64,000 nt of DNA, from NCBI GenBank assembly GCA_002104905.1, contig MCFE01000309.1, positions 1 to 64,000 of the forward strand. Direction: 5' to 3'. The position numbers were made by a program, and so were the translations under genes. Source of the stretch: Basidiobolus meristosporus CBS 931.73 (Eukaryota; Fungi; Basidiobolomycota). A model generated the notes under the pieces. The model did not search any database, had not been told where the DNA came from, and worked only from the letters and a program-made list of their open reading frames with translations. Of this stretch, positions 1 to 64,000 are shown one piece after another; position 1 is the first letter of the stretch; every line of letters begins with the position of its first letter.

Positions 1-760
1 ATGCTTCTGCCAAGCTTCTATCGTTTGGTTTCAGAAACTGTTGCTTCAATGAGAGTGATTCGATATAATATGGAAGTGCCTGCTGGCCGTCGTCTAAGCA
101 AAAGGTGCGTTAAGATTGTTGCTTAGCCTAGGCTGAATATCACTTACTAAACTCCACTGCTAAATCGCCTAAAACCATGATTATCTCGGCTAACTTCAAT
201 TTGGCATCGCTTGTTTCGATATGCTGCAAAATTTCTCGAGCCAGATCCAGGCGGTGCCAAGCTATAGCTAAATTCCTTGGTTCTAGCACAACGCCTCTTG
301 CCAATTCCAGCTCATTTCCCATTTCCAGGGCTAGCCTTGGTTCGTTCCCAATCATCCCTGGTATTCCCAACTCTATAACATAGGAGTTTCGAAAGTAAGA
401 TCGAGTTGGAGAAAATGAATGGATCGTTGATAGAATCGGGGCCAGAGTAAGCGTTGGATTTGTATATAGAATAAAAGTACCATCAGTAAATATCATCGTT
501 TCTTTACCCAAGAACGTGTACCATTAAAAATGGAGCCGTGGAATCGGAAATTGTCAAGCTGAAATTGGGATTGAATGTGAGTATGGGATCGTACCTTTAA
601 CAAAACGGTTTCGTCGTATCGGGCTCCAAAACAGTGTTCTCCAATACATCCATAGAACATCCGCACACTGCAAGCACAAAGAGCCTTGATATTGAGTCCT
701 ATGAATAAGAATTTTCGTTAGCTTCTGGCTAGCGACAGGTGGCAAGTTCAAAGCTATCGG
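1..760 (-). CDS. NASP/Hif1/Sim3-like SHNi-TPR histone H3-H4 chaperone, partial (runs off window start; 5' exons uncertain)
   Basis: Exon ending at ~148 reads NLAIAWHRLDLAREILQHIETSDAKLKLAEIIMVLGDLAVEF. A GTAAGT...CTTAG intron follows, then NDGQQALPYYIESLSLKQQFLKPNDRSLAEA, matching the SHNi-TPR pattern (LQLAWE.LDLAR....KLADV...LGDVS.E..F..A..DY..AL.LK.....DR.LAEA). An upstream exon has CADVLWMYWRTLF, resembling the NASP N-terminal CADxYxxYGxALL. Confidence 0.7.
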
Positions 761-2911
761 CATAATAGCAGTGAAAAGTCAGGGCTTGAAAATTGGGCTT
801 GTAGGGACTCCGTACAGCACTCTAGAGGAATGTTGAGGAGAAAATCAAAAGAAATCTACATACAGTAGAGCTGCTGTTTTGTCCGACTGTCCAGATATTA
901 CACAATGCCTCAAAAGCGACTTTGCTTTTTTGCCTTCGAGAATTAGGATTTCCACAAGGTGCAGTTCGTTGCACTCTCCAGTCATGGGGAGGGGAATAAA
1001 TTGGGTGGTGCAATTGGAAGGCTCCTTACAGGAAGAAATAGACTCTGATAGGCTTTGCATAGCTTCCTGTAAAGGTCACTCAAAGGGTATGTGAACTTGT
1101 GAGTATAAAAAGCGATGCAGATTCGCCTGGGCAGCCAATATTGGCAGAGAAATCTTCAAATGTATTGCAAGTAATCCAATCGTGGTGGCACATAGTCCAG
1201 CAAAAATTGTCAATATAGATGCAGTGAAAGACCAACAAAAGACTGCTTATTTTCCTATACGGCTCATAACCATTAGACGAGGTAGAGAGAATAGGATGAT
1301 TTTCCTCTTTATTTTGAGCAGCACCAATCATTACTCCGGCTGTATATTCCCCGCGCTTCCTTTTGTGTCACGCAGTATAAGGGATACAGCAAGTCACAAT
1401 AGAAGAGGATTGGAAGACCTAATTATGTAGCCACAGGCCTCCCTGCAAGTGACGAAGTCTTCATATTGTCGTTTATTATCGATATCTATAAAGCGGATAG
1501 TTTTTCTGCAACATTTCCAAGATCGATCCTGGCTTTGTACTGGAATATCACACGACTGAAACATCCTGCTTGGTGTTTGTGCCGAGCATGAAGTTACCTG
1601 CTATACCTGGACCACGAACAGTGGGAGCAAATAGCGGGGGTCTTGGGGTATCCATTCGGCCGTCGATGAGTATGTCTGCGGGGCTTATCTCTATTTTGGT
1701 GCTCACCAGTACACATGGCTGGAACCAACTGTTGGCCTATGGGGTCAACGCCATGCTGCAATTGACGAAGCATGTGCAGATAACACCTGTTTTCACCAGA
1801 CATAGGCCAGTAAGCTTCTTTGCAATGACAAAGATCCTTCCCTCACACTTCCACATTACAGAAGGGGCCGGTAAGGATTAGTCTTTGGTGTTGTTCGTTT
1901 CCCTCCGCCCTCATTACCCCAAATGCCTTGCTAGTCACCATGGAGCAACTCCGATGCATAGTAAAGGATCACAGAAAAGAAGATATATTCCTTGTTTGGG
2001 CCAGATGGATTCAGTCACATATCGGGCTATCTTCCATATATCATTCAGCATTCATGGCCGCACAGTATACCATCATTGGATGTAGATTAGGTTGATTTAG
2101 ATGTGGTGGCTCGTTTCTTGAGATGTGTCATATCAAACAATCAGATATTGCTACAGCGATACGGCGATGCCGCTTCTCTGTAACGAAATGAAAGTCGTTG
2201 CGACCTGGCCTTCGAAAACCCAGAAACTCTGGTGTGAAACCACAATGGCAATCAGTAGCCACACTTGGGGTTGTCTCTGCAAAACCAGGGATGGCTATGA
2301 GTTTTGCTGTTCTATAAGTGGTGGAATTGATTTGGCTGCTGGAAAGTTGATGGATGTTCCAGGGTGATGAGATGTTGGTATAATACGTCAGACAGGCTGC
2401 GTCGCAGCAAGCCCAATCCTATTGAAATGCGTACGTGTCCTTCCACTTTCTTACGTGCATTGTGCCATCCACCACCACTGGGCATTCTACTGGCTTAGAA
2501 TATTAATTGATTTATTATCTATGCTTCTAAACCACCTTGCTCCTTCACATTTCGTTCTCAGGAACCGATCTGCGCTGATTTCTGAACCAATGGCAAGTAG
2601 CCATTCTTGGTGTTCTGTCATTACGTGCTGGCGATATTTAAAGAATCACAATCGGATTCAGAAGTCGTGGCAAGGGATCGAAATCTTATTCGATTGGTGA
2701 GCAAGTCCATGATACTGAGCCGAACATGATTAAGCTGCGGTGGGAGTATTTAGATCCTTTATAACCCAAATCCATAATTCGTATCGAGTGTAAGTTGAAG
2801 TCCTTTTGGCACTCTGGTGATTCGGAACTATTTCGCGAGCTCATTGTTCTATCACATACAACCCACCTGTTCTTCCAAAACACCCCTCTTCTTTTGAGCT
2901 CCTTTCCAATC

Positions 2912-4129
2912 ATGGCTGTTGACACCACCGAATTTCCTATCACTGGGCCCACCCTAAGCCCCGAACAGCACACTGGAGCTTCCGCAGAGGCACCTCCACT
3001 TCGTGTGCCTAGAGTTGGCAAAAAGAAGATTTACTTTCAACGTGACTCTCTAAAAAGCAGAGAGTCCAAGGGTAAAGAAGGAAGCCGTCGCCGGAAGCGC
3101 TATGATAACGGTATGTAAAAGAGCCCCTTTAGATAACGGTTCTTCCGCGAAATATTTCCATCTTCCCGCGTTTCCACGTGTTTATACTCCGCATCTAGTC
3201 AGCTGTGGATAAAACAACGTGAGCGAGAAGCACTTCCCTTTCATGAAAAGGCAAAGCTTCTTTGAGCTTGGCTTTTCTATATAGGCTCAGTTCCTCAGAA
3301 TTGCGTTTCCTCTTTGGCTGGAACAATTCTGGAACTAGCTAATGATATTTGAACATTCTATTGAGTTATAATCTCATAATTTCCTCTTCTGTACCTATTA
3401 TGTATCGAATGTTGTCTACCTGCCGTGACTGTTTCATTGGGATAGACCACTTTACACACCTTCCACACGCCGTATTGAATCCAAAGGATCTGGCTCCCCC
3501 TGGCTATCCCGCTGAAGCTCCACGATTCCATTTCAAATACGACCGTGCCATGCAGCAGCTTCTTCAGCACAACTTCATTCATGACATAGACCTACGTGCA
3601 ATGGAGAAGACACCTCAGTGTCCGGAGTCACAGAGCTACATTCATCGATCTATTCGCCGAGAGCTGAAGAAAGCACACGTGTCTGAGGGAATTGTAGAGC
3701 GCCATGAAATAGAGTTGATCGAATTCATAAAGCAGATCTTGGAGCGAGAGGGTCAGCTGGACGATATGGAAGAGGTTCCTGAGGGAGTTAGTGACTACTC
3801 CAGCACCGATTCTGATGACGATACAGACATAGATTCCAAGCACCTGGAATCATTCTCAAAGCAACAACTGTTTCTTGTAATGAACATTCAAGATAGGCAG
3901 ATCCGCTTCGTTGTGCATGCCATGTGCCAGTACTACCACCTGATGTCTTTTAGTAAGTGTAATGCTTACGGCAGTCTACTGTTCCATCACTGACCCCCTG
4001 TTTCCAGGCAAAGATACCAGGTGTGGCCGTCGGCTTACTTACGTATGCCATCCGCGTCTTGTCTTCCCCAACTCACAGAAATCACCAGGGCTTCGGGAAA
4101 AGACGTTTTATGAGTTCGTGTTCCTTTAG
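2912..4129 (+). CDS. R3H-associated domain / R3H domain protein (R3HDM4-like), 3 exons (2912-3110, 3446-3952, 4008-4129)
   Basis: Exon 1 has RDSLKSRESKGKEGSRRRKRYDN (R3H-assoc signature). Exon 2 has PHAVLNPKDLAPPGYP and the R3H-like IQDRQIRFVVHAMCQYYHLMSFS. GT-AG junctions keep the frame. Confidence 0.8.
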
Positions 4130-5807
4130 GGGTCCATACCATTTCATGTTCTCGAATATCGCCACCCCAAAAGAATGTATAGCAATGCCCTTGCAGCCCC
4201 CCTCCATGATAATGCTTTCTCAACGATGCTGTTATTTATTCCATGCTCTTGCCTTCTGGAATACATCCCCATGAAATGGTTCAGTAATTGGTGGCAAATA
4301 TATTGGCACGCCCTCATGAAACTAATTCCAAGCATATCAGTTTACTTTACACACCCTTGGCTCAATATTTGCTAGAGACTATCCTCGACCCAGCCCCCAA
4401 AATGGCTAGGCTTATGACGTGGAGGCACTTGGATAGGCCACCACAAGGAGGTGTGTAGGGTGGTTTGAAACCAATTGAGCCATTTTGGGTCACGCTCCGT
4501 TAACTGCAGTATGGAAGTCATACCCCTAATGGTTACTAGAGCATACGGATCGCAGTGCAATGCATGTGGACGACCATGAGTGGTGATAAAAATCACCGCC
4601 CGTCTCAACAGCAGTAAATTAAAGGCACAAACCGCGCGTAGCATGGTACAGATAGCGCGGAAAGTGGCATGTGACGGACACCTGTATTTGGGCTCTGCCG
4701 TTCCCAGATCGTAAGCTAGCGTTTAGTCATACCAGTTGTCCAGGCCGTCAGCCGCGGCATACACCTCACCAACCCAGCCCGATCGCTACTCCTCTCTTTC
4801 TTGGCCATCTGCTCGAAGATCGATCTGAGATTTAGCAGGTACGCGAAAACAGTTTAGCAGGAAATCCGCGAGTCATTGTGAGTCAGCTCATCATCTGTTT
4901 AGTTGCTGGGTAGGGATTCAGCACTCCTTCTCATCGTGATACGGGCTATGGTACAGAATCTCGTTATGGAAGCCTGATTGCCAATGAAACAACCAGTATT
5001 GACAAACTGCTACGGAGTGTGAAACATCGTTGACGACTTAAGGGCAGCATTTTATTGAGTGTGGTTGCGCATGCATTCGCCATACGTCACCATGGATGGC
5101 TATCGAGAGAGGAGAGGAGGATCCATCCAATTTTCAGCACCTGAAGGCCCGATCAACCAATATTCCCCTCACTGAATGGCCCAAAACGTTATGCTACCTG
5201 CTTTGCCAGAGGTCACAGTGGAGCCCAGCCCATTCTGATTAGCTAATGCTTGGAGCATGCTCACCTGTAAGTCAGCCATTCGGTGCGCTGAGGGAAGGGT
5301 GCTACTGTGGTTGATGCAAGCTTGATTGATGCCATCTGGATATCTTACAAATGTGTATTCAGGATGCTGAACCCTAAAGCAATGTGGGGGCTTCAAGCCT
5401 GGACGGCCGCACTTCTGCCCCGAGCTCTGCGTTGCCACTCATGCCCTCTGCTTGCTTCAATACCAATTGCCATTCTCCACAGATTTTGACAGGACTTATG
5501 GCATGTTGATTGGCTCACTATTTGCAAAGCTGGCAATGTGCAGATTTCTTGATTACTAATTCAATCCGCAACCTCATTTCTGCTCATGGAGATACAATAT
5601 ATTAATCGGATCTGAGCCAACTACCCACAGATCTTAAAGTACTCCGATAAATATCATTAATACCAAAAATCAGGCCATTGCCAGATCTGGATCGTCACCG
5701 TAATCAGTGTGGAAAAACTCAATATATAGAGGCCCACAGCATTAACTTCCAGCTAACAATTACAACACATTTGCTTGGTATCGAAGTACCTTCTCCTAAT
5801 CCACACA

Positions 5808-8411
5808 ATGCTTGTCCAACAGCCACCCTTCCCCAATTCTCGCACCGATCAATACCTGGGCACAAAGTCATTCATCCCCACCAAAGAGGCCGTTGTAACC
5901 ATGGACCTGAGGGTCCAGGATGCCAAGGAAAAGCGGCAAGAGATTCATAGAGCTTTCAACGACACATTTACCCTCTACGAAGACCTCTTCGATGCTATCA
6001 CTGACAAGGCGCACTATATGCGCGCGGATCCGCTGCGACACCCGCTAATATTCTATCTTGGACACACCGCCGCCTTCTACATCAACAAGCTTGTATTGGC
6101 CAAGACTCTGAAGTATAATGAACGTATTGATCCAAGTTTAGAATCATTGGTTTCTGTTGGAGTAGATGAAATGTCATGGTAATTATTATCAAGAAACAGG
6201 TACCTTATTTATGGCCCTTTTGCTTAATCATCTGTTCGCAGGGATGACTTGCTTTCCGACGACTACCCTTGGCCGGCGCTGGAGAATGTACGCACCTTCC
6301 GCTCACAAGTTCGAGAACTTGTGTCCCAAGTGATCCTTGAACGACTCCCCTTGTATAATAACACAGTAATTGATTGGGAGCACCCATTTTGGCCCATTGT
6401 TCTCGCCATCGAACACGAACGTATTCATCTAGAAACGTCCTCTGTACTAATACGCCACCTTCCGCTTTCCGCACTTAACCCCAACTATAACTCTTTCTTT
6501 AGACAAGATTGCAAAGAATGGGACTCCTCGGCTCCTGCTGCAAAGAGCCTCAATTTCGTCGATGTTCCTGCTGGCCATATTACACTTGGTCGTCCCATGC
6601 ATTCAGAGAAGGCACGCACTGCTGCGCACCTCGAGAACCTGACGGATATCTATGGGTGGGACAATGAGTATGGCCACCAAGAAGCACAGGTAAATAGCTT
6701 CTGTGCGGGTGAAAAACTGATCTCCAACGCTGATTTCTACCAATTCGTTCGCGATGATGGCTACCACAAAGAAGAGTATTGGTCCAAAGAGGGCTGGCAC
6801 TGGGTACAGTACATAAAGCCTGAAACACCCAGATTCTGGGTAAAGAAACATGACGGGGCGTACGTATTGAGAAACATGCTCGAGGAAACTCCAACCATGC
6901 CATGGAATTGGCCGGTTGAGATCAATGCCCTGGAAGCTAATGCTTATTGCCGGTGGTATACCCAGAAATTCGGAAGGCTTACTCGTTTGCCTACTGAAGA
7001 AGAGTATTGTCACATGCTTCGATTCGCATTGGAACAAGAGCGTCAGGATACCGGCTCAAACCCCATTGGCCCTGATCACCTGCTCAATAACTGTAATATT
7101 GCCCTCCAGAAATCCACCTCGTCTTGCCCAGTCGACAAGTTCCGCACGGGGCCGTTTTACGACATTATGGGCAATGTGTGGCAATGGACAAAGACGTGTA
7201 TGTATCCATATGCCGATTTTGATGTCCATCCGTTGTATGATGACTTCACTGCGCCTACATTCGACGACAAGCATAATTTAATCAAAGGTGGATCCTGGAT
7301 CTCCACTGGAAATGAAGCAACGATCTATTCGCGGTATGCGTTCAGACGCCATTTCTATCAGCATGCAGGTTTTCGTGTTGTCCAGCCAGCAGACCAAGGG
7401 AACGTGAAGCTGGACGAGGCCGGAAAGGAGGCTGACTTCGAGCCCAAGAACATCTTCGTTACTGGAAACGGCCAGGAAACCTCAGGGAATCCCTATGAGA
7501 CCGATGTTCAAGTGAATCGCTACTGTGAAAGCCACTACGGCCCACAGCCACCGTTTCCCAACGTGCAATCGTTCCAGGCGGTTTCTGCGCGTATCTGTGA
7601 GGCTTTAATGCGGGATTCTGAGTTCGCCAAACTTGGGAATCAAGAGCAAATCCGCGCACTAGATCTTGGCTGTGCAACTGGTCGATCGACGTTCGAAATG
7701 GCCCATTATTTCGACCAGGTAGTAGGTGTTGACTTGTCGGCAAGATTCATACAGGTCGGATACCAATTGGCACAGCAAGGAAGCATCAGATACTCCACAC
7801 CAATCGAGGGGGAGATCCAGGCGCTGCGTGAGGTGGTCTTGGGCTCCAAAGAACTCCCGCTGAATGGATCCGAAGGGTTGACCTTGGTTGAGCAGCTGTT
7901 TGGCCCCCAACCAGTTGACGAGAGTCCCAATGGCTGCCATGCGTTGGCAGATAAAGTATTGTTTCTGCAAGGGGACGCATGCAACCTAAATGCCACCAAT
8001 CCTGTGTATTTCAACTTCCATTGCATCCTGGCTGCCAATATCTTGGATCGACTATATAATCCCATCTCATTCCTTGAAACGATCCATACTAGGATTGTAC
8101 CGGGGGGCTTCCTTGTCATCCTATCGCCAAACACATGGCTACCGGAATTCACGCCGCAGGAGAACTGGATAGGGGGGAAGAAGGTTGACGGCGAGAACGT
8201 ATCCACCCGCGACGGCCTCGAGCAAGTACTGAGCCCATGGTTTGATATTGTTCGGATCAAGCCACGTAACCCCGAATTCCAGGATACATTTGGGAGCGGA
8301 GGCCTGGACGGCCAACTCGAGTCGTTCCATGTTCCATTTGTGCTCCGTGAAACCCAACGCAAGTACGAATTCATTTTCGCCGAATGCACCATCTGGAAAA
8401 AGCGGGCATAA
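5808..8411 (+). CDS. ovoA: 5-histidylcysteine sulfoxide synthase / N-methyltransferase (ovothiol synthase), ~846 aa, one intron 6179-6241
   Basis: DinB-like N-terminus RHPLIFYLGHTAAFYINKL and GVDEMSW|DD. Iron-binding HX3HXE motif EHERIHLET. FGE-sulfatase-like domain with YGWDNEYG, GNVWQW, HPLYDDF, KGGSWISTGNEA and YAFRRHFYQHAGFR. C-terminal SAM methyltransferase with NPYETD, ALDLGCATGRS, QGDACNL and PFVLRETQRKY. Confidence 0.93.
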
Positions 8412-10882
8412 GCTGATGGCAAATCCTCGTGCCATGTCAAATGGGACGATTCAAGGAGCCACCCACCCCCCGTAGTGTAAGCTCAAAATGCAAAATAAAT
8501 TCCATCACCCCAAATGTGTCCCTTGTTCGGGGATCTGGATTCGGAACCTAGTCTTCATCGTGAGAACATCAGGGATACCCAAACCTATTGAAACGCCCGT
8601 CATACACTACAAAGTTCAAAGGGCGCATATAGATTGGAGTTCAATTTGTGTTGGTAGTAGAGATATGGCTGTGTTAGAGCTTTGGTTAGATAGCCCAAGA
8701 AGTAATCTATGTTACAAGTTTATTCCAGTACGGCCATCGTTGGTATTGATAGCAGCCCTCTCCCCAATGTCCCAGACCTGAACCAGAACCAACATTGCCC
8801 ACTGTTTCTTGTGATAGAGGCAGTTGGTTTCAAAACAACCAGCCAAAGCATCAATGTTCTACTGGTAAAACCTGTCTTGGTATACCAACGCACCAACGAG
8901 CTTTAGCCTTGAGTTGATTCATGTTTACTACACACCAGCTTCAGTATAAACTTCAGAGACAAATGCTACTGATTTCTCCACTAGCATGCAACCTGTTCAC
9001 CCTCTCCACTATAGCCCTAATTCTCTAAGAGACACCAGCAAGAAGCTGGTGCTATCTACCATATGTAATAAATCATTGATGGGTGCTCTGGCGTGATGAC
9101 GACGCACCGAGATCCTGCCACTCTGGCCATTCGTAGCAAAGTCCTTGATGAGCGCAGTCACTTGGGGGCATGGAGTAGGCGGGCGGCGGCGAAATCCATC
9201 GGACGGGTTGGAATAACTGAAGTGGTATTTCCGAAAAAGAATGGTTTCCCCTACACAAATATCCGCAAGAAAATCCATCATGGTACACAACGGTTCCTAT
9301 TTGAAGGAATCTATATATGTACCATTGGTGTAGTGAACATTAAATACGTTACATGCTACATTGTGATGTGTTGGTCAAATATGATATAGAATCCTCGGGC
9401 CAATTAGATCTTGGGGCTCAGCAAATCGACATCTCATTGTGCGCTTGATTGGCGGAGCCAAACTGTATTTCTGTCTATCTCCATCCACCCTGGCTGCCAA
9501 TCATTCCTTTGCGTGAGATTTTCAAGAACCCAATATATTATTCACAGGGGGAAGTGAGCGGAATAGCGCTATACCTAATTCGGCTTAGTTCTCATTTTAG
9601 ATGGTGTTCATGTACATCGCTGTTTCAGAGCCCAATTCTAGTAGTGAACGTATGGTTGCATCAATCGCCACCAGAACTATACCAGTAAGAGTATAGTTAA
9701 ATCACTCTTTTCCAGTAATTGACGTGTATCTCCGTATCCTCCCTACTTGGTCTGATTGCTTTCCATGAATAATGTGAGTTCTGTCGAGCATGCCACACAG
9801 GCCTAGGAGATTGATGGCGGAGTCGAAATGGGCTGATGCTGGTTGTATTCAGATGAAATTGGTTGGTGTTTCTATCTTGGGACCGACTTTTCTCCCCAGT
9901 CGTTACATAATAATAAATTTGTTGAACCAGTGGATATTTGTAGATATCCATGTGAATGTGCAAGAGTAAAATCTAATCGGCCGATTCCCAAAGTCGTAAT
10001 GTAAAGCATATGGCATTTTGTTTGATGTATTAGGGGGGATATCGACTTCAAATGGAGATGCAACGGAACCCTTATTCCATATAAACGCCAAATAAGGCTA
10101 ATCAGGCAATATCGTATCTGCCCCGGAAGTCTTATTAGGCATCTTCACATATGAAAAACATCGACTGACTCCATGTGCATCTGATTTTCAATGGACTCCT
10201 GCAATTCGTGGCTTGGAGATTGCAAGAATAGTCCGAACTCTTCCCCTTGACACCCGAAGGGCCAGGATCGTATTTTTCGCTCCGATGAATGAGGGGATCT
10301 CTCACACAACACTAATGCACCCTCAGCATTTGAACTTGCTTGGTTCTGTATGTGCTCTCGAGGTCTACACCTCACTAAGCCATAAGTGGTTAGTTTCAAA
10401 TATTCCGCTGGTGTTTCAATTGATGGCGATGTAGCATTGAGACGCTATCATGTGATTGCCTCAATCTATCCCGTCAATTGATCATTGTTTTGGGGGGGGG
10501 GCTTTCCAATACATGTCTGTAACTATTCTGCCCTATCACTCACTTCGGTATCATGTTTCATAGCAAGAATTGCAATGTTCATTTGGCAGGAGAGAAGCAT
10601 CACCGTGGTGCTACAATTACAGTGTTAAGGGGAGATTCCTAGTGATCCATGAGGAGAGGTGGCTCTTTATAGTAATGGTATTTTGAAATGTGCTGTCTTG
10701 CATTGCACTCCATTGGTATTGCATCGTAGTTGATTGCACCGCGGTTGTCAAGTACCATAGACACTGGTTCCGAATTTTGCTACGGCATGTGGCGTAACTG
10801 GCCACATGTTTGTATTTGTCGTATGCCTATTTCTTTGCGGCCAAGGATGGATTCCAACAATAGCTTGAATCCCTTACATATG

Positions 10883-10888
<6 letters not shown>

Positions 10889-10942
<54 letters not shown>
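10889..10942. repeat. Compound microsatellite (TA)15(TG)12
   Basis: Read directly from the sequence. Confidence 0.97.
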
Positions 10943-13181
10943 CGAATGTATATATGCCTTATTCGAATGAGGTCTCGTACTCAGGTAGCTTCCCAAGATA
11001 TTCACCACTGCTTCGTCCTCTCCTGCACCCTACGATCGATGGGAAAGGCAGCAATCTGCTTGCGTGTCACCTCGACCTTTCAATGGAGTAAACCAATTAA
11101 TATAACTTTGATTTGCAGATATAAGGACTCAGCTGAAGTTGACACAGAATCCGATAGGTTGTCTTATTCAGCAGGCAAGTCACTTCCTCGCTTCCCGTAT
11201 GTGTAGATCTGAATTATATATGCATTAAAATGCCTGATCGAGATCATTCTCCCATAGCCAAATGGCGCCACGGGCCAATGGGAAGCACTTCCAGCGGGTC
11301 TACTTGATTAGATTTTCCTAGATGTATCAAACCCTAGTCAGAAAAGCATTGTGCCCCCTCATTTCCTCATTCTGATAGGGGATCCCAAAATAGAAGATAG
11401 CGCGGTTTGGATCCATTCCATTATAGGCTCTAGCATTGCAACAGTTGTCAGCTGACTGGATACCTGGGTTGCTGTAAGTACCCTCGACACCCACTTTACA
11501 GCGCCCATTGCAATTTATTGAGCTGCCAAGTAGCCACATTGAGGAGATTCAATGCTGTCCGGAAGCACTTCCTGATGCATAGGCACACCAGCGCCTCATA
11601 AATAAATCTGATCTCCAGGTGATAAGGGTTGGTACATGTCATGTACATCATGCTATTAGTGGGGTGAGGAATCCATCAGGTCTCTGGTGATCATTGGGCG
11701 GGTTTTCAAATGTGATTTGCTTCTGGATGATTTAGCCATGGCATTTGTTGGGGAGTTGGTTGGGTTGTGGGTAATAAGATGAAACAAGGCGGGTGTCTTA
11801 ACATCACTTCATTGACTCATAGACCACAGTATGAGGTTCGACAATGAGGTTTTGAACGATTGAAGCAAAGGTCAGTTGAGCATTGCAGTTAGAGACAGGT
11901 TTTATTACTTTAACATGAATAATTTTGATTAAATCTGTGTCTCGCGCCTAGAACGTATGTCAATCGCTTCTAACCTAGGTAACTACGTGTCAGTGGCTAG
12001 CCGGTGTCTATCCATTGCCAACCACACGCAAGGCAACTCCCCTCCCCAACAACTTTAACAGCAGCAGCATCTAGTGGTCATGATTCAATACTAGCTGCCA
12101 CCTCCGCGCCTGCCTCACCAGTTGCTAGCCATCAATATGAACACCTCAGATACATTCAGCCATGGGAAGATCAAGGGAATTCGTGAATTTGGGGCAGACA
12201 AATCCAGTTTTTGCCAACAAAATACAAGACTACGCTAAATAGAGGGGGTGATATTTGGTTGATCCATCCGACACGGAGAGATACTCGCCTGCAGAAAACA
12301 AGCCGCTGCATCTGAGAAACATGCTTTCCCATCACCATGCGGTCTAGAGTAGCTGAGCCTGGAAGCGCATACTTGGCATCCAGCTGCAAATCGTCAGGAT
12401 GCGATTAGTGGGTAGCAAACCTTAACTTATGAACCATCTCTTCTATTATTATTGCGGGATGCTGGCCAATGAGGGCCGTTCTGCAGATTATAGTCGCTCA
12501 AATACAAAGAACGGAATAGGAATAGCCCGTTTCGCCATTGGCCAGGTTTGAGAGGAGACGAACCTGGCGGGCTAAAGATCAGGACAACCTCTAACCAAAT
12601 TAGGGAATTATCCAGAGGGTACTAAGAAAAGGTTTGGTATGAAGAAGGCAGTTGGTCAGCCTTTTGCATCATTTTAGTGGCAAAATTAAGCCGACCTGGT
12701 TATACAGAAAGCTTTTAGTCGATCCTATTTTTTTGGTGAAGAGGGTTGACCAGTAAAAAGATTTGCTGTGATACGATGTTACTGAAATACTGGCCTCTTT
12801 GCCATATTCGGCCCACAGCATTGTAGCATTATCCTGCCCGTTCATTCGATAGACGGCAGTTACAAACATGCGAAACATCCGCTCTTTTCTATATAATCCC
12901 AAGTGCGTACTCCCCCGAACCAGATTACTCCTCTTTTTCTAGACCTCATTGACTCGATTCTATCGAAGCTTCTCTCAGCACCTCAACCGAATTTTATTTT
13001 GAAATCCCATCCAGCCACTCTCTATTAGATACATTAGTCCACTGCCTGTCCTTGAAGCCATTAATTAATACCTCCTTTGCCTAAAATATTATATTGTCGA
13101 CTGTTGGACCAAGCACTTAGTACCTTATGCAATAGCAATCAGCTCCGAAACCTTTCCTACTTTGATCACTATCCATTCAAG

Positions 13182-13673
13182 ATGACTGAAAAAGCTCGAC
13201 AGGATGTATCAAGGCTCGACATAGCTTTCTTATTGAACACTTCAGAGGATGCTGTAGATCAAGGCATATCCGTGACGATCGGATGCTCCAGCACTTTGCT
13301 TTGTGGAAGAGATGATGCTGCTTCGCGAGAATCTGACGATGCACAAGAATATGAGCAAGAGATAAGGTTGCCAAGCCAGTCCATGTCAACTGACAGCTCC
13401 CTCTCCTCTTCCGACCCCATGAATGATTCGAACAAAAGACATCAATGCACCCTATGTTCAAGGAGCTTTCAGAGGCCCAGTGCGCTTCGAATCCATATGT
13501 ATTCTCATACAGGCGAGAAGCCGTTCGAGTGTAGCTACCGGGGGTGCCAGAAACGCTTCAATGTGGAGTCGAATTTAAGACGGCATCTACGGACCCATCT
13601 ACCGCTCCCACAACAGCCCGTGCGAGGAAAGAAAGCCCGACTCAAGTGGGTCAATCTCTCTCACGAGCCCTAG
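13182..13673 (+). CDS. Two-finger C2H2 zinc-finger transcription factor (Nrg1-like architecture), ~163 aa, intronless
   Basis: HQCTLCSRSFQRPSALRIHMYSH-TGEKP-FECSYRGCQKRFNVESNLRRHLRTH, plus an N-terminal LDIAFLLN repressor-like motif. Start taken at the ATG at 13182. Confidence 0.85.
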   Translation: MTEKARQDVSRLDIAFLLNTSEDAVDQGISVTIGCSSTLLCGRDDAASRESDDAQEYEQEIRLPSQSMSTDSSLSSSDPMNDSNKRHQCTLCSRSFQRPSALRIHMYSHTGEKPFECSYRGCQKRFNVESNLRRHLRTHLPLPQQPVRGKKARLKWVNLSHEP

Positions 13674-15092
13674 GCCTCAAGTCATCAACACCGTTCTGTA
13701 AGAAGAATACCTATCACTAATCCACGATATCATCCCCTTTCATGTCATCAAAGTAATTCATTGTTGTCTTTTTGATCATATGACCTCATTCATCAATGAC
13801 ACATGTATTTTCTTTCTGTAATATTTTGAAAGAACGCATTGGTAGCGCATCCCACCTCCAGCTAAGCCAAATGTAAAAAGCAATAGACATTCCTTGTTCA
13901 AATATAGCACGGGCCATTACCATCTCATCTTCCGCCACTCAGTGGACAGGGGTCAGTTACGTTGTTGTGCGATTCACGACTGTGTCTGTTCTGAAGCCAC
14001 GCTATCGAGTACGGACCACTCTTAGAGGCCCTCAGCCACGATGCCTGCCCTGCGCAATTTGGACAGCGCTTATTCACTGGACGAAACAACCCCCGAGTGA
14101 CGCGGCCGTGGAGAGAAAACAACTGCCCAGGGTTCGCCCGTGAGCAGCAGCGATAATAATAGCAATGACAATAGCCATAGTAACGGTGACAGCAATAGTA
14201 ATACTATCGCACGATACAGGCAATGTCACCAGTCAGAAATAGTGGCCGTAACCAATTGCAGTTAGTGTTGAACCCTCGAACATTGCTCAACGAATGTACG
14301 GATTGGTCCAATGCCAACTATTTGCTGATGAGATGAACCACACTCCTAGTCTATGGTATATGTGAGGGGTTGTTTAGTCCACACCATCTAAGATGCCGGC
14401 GATAAAACCAGAACGAAGCTTACCATATTTGGGGGCAATTTATATATTCTATGTGTACGGAAAAGTGCAAATTACTTTGGTGTCACCGTTATCAACCTCA
14501 ACAAACCTGGCCACATGCATGCTCCGATAACCCTATGGAAATGCCAATTCCATCCGCTGCATGGTATGAGCTCTACAGGGCTGCTTCGAAGGCCAAAGCA
14601 GCAGTCCCTTGGATCCAGCACAGCCGCAGATACATCCCCCTGGCGTAGCTAATGGCGAGGGGTGGTGGAACGGCTGCTTTGACGTGGGCCATCGGCCAAT
14701 TCTGTAGTGCTCAGAGTATTGACTTTTCGTATATACAGCATACGTTTGTATCACAGAACAGGTCGCTAGTCGTATGGAACACTGCCGATTTTGGGTCAAA
14801 CAAATAATGTTCCAATTTGTGCCTGGGTCCACGATTGCAATCCCTATTCCAAATGCACCCTGCCCAACACAGTTACTTTTTCTGGGGTGGCCAAATACTC
14901 GCCTGGTTGGGAGACCAGCGTCGAATCGTAGGGCAGGGGCGTTAACGGTCAGCCCGTCTTGTGACCCGCCTGAAAATGATTGTAAAATCCACTTGTACAC
15001 TAAAAAAGCATTTATTGTGTTGTATCTCATATATTGAACAGTGTTGGAGTTTGCTAAGGCATGGTGCGAAATTCGGGGGCCATTAGGTGAAT

Positions 15093-16901
15093 TCACATTA
15101 GACCAATCGACCCACGTCTCTTGCGCTCGTGGTACTTCGCAATGAGAAGTGCTACATCAAGCGATTGTTCGTAGTTCAACCTGGGGTCACAGGATGTCTG
15201 GTAGTTCTGCGGGAGATGGTGGTGCTCCAGCTCCATGAAGCCTCCTACGCACTCGGTTACACTGTCTCCGGTCATTTCTAGATGCACCCCGTTCAAAGTA
15301 CGCCCATACTCCTGGTGAATTCGGAAGCTACGGCTGATTTCTTCGACGATGCTGCGGAAATTGCGCGTCTTTACTCCCGAGCTCGACTGTTCGGTACTGA
15401 TGGAAGCAGTTAGCATCCGGCGAGGCGAGGCTACATAGGAGTGAGGATACTTACTTTCCGTGCATCGGGTCACATGCCCACACCACAACATGGCCGGACT
15501 CCTTGACCGCCTTGATATGTCCGGGGAGATACTTATCGACCTAGGGAAACGCAAGTGAGTCGATTGACGTTGGGATGTAGGGTGTGTAATGCATAATTAC
15601 AAGGTTGCAGCCGTAGCGAGTGATCAGTGTGACTTTGCCTATTTCTTTGTTAGGGTTGACGATGTCCAACAGCCTGCCCAGCTCTTCTGGCTCCATCGAT
15701 GGCCCACACTTGATGCCGATGGGGTTCTCGATACCCGAGAAATACTCGACGTGGGCCCCGTCTATTTGCCTGGTGCGATCGCCGATCCAGATGAAATGGG
15801 TGCTTGTGTTGTACCACTTCAGCTCTTGGGTGTCTGGATCGGGGAGCTCCCTCGTGAGCGCCTCCTCGTAGGGGAGAATCAGCCCTTCGTGAGATGTGAA
15901 GAAATCGATGTTGCTGATTTGGCTGGCGTCAGCGCCCACTACCTTCATGTAGTTCAATGCATCGGACAGACGGTTAGCTATGGACTGATACTCCTCTCTG
16001 GTGTGGCTATTCCGGAAATGTTGCAGATCCCATGCGGTGGGGTCGTGAAGGACTAGGTTGGACCGTTTCAGTGAACATCCCAAACTAACAATCAAATACA
16101 AATGGGACTAACCAGCAAAGTCGGCTAAGTTCGCATTGAGACGCAAGGGGATTAGTGGGAATTCTTGAAACATCTGCAACAGGGCTCAACTTACAATGCA
16201 AGATTGTTCGAACATAGTTCATGCTGGCCGCGGAATGGAAATATGCCCTGGAAACAATGAAACGTCGGTGTCAGTGGTGGGGTCCCCAAGCAACGTGTCT
16301 GCCACTCTCACCCTAATAGCCGCTGTGGATCGGGCTTGCGCTCCGACGGGTCAAATCCGTTGACGTTGTCGCCACGGAAGGAAAGAACCTCCTTTCCATC
16401 GATGATCTCTGTAGGCTTGGAGCGTGGCTTCGCGTACTAATAGCCAATGACTCAGTTTCGGGCCACATCGTGGGGGAAAGAAAATCAAGTTACCTGGCCG
16501 GCCATTCTGGCGATCCTCACCACTGGGATTCTGGCTCCCCATGTTAAGATCAGGCTCATCTGGAGGATGATTTTGATCTTGTTCTCGATGGGCACCTTCG
16601 AGCAATAGTCGAACAGCTCGGCGCAATCCCCACCTTGCAACAAGAACGATTTCCCAAGGGCCACATCGGCCAACTGCTCCCGGAGATTCTTGATCTCCCG
16701 AGGGGAAGTCATGGGCGGCAGATGGCGCAACTTCGCCAACACCTTGTCTAACTCTTCTTTATCGTCGTAGATCACATCTTGGGTGACCTTCTTGCTTCTC
16801 CAGGAACTAGGCGACCATTTATTTCCGCTTGTCTCGGTGTTTCTGTCCTCAATGTCGAGCTCAACCTTATCAAACATTTCTTGGAGTTCGGATGGATCCA
16901 T
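15093..16901 (-). CDS. Class II 3-deoxy-D-arabino-heptulosonate 7-phosphate (DAHP) synthase, multi-exon
   Basis: Motifs [30 protein letters not shown]|[86 protein letters not shown] and [11 protein letters not shown], joined by GT-AG introns. Confidence 0.95.
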
Positions 16902-17745
16902 CGGGAGAACTTGAGAATAGGTAGATTTGCAGGAAAGTGGCAGCAGGAAGAGAGTCACTGGCGAGCTAATTGGAAATGATTTGACATTTCGTGCCGACTC
17001 TAGTTGGCTTAAGTACTTGGATGGGCCGCCAACTACACCACACTGAATGACACTCTAATGATGGCCAACGGGGCTCTTGATTCGAGGTGATCAATGAGCA
17101 CCCATATCGCCATGATGTTTCAACTGCCCAAGATTATGCAGGATATCAAGGTTCATGCAACGCTTGTTGACCACCAATACCAGCGCCCGAATGATTAAGC
17201 CTGGTGCCTCTAAGACTTCCACTTGCCAATCATATGCCTACTACGATGGCGCACTTATGCCCGGCCCACCATCAAGCCAATATCTTTCATTGCATGAGTG
17301 AAAAGTGTTTAGAGGTAAACTCACCCAATCCACCCTGTGCGATGAGACTCAACAGCCCAATTTGCTGGGAACTGTGTAAACATTAGCTAGTAACGACCAT
17401 TGCGCCAAGCTTTGATTATTGAGACAACCTCGGCTACTCACAATTCCAGCAACCACCGACATTGTTGGTAACATCGGTGATCCGCTTCTGCAGGCCATCC
17501 ACCCATCTGACACAGGATCACCCATCGGGAGCCCATAAAAACCTTTGTATGAAAGAGTGTAACGAAAACGTGGTCGAATAGGTGGATGTTTGAAAGCTGA
17601 AACTCGCCCGATAGTCCAGATAAGGGGAATCTTAAAAACTTTCGAACAGTTTATTACAGCATGGGGCCGAGACGAAATTGTAATCAACGTACTACGCAGA
17701 AATTCGTGTGGAGATTGGGGGGACGTCCAACAGTTGGAAATCCCT

Positions 17746-18495
17746 TTAGTTCTTGTAACCACGGCTGGCGCGACGACCTCTAGCACGCTCGAACTTGCGT
17801 CCCTTGGAGCGAACGTAGGGCTTGGCATGGCTCTTGGGAACACCGGCAGCACCGAAGTGCTTGACGGCCTCGCGAGAGTTCTTGGGACCTCTCAGAAGGA
17901 CGGTGTTGGCACCGGTGGGGGCGCGAAGGGCCAATTGGTCGAAGGTGATGATCTCTCCACCAGCCTTGAGGATTCTGGCGCGAGCGGTCTTGGTGACACG
18001 AAGAGCACAAACGCTGAGCTTGGGGACTTCCAAGAGACGCTCATCATCGGTTACGGTGCCAACAATGACGGCGATCTTTCCGTCCTTACCCTTGGCATAG
18101 CGAGCCAAACGGGAGATAGAGAGGGGAGCGCGGTTGACGCGGGACATAAAGAGACGCTTAAGAATAACCTTGTTGAACTTGGCGTCGGTACGACGAGCAA
18201 GGAAACGGTACAACTTCACCAACAAGCGAAGGTAAACATCCTGGCTACGAGGCTCAGTTCTGTTGCCGTTCTTGACGTGGTGTTTTTTAATGTCGATACC
18301 CTAGGGAAAGAATTCGTTAGGTTAGCACACCATTCGTAATCGTGATGACCGATCTCATTCATCCATCAGTAGAGCCGTATATCTGGGCAGCGGTAGGTCT
18401 CTTCTGTCGTGAGAAAACCCCCGCCCCAATGAATTCTATCTCTGCTGGAGGATGTGGAGTAGCTAGCAACATATACAGGAATACACACTGACCAT
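17746..18495 (-). CDS. RPL18: 60S ribosomal protein L18 (eL18); ATG followed directly by intron 18301-18492
   Basis: M|[61 protein letters not shown]...[25 protein letters not shown], 185 aa. Confidence 0.97.
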
Positions 18496-19853
18496 TACGG
18501 TTGAACGGACGTACGGTGAATTGGAAAGAAGGAGCAATCCGTGTGTTTTTGTTGCTTTTATTGTTCTTCCGAAAAAGGCAGTGATAGGTCCCGCGTCATG
18601 TGAATCCCATCAGGATCTCCCAACAAAATGGCGATTTTTTTATTGTGCTCAAGTGCAATGTCCAGCTCGATTTCGCTGGCAAAAAACCCAGCGTTCCCTC
18701 CGCATGGAAGCCCTCCGTGAGGCAGGCCATGGTTTGACCGGATATTATCCACGGTCATGGCGTTCGTTAGGGCTCACGTCAAGAGTTGATGATGTGCGCC
18801 GATTTCCTAGTGGAAGCAAGAGCAAGAGTCTTCGGTGGTGAACACTGGCGAATCACATAAACAGGAATCTTCCGTCAGAGCAATGATTGATTAGCATCCG
18901 AGATTGGCTGTCATGAACTCAACATCCTACCAAATCAGCCCAGCACCCAATGGATTTGCACTAATCAGCACCCATGTGAAGGTGGAGATTGTTCTGCAAG
19001 TTGGTTGAGATATAGGAATATTGGTTCTTTCGGACCTATCCCAATCTCATATCAGGCATGGAGAAAGGGGCTGCCCAGTGCGAATGGTGCCATTCCTGTA
19101 TAACGTGGGCTTTGATCCGGTCTCAAAATAGCAGCCTATGTAGAGGGGGTTACGAGGATTGGTTGCTATGGGCAGCGAGGGATGATTTCGAGCGGAACGT
19201 GCACGGGTTGATCGTGATTGCGAGCAGGCAGTTACCTGAGGTCAAGTGTAGGCTTTATTCAAAGCCTTGTATATGTACTTGCAGTGCAATGGGAAGAATC
19301 CGAGCTGCCACAGTATTTAGAGAAATCATTGGCAAGTGTGGATTATTCTGTCTTACCGTGTCATACGCTAGCTATGAAAAGTTAAATAGCCACTAGGATT
19401 CTGGAACTGGTGACTGTCGAACAGTGGACAATACGCATGGGTTCTCAAGAGATATTGATCAAGCTTCATGTACAATGTCGGTTATTAAGTCAAGTTGCAT
19501 GAATATCAGAATATTTCCATGGTTTATCCCACACATCGCCTCTTGCTTGGTGTACTGGGTCTGGTTGTACCTGTGAATGTTGGCATTAAGACTAATTAAG
19601 ACTATCGAGCTATATTACTAGGCCAGTGGCCCCCTCCTTCGTTGTTTTGGAATTGATTCAGCAGTGTGCTTCACTTCCTGTTCAACTTAGTCTTGGTATA
19701 TCAAGGGTACTGAGCTCCTTGTACTCTGGGGCTTTATCCTCGTCGTAAACTTTCCTTGCTTGTCCTGAAAATATTGAAATATTCAGTTGAAACTGGCTTG
19801 TTCGGCCCTCGATTGCATTCCCCAATCCAGACGTTGCCCGCATCTCTTCCAAA

Positions 19854-21142
19854 ATGGAAGCAGTGGTGACCCAAGCGCCCGACAGGGATGCTACCTTCCA
19901 TAAGCTTCTTACTCGAGTCCAACAGGAAAAAGATGACAATTCAAGGCACACCTCCCTCAATGGAAAAAGCAACGGTACTTCAGTTGAGCCTCTATCTCTT
20001 CGGATGTTTATTGCAAGCTTTCTCAACCCATTTTCTCTCCAAAACAAGAATCGAGAGAATCCACAGCAATCAGTGGCCAGGACCCTCTGTTCCCTGGGAA
20101 AGCCAAAGAATGCAAAAAACCTTGGCCCTTCCTATCGGCCATACTGAGCTGCGTCTGCGGTGGGGACGAAGTTATCAAGTCGAGAGAGGAACTCCCCTCC
20201 GGGGTGTTGCCGAACGCAGTTGTGCAGCAAGAGGTTCCCAAGTCTCGTTTCGTCCTTTCAGTCACAAACGAAGAAAAGCACGCCACCTCCATCCCCAATT
20301 TCGAGCCAAATACGGAGGATCCAGCCTTGGTACAACAGTCTGACTAATCGTTGAATAACTTTATATTGAAGCGCTCAATTTAGGTGGACACAAAGCATCT
20401 TCTAGGCCCTACCAGAAGAGAACATGCAGGTAGGAAATGCCTTGTTTTGGATTTGGATGAAACCCTGGTGCACACCTCCTTCGAAGTAAGCTACGCTCGA
20501 TACGATTGCACCTGGAAGACGCTAACGATTGGCTAGGTGGTTGAGCAAGCTGACTTCATCATTCCGGTCGAGATTGAGGGCCAATACCATAACGCCTACA
20601 TCCTGAAGCGCCCTGGGGTAGATGAGTTCTTACGTGAGGTGGGGAAGACCTTCGAAATCGTGGTTTTCACCGCCAGCCTGTCGAAGGTAAGGAACTGCCC
20701 GAGCTAAGCAACGATTGCGGCCCGTTTTGACCAGGAGGTTGGTTCTTAGTACGCGGACCCAGTGCTGGATACACTTGATGTCCATAAAGTCGTCCATTAT
20801 CGATTGTTTCGGGAGTCATGCTACAATTATGGTGGTAACTACGTCAAGGTAGGTGGCGTTTCCGTGGCATGCGTCGGTTGATGGATTCCTTAGCGTCTAT
20901 ATCAGGACCTATCCCAGCTGGGACGAGATCTCAGCCAAGTTATCATACTCGACAACTCCCCCGCTAGCTATATCTTCCACCCCGCAAACGCCGTGCCGGT
21001 CAGCTCATGGTTCAATGACCCGCATGACACTGAGCTGTTGGATTTGGTCCCCTTGTTGGAGGATCTCGCCGAAGTCGAGGACGTTACTCTGATCCTGGAC
21101 ACGCTGATCGATGCCTCACGGCCCCCGACAGCCAATTCCTAG
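19854..21142 (+). CDS. Psr1/Psr2-like small CTD phosphatase (NIF/FCP1-homology HAD domain), multi-exon
   Basis: [13 protein letters not shown] (DxDxT), [22 protein letters not shown]|[40 protein letters not shown] and [13 protein letters not shown]. The N-terminal part has a Cys-rich LSCVC patch if intron 19975-20048 is used. Confidence 0.9.
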
Positions 21143-22834
21143 GTCATCAGTGTTCTACACCTTCATCTATCAATCGATTTTCCGTCGACATGATTACATC
21201 CTGGCATTGCCACTCGTTTGGCATATGTTATCATATGGTTATTTATTGCACGAATCTTATCCCCCAAGTCATCTGCGAGATACGACTGTGCCCGACACCC
21301 TCGCCACTGCCTTTGGCAACCGACTGCTTCGATGTGGTCCTCTCCCCTCTCCCGTTTTGTTTATGCCCGGTTGACGTACCTACCCGCCTCGTGGTATTTT
21401 TGTTCTGGTGTGGTGACTCATGTTTCTGATTTTGATTTTTGAATAAATGAGTGGAAGGCACTGCAATCTGTCTGCAAATGAGTTCCGAACCTTGTGTTCG
21501 GTTTCACTCGCATTTTCCCGCCGCCTGAAGTGCTTGCGGAGGCCAGTCCAGTGACTTTCAGACGCAGCCAAAAACCCTCGCTCCCAGTCGCTGTGCCCCT
21601 TTAGCCTGAGTGGGATTTGATGTGTTGCTGCCACTGGCCATTCTGATCCGATGGGGGTGACTGGCTGCTTCGTTCTTCCACTTGCATCGACACATCGCTG
21701 GGTAGCCTTGCAATTCACCGTCCGGTCACCTCGATTCATTTGCTTCTACCCCTCGTATTGGCCGGACGCCTGAGTTGTTCGGTGTCACCCTCTTGCGGAC
21801 TAAGACAGTGCTGCACCCAGCTGAGGCGACACAGTTTGATGGTGAAGAGGCCGTCTTACCCATCCATTCCGCTTTTGGTTTAGTGTATACCAAGTTGATC
21901 CACACTCACCACTTCCATCCACCTATTTCAGATGATCTGATGCATCTACTGATTCGCACGCTTACACTGCGAGAACACACCCTGAGGCAGAGGGTTCTGG
22001 AATCCGGTGTTACCGCCACATATGGATGCGCCGTGCTGGTTCCATCGATACCACCATGGCCACTGATTAAGGTGAGGATGCATATGCGACTCTGTTCCAT
22101 CGGATCGCGGGTTACGAATTCGATTGCTACAGCAGCGAAATCAAGCCCCGTCGCCAATCATCTGCATACTGAGCTGTACACTGCCATTACGAGTTAAGCC
22201 CCCCAACAACACGGTGCCCTATAGATGGATCAGGCCTAATGCTGCACAGTCACCCGAGCCTGTGTCCGGCATCCGCCAATCGGCGGGCCCCCAGGACACT
22301 TAAGGATTTTCAGACGAATCCAATCCATTGGTTTTGTATCGATGGTCAGCCGCATACAATTTCTGTACCCAGACAACGTCCCGGATCAATGAAACCTAGC
22401 CAGGCTGCCAACCTCGTCCGATGCACATGACTTCCAGTGGATATGTGGACTGATCAGTGGAGCAGAAGTGCAGCGAGCGTGACTCGATCTCAGATGCAAT
22501 GGCCCACTCCCCTCGATTTGGCAAGCTCCTAAGCATTTTAGTGAGATTTCGGGTGTTATCTCCCGTTGCCATGTTTGGAAAAAGCAACCAGATACTTTTC
22601 TACGGAACCATCTGACGACTTGCCCTAACTGGCAGGATGCGAACACTGGCTGAAATTAGTTAAATACCCAGTTTTGCATGGTTACCACCTCTTCATACGT
22701 TGGGGTGGATTGCCGTCTATATATGCCACAGTTAGGCTGCTTGAGTAGTCACATTCGCATACTCCTGATTTCACGCCCCTTGATTCCAAGCGCTCTCTAT
22801 TATACCTGCTAGGTATAGTGATCCCTACCACTTC

Positions 22835-23605
22835 ATGCAGTCGTTGCTAGCCCTTTCCCAAGAGATCGTTGACCATGTTTGCCAAAGCCTCTCTCTCCCA
22901 GACATCATCCATTTAGCACTGACCAGTCGCCAACTTTACCTTGCTGTCTCTGGAAGTAGCTGTTGGAACAAAGTTCGTCTCACCATTCCCCAATTCCAAG
23001 TCACCGTCAGCCCGTTGAGCCCCGAGTACCAGTGTTCTCAGATCGACGCCAGCCTCGCGCAAGCTTTTCGACGTGGGCTTTTGGCGAACGCGGCTCCTCG
23101 GATACGGGAGCTCTCCTTCGATAATACCGAGGTCACGCCCCGCTGCCTGGATGTGGTGTTCGAGAAGTGCACCCAGCTGCGAAGTCTCTCCCTCCTCCAC
23201 TGCCCCCAGATCGATATCGTCGGGCTGGTGTCGTTTTTCCAGAAATCCCGGGCCAAAAAGCGGACCACCCTTCCCGAACTTCACACCCTACGTTTCTTCG
23301 GTCACCCTACCGAGGGCGAGGTTCGTAGGCGTTACGCTGGTTACGTATCCTGGTTACTGCCTGCGTTGAGAAATGCCCTGGTCCGGTACACGGGCAACCC
23401 CCACTTCCACCTGGACATCCTGTCCGAGCACCAGTCCAGCCCGGCCCTCTATTGCCGCAACTGTGGCGAAGGCCGTTGCCAAGAATGTTACGCAGGGTAT
23501 TCGATTCGTCCGATATGGTGTGATACTTGTCAAGCGTACGAGAACATCTGTGACCATTGCGTACCTCCACCCGTGCAGCACTACGGTTGTTTGAAATCTT
23601 CTTGA
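22835..23605 (+). CDS. F-box protein with LRR-like repeats and Cys-rich C-terminus, 256 aa, intronless
   Basis: N-terminal LLALSQEIVDHVCQSLSLPDIIHLALTSRQLY (F-box), RELSFDNTEVT and CTQLRSLSLLHCPQI (LRR-like), and a CxxC cluster CRNCGEGRCQEC...WCDTC...ICDHC. Confidence 0.75.
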   Translation: MQSLLALSQEIVDHVCQSLSLPDIIHLALTSRQLYLAVSGSSCWNKVRLTIPQFQVTVSPLSPEYQCSQIDASLAQAFRRGLLANAAPRIRELSFDNTEVTPRCLDVVFEKCTQLRSLSLLHCPQIDIVGLVSFFQKSRAKKRTTLPELHTLRFFGHPTEGEVRRRYAGYVSWLLPALRNALVRYTGNPHFHLDILSEHQSSPALYCRNCGEGRCQECYAGYSIRPIWCDTCQAYENICDHCVPPPVQHYGCLKSS

Positions 23606-24719
23606 ACCATCCATCGTTGCCACATGCGAAAGCGTATATATACACATACAACATATCCTCTAGAGTCCCGCACACCCGACTAATCGTTCTTACTACGAGG
23701 TGTCCGACCACATCCAATTTTCAAACCATGTATTATAATCGTTCAATAGAATCCTCCACACACTCCACCCTTCACCCTCCTCTCCTAACATAGGTGCCTC
23801 ATATACGAGAATATTTCCAAACATAATAATAATAGGTAACAACATGGTCCAGTGTTTACGAGTATCCATGGGTGCTCATGTTTCGAGACGTGGAAACCTC
23901 CCCAGGCCCCCGAGAAAGGTGGTTGCCGTCTGGACTGGATTACAGGGTATTCGTAGGATTTCGCGGCGTGGTCAGCGATGGAACTCCGGTGGGGGAGGTG
24001 TAGTTGGTTGGTCGATTTTCCCTTCCATTATTGCGCCCGTCACACCGTCCACTTGGGCTCATGTTGATGGCAGCCTAGCATGCCTACCGTAGACGAATTT
24101 TGGACCGTCGGGATCTCCCATATCGGGAAACTACCCCCCCCCCGCCCACGAGTCCTGAATTGGTGGTCCCCCCAGCTACCCGTCATTACGGATAAATCCG
24201 GACCATCGCCTAAGGGCGTCCGGAGTTTTCCGGAAGACGGGGAAAACCTACAGGGGTGTGATGGGAAGATAGTTACATGGTTGCACGAACCTGTAGATGG
24301 GGTGAATACATGCATACGCTTGGCAGGGTTTCGGGTGATGGCGAATTTGGTTTCATGATCGGTCAGATCGGGGGCATCAGCATGCCTAACATCTATACCA
24401 AACAATCAATCGGCCAACCACCTCAATCCCATCTACTTGGGAATTTCGTGGCGGGAACCTCCTCCCCCCCCCCGCACTCTTCAGAAGTAGCCGTCCTAGT
24501 TCCAGTCTGGGCTACGCTGCTCTTCAGTGGATCTTGATTCCAACGTAGACATGCACCATGAGGAAGTGAAGTTCTCTTATGGTTACCATGCAATTCCGGT
24601 AGTCATTCATTGATGAATCTAGTCTTTTGCTGTTGCGGGGAGCAACTGCCAGCCAATATTGTAAGCACCCTGCTAATGTGACCTGAAAGTAGTCCCTATG
24701 AGAAATCTCAATCTTGGGA

Positions 24720-24950
24720 TTCATCTGATCTTCAGCTGGTGGTTTTCCTTCAAATTTTCAGTGGCAATTTTTGGTGGAAGTTGTGAGCAGCTAATTACCA
24801 AGCTTTGTATGAATGAAAATTGGCCTAGTCTTCTCCTGGCAAATATGTTTACTTGTCCACCCAGCATCTAGTACCTGAGATGCTGAGAGTTGTCAGTTTT
24901 GAGAAACTTGGAATCCAGCTGATATTTTGATGGTATTCTGCTGGCCTTCT
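24720..24950 (-). repeat. Unclassified dispersed repeat; second copy inserted in the Copia RT at ~27960-28190 (+)
   Basis: The reverse complement of 24720-24950 aligns with 27960-28190 (shared GGCCAGCA.A.TACCATCA, ATTCCAAGTTTCTCAAA, TTGGTAATTA, TTCCA.CAAAAATTGC and CACCAGCTGAA). Confidence 0.55.
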
Positions 24951-25079
24951 TTTAGTTCTTTTTCTTAGGGAGTGTGAAAGGGAGGCAAGTTTTAGATTTG
25001 GGTGGACAGGTTGGTTTGGTGGGTGGATAAACTTCCCTCAGCACTTTGTGGATTTATGGATTATTTTGTATCTCTTTGA

Positions 25080-26896
25080 TCTCAGTGTTATGAAGCTTGG
25101 GATATCAAGTCCAACATCAGATTCCAATTGCTCCATGAGTATTTAGGTACAACTAGAAAATTCACAACACTCCCACTTGGCTAAATGTTAATATTAGTTA
25201 GGCCCAACTGGGATCCAAGATACTCAAATGTCTCTAACTTGTGGCTTTGTAGATGTATCTGCAATTGTTTTATTGTTATGACAGTTCACTAAATTAGCAA
25301 TGCTCTTCCCTCTGGCTTCCAGGAAGGAATGCGGACCAATACTTATGTACTTGATTATAGCATGAAAAGCTGGGCTTCTCCCTAATTACTCACATCCTTA
25401 ATTATCTTGATACATGGTGGTGTTATTGTTGCGATATTCTGAGGAGTATTGGAAGTGATGTGGAGAACTAGAGGATTTACATATTATTCACTTGTAAATT
25501 TATTGATCAAAAGGTATGGTATTTATACTTTTAATAGAGTAGAGAAAGCAAACATGCATAGCTTGTTAAGGAAGGTACCAATAATATGTGTGCAAAGTTT
25601 GGGGTCTTTAGGACAACCTTGAGAAAAATAATATTCTGGGTACCTGCCAATTTGGTGAAAATATTCTAAGTAAATCCTGACAAGAAATCTGGTCAGGAGA
25701 GAATGCTTATCACAGTATAAGTTCTATGTGACCAAGTTAGCATAAATATTTAGGTGACAACTCAATAATTACAACAGTTGTCAGAGTTTTAGAGAGATTG
25801 GAAGTGGCTGCGAGAACAGGTAGATTTTGGAGCTTTCACTTGATGTTTTTTCAAATGTAAGAGTGGCATTTATTCTCCTACATGGCAAAAAAGACACAAA
25901 ATAAGTTTGCAAATGTCCCAAGAGCATGTGCATAAAGTTTAGGACTGTCTGGACAACTTTGAGAAATTTTATGTTCTGGGTACCTGACAATTGTTGTGAA
26001 GATCTGTAATTGCACCTAAATATTCTTGTAGCTTATGTTGTGATTATTAGCTTTTCATCTTAATATTCATGCTAGTTTAGTCACATGGATCTTATCCTGT
26101 GATTAGCATTCTGTCCTGACCAATTTTCTTGTTGAGATTCACTTAGAATATTTCCACTATATTATCAGGTTCACAGATTGTGACCATTCTCAAAGTAGTC
26201 CAAAAGACCCAAAACTTTGCACACACACTCTTGGGACCTTCATTAAAAGGCCACACATGTTTGTAGATATTGGGAGTGATTGGGAGAACAAGTAGAAAAA
26301 ATGGTTTTCACTTAAGGATTTATTAATGTAAAAGTAGTATTTATACTTTTACATGATCTTGGCATAACAAACACATAGAATAGCTTAAGGAAGATCCCAA
26401 GAACATGTGTGCAAAATTTGGGGCTGTTTGCACAACTTTGAGAATTTATATGCTCTGGGCACCTGGTATTTTGGTGAAAATATTCTAAGTAAATCCCAAC
26501 CAGGAATTTGGGTAGTATTACCTAGGATTGGAAGGTGATGATATAAGTGACTATGTTAGGTGAATATTTAGGTGGAATTACAAATCTTTACAACAGATTT
26601 TGTGATTTTCACTCAATGATTTATTCATTGTAAAAGTAGTATTTATACTTTTACATGGTCTTGCATAAAACAAAATAGAATATGCTTAGAAGGATCCCAA
26701 GTGCATCTATACAAAGTTTGGGGCTGTTTGGACAACTCAGTGAATTTTCATGCTCTGGGTACCTGATATTTTGGCAAAAAATATTCTATGTGAATCCTAA
26801 CAAGGAGTTTGGTCAGTATTACCCAGGATTTGAAGGTAATGATCTAGGTGACTAAGTTAGGTGAATATTTAGGTGGAATTACAAGTTCTTACAACA
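25080..26896 (-). mobile_element. Cluster of about six Copia LTR pieces plus a second PPT/RNase H remnant (25170-25480)
   Basis: LTR starts (TGTTGT...CACCTAAATATT) on the minus strand at ~25168, 25776, 26595 and 26896, a plus-strand start at 25992 and a headless piece at 25780-25990. All resemble the LTR at 41271-41619. Confidence 0.7.
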
Positions 26897-29570
26897 CTCC
26901 CACTCAGCTAAATGTTCATACTGACTAGTTCTAATTTTGACCTAAGATATTCAGACTTCTCTCTAGCTGATGGTTGGGTTAGTATATCTGCAATCATTTC
27001 ATCTGTAGGACAGTAAACTATGCCTACTAAGTTATCCTCTATACCTTCACATATGAAATGATGTCTAATATCTATGTGCTTAGTTCTAGCATGAAAAGTT
27101 GGATTTCTCCCTAATTGTACATATCCTTCATTGTCTTGAAATAAACTAATAAGCATTTTTTGACACAGGCCTAGATCTGTAGAAAGCTTTCTTAACCACA
27201 TTGCTTCTTTTATAGCTTCAAAGGTTGTCATATATTCTGCCTCTGTGGTGGAAAGTGCTATGGGTAGTTGCTTTCTTGAATTTAATGAAATTGCTCCTTG
27301 ACAGTAAAGAAAGGTGCATCCTGTGGTGGATCTTCTGTCTTCTATATTTTGTCCCCAATCAGCATCAGAGTATCCCACAAGATCTTGTTCTGACTCATTA
27401 TAAATGTATCTTAAGCAGATACAGCAGTTTCTTTTTGGTATCTAAAAATCTGCTTAACTACTGCAATATGATTGGATCCATAGTTCTTATTATGCTGGCT
27501 GACAACTCCCACTGAATATGAGATATCTGGATAGGTTCCAAGCATGATATACATACAACTGCTGACCATATATTGAAAAGGAAAGTCAGGGCTTCCAGAT
27601 GGCACCAAGCTCTCTTGATTTGTTTGAGTTTTGTCCAAGTTGAGGTTTGTCTCCATTGGGGTAGCTGCCGTTTTATGGTCATCCATGTGGTACCTCTTTA
27701 GTATATCTTGAATATACTTGGATTGACTTAAAGTGATAGTCTGAGTACTTCTGTCTATGGAGAACTTCATCCTCTGGTAGTTACTGAGTTCTCCTAGATT
27801 GGACATCTTGAACTCTTTATATAGGCTGGATTTAGTCTCTTCCAATGTTGCAAGGTTATTGGTGGCTATAGTAAGATCATCCACATAATGAGCTAATAGA
27901 ATGGGATTTGCTCTATCTGGCTTGTAGTATAAACTATACCCTAAGAAAAAAATTGAGAAAAGGCCAGCAAATTACCATCATAGTATTGGCTGAATTCCAA
28001 GTTTCTCAAAGTTGAGAACTCTCAATATCTCTGTTCTTTGCTTATGGGCAGGCAAGCAAACAAGTTCTCCAGGAGGATACTAGGCAAGCTAGCATCCATG
28101 CCAAATTTGGTAATTACCTGCCCATTACTTCCATCAAAAATTGCATTTGAAATTTTGAACCTAAATCACCAGCTGAATATCAGCAAAATACCATTAGTTT
28201 ACCAGATGAATACCAGCTAAAAATTGGATGAATTCCAAGTCTGAGATTTCCCATAGGGTATAGTCACCATTACTCCTTCTGAAACTCAAAGATTTCTGAT
28301 AAGAATCTAATTCAATTCCAGGCTCTTGGTGATTGTTTGAGTCAATATAGAGACTTTCTAAACATACAGACCAAATGGGGGTTATCTTGGTCAACAAACC
28401 CATCAGGCTGGTCAATATACATGTCCTCAACAAGCTCTCCATTCAAAAATGTAGCTTTTACATCCATTTGATGTATAAAAAACTTATACTTGCCTGCAAT
28501 AGCCAATATTAATCTGATGGAAGTAAACTTGGTTACCAATGCAAAGGTCTCAGTAGAGTCAAGTCCATTTGTTTGAGAGTATTCTTTGGCCATAGGGATT
28601 GCCTTGTATCTTTCAATTGTGCAATCAGCCTTGCATTTTGTCTCAATGACCCATCTGCATACAATTGATTTTTGGACCATTGGTAATATGACCAAGTCCC
28701 AAGTTTGATTTTCCATCAGGGCCTGACATTCCTCAGTCATTGCAGATCCTCAAAACTTTATCTGAGGGCTATTTAGGGCCCCTTTTACAGCCTGGGGCTC
28801 ATCAAAATGGACTGAATAGGCATAGGACAAGTTGTACCCTCATTGATATAGTAATTTGGACTATTTCTTGTCCAGTTGGATCTCCTGGCATTTGATACCA
28901 TGACAATCACTTCTGGGATATTCCTGGGCACTGATTCTGGCTGAAATACAGCTGTAGGGTTCTCTTCAGTGAGAAGTTATATATTGTTTTGCTCTGATTC
29001 AATCCTAACTATTGGAGGACTTGAGCTCAGGTTTTTGTCATCAGCTGATGTCATTTTTTGCAAATATTTTGAGTTTTCATTAAACAACACATCCCTGGAC
29101 GTGATCAGCTTCTTTGCTTCCATATTGTAGATTCTGTATGCTATAATTTGATTGCAGTAGTCCAAATATATGAAATTTACACTTTTGACTCAATTTTTGA
29201 CTGATTTCCAGGCAATTTGTTGGCATATGCTGTGCATCCAAATATTCTTAGATATTCTGCACTTGGTCTGTATCTATACCATGCATTGAATGGAGTACAA
29301 TCACAAAGTACTCTGCTATTACCCCTATTTTTAAGGTGTACAACTTTGGCAACAGATTCTGCCAAAAAATCAAAGGAGAATTTTTGATCATGGATCATCA
29401 ATCTTATTATATCTCTTATTGCTCTATTTGCACATTCTGCTACTCCATTTTGCTCTGGGAAGTAAGGTACAGTAGTTGCTTACTTTATCCTTTGAGTATT
29501 GCAGAAGTGGATGAAGAGTTTTGAGGTATATTCTCCACTGTTGCTAGAGCATATTTTCTTGACTTTTACA
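26596..29570 (-). mobile_element. Decayed Ty1/Copia element (integrase-RT-RNase H-PPT-3' LTR; 5' half missing)
   Basis: Fragments KVVHLKNR, ENQTWDLV, HQMDVKATFLNG, MDDLTIA, GYSDADWG, STTEAEY and KHIDIRHHF. PPT GCTGAGTGGGAG abuts LTR TG at 26896. Same family as 41271-44676. Confidence 0.9.
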
Positions 29571-31803
29571 ACAATGTTACTCTCCAGCATGGCTTCAAGC
29601 TCCCTGAGTTTAGACACAGCTTCTTCCAATCTATCCATGAAATAGACTGCTGTGTTGCATTATCATTGCTATGGCTTGTTCTACAATTTAGAGGCCAATC
29701 AACTATATTCAACAACATCCAGTATGCAAATACTGAAATAGTTTATTGGGAGTTTGATATACTAATAGAAGAGATAAATCTCACTAATATTCACAATCTT
29801 AGGCTCTAAACATACTCTGGGCAGTGCTTCTCACTTCTACAGCAGTATTCTGACCCTTTGTTGACTATTGAGCTTAGTCGCTTTTATAACAACCTTTTCT
29901 TATCTAGAAGTCACTTTCCTTTCTGAGAGAATATTTCCTGATATGGAAATTTGGAACTCCCCTTTAGCCTGAAGGGGTATCTTTAGAGTAGAGGGGCTTC
30001 TTAAAGTGGTGTCTAAAGTGGACTTTATAATATAGGGGGGTCTAAAGGGCAGCTTTGGAGTAAAAGGGGTTTCTTAGTGGCAACTTTTCCAACTGAAAAG
30101 TGGTAGTTTTCTTGTAGAACTTAGATATAATTCTGTTGAGCTTTGCAGTCTCTTTACTGATGTAGTACCAGTCAAAGTCAGAATGCTCAACAGTGCAAGT
30201 GATGCAGGGGAAGTCTTATAACATTTAGACTTGGAGTTGTAGTGTGGAGATTTTGGAAAGAAAGGCTCTTTTTATTTTTCAGCTGGGAAGTTATATACTT
30301 GAAAATTCTGAAGGATCAAAGTTTTTGGGCAATTGGGCAAGCAATACACATGCTACAAAGCTAAAATTCTGCAATGGTGCAGATTGGGCATAGGTGCAGC
30401 ACCTGCAAGAATAAGCACATGATTTGATTGGCAGGTTCAATGGTTATATGCAATTGAAGCCACCATAACAATCCTAGCAATATAGGCACAGTACAATTGG
30501 TTATAGTACTCTTTAGAGCATATCTCTTCAAGGACTGCTTCAAATGAGCTGTAGTTTAAGTCATGTGTTGGCTACTGCATGTTCTAGATGACATCATATT
30601 CTTGGGTGGATTATCTGTCAGGGTCCTGAGCATTTGTCTTTCAGATTTACAAATTCTTGATCTTTCAGTTGTTTGTTTTCATAGAAAAAGGCAAAATGAA
30701 GAAATGAGTGCCATTTTGGTCTTAAGATATTGGAGTAATAGAGTAAATTCCATTACTGCAAGTCTCCCCTAGCTTTGAGAAATAATGCCCTCATTATTAC
30801 TTCTGACATGGAACTTCTTCAATTTGTTACCAGGTTGTGCAAGTGCAAGCAGCATGCTACTAAGTTCTGCTTGTTTATAATATCAATCTTTGTTTGCATA
30901 TATCATCTTATAGGGACTGTGCCATTGGGAATCCAGTTGTATGCCTTATTTTCTGGCTTTTTGTGTTGTTTTGTAGTGTTAATACTCCTACTTCTGGGGA
31001 TGTCTCTCTTAGACATTTTTGACTGTCAAAATACTCCTTGCCAGCCATTCTGGATTTCTTCAGGTTGTCTGTAGTATTAGACTTGTTCCGTTGGATAGTG
31101 CCACATTGAGCCATGAGTGCCAAATGATGCCATAGTGTGCCAGGGAGGCCAAATGAGCCTATACTTGGCCACAGAGTGTGAAACAGAGCTCAGCATCTTC
31201 ATGCAAAGCTGCCCCTGTGTTTCACCTATGATGTAGCAGAAAATCCATTTTTTGATGTTATTTTGTGGATCAATGTTGTGCAGGATGTGTAAGAGCACAG
31301 AAGAACTGAAGACATGCATCAGGTATGCAATACCCATGGCACTCTGAATCTAGCTCCTGTGGCTTGTAGCATGTCACAAAAATGCATGGCATTATCTTGG
31401 TCCACTGGTACTATCTGGCACTATATTTAATTATTAGCCCTAAAGTAAGATCTATACAAAGCAATTATAGTGCCAGATAGTACCAGTGGACCAAGATAAT
31501 GCCATGCATTTTTGTGACATGCTACAAGCCACAGGAGCTAGATTCAGAGTGCCATGGGTATTGCATACCTGATGCATGTCTTCAGTTCTTCTGTGCTCTT
31601 ACACATCCTGCACAACATTGATCCACAAAAAAACATCAAAAAATGGATTTTCTGCTACATCATAGGTGAAACACAGGGGCAGCTTTGCATGAAGATGCTG
31701 AGCTCTGTTTCACACTCTGTGGCCAAGTATAGGCTCATTTGGCCTCCCTGGCACACTATGGCATCATTTGGCACTCATGGCTCAATGTGGCACTATCCAA
31801 CGG

Positions 31804-33344
31804 TGTGGTGGTGTAGAGGTACTCCTGGGAGAAGCTACACAACTCAAGGTGTGTGCAGTGTCTGATGGGTGCAATAACCTCTGGGTCTAAACTGCTGGTG
31901 TCTTTGTCAATAGACTTGTTCCGTTGGATAGTGCCACATTGAGCCATGAGTGCCAAATGATGCCATAGTGTGCCAGGGAGGCCAAGTGAGCCTATACTTG
32001 GCCACAGAGTGTGAAACACAGCTCTGCATCTTCATGCAAAGCAGCCCCTATGTTTCACCCATTGAGCTGGAAAAAATCCATTTTTTGACCTTTTTTTTTG
32101 GATCAATGTTGTGCAGGATGTGTAAGAGCACAAAAAGATTTAAGACATGCATCAGGTATGCAATACCCATGGCACTCTGAATCTAGCTCCTGTGGCTTGT
32201 ATCATATCACAAAAATGAATGGCACTTTCTTGGTCCACTGGTACTATCTGGCACTATATTTAAATATTAGCCCTAAAGTAAAACCTATATAAAGCACTTA
32301 TAGTGCCAGATAGTACCAGTGGACCAAGATAGTGCCATTCATTTTTGTGACATGATACAAGCCACAGGAGCTAGATTCAGAGTGCCATGGGTATTGAGTA
32401 TCAGATGCATGTCCTCAGTCCTTCTGTGCTCTCACACATCCTGAACAATGTTGGTCCAATAAAAAAGGTCAAAAAATGGATTTTCTCCAGCTCAATGGGT
32501 GAAACACAGGGGCTGCTTTGCATGAAGATGCAGAGCTGTGTTTCACACTCTGTGGTCAAATATAGGCTCACTTGGCCTCCCTGGCACACTATGGCATCAT
32601 TTGGCACTCATGGCTCAATGTGGCACTATCCAATGGAACAAGTCTAATATGTCACTATGGTAAAAGCTCCTGCTTCTCTAGCTTCCTAGGTGCTCCAAGT
32701 GTCTCCAAAGGCCTCTGTGTGTCTTGTGCACTACCCTGAAAAGCTCCTTGATTGCAGGTCTGAGATGTACTATTGAAGGCAGGTGCAGTGATCAACTGCT
32801 AATCAATAAGGTAGAAGTGTTACTGATAGAAGGGATCATTTATTGATGAGGGATTGCTTTCCCTTGAATACTTTTCCTGATTGCCAAGTGATTACTAATG
32901 ACAAGGTTCTAGAAGATTCTAGGTATCAGTGGAATTCTTGATGACATCACTATGAGCTAAAAATATGCCAAGAATGTCCTGGAAGGTTCTAAAAGGCACA
33001 GCACTCTCAACCAATCAGGAATCAGTAGTCTGAAACCTGTGCAACATAGAAATACCATATATGGTATTGAAGTGGTAGGGATGGTAACACAGACCTAGGT
33101 CATGTGTCACAGATACTGACGCGGGTACTTGCCTTATATAGATACATCTACTGATCACAAAGCTGAGTAACATCTGGGATAACTAATGCTGATAACTAAT
33201 CAGGGTAAACATCATATGGGGATAATACTGATAATATGGGCAAAAGAAGAATGGGATAATACTGATAAGATAAAATATGGATAAGTATATCATAATGACT
33301 ATATGAATAAACTTGTCTGTGGGAGGTATGTTTACCCTACCACA
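31804..33344 (-). mobile_element. Solo LTR, family C (~804 bp net), TSD ACGG, contains foldback MITE copy 2
   Basis: TGTGGT...ACCACA termini. ACGG at 31800-31803 and 33345-33348. TATA and AATAAA on the minus strand. Homologous to 40009-41079. Confidence 0.85.
31912..32645. mobile_element. Foldback MITE copy 2, 734 bp, TSD AAT
   Basis: Arms 31912-32258 and 32299-32645, spacer 32259-32298. AAT at 31909-31911 and 32646-32648. Confidence 0.95.
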
Positions 33345-36300
33345 ACGGAACAAGTCTATTCTTTTGCAGAGTGTGAGCTTGTTGAATTGGTTGTATTCTT
33401 GCAAGTAATAGCTGTGATGTTGTCATAGTTGGTTTCCATAGGAGGGTAAGCCACTTTCAGAAGATATGTCTATTAGCAAAACAGCTTCAAGTTCGTATAC
33501 TAAAAAATATTGAGTATTTTCTGTACTTCTTATAACTGTAGCTCTATCAGCCCAAATTGCTACATAAAAATTATTTGCACATTTGTTGAGTTTTTTGTAG
33601 TTAAGCTTTGCTAATGTGTTTGCAATAGCAGAATGGTCACATTGATCTGGTGAAATTGCTTGTGGGCTATACCATGTTGAATTGATAAGCTTGGTTCCAT
33701 GCTCACAGCTAGTGTTACATAAGATCCACAATTTTCATTTTCTGCAATAAGGGTACCAAATGAAAAATGTCTGGGATATACATCTTCTTCAAGAAATCTT
33801 GCTACATGTAGCTTTAGCTGTTTGAGTACACAGAGTACCCCCAGTGCTACTTTATTGACTGATTGAGAGTTGAGCACATTTCCTTTGAAAAGTCAACTGA
33901 GATATTTGCAAGGATGTTGATGATAATCTTCAAAACTTGAATCATGATCCCACCAACCCCAATTACAGAGCTATCAACTGATACAATGATTGGTTATAAA
34001 TCAATAGCATTGTAGTCTATACCTGCTAAAACAGATGGCTTTGAAAATAACTCAAGCAATGTCAATATAACATTTGCCTGTACTTTGTGCTATTCAAATT
34101 TCAAGTTTTTCTGTAATAGTTGAATAAGTGGCCAAGCAATGTGAGCATAGTTCTTGATTCAAACTCTGAATAAGCCAGTCAGCTCTAAGTGTTGTCTAAT
34201 TTGATGAATAATGCCTGGTGTCTTTCAACTCTGTGCTGTTGGATATTTTCAGGATCAGGAAGTCTCCCTTTTTCAGTAACAAGTTCACCTAGAATGATTG
34301 CATTGTTGGATCCAAACTTGGATTTGGCTCCAGATACAGCTGGACCAGAAGCTTGAAGTTTCTCCCTGACCCTTTCAACAGTCAATATGTGATCATAAAC
34401 AGATCCACTAGGGTAAGACATGTTATGTACATTTATCTTTGGACTCATTCTTAGCTGCAATGTCATCAAGAAATAGTCAACATATCTCAGGGAAGCAGTT
34501 ATTATGACTTAATGCTTGAATGTAGAAGTTATATAAGTTTCCAGTCAAGTCAATTAGTTTTATTTTTAGCCTATCTGTAAATTAGTATTATCTATCAAAT
34601 ATGTAGTATTAGTCAGCAGATGAGCCAGCAGATTGTGATCAGACAGAACTAGATATGATAGTTATCATCTGATTGGGTGATGACATTGCAATCAGATAAG
34701 ACATCAGCCACAACCTACATTAGAAAATACATTAATACAACAATTGATCTGGCAAAATGTTTACAAGCAGTTGCTGGATCCTCAATAAGAATCAGTTCAA
34801 GTTTTAGTGAGCACTATACTAGCTAAGATCCCTATTCCTTACAACTCTTAAATCAAACTTGTTAAATTGGTAGCAGCAATAGCCAGACACCTCCCCCCTG
34901 AAGAATGGAGTAGCCTCCTTCAAGCTGTCAGAAATTCAAGAATGGAAAAAAGCTATGCAGCAAATCCTGACCTAACAGCAACAGTCACACCAGATCCTCA
35001 GCCAGCAGCAACAAGGAACAATTACCATGGCCCAGAACCAGCAAAGCCCTGTCAGGAGCAACTTTACTGTCAAACTCAACCTGTGCTATGGCAACTTTGG
35101 TGTGAACAATGACTGGTACCATGGTAGAGTCAACAAAAACCTGGGAACATGGCTCTTTCAGATTAAAGAAGCATTTAAGGCTAATGGAATTGCCCCAGAA
35201 AGTAAGTTACACCATGCAGCCTCTTACCTGGCAGGTGCAGCCTTACAGTGATACCACAACAAGATCAAGTCAGCACTATGATAGGATGCTCCACTATCTC
35301 AATCTGGGATGAGCTTGTGCTGAAAATTTAACAAACCTTCCCACCAGAACACACCACTAAGAAGGATGCTGAAGACACTCAGACAGAAAGGAATGGTTAA
35401 CAATACATCTATGAGTAGGGATGTCTACTGCGTCAAGCTGAAAGCATGAACCCCCTGATCAAGTTGAATACTTTATTGATAGGTTGAAAGAAAGAACTTG
35501 CAAGGAACTGAATTATCAAAGACCTCAGACTACTGAAGAAGCCACCAAGTTTGCCATTGACCATGATTCAGCTATGTTTGGGGCTGGGAAGCCCACAATG
35601 ACTAATCAGAGAGGCTACAATCACAATGAAAGAAGACAATCAGAAGCAGTGTCAATGGAAACACACACTATGGAGAAGAACCTCACCTCAGCAGAATATA
35701 AGAAGAGAGGACTTTGTTTTAACTGCCACCAGCAAGATGATATCTCAAAGTACAGCCCTCAGAGTAGAAATGAACACCAGTCAACAAAAAACTTTGGCCA
35801 CTTTGAAGCCCTTGAGCATTGTAACATGGAGGATGAACTTGAAGAAGACTCAGTGATCACTTTCCATATGACCAATGAATACTTCTCCCAAAGGACCTCA
35901 AACTCTGGAAAGCACTTATACTAAAATGAAGTAACTAATAGAGTACCTGCCACAATTATGATTGACTTAGGGGCATTGCATGTGTACATGTCAGAGCAAT
36001 TTGCCTTAAAAGCTAGAATCAACTTAGAACCCACCAAACCAGCTTCAGTCTCAAAAGGTGATGAGAACTCTCATATAATCAGCCATATTACTTGGCAGTA
36101 AGAATGAGGATCAATGACTATGAAGTAGACCTACAAGCATATATATTTGGCAACTTCCTGTTTGACCTTGTACTTGAAAAAACATGGCTATTCTTTGTAA
36201 TCTATCAATCAACTGGAGAACCCATGCCCCCAATCCAAAAAGACAACCATACCTATGAGCTCCCACCTGCCTGACTATATTTTAACTTGGTCAAGTCCAG

Positions 36301-39300
36301 TGTGTGTGGAACAAGTGAACCTAGCAAAACACAGTTCTGCAGAGCACTTAGAAAAAGTACCCAGAGGTTCCTCATGGCAGTATTACAGGAGGGTTTCCCA
36401 GCTCCAGCACCTTGGAAGGTCCAGGCTCGTATAAAGGAAAATTCAGATGTGTTTTTGGATGAGCTTATAAGCCTATCATCAGCTGGAGATGTGGATCATG
36501 CCATTGATACAGCAGATAGCCCTCTACTGTGTAATACACCTTACAGAATGCCTATGAAAAATTATTGAGATGATCCTGTCAAAAGGCTGTCACAAAGTTA
36601 ATATCCCATGACTGAGAGGTACCAATCTTGTCAGGACACTGTCCAGAGTCCATCAAAAAATAATTGCACCCCAGATTTCACAAAAAACTTTGTCAAAATT
36701 TTTCATCACAACAATGTATAAGTGGTCTTTGATTGGTTCCCTGCCAATTTGCTCACTTTCTGATCCCAGACACTCTATTGCCTCCTACATTTGTGTGAAT
36801 TGATTGTCTATTGCCTCTTTTTCACACGCCTTACTTCCTGACTCAACAATTTCTCTTACTTTTCATGCATACAATTTGATTTATTTCCCATGAAACTTCA
36901 GTTGTACCTCAATTGCCAATTGTATTGACCTATACAAGTTTCTATACCCTACTCTAACATTAAGCCCAACCCCACACTCAACAAGTAACTCCATTAAAAT
37001 CCACCACTCAATAAGTATTTCTGCTGTAACTCTCTGGTTCCACAACTTTGGCAGGAACCCAACGGCTTTATGCCACTGTTCATTCACTGGTTCCCATATG
37101 TCCTGGTCTTCAGCCAGCACTGCAAGGTCTAGCTCCTCATCTGCCAGTCTTTGCAATAAATCCTTGCAATATTCCAGTGCATTTTTTTGAGCACTGCTCT
37201 TGAAGAAGTGCTGCAACCTCTTGGTGTGCCTATTAATGCTAAAGCTCCACTGAAGGCATTGTGATTGTCTTTTGAGCTCTTGAAGTTGTAGCCTTGTCTG
37301 TCAGTGGGATCTCCACTCTGTCAACAATGGAGGCTGTGGTAGACAAATTGCCTTTTTCAGCAAACTCATCTACCTTGCTGGAGTGTAGCTCAACTGGCTG
37401 TGCTTCCAACTCTTGTGAAAACAGCTGTTTTCTTGTTGGTAATTCTTCTTGGCAATGATGGGATTCAGTCTGTTCCTGGCTTGTGACGTTAATTGGCAAG
37501 AGCTGCAGTTTTTTTGCATGCATCCCTGTCTCAGGCTTGGGTAGACATTTTTCCCTTTACCTTTTCCTTTATCACTGCCAGGTCTTTCACGGCTACTTTG
37601 TCTGAGTGCTTCTTGTAAAGAACTACAATTTCTCCTGGATAAATTCTGCTCTGACACATCTGTTTTGGCCTGCTTGTCCCTTGCTGGCACTCTTCTGGCA
37701 ACCAGATGTTTCTTTTCCGCTTGTTTTGAGCTCTCAACCATAGTTGTGACAGGCTCCTGTAAAGGCAGCTGGTTTTTATCACTGCCAGGTCCTTCACAGC
37801 TACTTTGACTGGGAGCTTCTTGAGTGGTACTTTGCTTTTCCTTGATAAATGTTGTGCTGGTGTATCCATGTTTGCCTGCTTGTCTTTAATTGGCACTCTT
37901 CCAGCTGCCTGACATCTCTTTGAAGCTTGTCTGGAGCTTTTGGCCCTGCTTGTAATGGGCTCTTGAGGAAGCCGCTGGTTTTTAGCCATGGCTCCCTTGT
38001 TCTTCTGCCTTTGATAGTTTCTGCTATTCTTACAATACTTTCTTAGCATACCAATGCTGGCCCAAAATCTGTTTGCCCATTTGAGTCCAGGATAATGCTC
38101 ATGGAACAAGTCAAGTGCATTCAGCTTGGCCTTGAGTTCCTGATGGTCCCATGGTATGCTGGCCTCAAGGTGATGGCATGCTAGACTTCTGATGGCCTCT
38201 TGCATATCAGCCCACTCTTCATTATTGCACTCAACGGCTTCACAGATCTTCAATGTCTTTTGATTTTTAGGCTTTAGTATAAACACCACATTGTCTCACT
38301 CCCATACTGTGATAGCTTTTTCTATGGGCTTTATCTTTGGGCACTGTTGTTGTGCTTCAAAGACTGTATGGTGTTCCTCTGCTGTTACATCCGGAAATGG
38401 CTCAATTCTTGGCTGTGACATTGAGCTACTTGAGTTCCTTCTTTGCAGCAAAGATACTACTTTCTCTACCTGAGATATTGATTGCTCTACATGTATTATC
38501 TGCTCATCCTGTTTCTGGACTACTTCCTGATTTCTCTGGGCCATTGCTTCTATCCTATCAGCCACTGCACCTAATTGCTCTATTAATGCTTTGGTATGAG
38601 CTGACAACATACTTGCTAATACAGGTGGTGGTGATGTTATCTTGGCCACTTGCTGATTTCAACAGAGGGTACTGTGTTTGCTACATTCTCATCTGCCTGA
38701 GCATAACAGTCAGCTTGTGGCTCCACAGAGGTTCTCAATTGCCTACTTGACTGAGAGCCTGAGGAGTCTGCATTATTACCTTCAATGGGCACAGTGTCCA
38801 CAGGGCCTTTTTTGGATGTAGCCCTGCTTGTTGCACTGAATGTCAAAGCAAGCTGTTGTCCAATTGTTCTTACGTTGCCATCAGTGGTGGGGTTTGGTTG
38901 AGAACCAGACAACTTTGCTTTACTTTTTGGCGGCATATATATGGAAGTGAGTCAAATCAAAGGGGAAATAGTGTTACATATACATGTGTTTGTGGTGCCA
39001 CAACTTTATTTATAATGCTTACTATGGCAGGTCATCATTGAATCTTACATTCATGTAGGTGCAATGTCTCAAATACAAGACTGTCTTAAGTTCACATGAG
39101 TATTGACTAAAAAGTGCTATAATAGCATTATGTTGTTGAAGGTCAAACTGTTTGACCCATGGACAAGACTACTTTGACTCAACACCATAAGAGAAGAGAA
39201 AAAAGACCATGTGGCTATTGTGGCAAGCCTCTCAGCCATGAAGCACACAGACAGCATAGGAAGTATTACAAGGATCACAGCCAGTGTTTTGCCCCCCCCC

Positions 39301-40008
39301 CAAGTCATATTTGACCATTCATTGGTCACTACTGTACCAACATTATCTTGCCGGCCAGTTGATACTTCTATATTGGCACTTGGCTGTCTTTGTCACCTGG
39401 CACATACTAAGTCAGGTGAGTTTGTGACACCTTTAGGCTCACCTCAGCCTGCTGAATATGGCACGTAGAGTGATACCTCTGACAAAGAAGGTTCACTGAT
39501 GGATTTTGAGCCTATCTCCCATAACAACAGTACCACATATGAGCCCGGTCAAATCCCTCTATGCAATGAGGCAACACCCGTTGAAACAAATGCCAAGGAT
39601 ACTTTATGGAGCCAAGTGAGCACAGTAATACATCTACTGGTTAATGATGTAATGTTCTGGCTAGAGAAGTGGCGCATTTCCACTAATATCAGTAATGGGG
39701 GCTTTGAGGATTTATTGCTACTTCTTGCCAAAATCAGACCGGCATGCAACTTACCATGTACATGGTACAAGTGGACAACCATCATGCAGCTGGCAACATA
39801 TGATCCAGAGACTGTCCTGATTCCAGCATGTGTTAACAGTTGCATGGCATTCACATCCAAAAATGCTACCATTGCAACGTGTCCAAATTGTCAGGAATCC
39901 ACCGCCATTGAGGGAAAACATTGTTCACACTCTGGATATATTCCGGTCATACCCTGTCTGAGGAAGCTGATGCAGTCCAACAAATATTGCAAAGCTATAC
40001 AGTACTGC

Positions 40009-41079
40009 TGTGGTGGTGTATAGGTGCAAGGGAGAGATATATCCAACACTTCTCAAGTGTTTTGTGTGTGGAGTGTTCACTGGGTGCAATGACCTCTGGC
40101 AAAAGCTTGCCAGGAATACTTGGGTTCTTTCTCTAATCTAATGTGAAGGGGAATAAAGCCACAACCTTGTCAAGGGAAAACTATTGAGCTACAATCCCCA
40201 ACTTAGTTGGCATCTTAACAAAAGTATGAACTGGGTTCAGCATCCTTTGAGATGACAATGTACTAAAGCTTCCAAAGTCAAAACAACTGTAAACTCCACC
40301 AGCAGGGACTTGATAAGAATGCAGCTGTGGTCAATAGTTACAAAGACAGAAAAATATCTTTGCCTGTACAAGAACAAACTTGGGAAAGAATCAAATAGAA
40401 TAAAAGATACCTACTCTGAGTATTCCTCACAAGTAGTGCCTCCAAGGTCTGTTGGCTGTCAGCATGGTTTCCTGGGAGTGTCCTGTGGTCTAGGGTTGGA
40501 AGTTCAGGTAGCAGCAGGTAGCAGTGATCACACTAATCAACAAGTTGGTATATTGATAAAAGGGATAATGATTTATTGTTGAGGGATAGCCTCCCTTATA
40601 TACTTTTCTTACTGGCTAAGTGATTGCTAATCATGGTGTTCCAGAAGGTTCCGGATATCAATAGCAATCTTAATGACATCAGAATGACCTAAGAATGTTC
40701 TAAGTAGGTGCCAGAAGGTTCTAAGTGGCACAGCACATCCAACCAATCAGGAACCAGTATTCTGAAACCTGTGTAACAAAGGGATACCATACATGGTATG
40801 GAAATGGTAGGGATGGTGGCATGGGTTGATCATGTATCACGGGTACTGTTGCAGGTACTTGCCTAATATAGAAGCACTTAAAGCTAGTAATCTTACATAA
40901 AGTGAGGGGTAACTTATGCAATAAGGTAAGCAGGTGTGATAGTCAACTGGCTTATGGGATAGTACTGATTGGGTAAGACAAATGGGATAAAACTAAAATA
41001 AATGTAGTAGAGATATAGGGAAGTTGAAAATAAGGGAATGAGCACATCTGTCAGTGGGTGTCACTGTCACCCCACTACA
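40009..41079 (-). mobile_element. Solo LTR, family C (~1.07 kb), TSD CCGC/CTGC, inside the CACTA transposase
   Basis: TGTGGTGG start and CTACA end. Removing it restores the transposase frame (Y-R-T-W). 40560-40880 aligns with 32830-33150. Confidence 0.8.
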
Positions 41080-41270
41080 CCGCACTTGGTATCAATCAAG
41101 CGCAAACATATCTGATATATTCAATGGCAAACATTACAAACAGCTAAGAAGCAAGGGCTACTTTGAAGGTGTGTATGACCATGGCCTTGCTTTAGCACTT
41201 GATGGATTCTCATTAAACAAGTAATCTACTAGCAAATCCTGCTGGCCACTGATTCTCATCAATCTGAATC

Positions 41271-44200
41271 TGTTGTAAAAATTTGTATTTCCACCTAAAT
41301 ATTCACATAATTTAGTCACTTAGATCATTACCTTCAAATCCTAGAGAATACTGACCAAATTCTTTGTTGGTATTTACTTAGAATATTTTCACCAAAACAC
41401 CAGGTACCCAGAACATGATAATTCTCAAAGTTGTCCAAACAGCCCCAAACTTTGCACACATGCTCTTGGGACCTTCCTTAACCTATTCTACGTGTTTTTA
41501 ATGCCCAGGCCAGGTGAAAGTATAAATACTACTTTTACATTCAATAAATCATTAAGTGAAAGCAACATAATCTATTTGTCATCCAAATCACTTCCAATAT
41601 CTCCAAGACTCTTACAACAGGCTATGAGCCCCAAGCTGTCACTCTCTGCAATGTCTACTTATGCTATTACTGGAATTTTTCCCTCTGCTGAAAAGTTGGA
41701 TGGATTTAACTACCAAGTGTGGAAGGTGAAGATGAAGATGCTGCTACAAGAAAGAGGCCTTTGGGATATTGTCATGGGAGAAGAATGCCCTCCTAAAAAC
41801 ATGGGAGAGGAAGCCTTGAATTACCAGAAGAAAGAACAAAGTGCCTTTAACTGCATTTGTCTTAATGTCAAGGACAAATTGCTAATTCAATGCTCAAGAG
41901 CAAAAATGGCAAAGAATGCCTGAAAAGCATTAGAAGACACCTACCAGTCATGTTCAGCTGCCAAGAAAATGTATCTGAGAAGAAAATACTCTACTACAAA
42001 GATGCTGCCAGGAGAAGTAATGAAAAATCTAATTAACAGAATTACCCTGCTGGTAGATGAGATGGAATCTGTGGGTGTACCAACTGCTGATGAGGATGTG
42101 ATAGTTACCATCCTGAATAGCCTGACAGACAAGCTTTGGGGCCTTGTATCAGCCCTAGAGTCCAGAACTGAAGATTTGACCTTAAATTACATATATGGAA
42201 GGCTCCTGGATGAAGAATTAAGAAAATCAAGCGCTAATAAGAAGGAAGAAGAAAATGCTTCAATAAGCAATGATAGCCAAGAAAGGAGGTACCCAAGACC
42301 CTACAAAGGCAACAGCAGCCTATTTTGTAACTACTACAAAAGGAAAGGACACACATCAGACTGGTGTATCAAAAAGAGAGAGTATCAGCAATAGAAGCCT
42401 GAATATGGCAATGCTGCAACAACTGAAGATAGACTATTCATATCTGCACAATATATGACCACAAACAAGGATTCTCCGACGTGGTATATTGACTCTGGAG
42501 CTTCTCAACACTTTACACACCAAATGAACTTTTTACCCAATATCAAGAAATTCCAGTTAAGAAGGTTTTCATGGGTGATGATAGAACACTTGATGCAGTG
42601 GGAGAAGGAACTATCCAAGTAAACCCTAGAAGCAGTGAAGGAAGCCATACACTGACCTTTAAAGAAGTACTCTATGTACCAGAAATAGCCAAGAACCTAC
42701 TCTCTGTAAGCAAGGCCACAGCAGAAGGACTTGGTTTCAGTTTTGCCAATTCTGCATGCAGGATCACTGATCAAAATGGTGCCCATATTGCTTTGGGTAT
42801 CAGAGATCAGAGCCCATACAAGTTGACTTATATTCCATCATATTTCAAAGCCAATATAAGTAACTTAAATGAAGAAACACCAATGATTTGGAACAGGTGA
42901 ATTGGGCACATCAATTTTAATTATTTGCGCAAAATGATTAAAGATCAGCTAATTTCTGGAGTGAAAATTGATCCCCCACTAATTTGAAGCACTGTGAAGC
43001 CTGCATATATGGGAAACAAGCCAGTCAACTGTTCAAGAGCTCTGGGTTAATAAAAACTAAGAAAAAATTAGATCTAATTCACTCAGATCTGTGTGGACCT
43101 ATGCAAAATTTATCCTTAGGCAGGATGAAGTATTAAATCACTTTTATTGATAATTATACAATATACACATGGGTCTACTTCATGGTGAGAAAGGAAGAAG
43201 CTCTGTCTAAGTTCAGGGGGTTTAAAGCCATGGTGGAGAGAAACTGGTGAAAAAATCAAGAAAATATGCTCTGACAATGGTGGAGAATATACCTCAAAAC
43301 TCTTCATCCACTTCTGCAAAATTCATGGGACAAAGCAAGAGACTACTGTACCACACTCCCCACAGCAAAATGGAGTAGCAGAACAAGCTAACAGATCAAT
43401 AATTGATATGGCAAGATATATGATCCATGATCAAAAATTATCCTATGATTTTTGGGCGGAATCAGTTGGCACTGCTGTATACCTTAGAAATAGGAGTTAT
43501 AACAGGATACTTCGTGATTCTACTCCATTTGAAGCATGGTATGGATACAGACCAAGTGCAGAACATCTAAGAATATTTGGGTGTACAGCATATGCCAAAA
43601 AACTGGCTGGAAATCAGTCAAAATTTGAGCCAAAAAGTGTAAAATGCATATTTTTGGGCTGCTGCAATGAGAGTAAGGCATACAGACTCTACAATACCAA
43701 AGCAAAGAAGCTGATCAAGTCCAGGGTTTTGTTGTTTGATGAAAATTCAAAATTTTCACAAGAAATGACATCATATGATGACCAAAATTTGATCTCAAGT
43801 CCACCAATTGTCAGGACTGAATCAGAGCAAAACAATGAAAATTTTTTCACTCCAGAGGACTCTACAACCATGGTTCAGCCAGAATTGGTGTCCAGGAATA
43901 TCCCAGAAGTGATCATTCCAGTATCAAATGCCCCAAGATCCAATTGGACAAGCAGTAGCCCAAATTACTATATCAATGAGGGTACAAACTTAGCCTATGC
44001 CTATTCAGTCCATGTTGATGAACCCCAGACTGTGAAAGAGGCCCTAAATAGCCCTCAGATGAAGTTTTGGAGATCTGCAATGACTGAGGAATATCAGGCC
44101 CTAATGGAAAATCAAACTTGGGACTTAGTTAAATTACCAATCAACCAAAGATTGATTGGATGCAGATGGGTCTTCAAGACAAAATACAAGGCTAATGGTA

Positions 44201-44676
44201 CAATTGAAAGATACAAAACAAGACTTGTAGCCAAAGGATACTCTCAAACAAAAGGACTTGACTATACTGAGACCTTTGCACTGGTAGCCATGTTTAGCTC
44301 CATCAGATTAACATTGGCTATTGCAGCCAAATATAAGATTTTTATTCATCAAATGGATGTAAAAACTGCATTTTTGAATGGAGAACTTGATGAGGATGTG
44401 TATATGGACCAGCCTGATGGGTTTGTTGACCAAGATAACCCCCATTTGGTCTGCAAGCTTAAAAAGTCACTCTATGATCTCAAACAATCACCAGGAGCAT
44501 GGAATTGCAAGATAGATTCTTATTTGGAATCTTTGAGTTTCAAAAGAAGTAATGCCAACTATAGCATATACTATAAGCCAGATAGAGCAAATCCAGTTCT
44601 GTTAGCTCTATATGTGGATGATCTTATTATAGCCGCCAATAACCTAGAAACATTGGAACAGACTAAATCCAGTCTG
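41271..44676 (+). mobile_element. Decayed Ty1/Copia, 5' LTR 41271-41619, PBS, gag-protease-integrase-RT, truncated in RT
   Basis: PBS GGCTATGAGCCC at 41620. Motifs LDGFNYQVWKVKMKMLL, WYIDSGASQH, IHSDLCGP, SDNGGEY, QNGVAE, RLVAKGYSQ and LYVDDL. Several stops and frameshifts. Confidence 0.92.
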
Positions 44677-46921
44677 AAACATTTGCTTTTCAACAATATC
44701 CCTATACTGATGAACAAGAAGTACATGGGGCATTTCAAGCTAAATGAGCCCTTTGAGATACCGGAGAAATTTGAAGAAACTGGTAAGATATTACAGAGTA
44801 TCTGCTACCCTAAGTACTTCTCACAGGCTCCAATATATATTTATACGCATATGCAACAATACAAATGCAACGACTGGATGAACTGGATATGTATTTATTC
44901 AAGTGGTGTTCTGAAGCCATTCCTGCCAAGAGTACATTGGAAGCATTGGGAGTCATATGTGGACATTGTAGGAATATTTATTCAGAAGCGGATCACCAAT
45001 GCCAACTTGACGCATCTACAGCTGTTGTGTGAGGAGTGTGTGATGGGATTTGAGCAACTATACACAAAACATAAAGCTGAATGCGTAGATCTCTGCCGCT
45101 ACTGTGTCCATTCTCTACTCCATCTTGCATGGTGTGTGGAGAATATTGGGCCTTGCTTCACCTTTTGGGTGTTTCCTATGGAGCAGATGTGTGGGAGATA
45201 GGAAGACAAGTCAAGTTGCAGGTACTATCATATCCCAATCTCATCAAGAATATTACCTTCAAGTCCATCATGGATGTGATGAGTTGGCACATGGAGGACA
45301 GCCAGAAAGAGTTGGAAAATACTGAGGACAAATGTGCACATGGAGACACCTATGCCTATGGCATTAAGAAGCTAGGCAGCCCCAATGCGTGGGTAATCAA
45401 TTAAGTAATGCAAAGTTGGGATGGGTGCAACAAGCAACTGATTTTTATCAGGAAAGCTCCACCAAGATATGCCAGATTTCTTGTGGTCACAAGCCAACTG
45501 CTACACCATTCAATATGGAATTCACATAAACAAAAGCCAGAGCGCACCTATAAGGGGGACTAGAATCCAGCAGGGAGAAGGAATATATTGGCTAAATACT
45601 AAGAAGTTCTTTGCCAATATTCAGGATGTATTCATGGCAGAAGTGGCAACAACCAAGCATATATTTGCAAGATGTATATGCTAGCAGTAGTACAAGGTAT
45701 ATGGCAACTTTGCAAGTATCACACTAAAAAGCCGTAAAGTTGATGTGATAGAAGTATGCCAATTGCGGCAGGTGTGCGCATTTGTAGAGGTTAGTAAGAA
45801 GGAGGCCATAGTTTTTTTTGATTTGAACTATATGTGGAATACCCAAGGTAGTAGTGGGTTAGCAAATAAATAAGGTGATTCTACAGTGGAATATATGAAA
45901 TGCACAAGGGGAGGTAGAAAAAGGAAAAACCATTTGGTAAATTGGTACAGTAGCATTGTACAGAACCAGCAGCAGGCTGTCATACTGCCAAGAAAAAGCC
46001 ATCAGAGTCTTGCTGTGAGGCCGTCAAGATACCATCAAGTTTCTTGCCATATAAGGCAATTGAAAGCCCTGGCCAACTGGATCCACTTAAAATAGTAATA
46101 GCGCGCTGAAAGACCGCAACAATACCATGCAACTATTGTCACAGCACCAATCAAAAATTGTCAAGCTTTATCCCTTTATTTGGCTGTAAAATTTGCAAAA
46201 CATCATTGTGATCTTGTTATAAGATTGTCAGGAGGGTCACTGATTCCAAGCTGCTGTTATTATGACGGTCTCTAAACAGGATCTTGACGGATGATCTGAA
46301 TTGGATCCACCCATGGGACCAAATTATTTTTTATAGGGATGAGTCCATTGGAGTTAGGTGAGATAAAGAGATGAATACATCAGTTGTTGGAGCACAGAAA
46401 TATCAGACCCAGCAAGTCATCTTGGGGAGCACCAGTGCTTTTTGTGAGAAGGAACAATGAAGCACTTAGGGTGTGCAGTTATTACAGAGCCCTTAACTCA
46501 GCTACCACAAAGAGTTAGTAGCCCATACTTTGGACTGATGGGCTCCTACACCAATTCAGTGAAGCCACCATATTCAGCAAGATTAACCTCATGTCAGGAT
46601 ATAGCCAGATTATAGTGAAACCAGAAAACATACCTAAGACAGCATACTGGACCAGATATGGACCTTACAAGTACCTGGTAATGAGTTTTGGCCTCACCAA
46701 TGCCCCTGCAACATTCATGACCTTGATGTAAACCATTTTCCATGCATACATTGATACATTTGTGGTAATTTACCTTGATGACATATTGATATACAGCAAG
46801 ACAGAACAGGACCACTTGGTGCACATTGAAAAGGTCTTAAAGAAGCTAAGAGAGAACAAATTGTATGGCAAGCTATCAATATGCAAATTCTTGAAGGAAC
46901 ATGTTGAATACTTTGGACACA

Positions 46922-47303
46922 GGACTTGTTCCATTGGATAGTGCCACATTGAGCCATGCTTACCAAATGATGTCAAAGTGTGCCTAGGTGGCCAAGTGGA
47001 CCTATACTAGGACACAGAGTGTGAAACATAGTTTTACACTGTCATGCCATGCAGCCCCTGCCTCTCACCCATTGTATGGGAGAAAATCCATTTTTTGACC
47101 TTTTTTTTGGATGAATGTTGTACATAATGTGAAAGAGGACAGAAGGACTGAGACATGCATCTGGTGCTCAATATCCATGGCACTCTGAATTTAGCTCCTG
47201 CGACTTGTCACATGTCACAAAATGCATGGCACTATCTTGGTCCACTGACACTATCTAACACTATATTTAAAATCAGCCCTGGAGTAAAACCTCTACAAAG
47301 CAC
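46922..47303. mobile_element. Half copy (one arm plus spacer) of the foldback MITE, more diverged
   Basis: GACTTGTTCCATTGGATAGTGCCACATTGAGCC...CACTATA followed by the spacer. The second arm and the host RNase H region are deleted. Confidence 0.85.
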
Positions 47304-48488
47304 ATGTAAGCTAGTGAAAATATGCCCAAGTTGCCAAATCAACAAAGGCCTACCACAGAGAGCTGCTGAACTCTCTGCCTTGCAGCCTGTAAGACCACTT
47401 GAGAGGTGGGGAATGACTCTATTGAAAGACTACCGACCACTAGGAAATGCAATTGTTAGATTTTAGTGGCAATTGACCATATCACCAATTGGCCAGTGGC
47501 TAAAGCTGTACCTGTAGCCAGTGAAAAAGAAGTTGCAAGCTTCATCCACCACAAAATTCTTACAAAGTTTGGATAACCCTGTGGAGGTTTTGTCTGATAG
47601 AGGAGCAAACTTTATGGCAAAGACATTGGAAGTTTACCTTGAAATGTAACAGATGCTACACTTGAAGACCTTGGCATATAACCCTAGAATTAATGGAGTA
47701 ACTTAGCTGTTAATTGATTATTTGGGAAAATGCTGACCAAGTATGCAAATGGAGCTGTCTGCATATGAATGAGTATATAGACTGAGCACTTTCTTCCTGC
47801 AGAGTTAGAGGCACAACACCACCCAACAACTGCCATTTTACTCAGTGTATGAATGTGAACCAAGGATTCCACGGAATCCCACACAACCCAAGCTTACAAA
47901 CACCTTAGAAGATGAGCTCAGTCAGCCAAGCGGACACCAGCAGCTGGAACAAAGATGCAAAAAGGCACTGGTCAAAGTATCTCAAAGTGCAGAAGAGATG
48001 AAGCAGAGATTTGATAAGACTATATCACCAGAAACATTGACAGTTGGAAGCTTTGTATTAATTGGGGAGAATGTTATGATCTGATGCTTGAATGTTTAAG
48101 TTAGATCAGTTTTTAGTCAATTCAATTAGACGTATGTCTAACCTATCTGTATAACAGTGTTATCTATCAGATCAGTGGTATCAGTCAGCAGATGAATCAG
48201 CATATCCTTATCAGATAGAAATAAATGTATTGAGTAGCATCTGATTGTGTGACAATGATGCAATCAAAGGGGTCATTAGCCACAACCTACATTAGGAAAT
48301 AAAATAGACTTGTTCCGTTGGATAGTGCCACATAGTGCCAGCCTGTTTATGGTGCCGGATTGATCTGGCACTCTATGGCACTATCTGGCACTATAATTTC
48401 TACCATGATGCCTGTGGTATGATACAGTTACTGGTAATTTTACTCAATCTTACTTATGTTGCTCAGAATAGTGCTTTCCTTGCTTTAT

Positions 48489-49139
48489 TTACTCTTCATA
48501 ATGCTCCAGACACATTTCTCTCAGTGGATGTCTTCTTGTATGAACATACTGTGCATTGATAAGTATCTTAACTATTTTACCTATTCTGCTGTTTTCTCCT
48601 ATATATGACTTTCCTCTGTATTTACCTACCAATATGCTGAATCTCTTCAGATATCCAAATGTGTGCTCTACCCTTACACTGAAATGATTAGATATCTCAT
48701 TGTAGAGCTTCTGCTTCCTGCTAAGTACACCATTCCTTGGCTTCCTATAAGCTGTAATACATCCTAATCTCTGACAATCCTCTCCTATATAAGCTAAGTC
48801 TACCATACATTTCTCCCCTCTACTGAATTCAGGATGATTCTCTACCCAGAGTGCTTTGTCATGCCTACTTCCAGCAAATGGCCCACTAAACCAGATGATG
48901 TTACCCTCAATGTCAGACAGTGCTTGAAACTTCACACAGTGTGCCTTGTACTTGCCAGAATAAAAGTGCCTCAGCCCTCTAGAAGGTCTGTTAATCCTCA
49001 CTGGGAAGGTATCCAAAATACTCCTGATATGGAACCTGTTGCTGAACACTCTGGGATATGGAAGTCTATTGGAGCTTCTGAACCTAGTATGCCAAGCTTG
49101 CTCTAAGTCATTCATACCCTCTGCAAGGTGGTTCTCCAT
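48489..49139 (-). CDS. DDE_Tnp_4-type (PIF/Harbinger/IS5-like) transposase; frame is open upstream to ~49455 without an in-frame ATG
   Basis: ILDTFPVRINRPS, FYSGKYKAHCVKFQ, GPFAGSRHD, VDLAYIG, RKPRNGVLS and RVEHTFGYLKRFSIL. Confidence 0.85.
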   Translation of the reverse strand: MENHLAEGMNDLEQAWHTRFRSSNRLPYPRVFSNRFHIRSILDTFPVRINRPSRGLRHFYSGKYKAHCVKFQALSDIEGNIIWFSGPFAGSRHDKALWVENHPEFSRGEKCMVDLAYIGEDCQRLGCITAYRKPRNGVLSRKQKLYNEISNHFSVRVEHTFGYLKRFSILVGKYRGKSYIGENSRIGKIVKILINAQYVHTRRHPLREMCLEHYEE

Positions 49140-49732
49140 TGCTGTCAGCAGGGAATGAAAGCTTCTAGGGCTTTTGTTGCCATGGATGGTGGGATGAAAC
49201 CTTGTAGGGCAATAGTTCTTGTAATAGCAGAGAAGCTTGACAAGGGATCTCCTTGAGTAGATTGGGGTTGATGGTCCACAGTACTTGGAATAGATCTCCT
49301 CTAGTGTGTCAAAAGGAAATCCAGTGGTAGTGATGGGATTGATGAGAAAAGACCATTCAGATGAGTAAGATATATTAAAATTGGTGGATGATTGTATTAA
49401 AGCAGTTTGAATCGATTTGGCGCAATCCGCCTTATTTATCTGACTTTTAATACATTATGGTTAAATCTCCATCAATTGCCATGTATCCCATCATTATGTT
49501 GCAAAAATCATCTGCAAACAATGCCTTGGTACTTTTATTGATGCTTTAATCATAGGTCTATAATCAAATAGGAAATCTGCGATTGATGTGATCTGATCCG
49601 TGTCAATGCGATACAAGATGCATCATGCATAATATATGGAAAATTCAACAATCACATTAGTTTTCATATATATTTCATATAAGACCAAGTTGATGCCAAT
49701 ATACTGCTGTATAAGTATCCAAATTTGTTGCT

Positions 49733-50980
49733 ATGGTCCCCATACCAAGCCTCAACTCATCTTTAGTACAACCCAGACAAAACCCATCCCCCAGCTCACA
49801 AGCACAGTCCGGACCGGGAAAGTCAATGTTGGATCCATTCAAGTTCTTGCCAAATGATTTTAGTATGGCCCAAGTGTCTATGATGAGCCTTCATACAGAT
49901 ATTTGGGCACTACTGATTAATCTAGCAGAACTAAATACCTCAGAGAGTCAACAAAGATGGAAGAATTTGGGTAGAAAGCTGTGGCATGAGTTCTACATCA
50001 AGATGCCAGCCAATGTATGTAAAAAGATATATAACAAGACAAGTATTGAAATCAAGAATGAGCTGAAAGTGAGGGGATTTGACAAAGAAGCCGCGCGGGA
50101 GCAATTTTGCGCGCAATTTGCACAGTACGGGCCGGACACGTCCGTTTGTGCCTCAACTTTGGGAACCAAAGAGATTTTGAATGAGTTTTTGCCTCAAATG
50201 ACTAATGTACTACATGATATATTAGTAGAGCTAAGTGGCTTCTGAGAGCAATATACACAGGACTCATCCAGGCAACAGCTCCAAAGTATCAGACAGAGGG
50301 TAAGTGAATACCTTGAGGAATCAGATGGTGAGCCTCAGGAGGAAGAATACAGACCGCAAGCAACTTCATCCAGATTGCACCAGCATGCCTTGCTGGATTC
50401 CCTACCATCTCTTGCAACCACAGCGCGCTGGCGCACATCAGTCCAGAGTACACCAACACCCTTTACCAGAACGCCCCGCATCAAGTCAACGCGTGTCGGG
50501 TCAATGCACACGCTTCAGAGCAAAACTATGAGAACTCGCCAAACTGCTCATTTAGACACAAGTCCATTGGAGCGGACCGAGTCACGTCAACTTGCAGCAT
50601 CACATCAAACTCAGCCAAGGGCCATCTCAATGCGTCAAGGCGCACCTGCGCGTGCTGTTTTGCCTGACCATCAGCAAGTTACTTCTGGTGAACTGACTGA
50701 TGATGACCAACATGAAGTGCCTCAACCACTGGAGCCCTTGGCAAGTAAAAGAACATGTCAGCGCGTGGCACTACAGGCCGGTTCAGTCGGTTCAGTTGGA
50801 GCAATTCAGCGCGGCCAAGCTGTAGCATTGCACTCATCAACTAGGAGGCAAAATACTGACAACAAATACACTAGTAGCCAAGATGATAGTCAGCCAGGAA
50901 GTAGTATAGATGTGCAAAGTGAGTCACTACCAAATGCTTCAGTAGTAATCCCTGTGAGAAAAAAACCCAGGAGAAGATGA
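49733..50980 (+). pseudogene. Second (accessory) ORF of the Harbinger-like element; probable premature TGA at 50243-50245 and intron starting ~50299
   Basis: The frame continues past the TGA to a GTAAGT donor. The downstream ORF 50375-50980 is low-complexity and ends in a basic KKPRRR. Its position opposite the transposase matches the two-gene Harbinger layout. No domain recognised. Confidence 0.5.
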
Positions 50981-51879
50981 TGCGATTGCTTTGAATTGCT
51001 CACATTTGTAATGATCCCAACAACCCTTTTTTTTTGCGATCCAAATCAAGCCATTGCAAATCAGTGATCATCAAATTTTTGATATAAGTAATATCATGGT
51101 CGTCTCACATTTGAGACAGAACCCCTATAAATAAACACCCTGCATATATATACGTCATCTGTAAAACCAGTGCAGCTATTGGATCTGTTTTGCACCTACA
51201 CAATTGTTCACATGCTGGCTATGACACCTTGTCCAATCACTAGAATCAGGGATTTACTTGCTCAATGAGCAAAATGGGATATTTGATAGCAAATCAGGTA
51301 GCTTTTTTAGTAGTCAATGAGCCAATTGGGGCTGCCAGCTTCAGGATACTTTTGGACCAATTAACCACTGAGATACCGTCCAATTGGAGTGAGGGTAACC
51401 AAAATGGTAAGTATTAGTGTAGTTTATAGTGTGATACACATTTATTTCCATTTACATTAAAGAAAAATATCCAAATACCGGATTTTACCTGCCATAATGG
51501 CGGTATCCAATTGCGCACGTGATGCAAACATTACGAGTTGGCGCAATCATCCGTTCCAACCTCATTGTGTCAGATTGTGTCATAGTGTGCGAGATCGTCC
51601 CGCATAGTGCAAAATCGTCCAAGAACAATCCTTCCTTCTGGTAGCTATAATATTGCGCCCAATTGTTTTTTACAACCGCGGATTGAGCCGCACACCCTGG
51701 CACTGTACAATGGAACAAGTCTAATTACTCAGCAATTGATCTGGCAAAATGTATGTAAGGAGCTGATGGAACCTCAATAAAAATCAATTCAGGTTATAGG
51801 TATACAATGCTAGCTAAATTTGCTATTCCTCTACAACTCTTATACCAAGACTTGTAACTCAGTCATCCAAACCCAAATT

Positions 51880-52880
51880 TTAAGTTCACCTCAAATGATT
51901 GCATTGTCATAGCCAAGCTTGCAAATGGCTCCAAATACAGTCAGACCAGCAGCTTGAAGTTTCTTAAGAACCCTTTCAACAGTTCATATGTATTCATAAA
52001 TATATCTTCCTCCTTGAGGTAAGATGTGCAATTTATCTTTTCTCTGGACTTATTCTTAAGAGTATGTCATTAAGAAATTGCTGACATATTTCAGAAAAAC
52101 AGTCATACAAAACTCAAATCATTGTACATTGATAATTTTGCACAGAGTTAGTCCATCCTTGAGGAATGTTTGTCATCCTTATGAGTCCCATTGCTGTAAC
52201 CATAGCAGTGAAATGTCATGAGTCAGGATCCATTGGTGTCTGGTCATATTCCAGATGCTAATCCAATGTTGTAATCAGAGAATATGCAGTAAATGACCCA
52301 TTATACTAATGATTTATGGGTAGTGCATTGCCTCTTTGATGGTGACCTTATTCAAAAGTTGTGTGTCTTGAATAACTGTAGATGTTCATTTTTCTTCAAT
52401 GGTGTGAGCTGGGGATTACAATAATATCTGTAGCTGTATTTAATGAGTGTACTTTGAGATCTTGATTGTATTGTTTCCATCACTTTGCTCAGTAATCTTG
52501 AGGGAATATGATTTGATCAGTATGCCCCCAGTGTGTGCTCAATGGTATGGATATTGACCAGTGGAAATAGCTCTGAAGATAACCATTCACCTTGTGCATC
52601 ATTTAATGCAATGACATTGGCATAGCATTGTAGTAAAGTAAAAAAGAGACTTCTCTCCTCTATGGCTAAAATAGTTTAATAGTAAATTCCTGGAGCTTCT
52701 CTTCTGTAAATCAGGCTTCTTCATATTGGTGCAAAGACCTCATTGGAGGTGTATCTTGAGCAGATGATGAGATGCTAGTACACACTGGCTTTGCCTTCAA
52801 TGTAACTGGCTGATACTTGGTATTTGTCTTACTGTTGTTGATGGGATGAATTGCTGATCCTAATACAAAATAACCTAATA
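51880..52880 (-). mobile_element. Further decayed RT fragment of Gypsy family A
   Basis: Aligns with 34270-34499 and with 55850-56300 (VTIKEAM, GLIRMTNIPQGW). Confidence 0.7.
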
Positions 52881-53524
52881 GACTGCGGTAGTGGAAAGTA
52901 TTCTTTTAGTGCAATATCTCATAACCAATGTTGCACTCATTTTGTTGCTTTGCTTTTGCTATTGTAACAAATAAATTGAAGATCAAGATATCCCAACTTT
53001 GAAGGGCAAAAGCTCAAGACCCTAACAAGCAATCCACCCAGTACTACTATGTTGTGCAGAACACCAAGTAGCCAGTACAGAATTTGAATAATAGCTCATC
53101 TGAAGCTGTACTCAAGGAGTTATGATCAAAAAAGTCCAATAACCATACATATTAGGCCTCTGTTGCTAGGATTACCATGGTGTCTTCAGTTGCATGTAAC
53201 TTTTGAACCAGCTCATCAAATCAAGTGATTTTCTCACAGATGCTGTGCCTATGTCTGATATGTATTGCTTGTGCAATTGCCCAAAAGCTTTGATCATTCA
53301 GAATTTCATATATATATGACTTCCCCAGCTGAAAAATAAAGTGAGCCTCTCTTTCCAGAATCTCCACACTACAATTACAAGCCTAAAGGTTATAAGACTT
53401 ACCCTGCATCACTTATACTTTTGAGTATTCTGACTTTCATTGGTACTACATTAGTGATGAGACTGCAAAGCTCACAAGAATCTAATCTTAGTTCTACATG
53501 AAAGCTGCCACTTTCTGTTAGAAA

Positions 53525-53770
53525 AGTCCCCTTAAGCAACCCCTTTACTTTAAAGACACCCCTTTAGTCTAAAGACCTCTTTAGAGACCCATTTAGGAAA
53601 TCTCCCTACTCTAAAAAAGCCCACTTAAGAGACCACTGTAATAAACCTGTTTACTCTAAGGACACCCCTTTAGACACCCCTTCAGGCTAAAGAACCCTTG
53701 AGAGACCCATTTGGGAAATCCCTCTACTCTAAAAAGCCCCTTTAGACACCTCTTAAGGCTAAAGGGGTGC
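53525..53770 (+). repeat. Degenerate minisatellite inside the family-A LTR; other copies at ~29960-30105 (-) and ~63445-63840 (+)
   Basis: Recurrent ~12-bp submotif AGACACCCCTTT and the motif CCCTCTACTCTAAAAAAGCCC, arranged in ~110-140-bp higher-order units. Confidence 0.75.
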
Positions 53771-56518
53771 TTAGAGCTTCCATAGCAGGATATATCTTTT
53801 CCAAAAGGAAAGTGACTTCCAAATAAGGAAAAGCTTTTATAAATATAAAAAATCCTAACAGTTAACAGAAGGTCAGAACACTGCTGCCAAAGTGAGAAAC
53901 ACTGCCTACATTAAATTTTGAGCTTGATATTGAGGATATTTGTGACAGCTATATCATTGATTGATATATCAAACTCCCAATAAACCATTTCAGTATTAGC
54001 ATACTGGATGCTGTTCTATAGTGTTGATTAGTCTCTACATTGTAGAACAAGCCCCAAACTAATCATAATACAACAGAACATGAATTTGGTGGAGGAACTG
54101 GGTAGTTTGAACCTTTCATTTTACAAGCATCTGGGAACCTTACAAGAATGACCAATACACAACTCCCAGAGTTGATAGCCACCTTTAAAGATGCTATTCC
54201 TGCAAGATTCTTAGGAAGAAATGTCACTCAGCCTCTAGAACAGTTTAAAAATATAGCCGCAGCAATTATACTTTAACATAAGGACAAAATCAAGCTGTTT
54301 ACATTTCTCTGTGAAGTTGAGATATCATCATTCTTACAAGGTTTGGATTTATTTAGGATGTTTGCTGGTGTTAACTATAACTAGACACTGCTCAACAAGT
54401 TATATAGCTGAGTACCAAAAAGAAGCACAGTTTTTTACACTAGATGAGCTACAAATGCCTAGCAACAAGACCCAACCCTGACAAAAGTATATTGAAAAGT
54501 TTGAGTCAAAAGCAAGGCATGCTGAAGGAGCTGTTGGAACTCCAAGATTTTATCAACAAAAATATTTTCTGATGAATATGCCTCCTGATATACATACTAC
54601 AATAAGCACCAAGTTCAGGCTACAAGCTCCTAGAACTATGTTAAACAAATGGTGTTAAACTATCAATCAGGAAGACAAGTCATGCACTATATTAACAGTC
54701 AAATGATGCTTTCCACCCCAGCTAACCAAATTCTTCATTGTACAAAGAGCCCATAAAGTGTTCAGGTCAATGAATTAATTGATGCATTAGAAAAACTGAA
54801 GCTTAAGTAGGACTCTCAAAGTGTATTATCATCAAGCTTCCACAAAGCAAGACCAGAAAATCCCAAAACAACCAGTATCTATTCACGGCAAGCTAAGTAT
54901 TGTTCTTACAGCAAATCAGCTGAGCGCAGCCATCAGGGTTGTCAAATATTGAATAAAAATATTAACATTCACAAGGTTATGAATGATGATATGAGAAAAT
55001 CAAATTGTCATTGACAGAAGTTGATGGGAATATGAGAACTGCTACAGGTACAACAGAAAAGATGCTTGGACTTTGTCACTTAATACCAAATAAAACTGGG
55101 GAAATCAGGGTTACTTCTCCCTTTTTATTGCTCCCAATGAGCCAACTTTTAAGGTATTCTTTGGACAACTATATGAGAGAAAATCTCCTCTACAAGCTGA
55201 TAGCAGACCTTATAGGAGCCTATTGCTGACTATCACATCTGACAATTGAAAAAGAAGGGCAACCATATGTACAGCTGAAGAGAATAATCCAGGATATGTA
55301 GACTCAATTCCAGTACAAACAAGTTCATAAGGATATTTTGTTTTCTGATCAACACATCATCCCATTGTCAACAAGTAAGCCAAATATCAAGTTTAAGTCA
55401 GTTGCACTGAAGGCAAAGGCCAGTATCTACTGGAATTTCACCACCTACCCACAAGAGTCCTCAAATGAAGCTTTCCATAAATATTAAAAAATCAGACTCA
55501 AAGAAGAGAAGTTCCAGGAGTGAGCTATTGTAACTACTGTTACCACAGAGGAGAAAAGTTTCTTTTTACCTATGCAACAATGCTATGACAATATCCTGGT
55601 ATTTAATGATACACAATGAAGATTCTTATCCACAGAGCTATTTTCACTAGTTAAGATACAAGCCATTGAGCCTACACCATAGGCTTTTGGATCATATCCT
55701 ATTCTCTCACAATTACTCAGCAAAGTAGCTGAGATGCTACAATCATGATTTAAAAGTGGAGTAACTGACTGTAGCTTTGGACCATATTGTAATCTCTGGA
55801 TAATACTGTTGAAGAAAAATGAAAGTGTACAGCTTATTCAAGACATATAGTTTTGAATATGGTCACCATCAAAGATGCTATGCAACCTCCTATACAACCT
55901 GAATATATTGATTCACTTACTGGATATCCTCTGATAACAACATTAAATCTTTATTTACAATATGACAAACAACTTCTGGATCCCAACTCTAAAGATTTTA
56001 CTGCTATGGATTCACCAATAGGGCTCATAAGGATGACAAACATTCCTCAAGGATGGACTACCTCTGTGCAATGATTTGGGTTTTGGATGAGTGTTTCTCT
56101 GAAATATGTGAGCAATTTGTTGATGACATTACAGCTCAGAATATGTCCAGAGAAAAAGATAAACTGCACATCTTACCCCTAGTAGGAAGATATATTTATG
56201 AATACATATGGACTGTTGAAAGGGTCATTAAGAAGCTTCAAGCTGCTGGTCTGACTGTATGTGGAGCCATATGCAAGTTTGGCTGTGACAATGCAATCAT
56301 TTGAGATGAACTTGTTACTGAAAAAGGGAGATTGCCTAATCCTGCAAAACTTTCCCAGGCACTAAACTGGAAGTTAACAAGCAATACTCATGAAGTCAGA
56401 CCACTATTGTAACTTACTAGTATCTCAAGAATCTGGATCAAAACCTATGCTCAAATTGCTAGGCCACTGACTTAACTATTACAGAAAATCAGAAATTAGA
56501 GTGGTATGAAGAACAGGC

Positions 56519-59500
56519 TGTTGCAATTTAAGAAGTGATTTGGATATAAGGAACTTATCAAGAAATAGTGATAATAGTTGAACTGTTGTTTATTCATAAA
56601 GAAGCTCAGTATTTATACCTTTGTAGAAGTAATACAGCTGCAACACTAAGTAGGGAGGGTTTCTCAATATTTAAGAGCATTCTGTAACAGTTTCAGGGTT
56701 AGTACATAATGTTTGGTAATAGTGCTAATTTGATCCTGACTATAGGGGAATAATCATAAGATCATATATCTGGAGAAAGTGGCAAAGTTAAGGCAGTAAA
56801 TGAGTCCTACAGTGACTAAGACTAGCCTAGAATTGTTAAGTAAATTTTTAGCTGCTGAATGATACCAAATAGTCCAATATTTCAACACTCCCCCTCAACT
56901 AAATAATTTCTTAATCCCAATTTCTCTCTAAGGATCTCAAACTGTGGCCTAGCTAGTGGTTTTGTCAATATGTCTGCCACCATTTTGTCAGTTGGGCAGT
57001 AAACCAGCTCCACTAAGTTATTTTCTACAGCTTCCCTCACAAAGTGATGCTGTATATCAATGTGCTTATTTCTGGCATGATTAGTAGGATTTCTAGCTAA
57101 TGAAATACAACTTTGATTATCCTTGTAAATACATGTTGGTTCACCTGAATTAAAACCTAAGTCTTTGAATAATTTTCGTAGCCATATAGCCTCCTTAGTT
57201 GCTTGACATGCAGCCATATATTTGGCTTCAGTTGTAGATAGTGCCACAGTTGGTTGTTTCTTGCAATTCCAAGTAATAGCTGCACCAGCATAAAGAAATA
57301 CATAGCCTGTGGTAGAGCGTCTGTCAATCAAATCCCTACCCCAATCTGAATCACTATAACCATCAAATTTTCGCCTATTTGCTGCTCCAGAGTATTCCAG
57401 TACCATATTTATGGTACCTTGTAGATATCTGAAAATCCGCTTAACTGCTGCAATTTGATCTGATCCATAATTCTGCATGAATTGACTGACTATTCCAACA
57501 GCTACTGCAATATCTGGACGTGTAGACACCATCAAGTACATTAGGCTACCAACCATTGATTGATAGGGAAAGTTTTGGTCCATATTTGAGCCGTTTTCAT
57601 CTATAACTGGCTGAGATTTGCTTAATTTCAGGTTATTGTCCATAGGGGTTGCTGCAGGCTTGCAATTTTCCATTTTGAAGCGTCTAAGAATGTCCCTGAT
57701 GTACTTAGACTGATTCAGCACAATTTTCTGTGTAGGTATGTCAAATTTGACCTCGATTCCAAGAAAATAGCTCAATTTTCCAAGATCTTTCATCTCAAAC
57801 TTGCTGAAGAGATCTGATTTCGTCTGTTTAAGTGCCTCTTGATCACTTGTAGCTATAATTAGGTTGTCCACATAAAGAACTAGGATGATCACACCCTTTT
57901 TGAGCTTTTTCACATATATACTGTGATCTGCAGTGCTACGAGATAACCCAATTTCTTCTAGATATGTGTCAATCTTGTTATACCATGCTCTGGGTGCCTG
58001 CTTAAGCCCATACAACAATTTTCTAAGTTTGCACACCTTATAGGGGCTTTTTGGATCAGTAAAACCTTCTGGTTGCTCCATATATATAGTTTCTTGCAAA
58101 TCCCCATTTAGAAAGGCTGTTTTGACGTCCATTTGGTGTAGATCTAGACTGTGTACAGCTGCCAGGGCTAGAACTGTCCTAATAGAGTTAAACTTGGCAA
58201 CCGGAGCAAATGTTTCCTTAAAGTCTAGTCCCTGGATCTGGGAATAGCCTTTAGCTACCAATCTAGCCTTGTACTTATCAACGGCACCATTTGAGGTTAT
58301 CTTGATCTTGTAGACCCATCTACATCCTATTGGCTTTCTCCCATTTGGTAAATCTACCAGTTCCCACGTTTTTGCCTTGATCAGTGATTGGTACTCCTCC
58401 TGCATGGCTTGTTGCCACTTAGTAGCATCTGGACCTTGCATTGCCTGTTCCAGATTCTGAGGTTCAGCACATAAGGCAAGATAAGCTTCTTCATGATCAT
58501 TGGATGTCTGCCACCAGGATCTAGGGGCATTTCTTATTCTGGTAGATCTCCTAACTGGGATAATCTGTTCTGATCTGGAACTGGTAGAAGTATCTTCCAT
58601 CTCTGGCTGGATTTGGTACGTATCTTCTTCATTTGTGTTGATTGCATCATCAGGCAGCTGGCCAATGATTTCTGTGGCTTTCTGATCTGAATTTTCCTCA
58701 AATACAACGTCCCTGCTCTTGATCAGCTTCTGAATTTCGCCATCATACACTCTATACCCTTTAGTATCTTCACAATACCCAAGAAAGATCCCTTTTCTAC
58801 TATTTGGTTCCAACTTTGAGCGTTTTTTGTCAGGGATGTGATAAAAAACATCACTGCCAAAGATCCTGAGGTGCTGGAGATCTGGTTTTTTGCCTGTATA
58901 TGCTTCAAAGGGTGTAGAATCATGTAGTGCTGTTATTGGGCATCTGTTCTTGATGTATACAGTGGTAGCAACAGATTCAGCCCAAAACTTGTAGTCCATT
59001 CCCTTATCATGTAGCATAGATCTTCCCATCTCTACTATTGTTCTGTTTGCACATTCTGCTACTCCATTTTGCTGTGGAGTATGAGGAACTGTGGTCTGTT
59101 GAAGTATACCAGTAGACAAGCAGTATTTTGCAAACTCCTTTGAGCAGTATTCTCCTCCATTGTCACTTCGTAGTACCTTCAATTTACACCCAGTTTGTGT
59201 TTCTGCCATGTTCTTGAAGTGCCTAAACGTCTCTAAAGCTTCATCCTTTGTTTTGAGGAAGTACACCCATGTATATCTTGTCTTGTCATCAATAAACGTC
59301 ATAAAGTATCTCTTGGCTCCAAAGGACAGTGTTCTCATGGGGCCACATATGTCTGAGTGTACAATAGCCAATATTTTGATGGTATTGATGCCTTCTGAGC
59401 TCTTGAAACGTTGCCTAGCTTGTTTGCCATATGAACATCCCTTACAAACATTCAATTTGATCGGAATTGAGTATTTTAGGCCCAAAACAAGCTGATTTTT

Positions 59501-61204
59501 CACCAATTGGTTCATTTTCTGTTCCCCTATGTGTCCTAGCCTCCTATGCCACGTCTCCCAGTTGGTTTCATCAGTTTCAGCAATGTTGACATACTCAGGT
59601 ACAATGATCTTGCATTGTAACTTGTATATATTGTGATCTCTGATTCCCGAAGCTAATTTTTGTCCATTTTCACTCAATATTGAGCAGCTCAGCTTAGTAA
59701 AAACGAATTTCAGTCCCTGAGTAGTTGCTTTACTGACTGAGAGTAGGTTCTTAGCTATTCCAGGTACATAGAGTACGTCAGTCAGTTTTGCTGTTGTTGC
59801 CCCTGAGTTATCACTCATATTTAGTTGTATAGACCCACTGGCGGTAGCTTCCAATGCAGAGTTATCTCCCAGATAAACCTTTCTTACGGGAATAGTCTTT
59901 AAGTTGCTGAACCAATCCTTTATGCCACAAATATGCTGTGATGCTCCAGAGTCAATATACCATTCATTACTTTGGTTACTTGCACTCTCTTGTACAGTGA
60001 CAAATAGCTGTTCATCAGTAGTTATATGGTTTGCCTGCTCCAGTTTCTGTTTTTCGTCTGCTTGTTTCTTCTTGCATTCTCTTGCCCAGTGTCCTGGCTT
60101 CTTACAGTAGTTACAGCAGCCAGGTTTTCTTTGGTTTTGTTGCTTTCCCTTCTTTTCTGTATGCCTTTCTGAGCTGAATAAAGCATTATCTTCAATTTTC
60201 TCTGCTTGATCATTACGTCTGAGTTCTTCATGGAGAAGTCTTCCTTTGACATAGTCTAAAGTCAAGTTGTCTTCTCTGCTTTCAAAAGAAAGTATGAGTG
60301 GCTCAAACTTGTCTGGTAGGCTGCAAAGCAGACAGAGTATCTTTTCTTCATCATCTACACCAGCATTAATACTGTAAAGTTCTTCTGCAAGTGTCTCCAT
60401 TCTGGTAATGAGTTGTAGCATGTCATCATCTGGCTTTTTTCTCATGTTGAAAAACTTTTGTTTCAAATAAAGCTTGCTTGATACTGACTTTGCTCTAAAG
60501 ATCTTCTCTAAGGATTCCCATGCTGCTTTGGCAGTATTTGAGGCATGGATTTGTCCAATGAAGGAGTCTTGCACATTGATGCATATTGCATTGAAGGCCT
60601 TTCTCTCCTTCTCTTGAAACTTCTCCACATCTTCTGCTGTTCCTTTGGGCTCAACTTCCTTTCCTGTTACTATGTTCCAAAGCTTTCTTTCCTCAAGGTG
60701 GATCTGCATCTTGATTCTCCAAAGTCTGTAGTTCTTCCCATCAAACCTCTCCTTTACAGGGAAGATGTTGGTATTGCTTTGTTTGCTGGTAGAAGTCATC
60801 TTTAGAATAGATTAAGGCAATTGGGGCTCATAACCTGTTGCAATTTAAGAAGTGATTTGGATATAAGGAACTTATCAAGAAATAGTGATAATAGTTGAAC
60901 TGTTGTTTATTCATAAAGAAGCTCAGTATTTATACCTTTGTAGAAGTAATACAGCTGCAACACTAAGTAGGGAGGGTTTCTCAATATTCAGGAGCATTCT
61001 GTAACAGTTTCAGGGTTAGTACATAATGTTTGGTAGTAGTGCTAATTTGATCCTGACTATAGGGGAATAATCATAAGATCATATATCTGGAGAAAGTGGC
61101 AAAGTTAAGGCAGTAAATGAGTCCTACAGTGACTAAGACTAGCCTAGAATTGTTAAGTAAATTTTTAGCTGCTGAATGATACCAAATAGTCCAATATTTC
61201 AACA
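56519..61204 (-). mobile_element. Structurally complete Ty1/Copia element, 4686 bp, 369-bp LTRs (56519-56887, 60836-61204), TSD CAGGC
   Basis: TG...CA LTRs differing at 3 positions. PBS GGTTATGAGCCC ends at 60835. PPT AGTTGAGGGGAG at 56888-56899. CAGGC at 56514-56518 and 61205-61209. Confidence 0.98.
56882..60799 (-). CDS. Copia Gag-Pol polyprotein, 1305 aa, open frame but with substituted catalytic residues
   Basis: CCHC knuckle CNYCKKPGHWAREC, protease WYIDSGASQH, integrase HRRLGH/CKGC/HSDICGP/SDNGGEY/NGVAE, RT LYVDNL and RNase H YSDSDWG/TEAKY/KDNQS. Confidence 0.95.
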   Translation of the reverse strand: MTSTSKQSNTNIFPVKERFDGKNYRLWRIKMQIHLEERKLWNIVTGKEVEPKGTAEDVEKFQEKERKAFNAICINVQDSFIGQIHASNTAKAAWESLEKIFRAKSVSSKLYLKQKFFNMRKKPDDDMLQLITRMETLAEELYSINAGVDDEEKILCLLCSLPDKFEPLILSFESREDNLTLDYVKGRLLHEELRRNDQAEKIEDNALFSSERHTEKKGKQQNQRKPGCCNYCKKPGHWARECKKKQADEKQKLEQANHITTDEQLFVTVQESASNQSNEWYIDSGASQHICGIKDWFSNLKTIPVRKVYLGDNSALEATASGSIQLNMSDNSGATTAKLTDVLYVPGIAKNLLSVSKATTQGLKFVFTKLSCSILSENGQKLASGIRDHNIYKLQCKIIVPEYVNIAETDETNWETWHRRLGHIGEQKMNQLVKNQLVLGLKYSIPIKLNVCKGCSYGKQARQRFKSSEGINTIKILAIVHSDICGPMRTLSFGAKRYFMTFIDDKTRYTWVYFLKTKDEALETFRHFKNMAETQTGCKLKVLRSDNGGEYCSKEFAKYCLSTGILQQTTVPHTPQQNGVAECANRTIVEMGRSMLHDKGMDYKFWAESVATTVYIKNRCPITALHDSTPFEAYTGKKPDLQHLRIFGSDVFYHIPDKKRSKLEPNSRKGIFLGYCEDTKGYRVYDGEIQKLIKSRDVVFEENSDQKATEIIGQLPDDAINTNEEDTYQIQPEMEDTSTSSRSEQIIPVRRSTRIRNAPRSWWQTSNDHEEAYLALCAEPQNLEQAMQGPDATKWQQAMQEEYQSLIKAKTWELVDLPNGRKPIGCRWVYKIKITSNGAVDKYKARLVAKGYSQIQGLDFKETFAPVAKFNSIRTVLALAAVHSLDLHQMDVKTAFLNGDLQETIYMEQPEGFTDPKSPYKVCKLRKLLYGLKQAPRAWYNKIDTYLEEIGLSRSTADHSIYVKKLKKGVIILVLYVDNLIIATSDQEALKQTKSDLFSKFEMKDLGKLSYFLGIEVKFDIPTQKIVLNQSKYIRDILRRFKMENCKPAATPMDNNLKLSKSQPVIDENGSNMDQNFPYQSMVGSLMYLMVSTRPDIAVAVGIVSQFMQNYGSDQIAAVKRIFRYLQGTINMVLEYSGAANRRKFDGYSDSDWGRDLIDRRSTTGYVFLYAGAAITWNCKKQPTVALSTTEAKYMAACQATKEAIWLRKLFKDLGFNSGEPTCIYKDNQSCISLARNPTNHARNKHIDIQHHFVREAVENNLVELVYCPTDKMVADILTKPLARPQFEILREKLGLRNYLVEGEC

Positions 61205-64000
61205 CAGGCAAATGCTGTGTCAGTATCACTTGAGTCATTATCAAAATAACCTGTCTTAGAGGCTTTAGACCAAAGTGTTTTTTGATGCACAACCAATCAT
61301 TTTATCAATTTATAACTCTGGAACTGGGGTTGGAGGAATCACAATTCAAGTTTCAAAAGATCACCATCAATAACCTTGCCAATATCTTGGTAGAATTTCA
61401 AAGGAAATGAGCTCAACTTTACATCCATAAAGAGAGAACCACAGGGAGTACTCAATGTAATCAAAAAGCTAAAGCTATACATATTAGGAATATGCTTCAT
61501 GCTAGAGAGTGATGCCAAGCCATTATTAGGGATGTTTAATCAGTTAGAACTTTAGGCCAGTTTTATTCTGGCATGGTGGATTTCATATATCCAGATATTT
61601 GATTTTATGCTGCAACACATACCCAGAGCCAATCACAAGGGACCTGATGCTTCATCTGGAAAGTAACCAAATTCTCTGTACTCAAGTGGTGATGATGAGA
61701 TTGATGAGCTTCTTGAAAACACAAGTCTTTGATTCTCACTCAGACATATGATACAAAGCAATTATCAGCAAATCAAGGAATCTCTTACATTCCTCAGAGT
61801 TACTGCCAATACTCCCACAAGTCTATGCACAGATTTTAGAAAGAAGGCATAGAGGATTATACTACATGATGGCACACTTTTAAAAAAAGCAAATATGGAG
61901 TTCCTCAACAGTGTATACACAAAAAGCATGATCACAGGAAGATCTTTAAAGAGTTGCATTAATCTGAATCAGGAGGTCATAAGGGATTTACATCAACATA
62001 TGCAAAAATACCCTTATGGTTCTTTTGGCCAATGCTATGCACTGGTACAAGAGAATATCTGAAATCATGTATTCCACATCCAAGAAAAGACGGTGAAAAG
62101 ATGCATCAGCCACTTCACAGTATATACATCTTATGCCTGGCAAGTTGTACATGTAGATATTGTACACTTACTAAGGGCAACTGTAGGGTACAAGTATGTA
62201 GTAGCCTGTTATGATGACTATACTGGTTGGATAGAGGCTAGAATGCTGAAACCAGCCAAAGCAAAAGCAGTAGCAAGATTTCTTAAAGAAGATGCACATC
62301 CAAGTCATGATTTAGTTGGTACCCTTATTTCATATAATGGAGAGTGTAGATCTTATGCATTGTAAGCTGTAGTGATGAAGCATAGAACAATGCTTATCCA
62401 TTCAATGTCATATCACCCACAAGCAAATATACCAGTTGAACATGGATATTTTGCTTTTGCAAACACATTAGTAAAGCTTAGCTATGATGAACCCAACAAA
62501 TGGGCAAATAACTTTCATGCAGCAATATGTGCTGCTAGAGTTACTGTCAAAAGAAGTACAAGATATACTCCATTTTTCCTAATATATGGACATGAAGCTG
62601 TTTTGCCAATTGTCGTATTTTTGGAAAGTTGGTTTACCCTCCCATGGAAGCCAACCATAACAATATCAGTGCTATTGCTAGCAAGAATACAACAGATTAA
62701 GAAGCTCACACTCTGCAAAAGAATGCAACAGAAAACCTATAGGAATTCAGCATGGCTGACAAGGAGTACCTTGATGGTCAAAAATGCCTAAGAACTTTCC
62801 TTGAAGTAGGTGAACTGATACTGCTTCAGAATACCAAGAGCCAAGAAGCAAGGTATCCAAACTGGATATGCAATGGCAAGGTCCCTATACAATCATACTT
62901 GCAAACAAAAATGGATCTTACTAATTAGCAGAACTTGTTGGTTCACCACTTGCAACTAGCCCAACTGGGTAACAGATTGAAGAAGTCCCATGACAGAAGT
63001 AACAATATTGCATTCATTTCTTTATTAAGCTTTTGCTATTGCAACACGTAAATACAGGACAAAGAAATTACAATTTGAGAGCCAAAAGCTCAAGACCTTG
63101 ACCAGTAAACCAACAAGGAATATTATGTCATGCAGAACACTCAGTAGCCAGTATGTGTTTTAAATAATAGCTCATTTGAAGCTATTACTTAATGAGTTAT
63201 GATCAAAATAGTCCAATATTCAGAAATACCAGGCATCTGTTGCTAGGATTGCTATGGTGATATCAATTGTGTGTAGCTTTCAGACCAGCAAATCAAATTA
63301 CATGATATTTCACAAGTGCTCTGTTTAAGTCTGATCTGTCCCACAGCAAAATTTTAGGCTTGTATTGCGTATATTGTTTGCGCATATGCCCAAAACCTTT
63401 GATGCTTCAGAATTTTCAAGTACACAACTTACTTGGCAGACAAGGTCCCATTTAAGAAACCGGTTTACTTGAAAGACACCTCTTCAGCCTCCCATTTGGT
63501 TTAAAAACCCCTTTGGAGACCCCTTGAGGAAATCCCTCTACTCTAAAAAAGCCCCTTTAAGCACCCATTTAGTGTAAAACCCACTTGAGAGACCACTATA
63601 AGAAACCCAATTACTCTAAAGACACCCTTCAGACACCCCTTTAGTCTAGTGAACCCTCTAAAGACCCCTGCAGGAAGTCCCTCTACTTTAAAAAAGCCCC
63701 TTTAAGCTACTCTCTAGTGTACAGTCCACTCAAGACACTGCTGCAAGAAGCCCCTTTACTCTGGAGACACCCCTTTGTCATCCCTCTAGGTCTATGGACC
63801 CCTTTAGAGACTTCCATACCGCACCCCTTTAGGTTAGAGGGGAGTTCAGGGTTTCTGTATGAGGAAATATTTTCTTAGAACAGTGAGTGACTTCAAAATA
63901 AGAAAAAGTCACTACAAAAATAAATGAACCCAATAGTCAACAGAAGGCCTTAACACTGCTGTAGAAGTGAGACACACTGCCTAGAGTATATCTTGAGCCC

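Follow-up and report, generated by a model that had tools for sequence, protein, structure and literature searches.

The ovothiols rank with the most powerful thiol antioxidants found in nature, and work on them covers marine animals, trypanosomatids, algae and bacteria. OvoA shares its DinB-like and FGE-sulfatase-like non-haem iron fold, with a three-histidine site and an active-site tyrosine, with Egt1 (EgtB type III), bacterial EgtB, SenA and OvsA. EgtB, SenA and OvsA are the ergothioneine, selenoneine and ovoselenol synthases, respectively. In reviews, fungi figure as producers of ergothioneine, and the ovothiol pathway is assigned to other eukaryotes (PMC8433421). Fungal OvoA homologues have already been raised by Castellano et al., and the idea is not new. 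Enzymatic or metabolite evidence for a fungal OvoA was not found in the literature searched.

The closest described system is OvoA_Th2 of Hydrogenimonas thermophila, the structure of which has been solved (8KHQ; PMC10696552). The order of its two domains is the same as in the protein described here, and the sequence identity is approximately 37-45%. A β-hairpin in its methyltransferase domain (G653-K662) makes a dimer contact (PMC10696552). OvoA of Erwinia tasmaniensis and of Methyloversatilis thermotolerans have been characterised biochemically (PMC8943887), whereas the Basidiobolus protein is known from sequence. The roles of the active-site residues discussed below come from the work on 8KHQ (PMC10696552) and OvoA_Mtht (PMC8943887). 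The active-site tyrosine (Y406 in 8KHQ, Y405 in OvoA_Mtht) sets sulfoxide synthase versus dioxygenase activity, and characterised OvoAs have, in addition, a cysteine dioxygenase activity and react with ergothioneine-type regiochemistry when hercynine is supplied (PMC10696552, PMC8943887). EgtB-IV of cyanobacteria (8VIH, 8VIG) falls within the family's OvoA-like branch (PMC11030361).

The window analysed here is the whole stretch of 64,000 nucleotides (bases 1-64000 of contig MCFE01000309.1, assembly GCA_002104905.1) from Basidiobolus meristosporus CBS 931.73, and all features given below are on its forward (+) strand. The OvoA gene occupies positions 5808-8411 in two exons. These coordinates are exactly those of the deposited gene, and they coincide with the span given in the original prediction. 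The 846-residue product has the same sequence as the deposited K493DRAFT_48442 (P0001), and the OvoA protein of Basidiobolus is thus already in public databases. Exon 1 (5808..6178) carries the N-terminal, DinB-like part of the synthase domain and encodes residues 1-123 together with two bases of the Trp124 codon. Exon 2 (6242..8411) supplies the last base of this codon, residues 125-846 and the stop codon (8409-8411). The translations of the two exons match residues 1-123 and 125-846 of P0001, respectively, and the reading frame is open over 846 codons.

The two exons are separated by a spliceosomal intron of 63 nucleotides (6179..6241), which splits the Trp124 codon. It has GT..AG boundaries (GTAATT...CAG) and a GC content of 0.35, compared to 0.50 in the exons. 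The intron is assigned from the gene model as deposited, its canonical splice sites, the reading frame and the paralogue (see below); the intron was absent from the original description of the gene. Approximately 31 residues are located ahead of the OvoA domain. This segment has low model confidence and no conserved counterpart in the paralogue, and a mitochondrial presequence was considered for it. A mitochondrial presequence has been reported for diatom OvoA.

A 5-histidylcysteine sulfoxide synthase domain (5901..7382, residues 32-504, interrupted by the intron) was delineated from TIGR04344, the FGE-sulfatase match and Foldseek, and the C-terminal SAM-dependent methyltransferase domain, of the OvoA C-terminal or OvoM type (7488..8408, residues 540-846), from TIGR04345. 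The exons were searched separately, and all full-length results are from the deposited P0001. The full-length protein scores 564.3 bits with TIGR04344 (ovoA_Nterm; E 1.8e-169; model positions 3-444 of 444) and 231.6 bits with TIGR04345 (ovoA_Cterm; E 9.5e-69), above the curated NCBIfam cut-offs of 400 and 170 bits, respectively. With these E-values for the two OvoA domain models, the OvoA identity is far beyond chance. The EgtB (TIGR03440) and SenA (NF041186) models give 145.7 and 141 bits, well under their cut-offs of 360 and 420 bits. Taken alone, exons 1 and 2 score 108 and 432 bits with TIGR04344.

The original prediction described a DinB, FGE-sulfatase and methyltransferase protein of the OvoA rather than the EgtB/Egt1 type. 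The assignment to OvoA, and not to EgtB, Egt1 or SenA, is supported by these sequence comparisons, and the FGE-sulfatase domain and the C-terminal position of the methyltransferase hold as well: exon 2 matches Pfam FGE-sulfatase (2e-26) and Methyltransf_31/23/12/25/11. The DinB label did not stand in the same way, as there is no above-threshold match to Pfam DinB_2 on exon 1 of K493DRAFT_48442. Exon 1 is nonetheless covered by TIGR04344 from model position 3 onwards, and aligns with residues 18-106 of 8KHQ. The layout also differs from that of Egt1, in which an EgtD-type methyltransferase is N-terminal; the methyltransferase of Basidiobolus OvoA is C-terminal and of the OvoM type. Just 31 residues precede the OvoA domain, the model beginning at residue 32, and no Pfam methyltransferase family was matched on exon 1.

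Among solved structures, 8KHQ is the best relative by sequence (453 bits), followed by EgtB-IV (8VIH, 191 bits). The solved EgtB-IV chains have a single domain of about 465 residues, unlike the two-domain Basidiobolus protein, which is therefore not placed in the EgtB-IV class. The methyltransferase half matches OvoM and OvsM entries of the PDB both by sequence and by fold (TM 0.9), and it is of the same Methyltransf_31 type as the C-terminal domain of the E. tasmaniensis and M. thermotolerans OvoAs. The two domains are connected by an extended linker (7383..7487, residues 505-539), part of which has low model confidence.

The active site of 8KHQ is fully retained: the three histidine ligands, the catalytic tyrosine and the five substrate-contact residues are identical in the two proteins. 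In the segment RHPLIFYLGH (6036..6065), Arg77 and Tyr83 belong to the cysteine-binding network and His86 is the first metal ligand. These residues align with R62, Y68 and H71 of 8KHQ, and are invariant in alignment A1. Val119 aligns with V102 of 8KHQ. The second and third ligands, His182 and His186 (H162 and H166 in 8KHQ), are in the motif EHERIHLET (6411..6437, residues 181-189), together with Glu188. The catalytic Tyr456 (Y406 in 8KHQ) and the histidine-substrate contacts Phe459 and Thr463 (F409 and T413) are in HPLYDDFTAPT (7227..7259), the HPLYDDF portion of which corresponds to positions 7227-7247 and residues 453-459. The two histidines of EHERIHLET and Tyr456 are invariant in 80 sequences, and all nine residues (R77, Y83, H86, V119, H182, H186, Y456, F459 and T463) are invariant or nearly so among these relatives. 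Both motifs had been singled out in the original prediction, EHERIHLET as the iron site and HPLYDDF as the carrier of the catalytic tyrosine, and both readings agree with the alignment to 8KHQ, with EHERIHLET providing two of the three aligned ligands. The spacing of His86/182/186 and Tyr456 is the same as that of His68/159/163 and Tyr405 in OvoA_Mtht. In the methyltransferase domain, SAM-binding motif I (LDLGCATGRST, 7659..7691) is intact and is kept across OvoA relatives.

The AlphaFold2 model of the protein has a pLDDT of 89.2, falling below 50 at residues 530-539. The top Foldseek matches to it are the four chains of 8KHQ (E ~6e-78, ~823 aligned columns). The rms distance to 8KHQ is high, due to the relative orientation of the two domains. 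Foldseek also finds EgtB-IV for the N-terminal domain, which superposes with a TM score of 0.88-0.89 by target.

Basidiobolus OvoA and 8KHQ differ in length. The Basidiobolus protein has 846 residues compared to 728, with a 16-residue insert in the synthase domain, a linker that is longer by about 25 residues, and inserts of 30 and 20 residues in the methyltransferase domain. It is also eukaryotic and intron-bearing, unlike 8KHQ. The synthase insert (i3, 6594..6641, 16 residues, PMHSEKARTAAHLENL) is 9-21 residues long in eight long-form proteins, 8 residues in the OvoA of a Bdellovibrio metagenome-assembled genome (MAG) and about 3 residues in ordinary bacterial OvoA. The linker insert (i4) has 16-27 residues, compared to about 3 in bacterial OvoA. 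The first methyltransferase insert (i5, 7848..7937, 30 residues, beginning KELPLNGSEGLTLVEQLFG...) is a mark of the long-form clade, with 28-37 residues in the eight long-form proteins and 0-7 in ordinary OvoAs; residues 667-677 within it are predicted to form a helix (pLDDT about 86-97). The second mark, near the C terminus (i6, 8259..8318, 20 residues), has 14-40 residues in the long-form proteins and 4 in all others compared.

Word searches combined with an exhaustive search found eight long-form clusters, including both Basidiobolus copies; the other six (P0003, P0004, P0005, P0006, P0123 and P0124) are from environmental and Logan assemblies. All eight have inserts i5 and i6, and i3-i6 are shared between K493DRAFT_48442 and its seven long-form relatives, the paralogue included. 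The closest long-form relatives are 50-57% identical to the Basidiobolus protein. P0003, P0005 and P0124 are located on eukaryotic contigs, where the neighbouring genes encode DAG kinase, TTI1, PI3K, MCM and F-box proteins. The environmental long-form genes are read as single open reading frames, without the intron of the Basidiobolus gene.

After the long-form clade, the next-highest scores all belong to bacterial OvoAs of about 703 residues (43-46% identity). The nearest relative outside the clade is the Bdellovibrio MAG protein (P0305, MFN7728072.1), which has partial i3 and i4 inserts and is without i5 and i6. The P0305 gene adjoins a divergently transcribed aminotransferase, likely an OvoB, and Basidiobolus OvoA has no such neighbour. 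The long-form clade has a support of 99, or 98 with the Bdellovibrio protein included. It is placed among proteobacterial-type OvoAs, apart from a Cyanophora-type group (AU p 0.002). This group is not purely eukaryotic, as one member is on a bacterial contig. These placements come from quick PMSF trees and a FastTree tree, in which few eukaryotes carry names; those labelled are Hydra, Cyanophora, an MMETSP protist and one EukProt entry, besides the Bdellovibrio MAG. The position of the long-form lineage closest to bacterial OvoAs suggests, from sequence comparison, an old bacterial acquisition that predates Basidiobolus.

The second Basidiobolus OvoA, K493DRAFT_314731, is 80% identical to the first and has an intron at the same codon and in the same phase. 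UniRef already lists it under the automatic name 5-histidylcysteine sulfoxide synthase, and Pfam DinB_2 is faintly detected on it. The curated OvoA N-terminal scores of the two copies are nearly equal (564 and 574 bits for K493DRAFT_48442 and the paralogue, respectively). Over 719 codons, the pair has a pN of 0.116 and a saturated pS of 0.83, with a pN of 0.10 in the methyltransferase part. The saturated pS together with the low pN therefore indicates that both lineages have been under purifying selection most of the time since the duplication. Each copy lies in a collinear paralogous block, with four gene pairs around the two copies, and the neighbours include genes for RPL18, DAHP synthase, a C2H2 protein and an F-box protein as well as copia elements. 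The pair appears to represent two old paralogues from a segmental or whole-genome duplication. The neighbourhood of threonine synthase and OvoA at the paralogue is kept in a second assembly (GCA_040143965.1). Threonine synthase is a PLP enzyme, and is not of the OvoB type. In the neighbourhoods of the two loci, no OvoB-type lyase adjoins either OvoA copy, and no clustered biosynthetic partners are located beside them. The same genome also encodes a stand-alone methyltransferase (P0365), a paralogue of the OvoA methyltransferase domain with 50% identity (ovoA_Cterm, 220 bits), which has both i5 and i6.

Taken together, these data indicate with a probability of about 85% that the locus is a functional nuclear gene for a bifunctional OvoA, one of two old paralogues belonging to a small eukaryotic long-form lineage of bacterial affinity. 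By analogy with the characterised enzymes, the N-terminal domain would bind Fe(II) through His86, His182 and His186 and form the C5-S bond between L-His and L-Cys. A separate PLP-dependent C-S lyase would then release 5-thiohistidine, and the C-terminal SAM-dependent domain would methylate a ring nitrogen, yielding the redox-active thiol ovothiol A. Basidiobolus would, on the same analogy, be a producer of ovothiol A. The product in vivo would depend on the available substrates, because OvoAs also act as cysteine dioxygenases and accept hercynine.

This last property raises a different reading, in which the enzyme is in vivo a C2 sulfoxide synthase acting on hercynine, like the OvoA-derived cyanobacterial EgtB-IV, and feeds ergothioneine. 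Ergothioneine production is known from fungi, EgtB-IV comes second among solved relatives by sequence and the predicted N-terminal domain superposes well on it, and the ergothioneine-type product of characterised OvoAs with hercynine points in the same direction (PMC10696552). This reading is nevertheless improbable. The score to 8KHQ is more than twice that to EgtB-IV and the OvoA N-terminal cut-off is passed, the residues that contact histidine in 8KHQ are all kept, and the OvoA-type methyltransferase, which would be needless for ergothioneine and is lacking from the single-domain EgtB-IV chains, is intact, passes its own cut-off and is conserved under purifying selection. A somewhat better case, although still an unlikely one, can be made for 5-thiohistidine serving other ends, such as further methylation to ovothiol B or C, a thiohistidine in acylated or dipeptide form, or incorporation into a larger metabolite, with stand-alone methyltransferases involved. 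P0365, with the same inserts, would fit such a role, the secondary metabolism of Basidiobolus is unusually rich (PMC7466969), and bacteria make other 5-thiohistidine derivatives (PMC12631010, PMC13674229). On the other hand, neither OvoA copy is clustered with biosynthetic partners, the curated model assigns the fused methyltransferase to the type that forms ovothiol A, and the sequence has no pointer to a particular alternative product. It is about as improbable as the ergothioneine reading that K493DRAFT_48442 is a silent or decaying duplicate and the paralogue alone is functional. The faint DinB_2 match, found on the paralogue and not on K493DRAFT_48442, would be in line with decay, but the open frame with canonical splice sites, the intact catalytic residues, the near-equal OvoA scores and the purifying selection deduced for both lineages all argue against it.

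The bacterial affinity of the protein could also reflect bacterial DNA in the assembly, or a transfer from gut bacteria that is recent and specific to Basidiobolus. Transfer of this kind has been proposed for 2-5% of Basidiobolus gene models, and the genus is reported to have many genes of bacterial origin, mostly from Proteobacteria (PMC7466969). The best-scoring relatives outside the long-form clade are all bacterial, with the Bdellovibrio protein as the nearest, and the gene has a single intron. Against this stand a spliceosomal intron that interrupts the same codon of both paralogues, the saturation of their synonymous sites, the collinear duplicated block with RPL18, other eukaryotic genes and copia elements, and the location of the closest relatives, which carry i5 and i6, on other eukaryotic contigs. 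In addition, a well-supported branch separates the clade from every sampled bacterial sequence. Assembly contamination was rejected in view of the intron, the divergence of the paralogues and the eukaryotic block. The contig is fungal, as the original prediction had assumed, and the gene is in a fungal chromosomal context. Because of the shared intron, the saturated pS, the eukaryotic block, the eukaryotic relatives and the supported clade branch, any transfer would be old and would predate the genus, and contamination or recent transfer is the least probable of the readings considered.

For the old acquisition, a fuller history can be proposed tentatively, and is somewhat less than an even bet. 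Basidiobolus and a few other eukaryotes would have a separate long-form OvoA lineage, taken up from bacteria of Bdellovibrio-like or proteobacterial type, separately from the main eukaryotic OvoA clade, that of algae and animals. The lineage may then have gained the two methyltransferase inserts and an intron, been duplicated, and given rise to the stand-alone methyltransferase. On this history, the fungus would truly make ovothiol, perhaps together with ergothioneine, by means of an enzyme variant of its own.

The chemistry and structure of this enzyme class, like the class itself, were known before, and the protein sequence is public, so that the gain here is in distribution and evolution, not in mechanism. 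What is added is a small long-form clade with two shared methyltransferase-domain inserts and a Bdellovibrio MAG OvoA as its nearest relative. Basidiobolus itself, with its two conserved OvoA genes, is a further case in the evolution of OvoA among eukaryotes, which is patchy and prone to transfer. The fungus also offers a cultivable system for studying the role of the clade-specific inserts in the methyltransferase domain, in which it can further be asked whether two thiohistidine pathways coexist in one cell and what each would contribute, for example in the vertebrate gut, where Basidiobolus lives.

The OvoA gene is located at positions 5808-8411 of the forward strand. Two open reading frames (ORFs) in different frames are present, one of 720 codons at 6249-8411 (+) and one of 135 codons with its end at 6182. 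The sequence between them has GTAATT as donor at 6179 and CAG as acceptor, the latter ending at 6241, and joining 6178 to 6242 restores a Trp codon without a change of frame. The GC content of the intron is 0.35, compared to 0.50 for the exons. The translation of exon 1 (123 residues) matches the deposited 846-residue protein from position 1, and that of exon 2 from position 125. A word search finds this protein at 100% identity, as the hypothetical protein K493DRAFT_48442 of Basidiobolus meristosporus CBS 931.73 (to be referred to as P0001), and the coordinates in the original prediction are those of the annotated gene on MCFE01000309.1 (GCA_002104905.1), of which the window covers the first 64 kb. 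The exons were used as separate queries, and every full-length result comes from the deposited protein.

Exon 2 contains the Pfam FGE-sulfatase family and several SAM-methyltransferase families, while no Pfam family was found in exon 1. Full-length P0001 scores 564.3 bits with the NCBIfam model ovoA_Nterm (cut-off 400; positions 3-444 of 444) and 231.6 bits with ovoA_Cterm (cut-off 170). In comparison, it falls below the NCBIfam cut-offs for EgtB (145.7 bits versus 360) and SenA (141 bits versus 420). The same pattern is obtained with the separate exons. The top match among solved structures in a sequence search is OvoA_Th2 (8KHQ, 453 bits), followed by EgtB-IV (191 bits) and then, for the C-terminal half, the stand-alone methyltransferases OvsM and OvoM. 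The protein is thus a complete OvoA rather than an EgtB or SenA, as had been proposed; the analysis confirms the observation as well as the assignment to this family.

In the structure of OvoA_Th2, the metal is coordinated by H71, H162 and H166, Y406 is hydrogen-bonded to a water molecule at the oxygen site, the cysteine is held by R62, Y68 and the V102 backbone, and the histidine is contacted by F409 and T413 (PMC10696552). By HMMER alignment, the equivalent residues in P0001 are His86, His182 and His186 for the metal ligands, Tyr456 for the tyrosine, and Arg77, Tyr83, Val119, Phe459 and Thr463 for the substrate contacts. All nine residues show no or almost no variation across an alignment of 80 sequences, and their window coordinates were checked by translation. 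The spacing of His68, His159, His163 and Tyr405 in OvoA_Mtht (PMC8943887) also agrees with that of their counterparts in P0001. An AlphaFold2 model from the 80-sequence alignment has a mean pLDDT of 89.2. In a Foldseek search with this model, the top hits are the four 8KHQ chains (E about 6e-78); next come EgtB-IV, which matches the N-terminal domain, and OvoM/OvsM, which match the C-terminal one.

The fungal origin of the gene, which the original prediction had assumed, is upheld by its intron, its eukaryotic neighbors, the copia elements and a collinear paralogous block. The neighbors in the window encode a class II DAHP synthase, ribosomal protein L18 (RPL18), a C2H2 protein and an F-box protein. 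The mobile elements are two Ty1/copia elements and one DDE_Tnp_4 transposase: an apparently intact 1305-residue polyprotein ORF at 56885-60799 (-), with gag, protease-like barrel, integrase and RT; a partial copia ORF at 43408-45198 (+), with RT and an SH3-like domain; and the Harbinger/PIF-like transposase ORF at 48492-49139 (-). The GC content is 0.36-0.43 in the repeat-rich region 24001-64000, compared to 0.43-0.52 in the gene-bearing first 24 kb.

A paralogue, K493DRAFT_314731 (833 residues, 80% identity to P0001), is found on MCFE01000163.1, next to genes for proteasome lid subunits, threonine synthase and RPL18. Its UniRef name is already 5-histidylcysteine sulfoxide synthase. Its intron is in the same Trp codon as that of K493DRAFT_48442, and the intron sequences have diverged. 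A comparison of the two copies over 719 aligned exon 2 codons gives a pN of 0.116 and a pS of 0.83 (saturated), indicating that the duplication is old and that both copies have been under purifying selection. By tblastx, window positions 2912-18411 are collinear with positions 4973-19823 of the paralogue region (L007) over four gene pairs (a hypothetical gene, OvoA, the C2H2 zinc-finger gene and RPL18), and the two RPL18 proteins are 96% identical. Genes have been gained or lost between these pairs: L007 alone has an FAD monooxygenase, threonine synthase and a HEAT protein, and DAHP synthase is confined to the window. The four collinear pairs indicate a segmental or whole-genome duplication, and the block is consistent with large-scale duplication in this genome. 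The threonine synthase-OvoA neighborhood is kept in a fragment of a second assembly, GCA_040143965.1 (L011:1162-4551, JASJQH010000406.1), where threonine synthase is directly upstream of an OvoA N-terminus with 81% identity to P0001; this gene ends at the contig edge.

A further related gene of B. meristosporus, K493DRAFT_311473 (P0365; L012:8001-8966, MCFE01000038.1), is intronless and encodes a stand-alone methyltransferase of 321 residues. It shares 50% identity with residues 538-845 of P0001, a stretch that contains i5 and i6, the clade-specific inserts described below and also present in P0365, and is above the ovoA_Cterm cut-off (220 versus 170). Its neighbors are eukaryotic (MutL-type, FHA-RING and Forkhead), and it appears to derive from the C-terminal domain of OvoA.

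Below the two Basidiobolus proteins, the word search finds four long proteins, P0003-P0006 (41-55% identity, 849-920 residues), and below these only bacterial OvoAs of about 703 residues (41-44% identity). An alignment of these sequences reveals inserts common to the long proteins and absent from the bacterial OvoAs. Searching with a profile of the six long-form proteins adds P0123 and P0124. No further long-form protein is found with a profile of the second long-form subgroup, and an exhaustive search of 1.84 billion representatives finds no additional long-form cluster. Measured against P0001, i5 (28-37 residues) and i6 (14-40 residues), both in the methyltransferase domain, are present in all eight proteins. 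In comparison, i5 does not exceed 7 residues and i6 does not exceed 4 in 21 other OvoAs, with the exception of P0293 and P0311, whose i5 site holds an unrelated insertion longer than 200 residues. Eukaryotic genes are found on the contigs of P0003, P0005 and P0124 (C2H2, DAG kinase, TTI1 and RAB3GAP2; a split PI3K; MCM and F-box).

The phylogeny was assessed with quick PMSF trees and one made with FastTree, and the eight long-form proteins form one group (support 99). The nearest bacterial relative is P0305, a 767-residue OvoA from a Bdellovibrio sp. MAG (L009:6852-10304, JBKCUU010000023.1), which groups with them with support of 98-99. Its contig is clearly bacterial, and the inserts i3 and i4 are present in partial form. 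The gene is divergently paired with an Aminotran_1_2/Aminotran_5 gene, which likely encodes an OvoB lyase.

According to a 2026 preprint, most plant, animal and stramenopile OvoAs are one group nested in heterotrophic bacteria. The long-form proteins and P0305 belong to a clade that has full support and also contains proteobacterial and Hydra/MMETSP OvoAs; they are apart from the Cyanophora-containing group, one member of which is bacterial. Forcing the long-form clade to join the Cyanophora-type group, a grouping picked after inspection of the tree, lowers the log-likelihood by 93 units (AU p 0.002). If Cyanophora represents the eukaryote group of the preprint, these few named sequences suggest that the Basidiobolus lineage would be a separate acquisition.

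The OvoA-like proteins of Hydra vulgaris (P0334 and relatives) have 1290-1450 residues, with several loci in one 90% cluster, and group with an MMETSP protist transcript and not with the Cyanophora-type group. A bacterial contig (L010:7775-16565, Logan ERR15949122) carries an OvoA-like gene of 807 residues and, directly after it and overlapping it, a separate gene for a 417-residue methyltransferase. It is flanked by genes for gamma-glutamyl transpeptidase, flavin monooxygenases, an AMP-binding enzyme and an acetyltransferase, and this locus may be a gene cluster for a modified thiohistidine.

Reviews assign ergothioneine to fungi and ovothiol to other eukaryotes (PMC8433421). In silico detection of OvoA in fungi goes back to the 2011 discovery paper, as cited by Castellano et al. 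2016. Our literature search found nothing joining ovothiol with Basidiobolus or early-diverging fungi, and the main text of a paper on horizontal gene transfer in Basidiobolus (PMC7466969) does not mention the K493DRAFT_48442 gene. The protein adds a new and unstudied member to an enzyme family that is well understood, with a modest twist in its long-form clade, the inserts of this clade and a likely separate bacterial ancestry. It can soundly be inferred that B. meristosporus would make ovothiol A.
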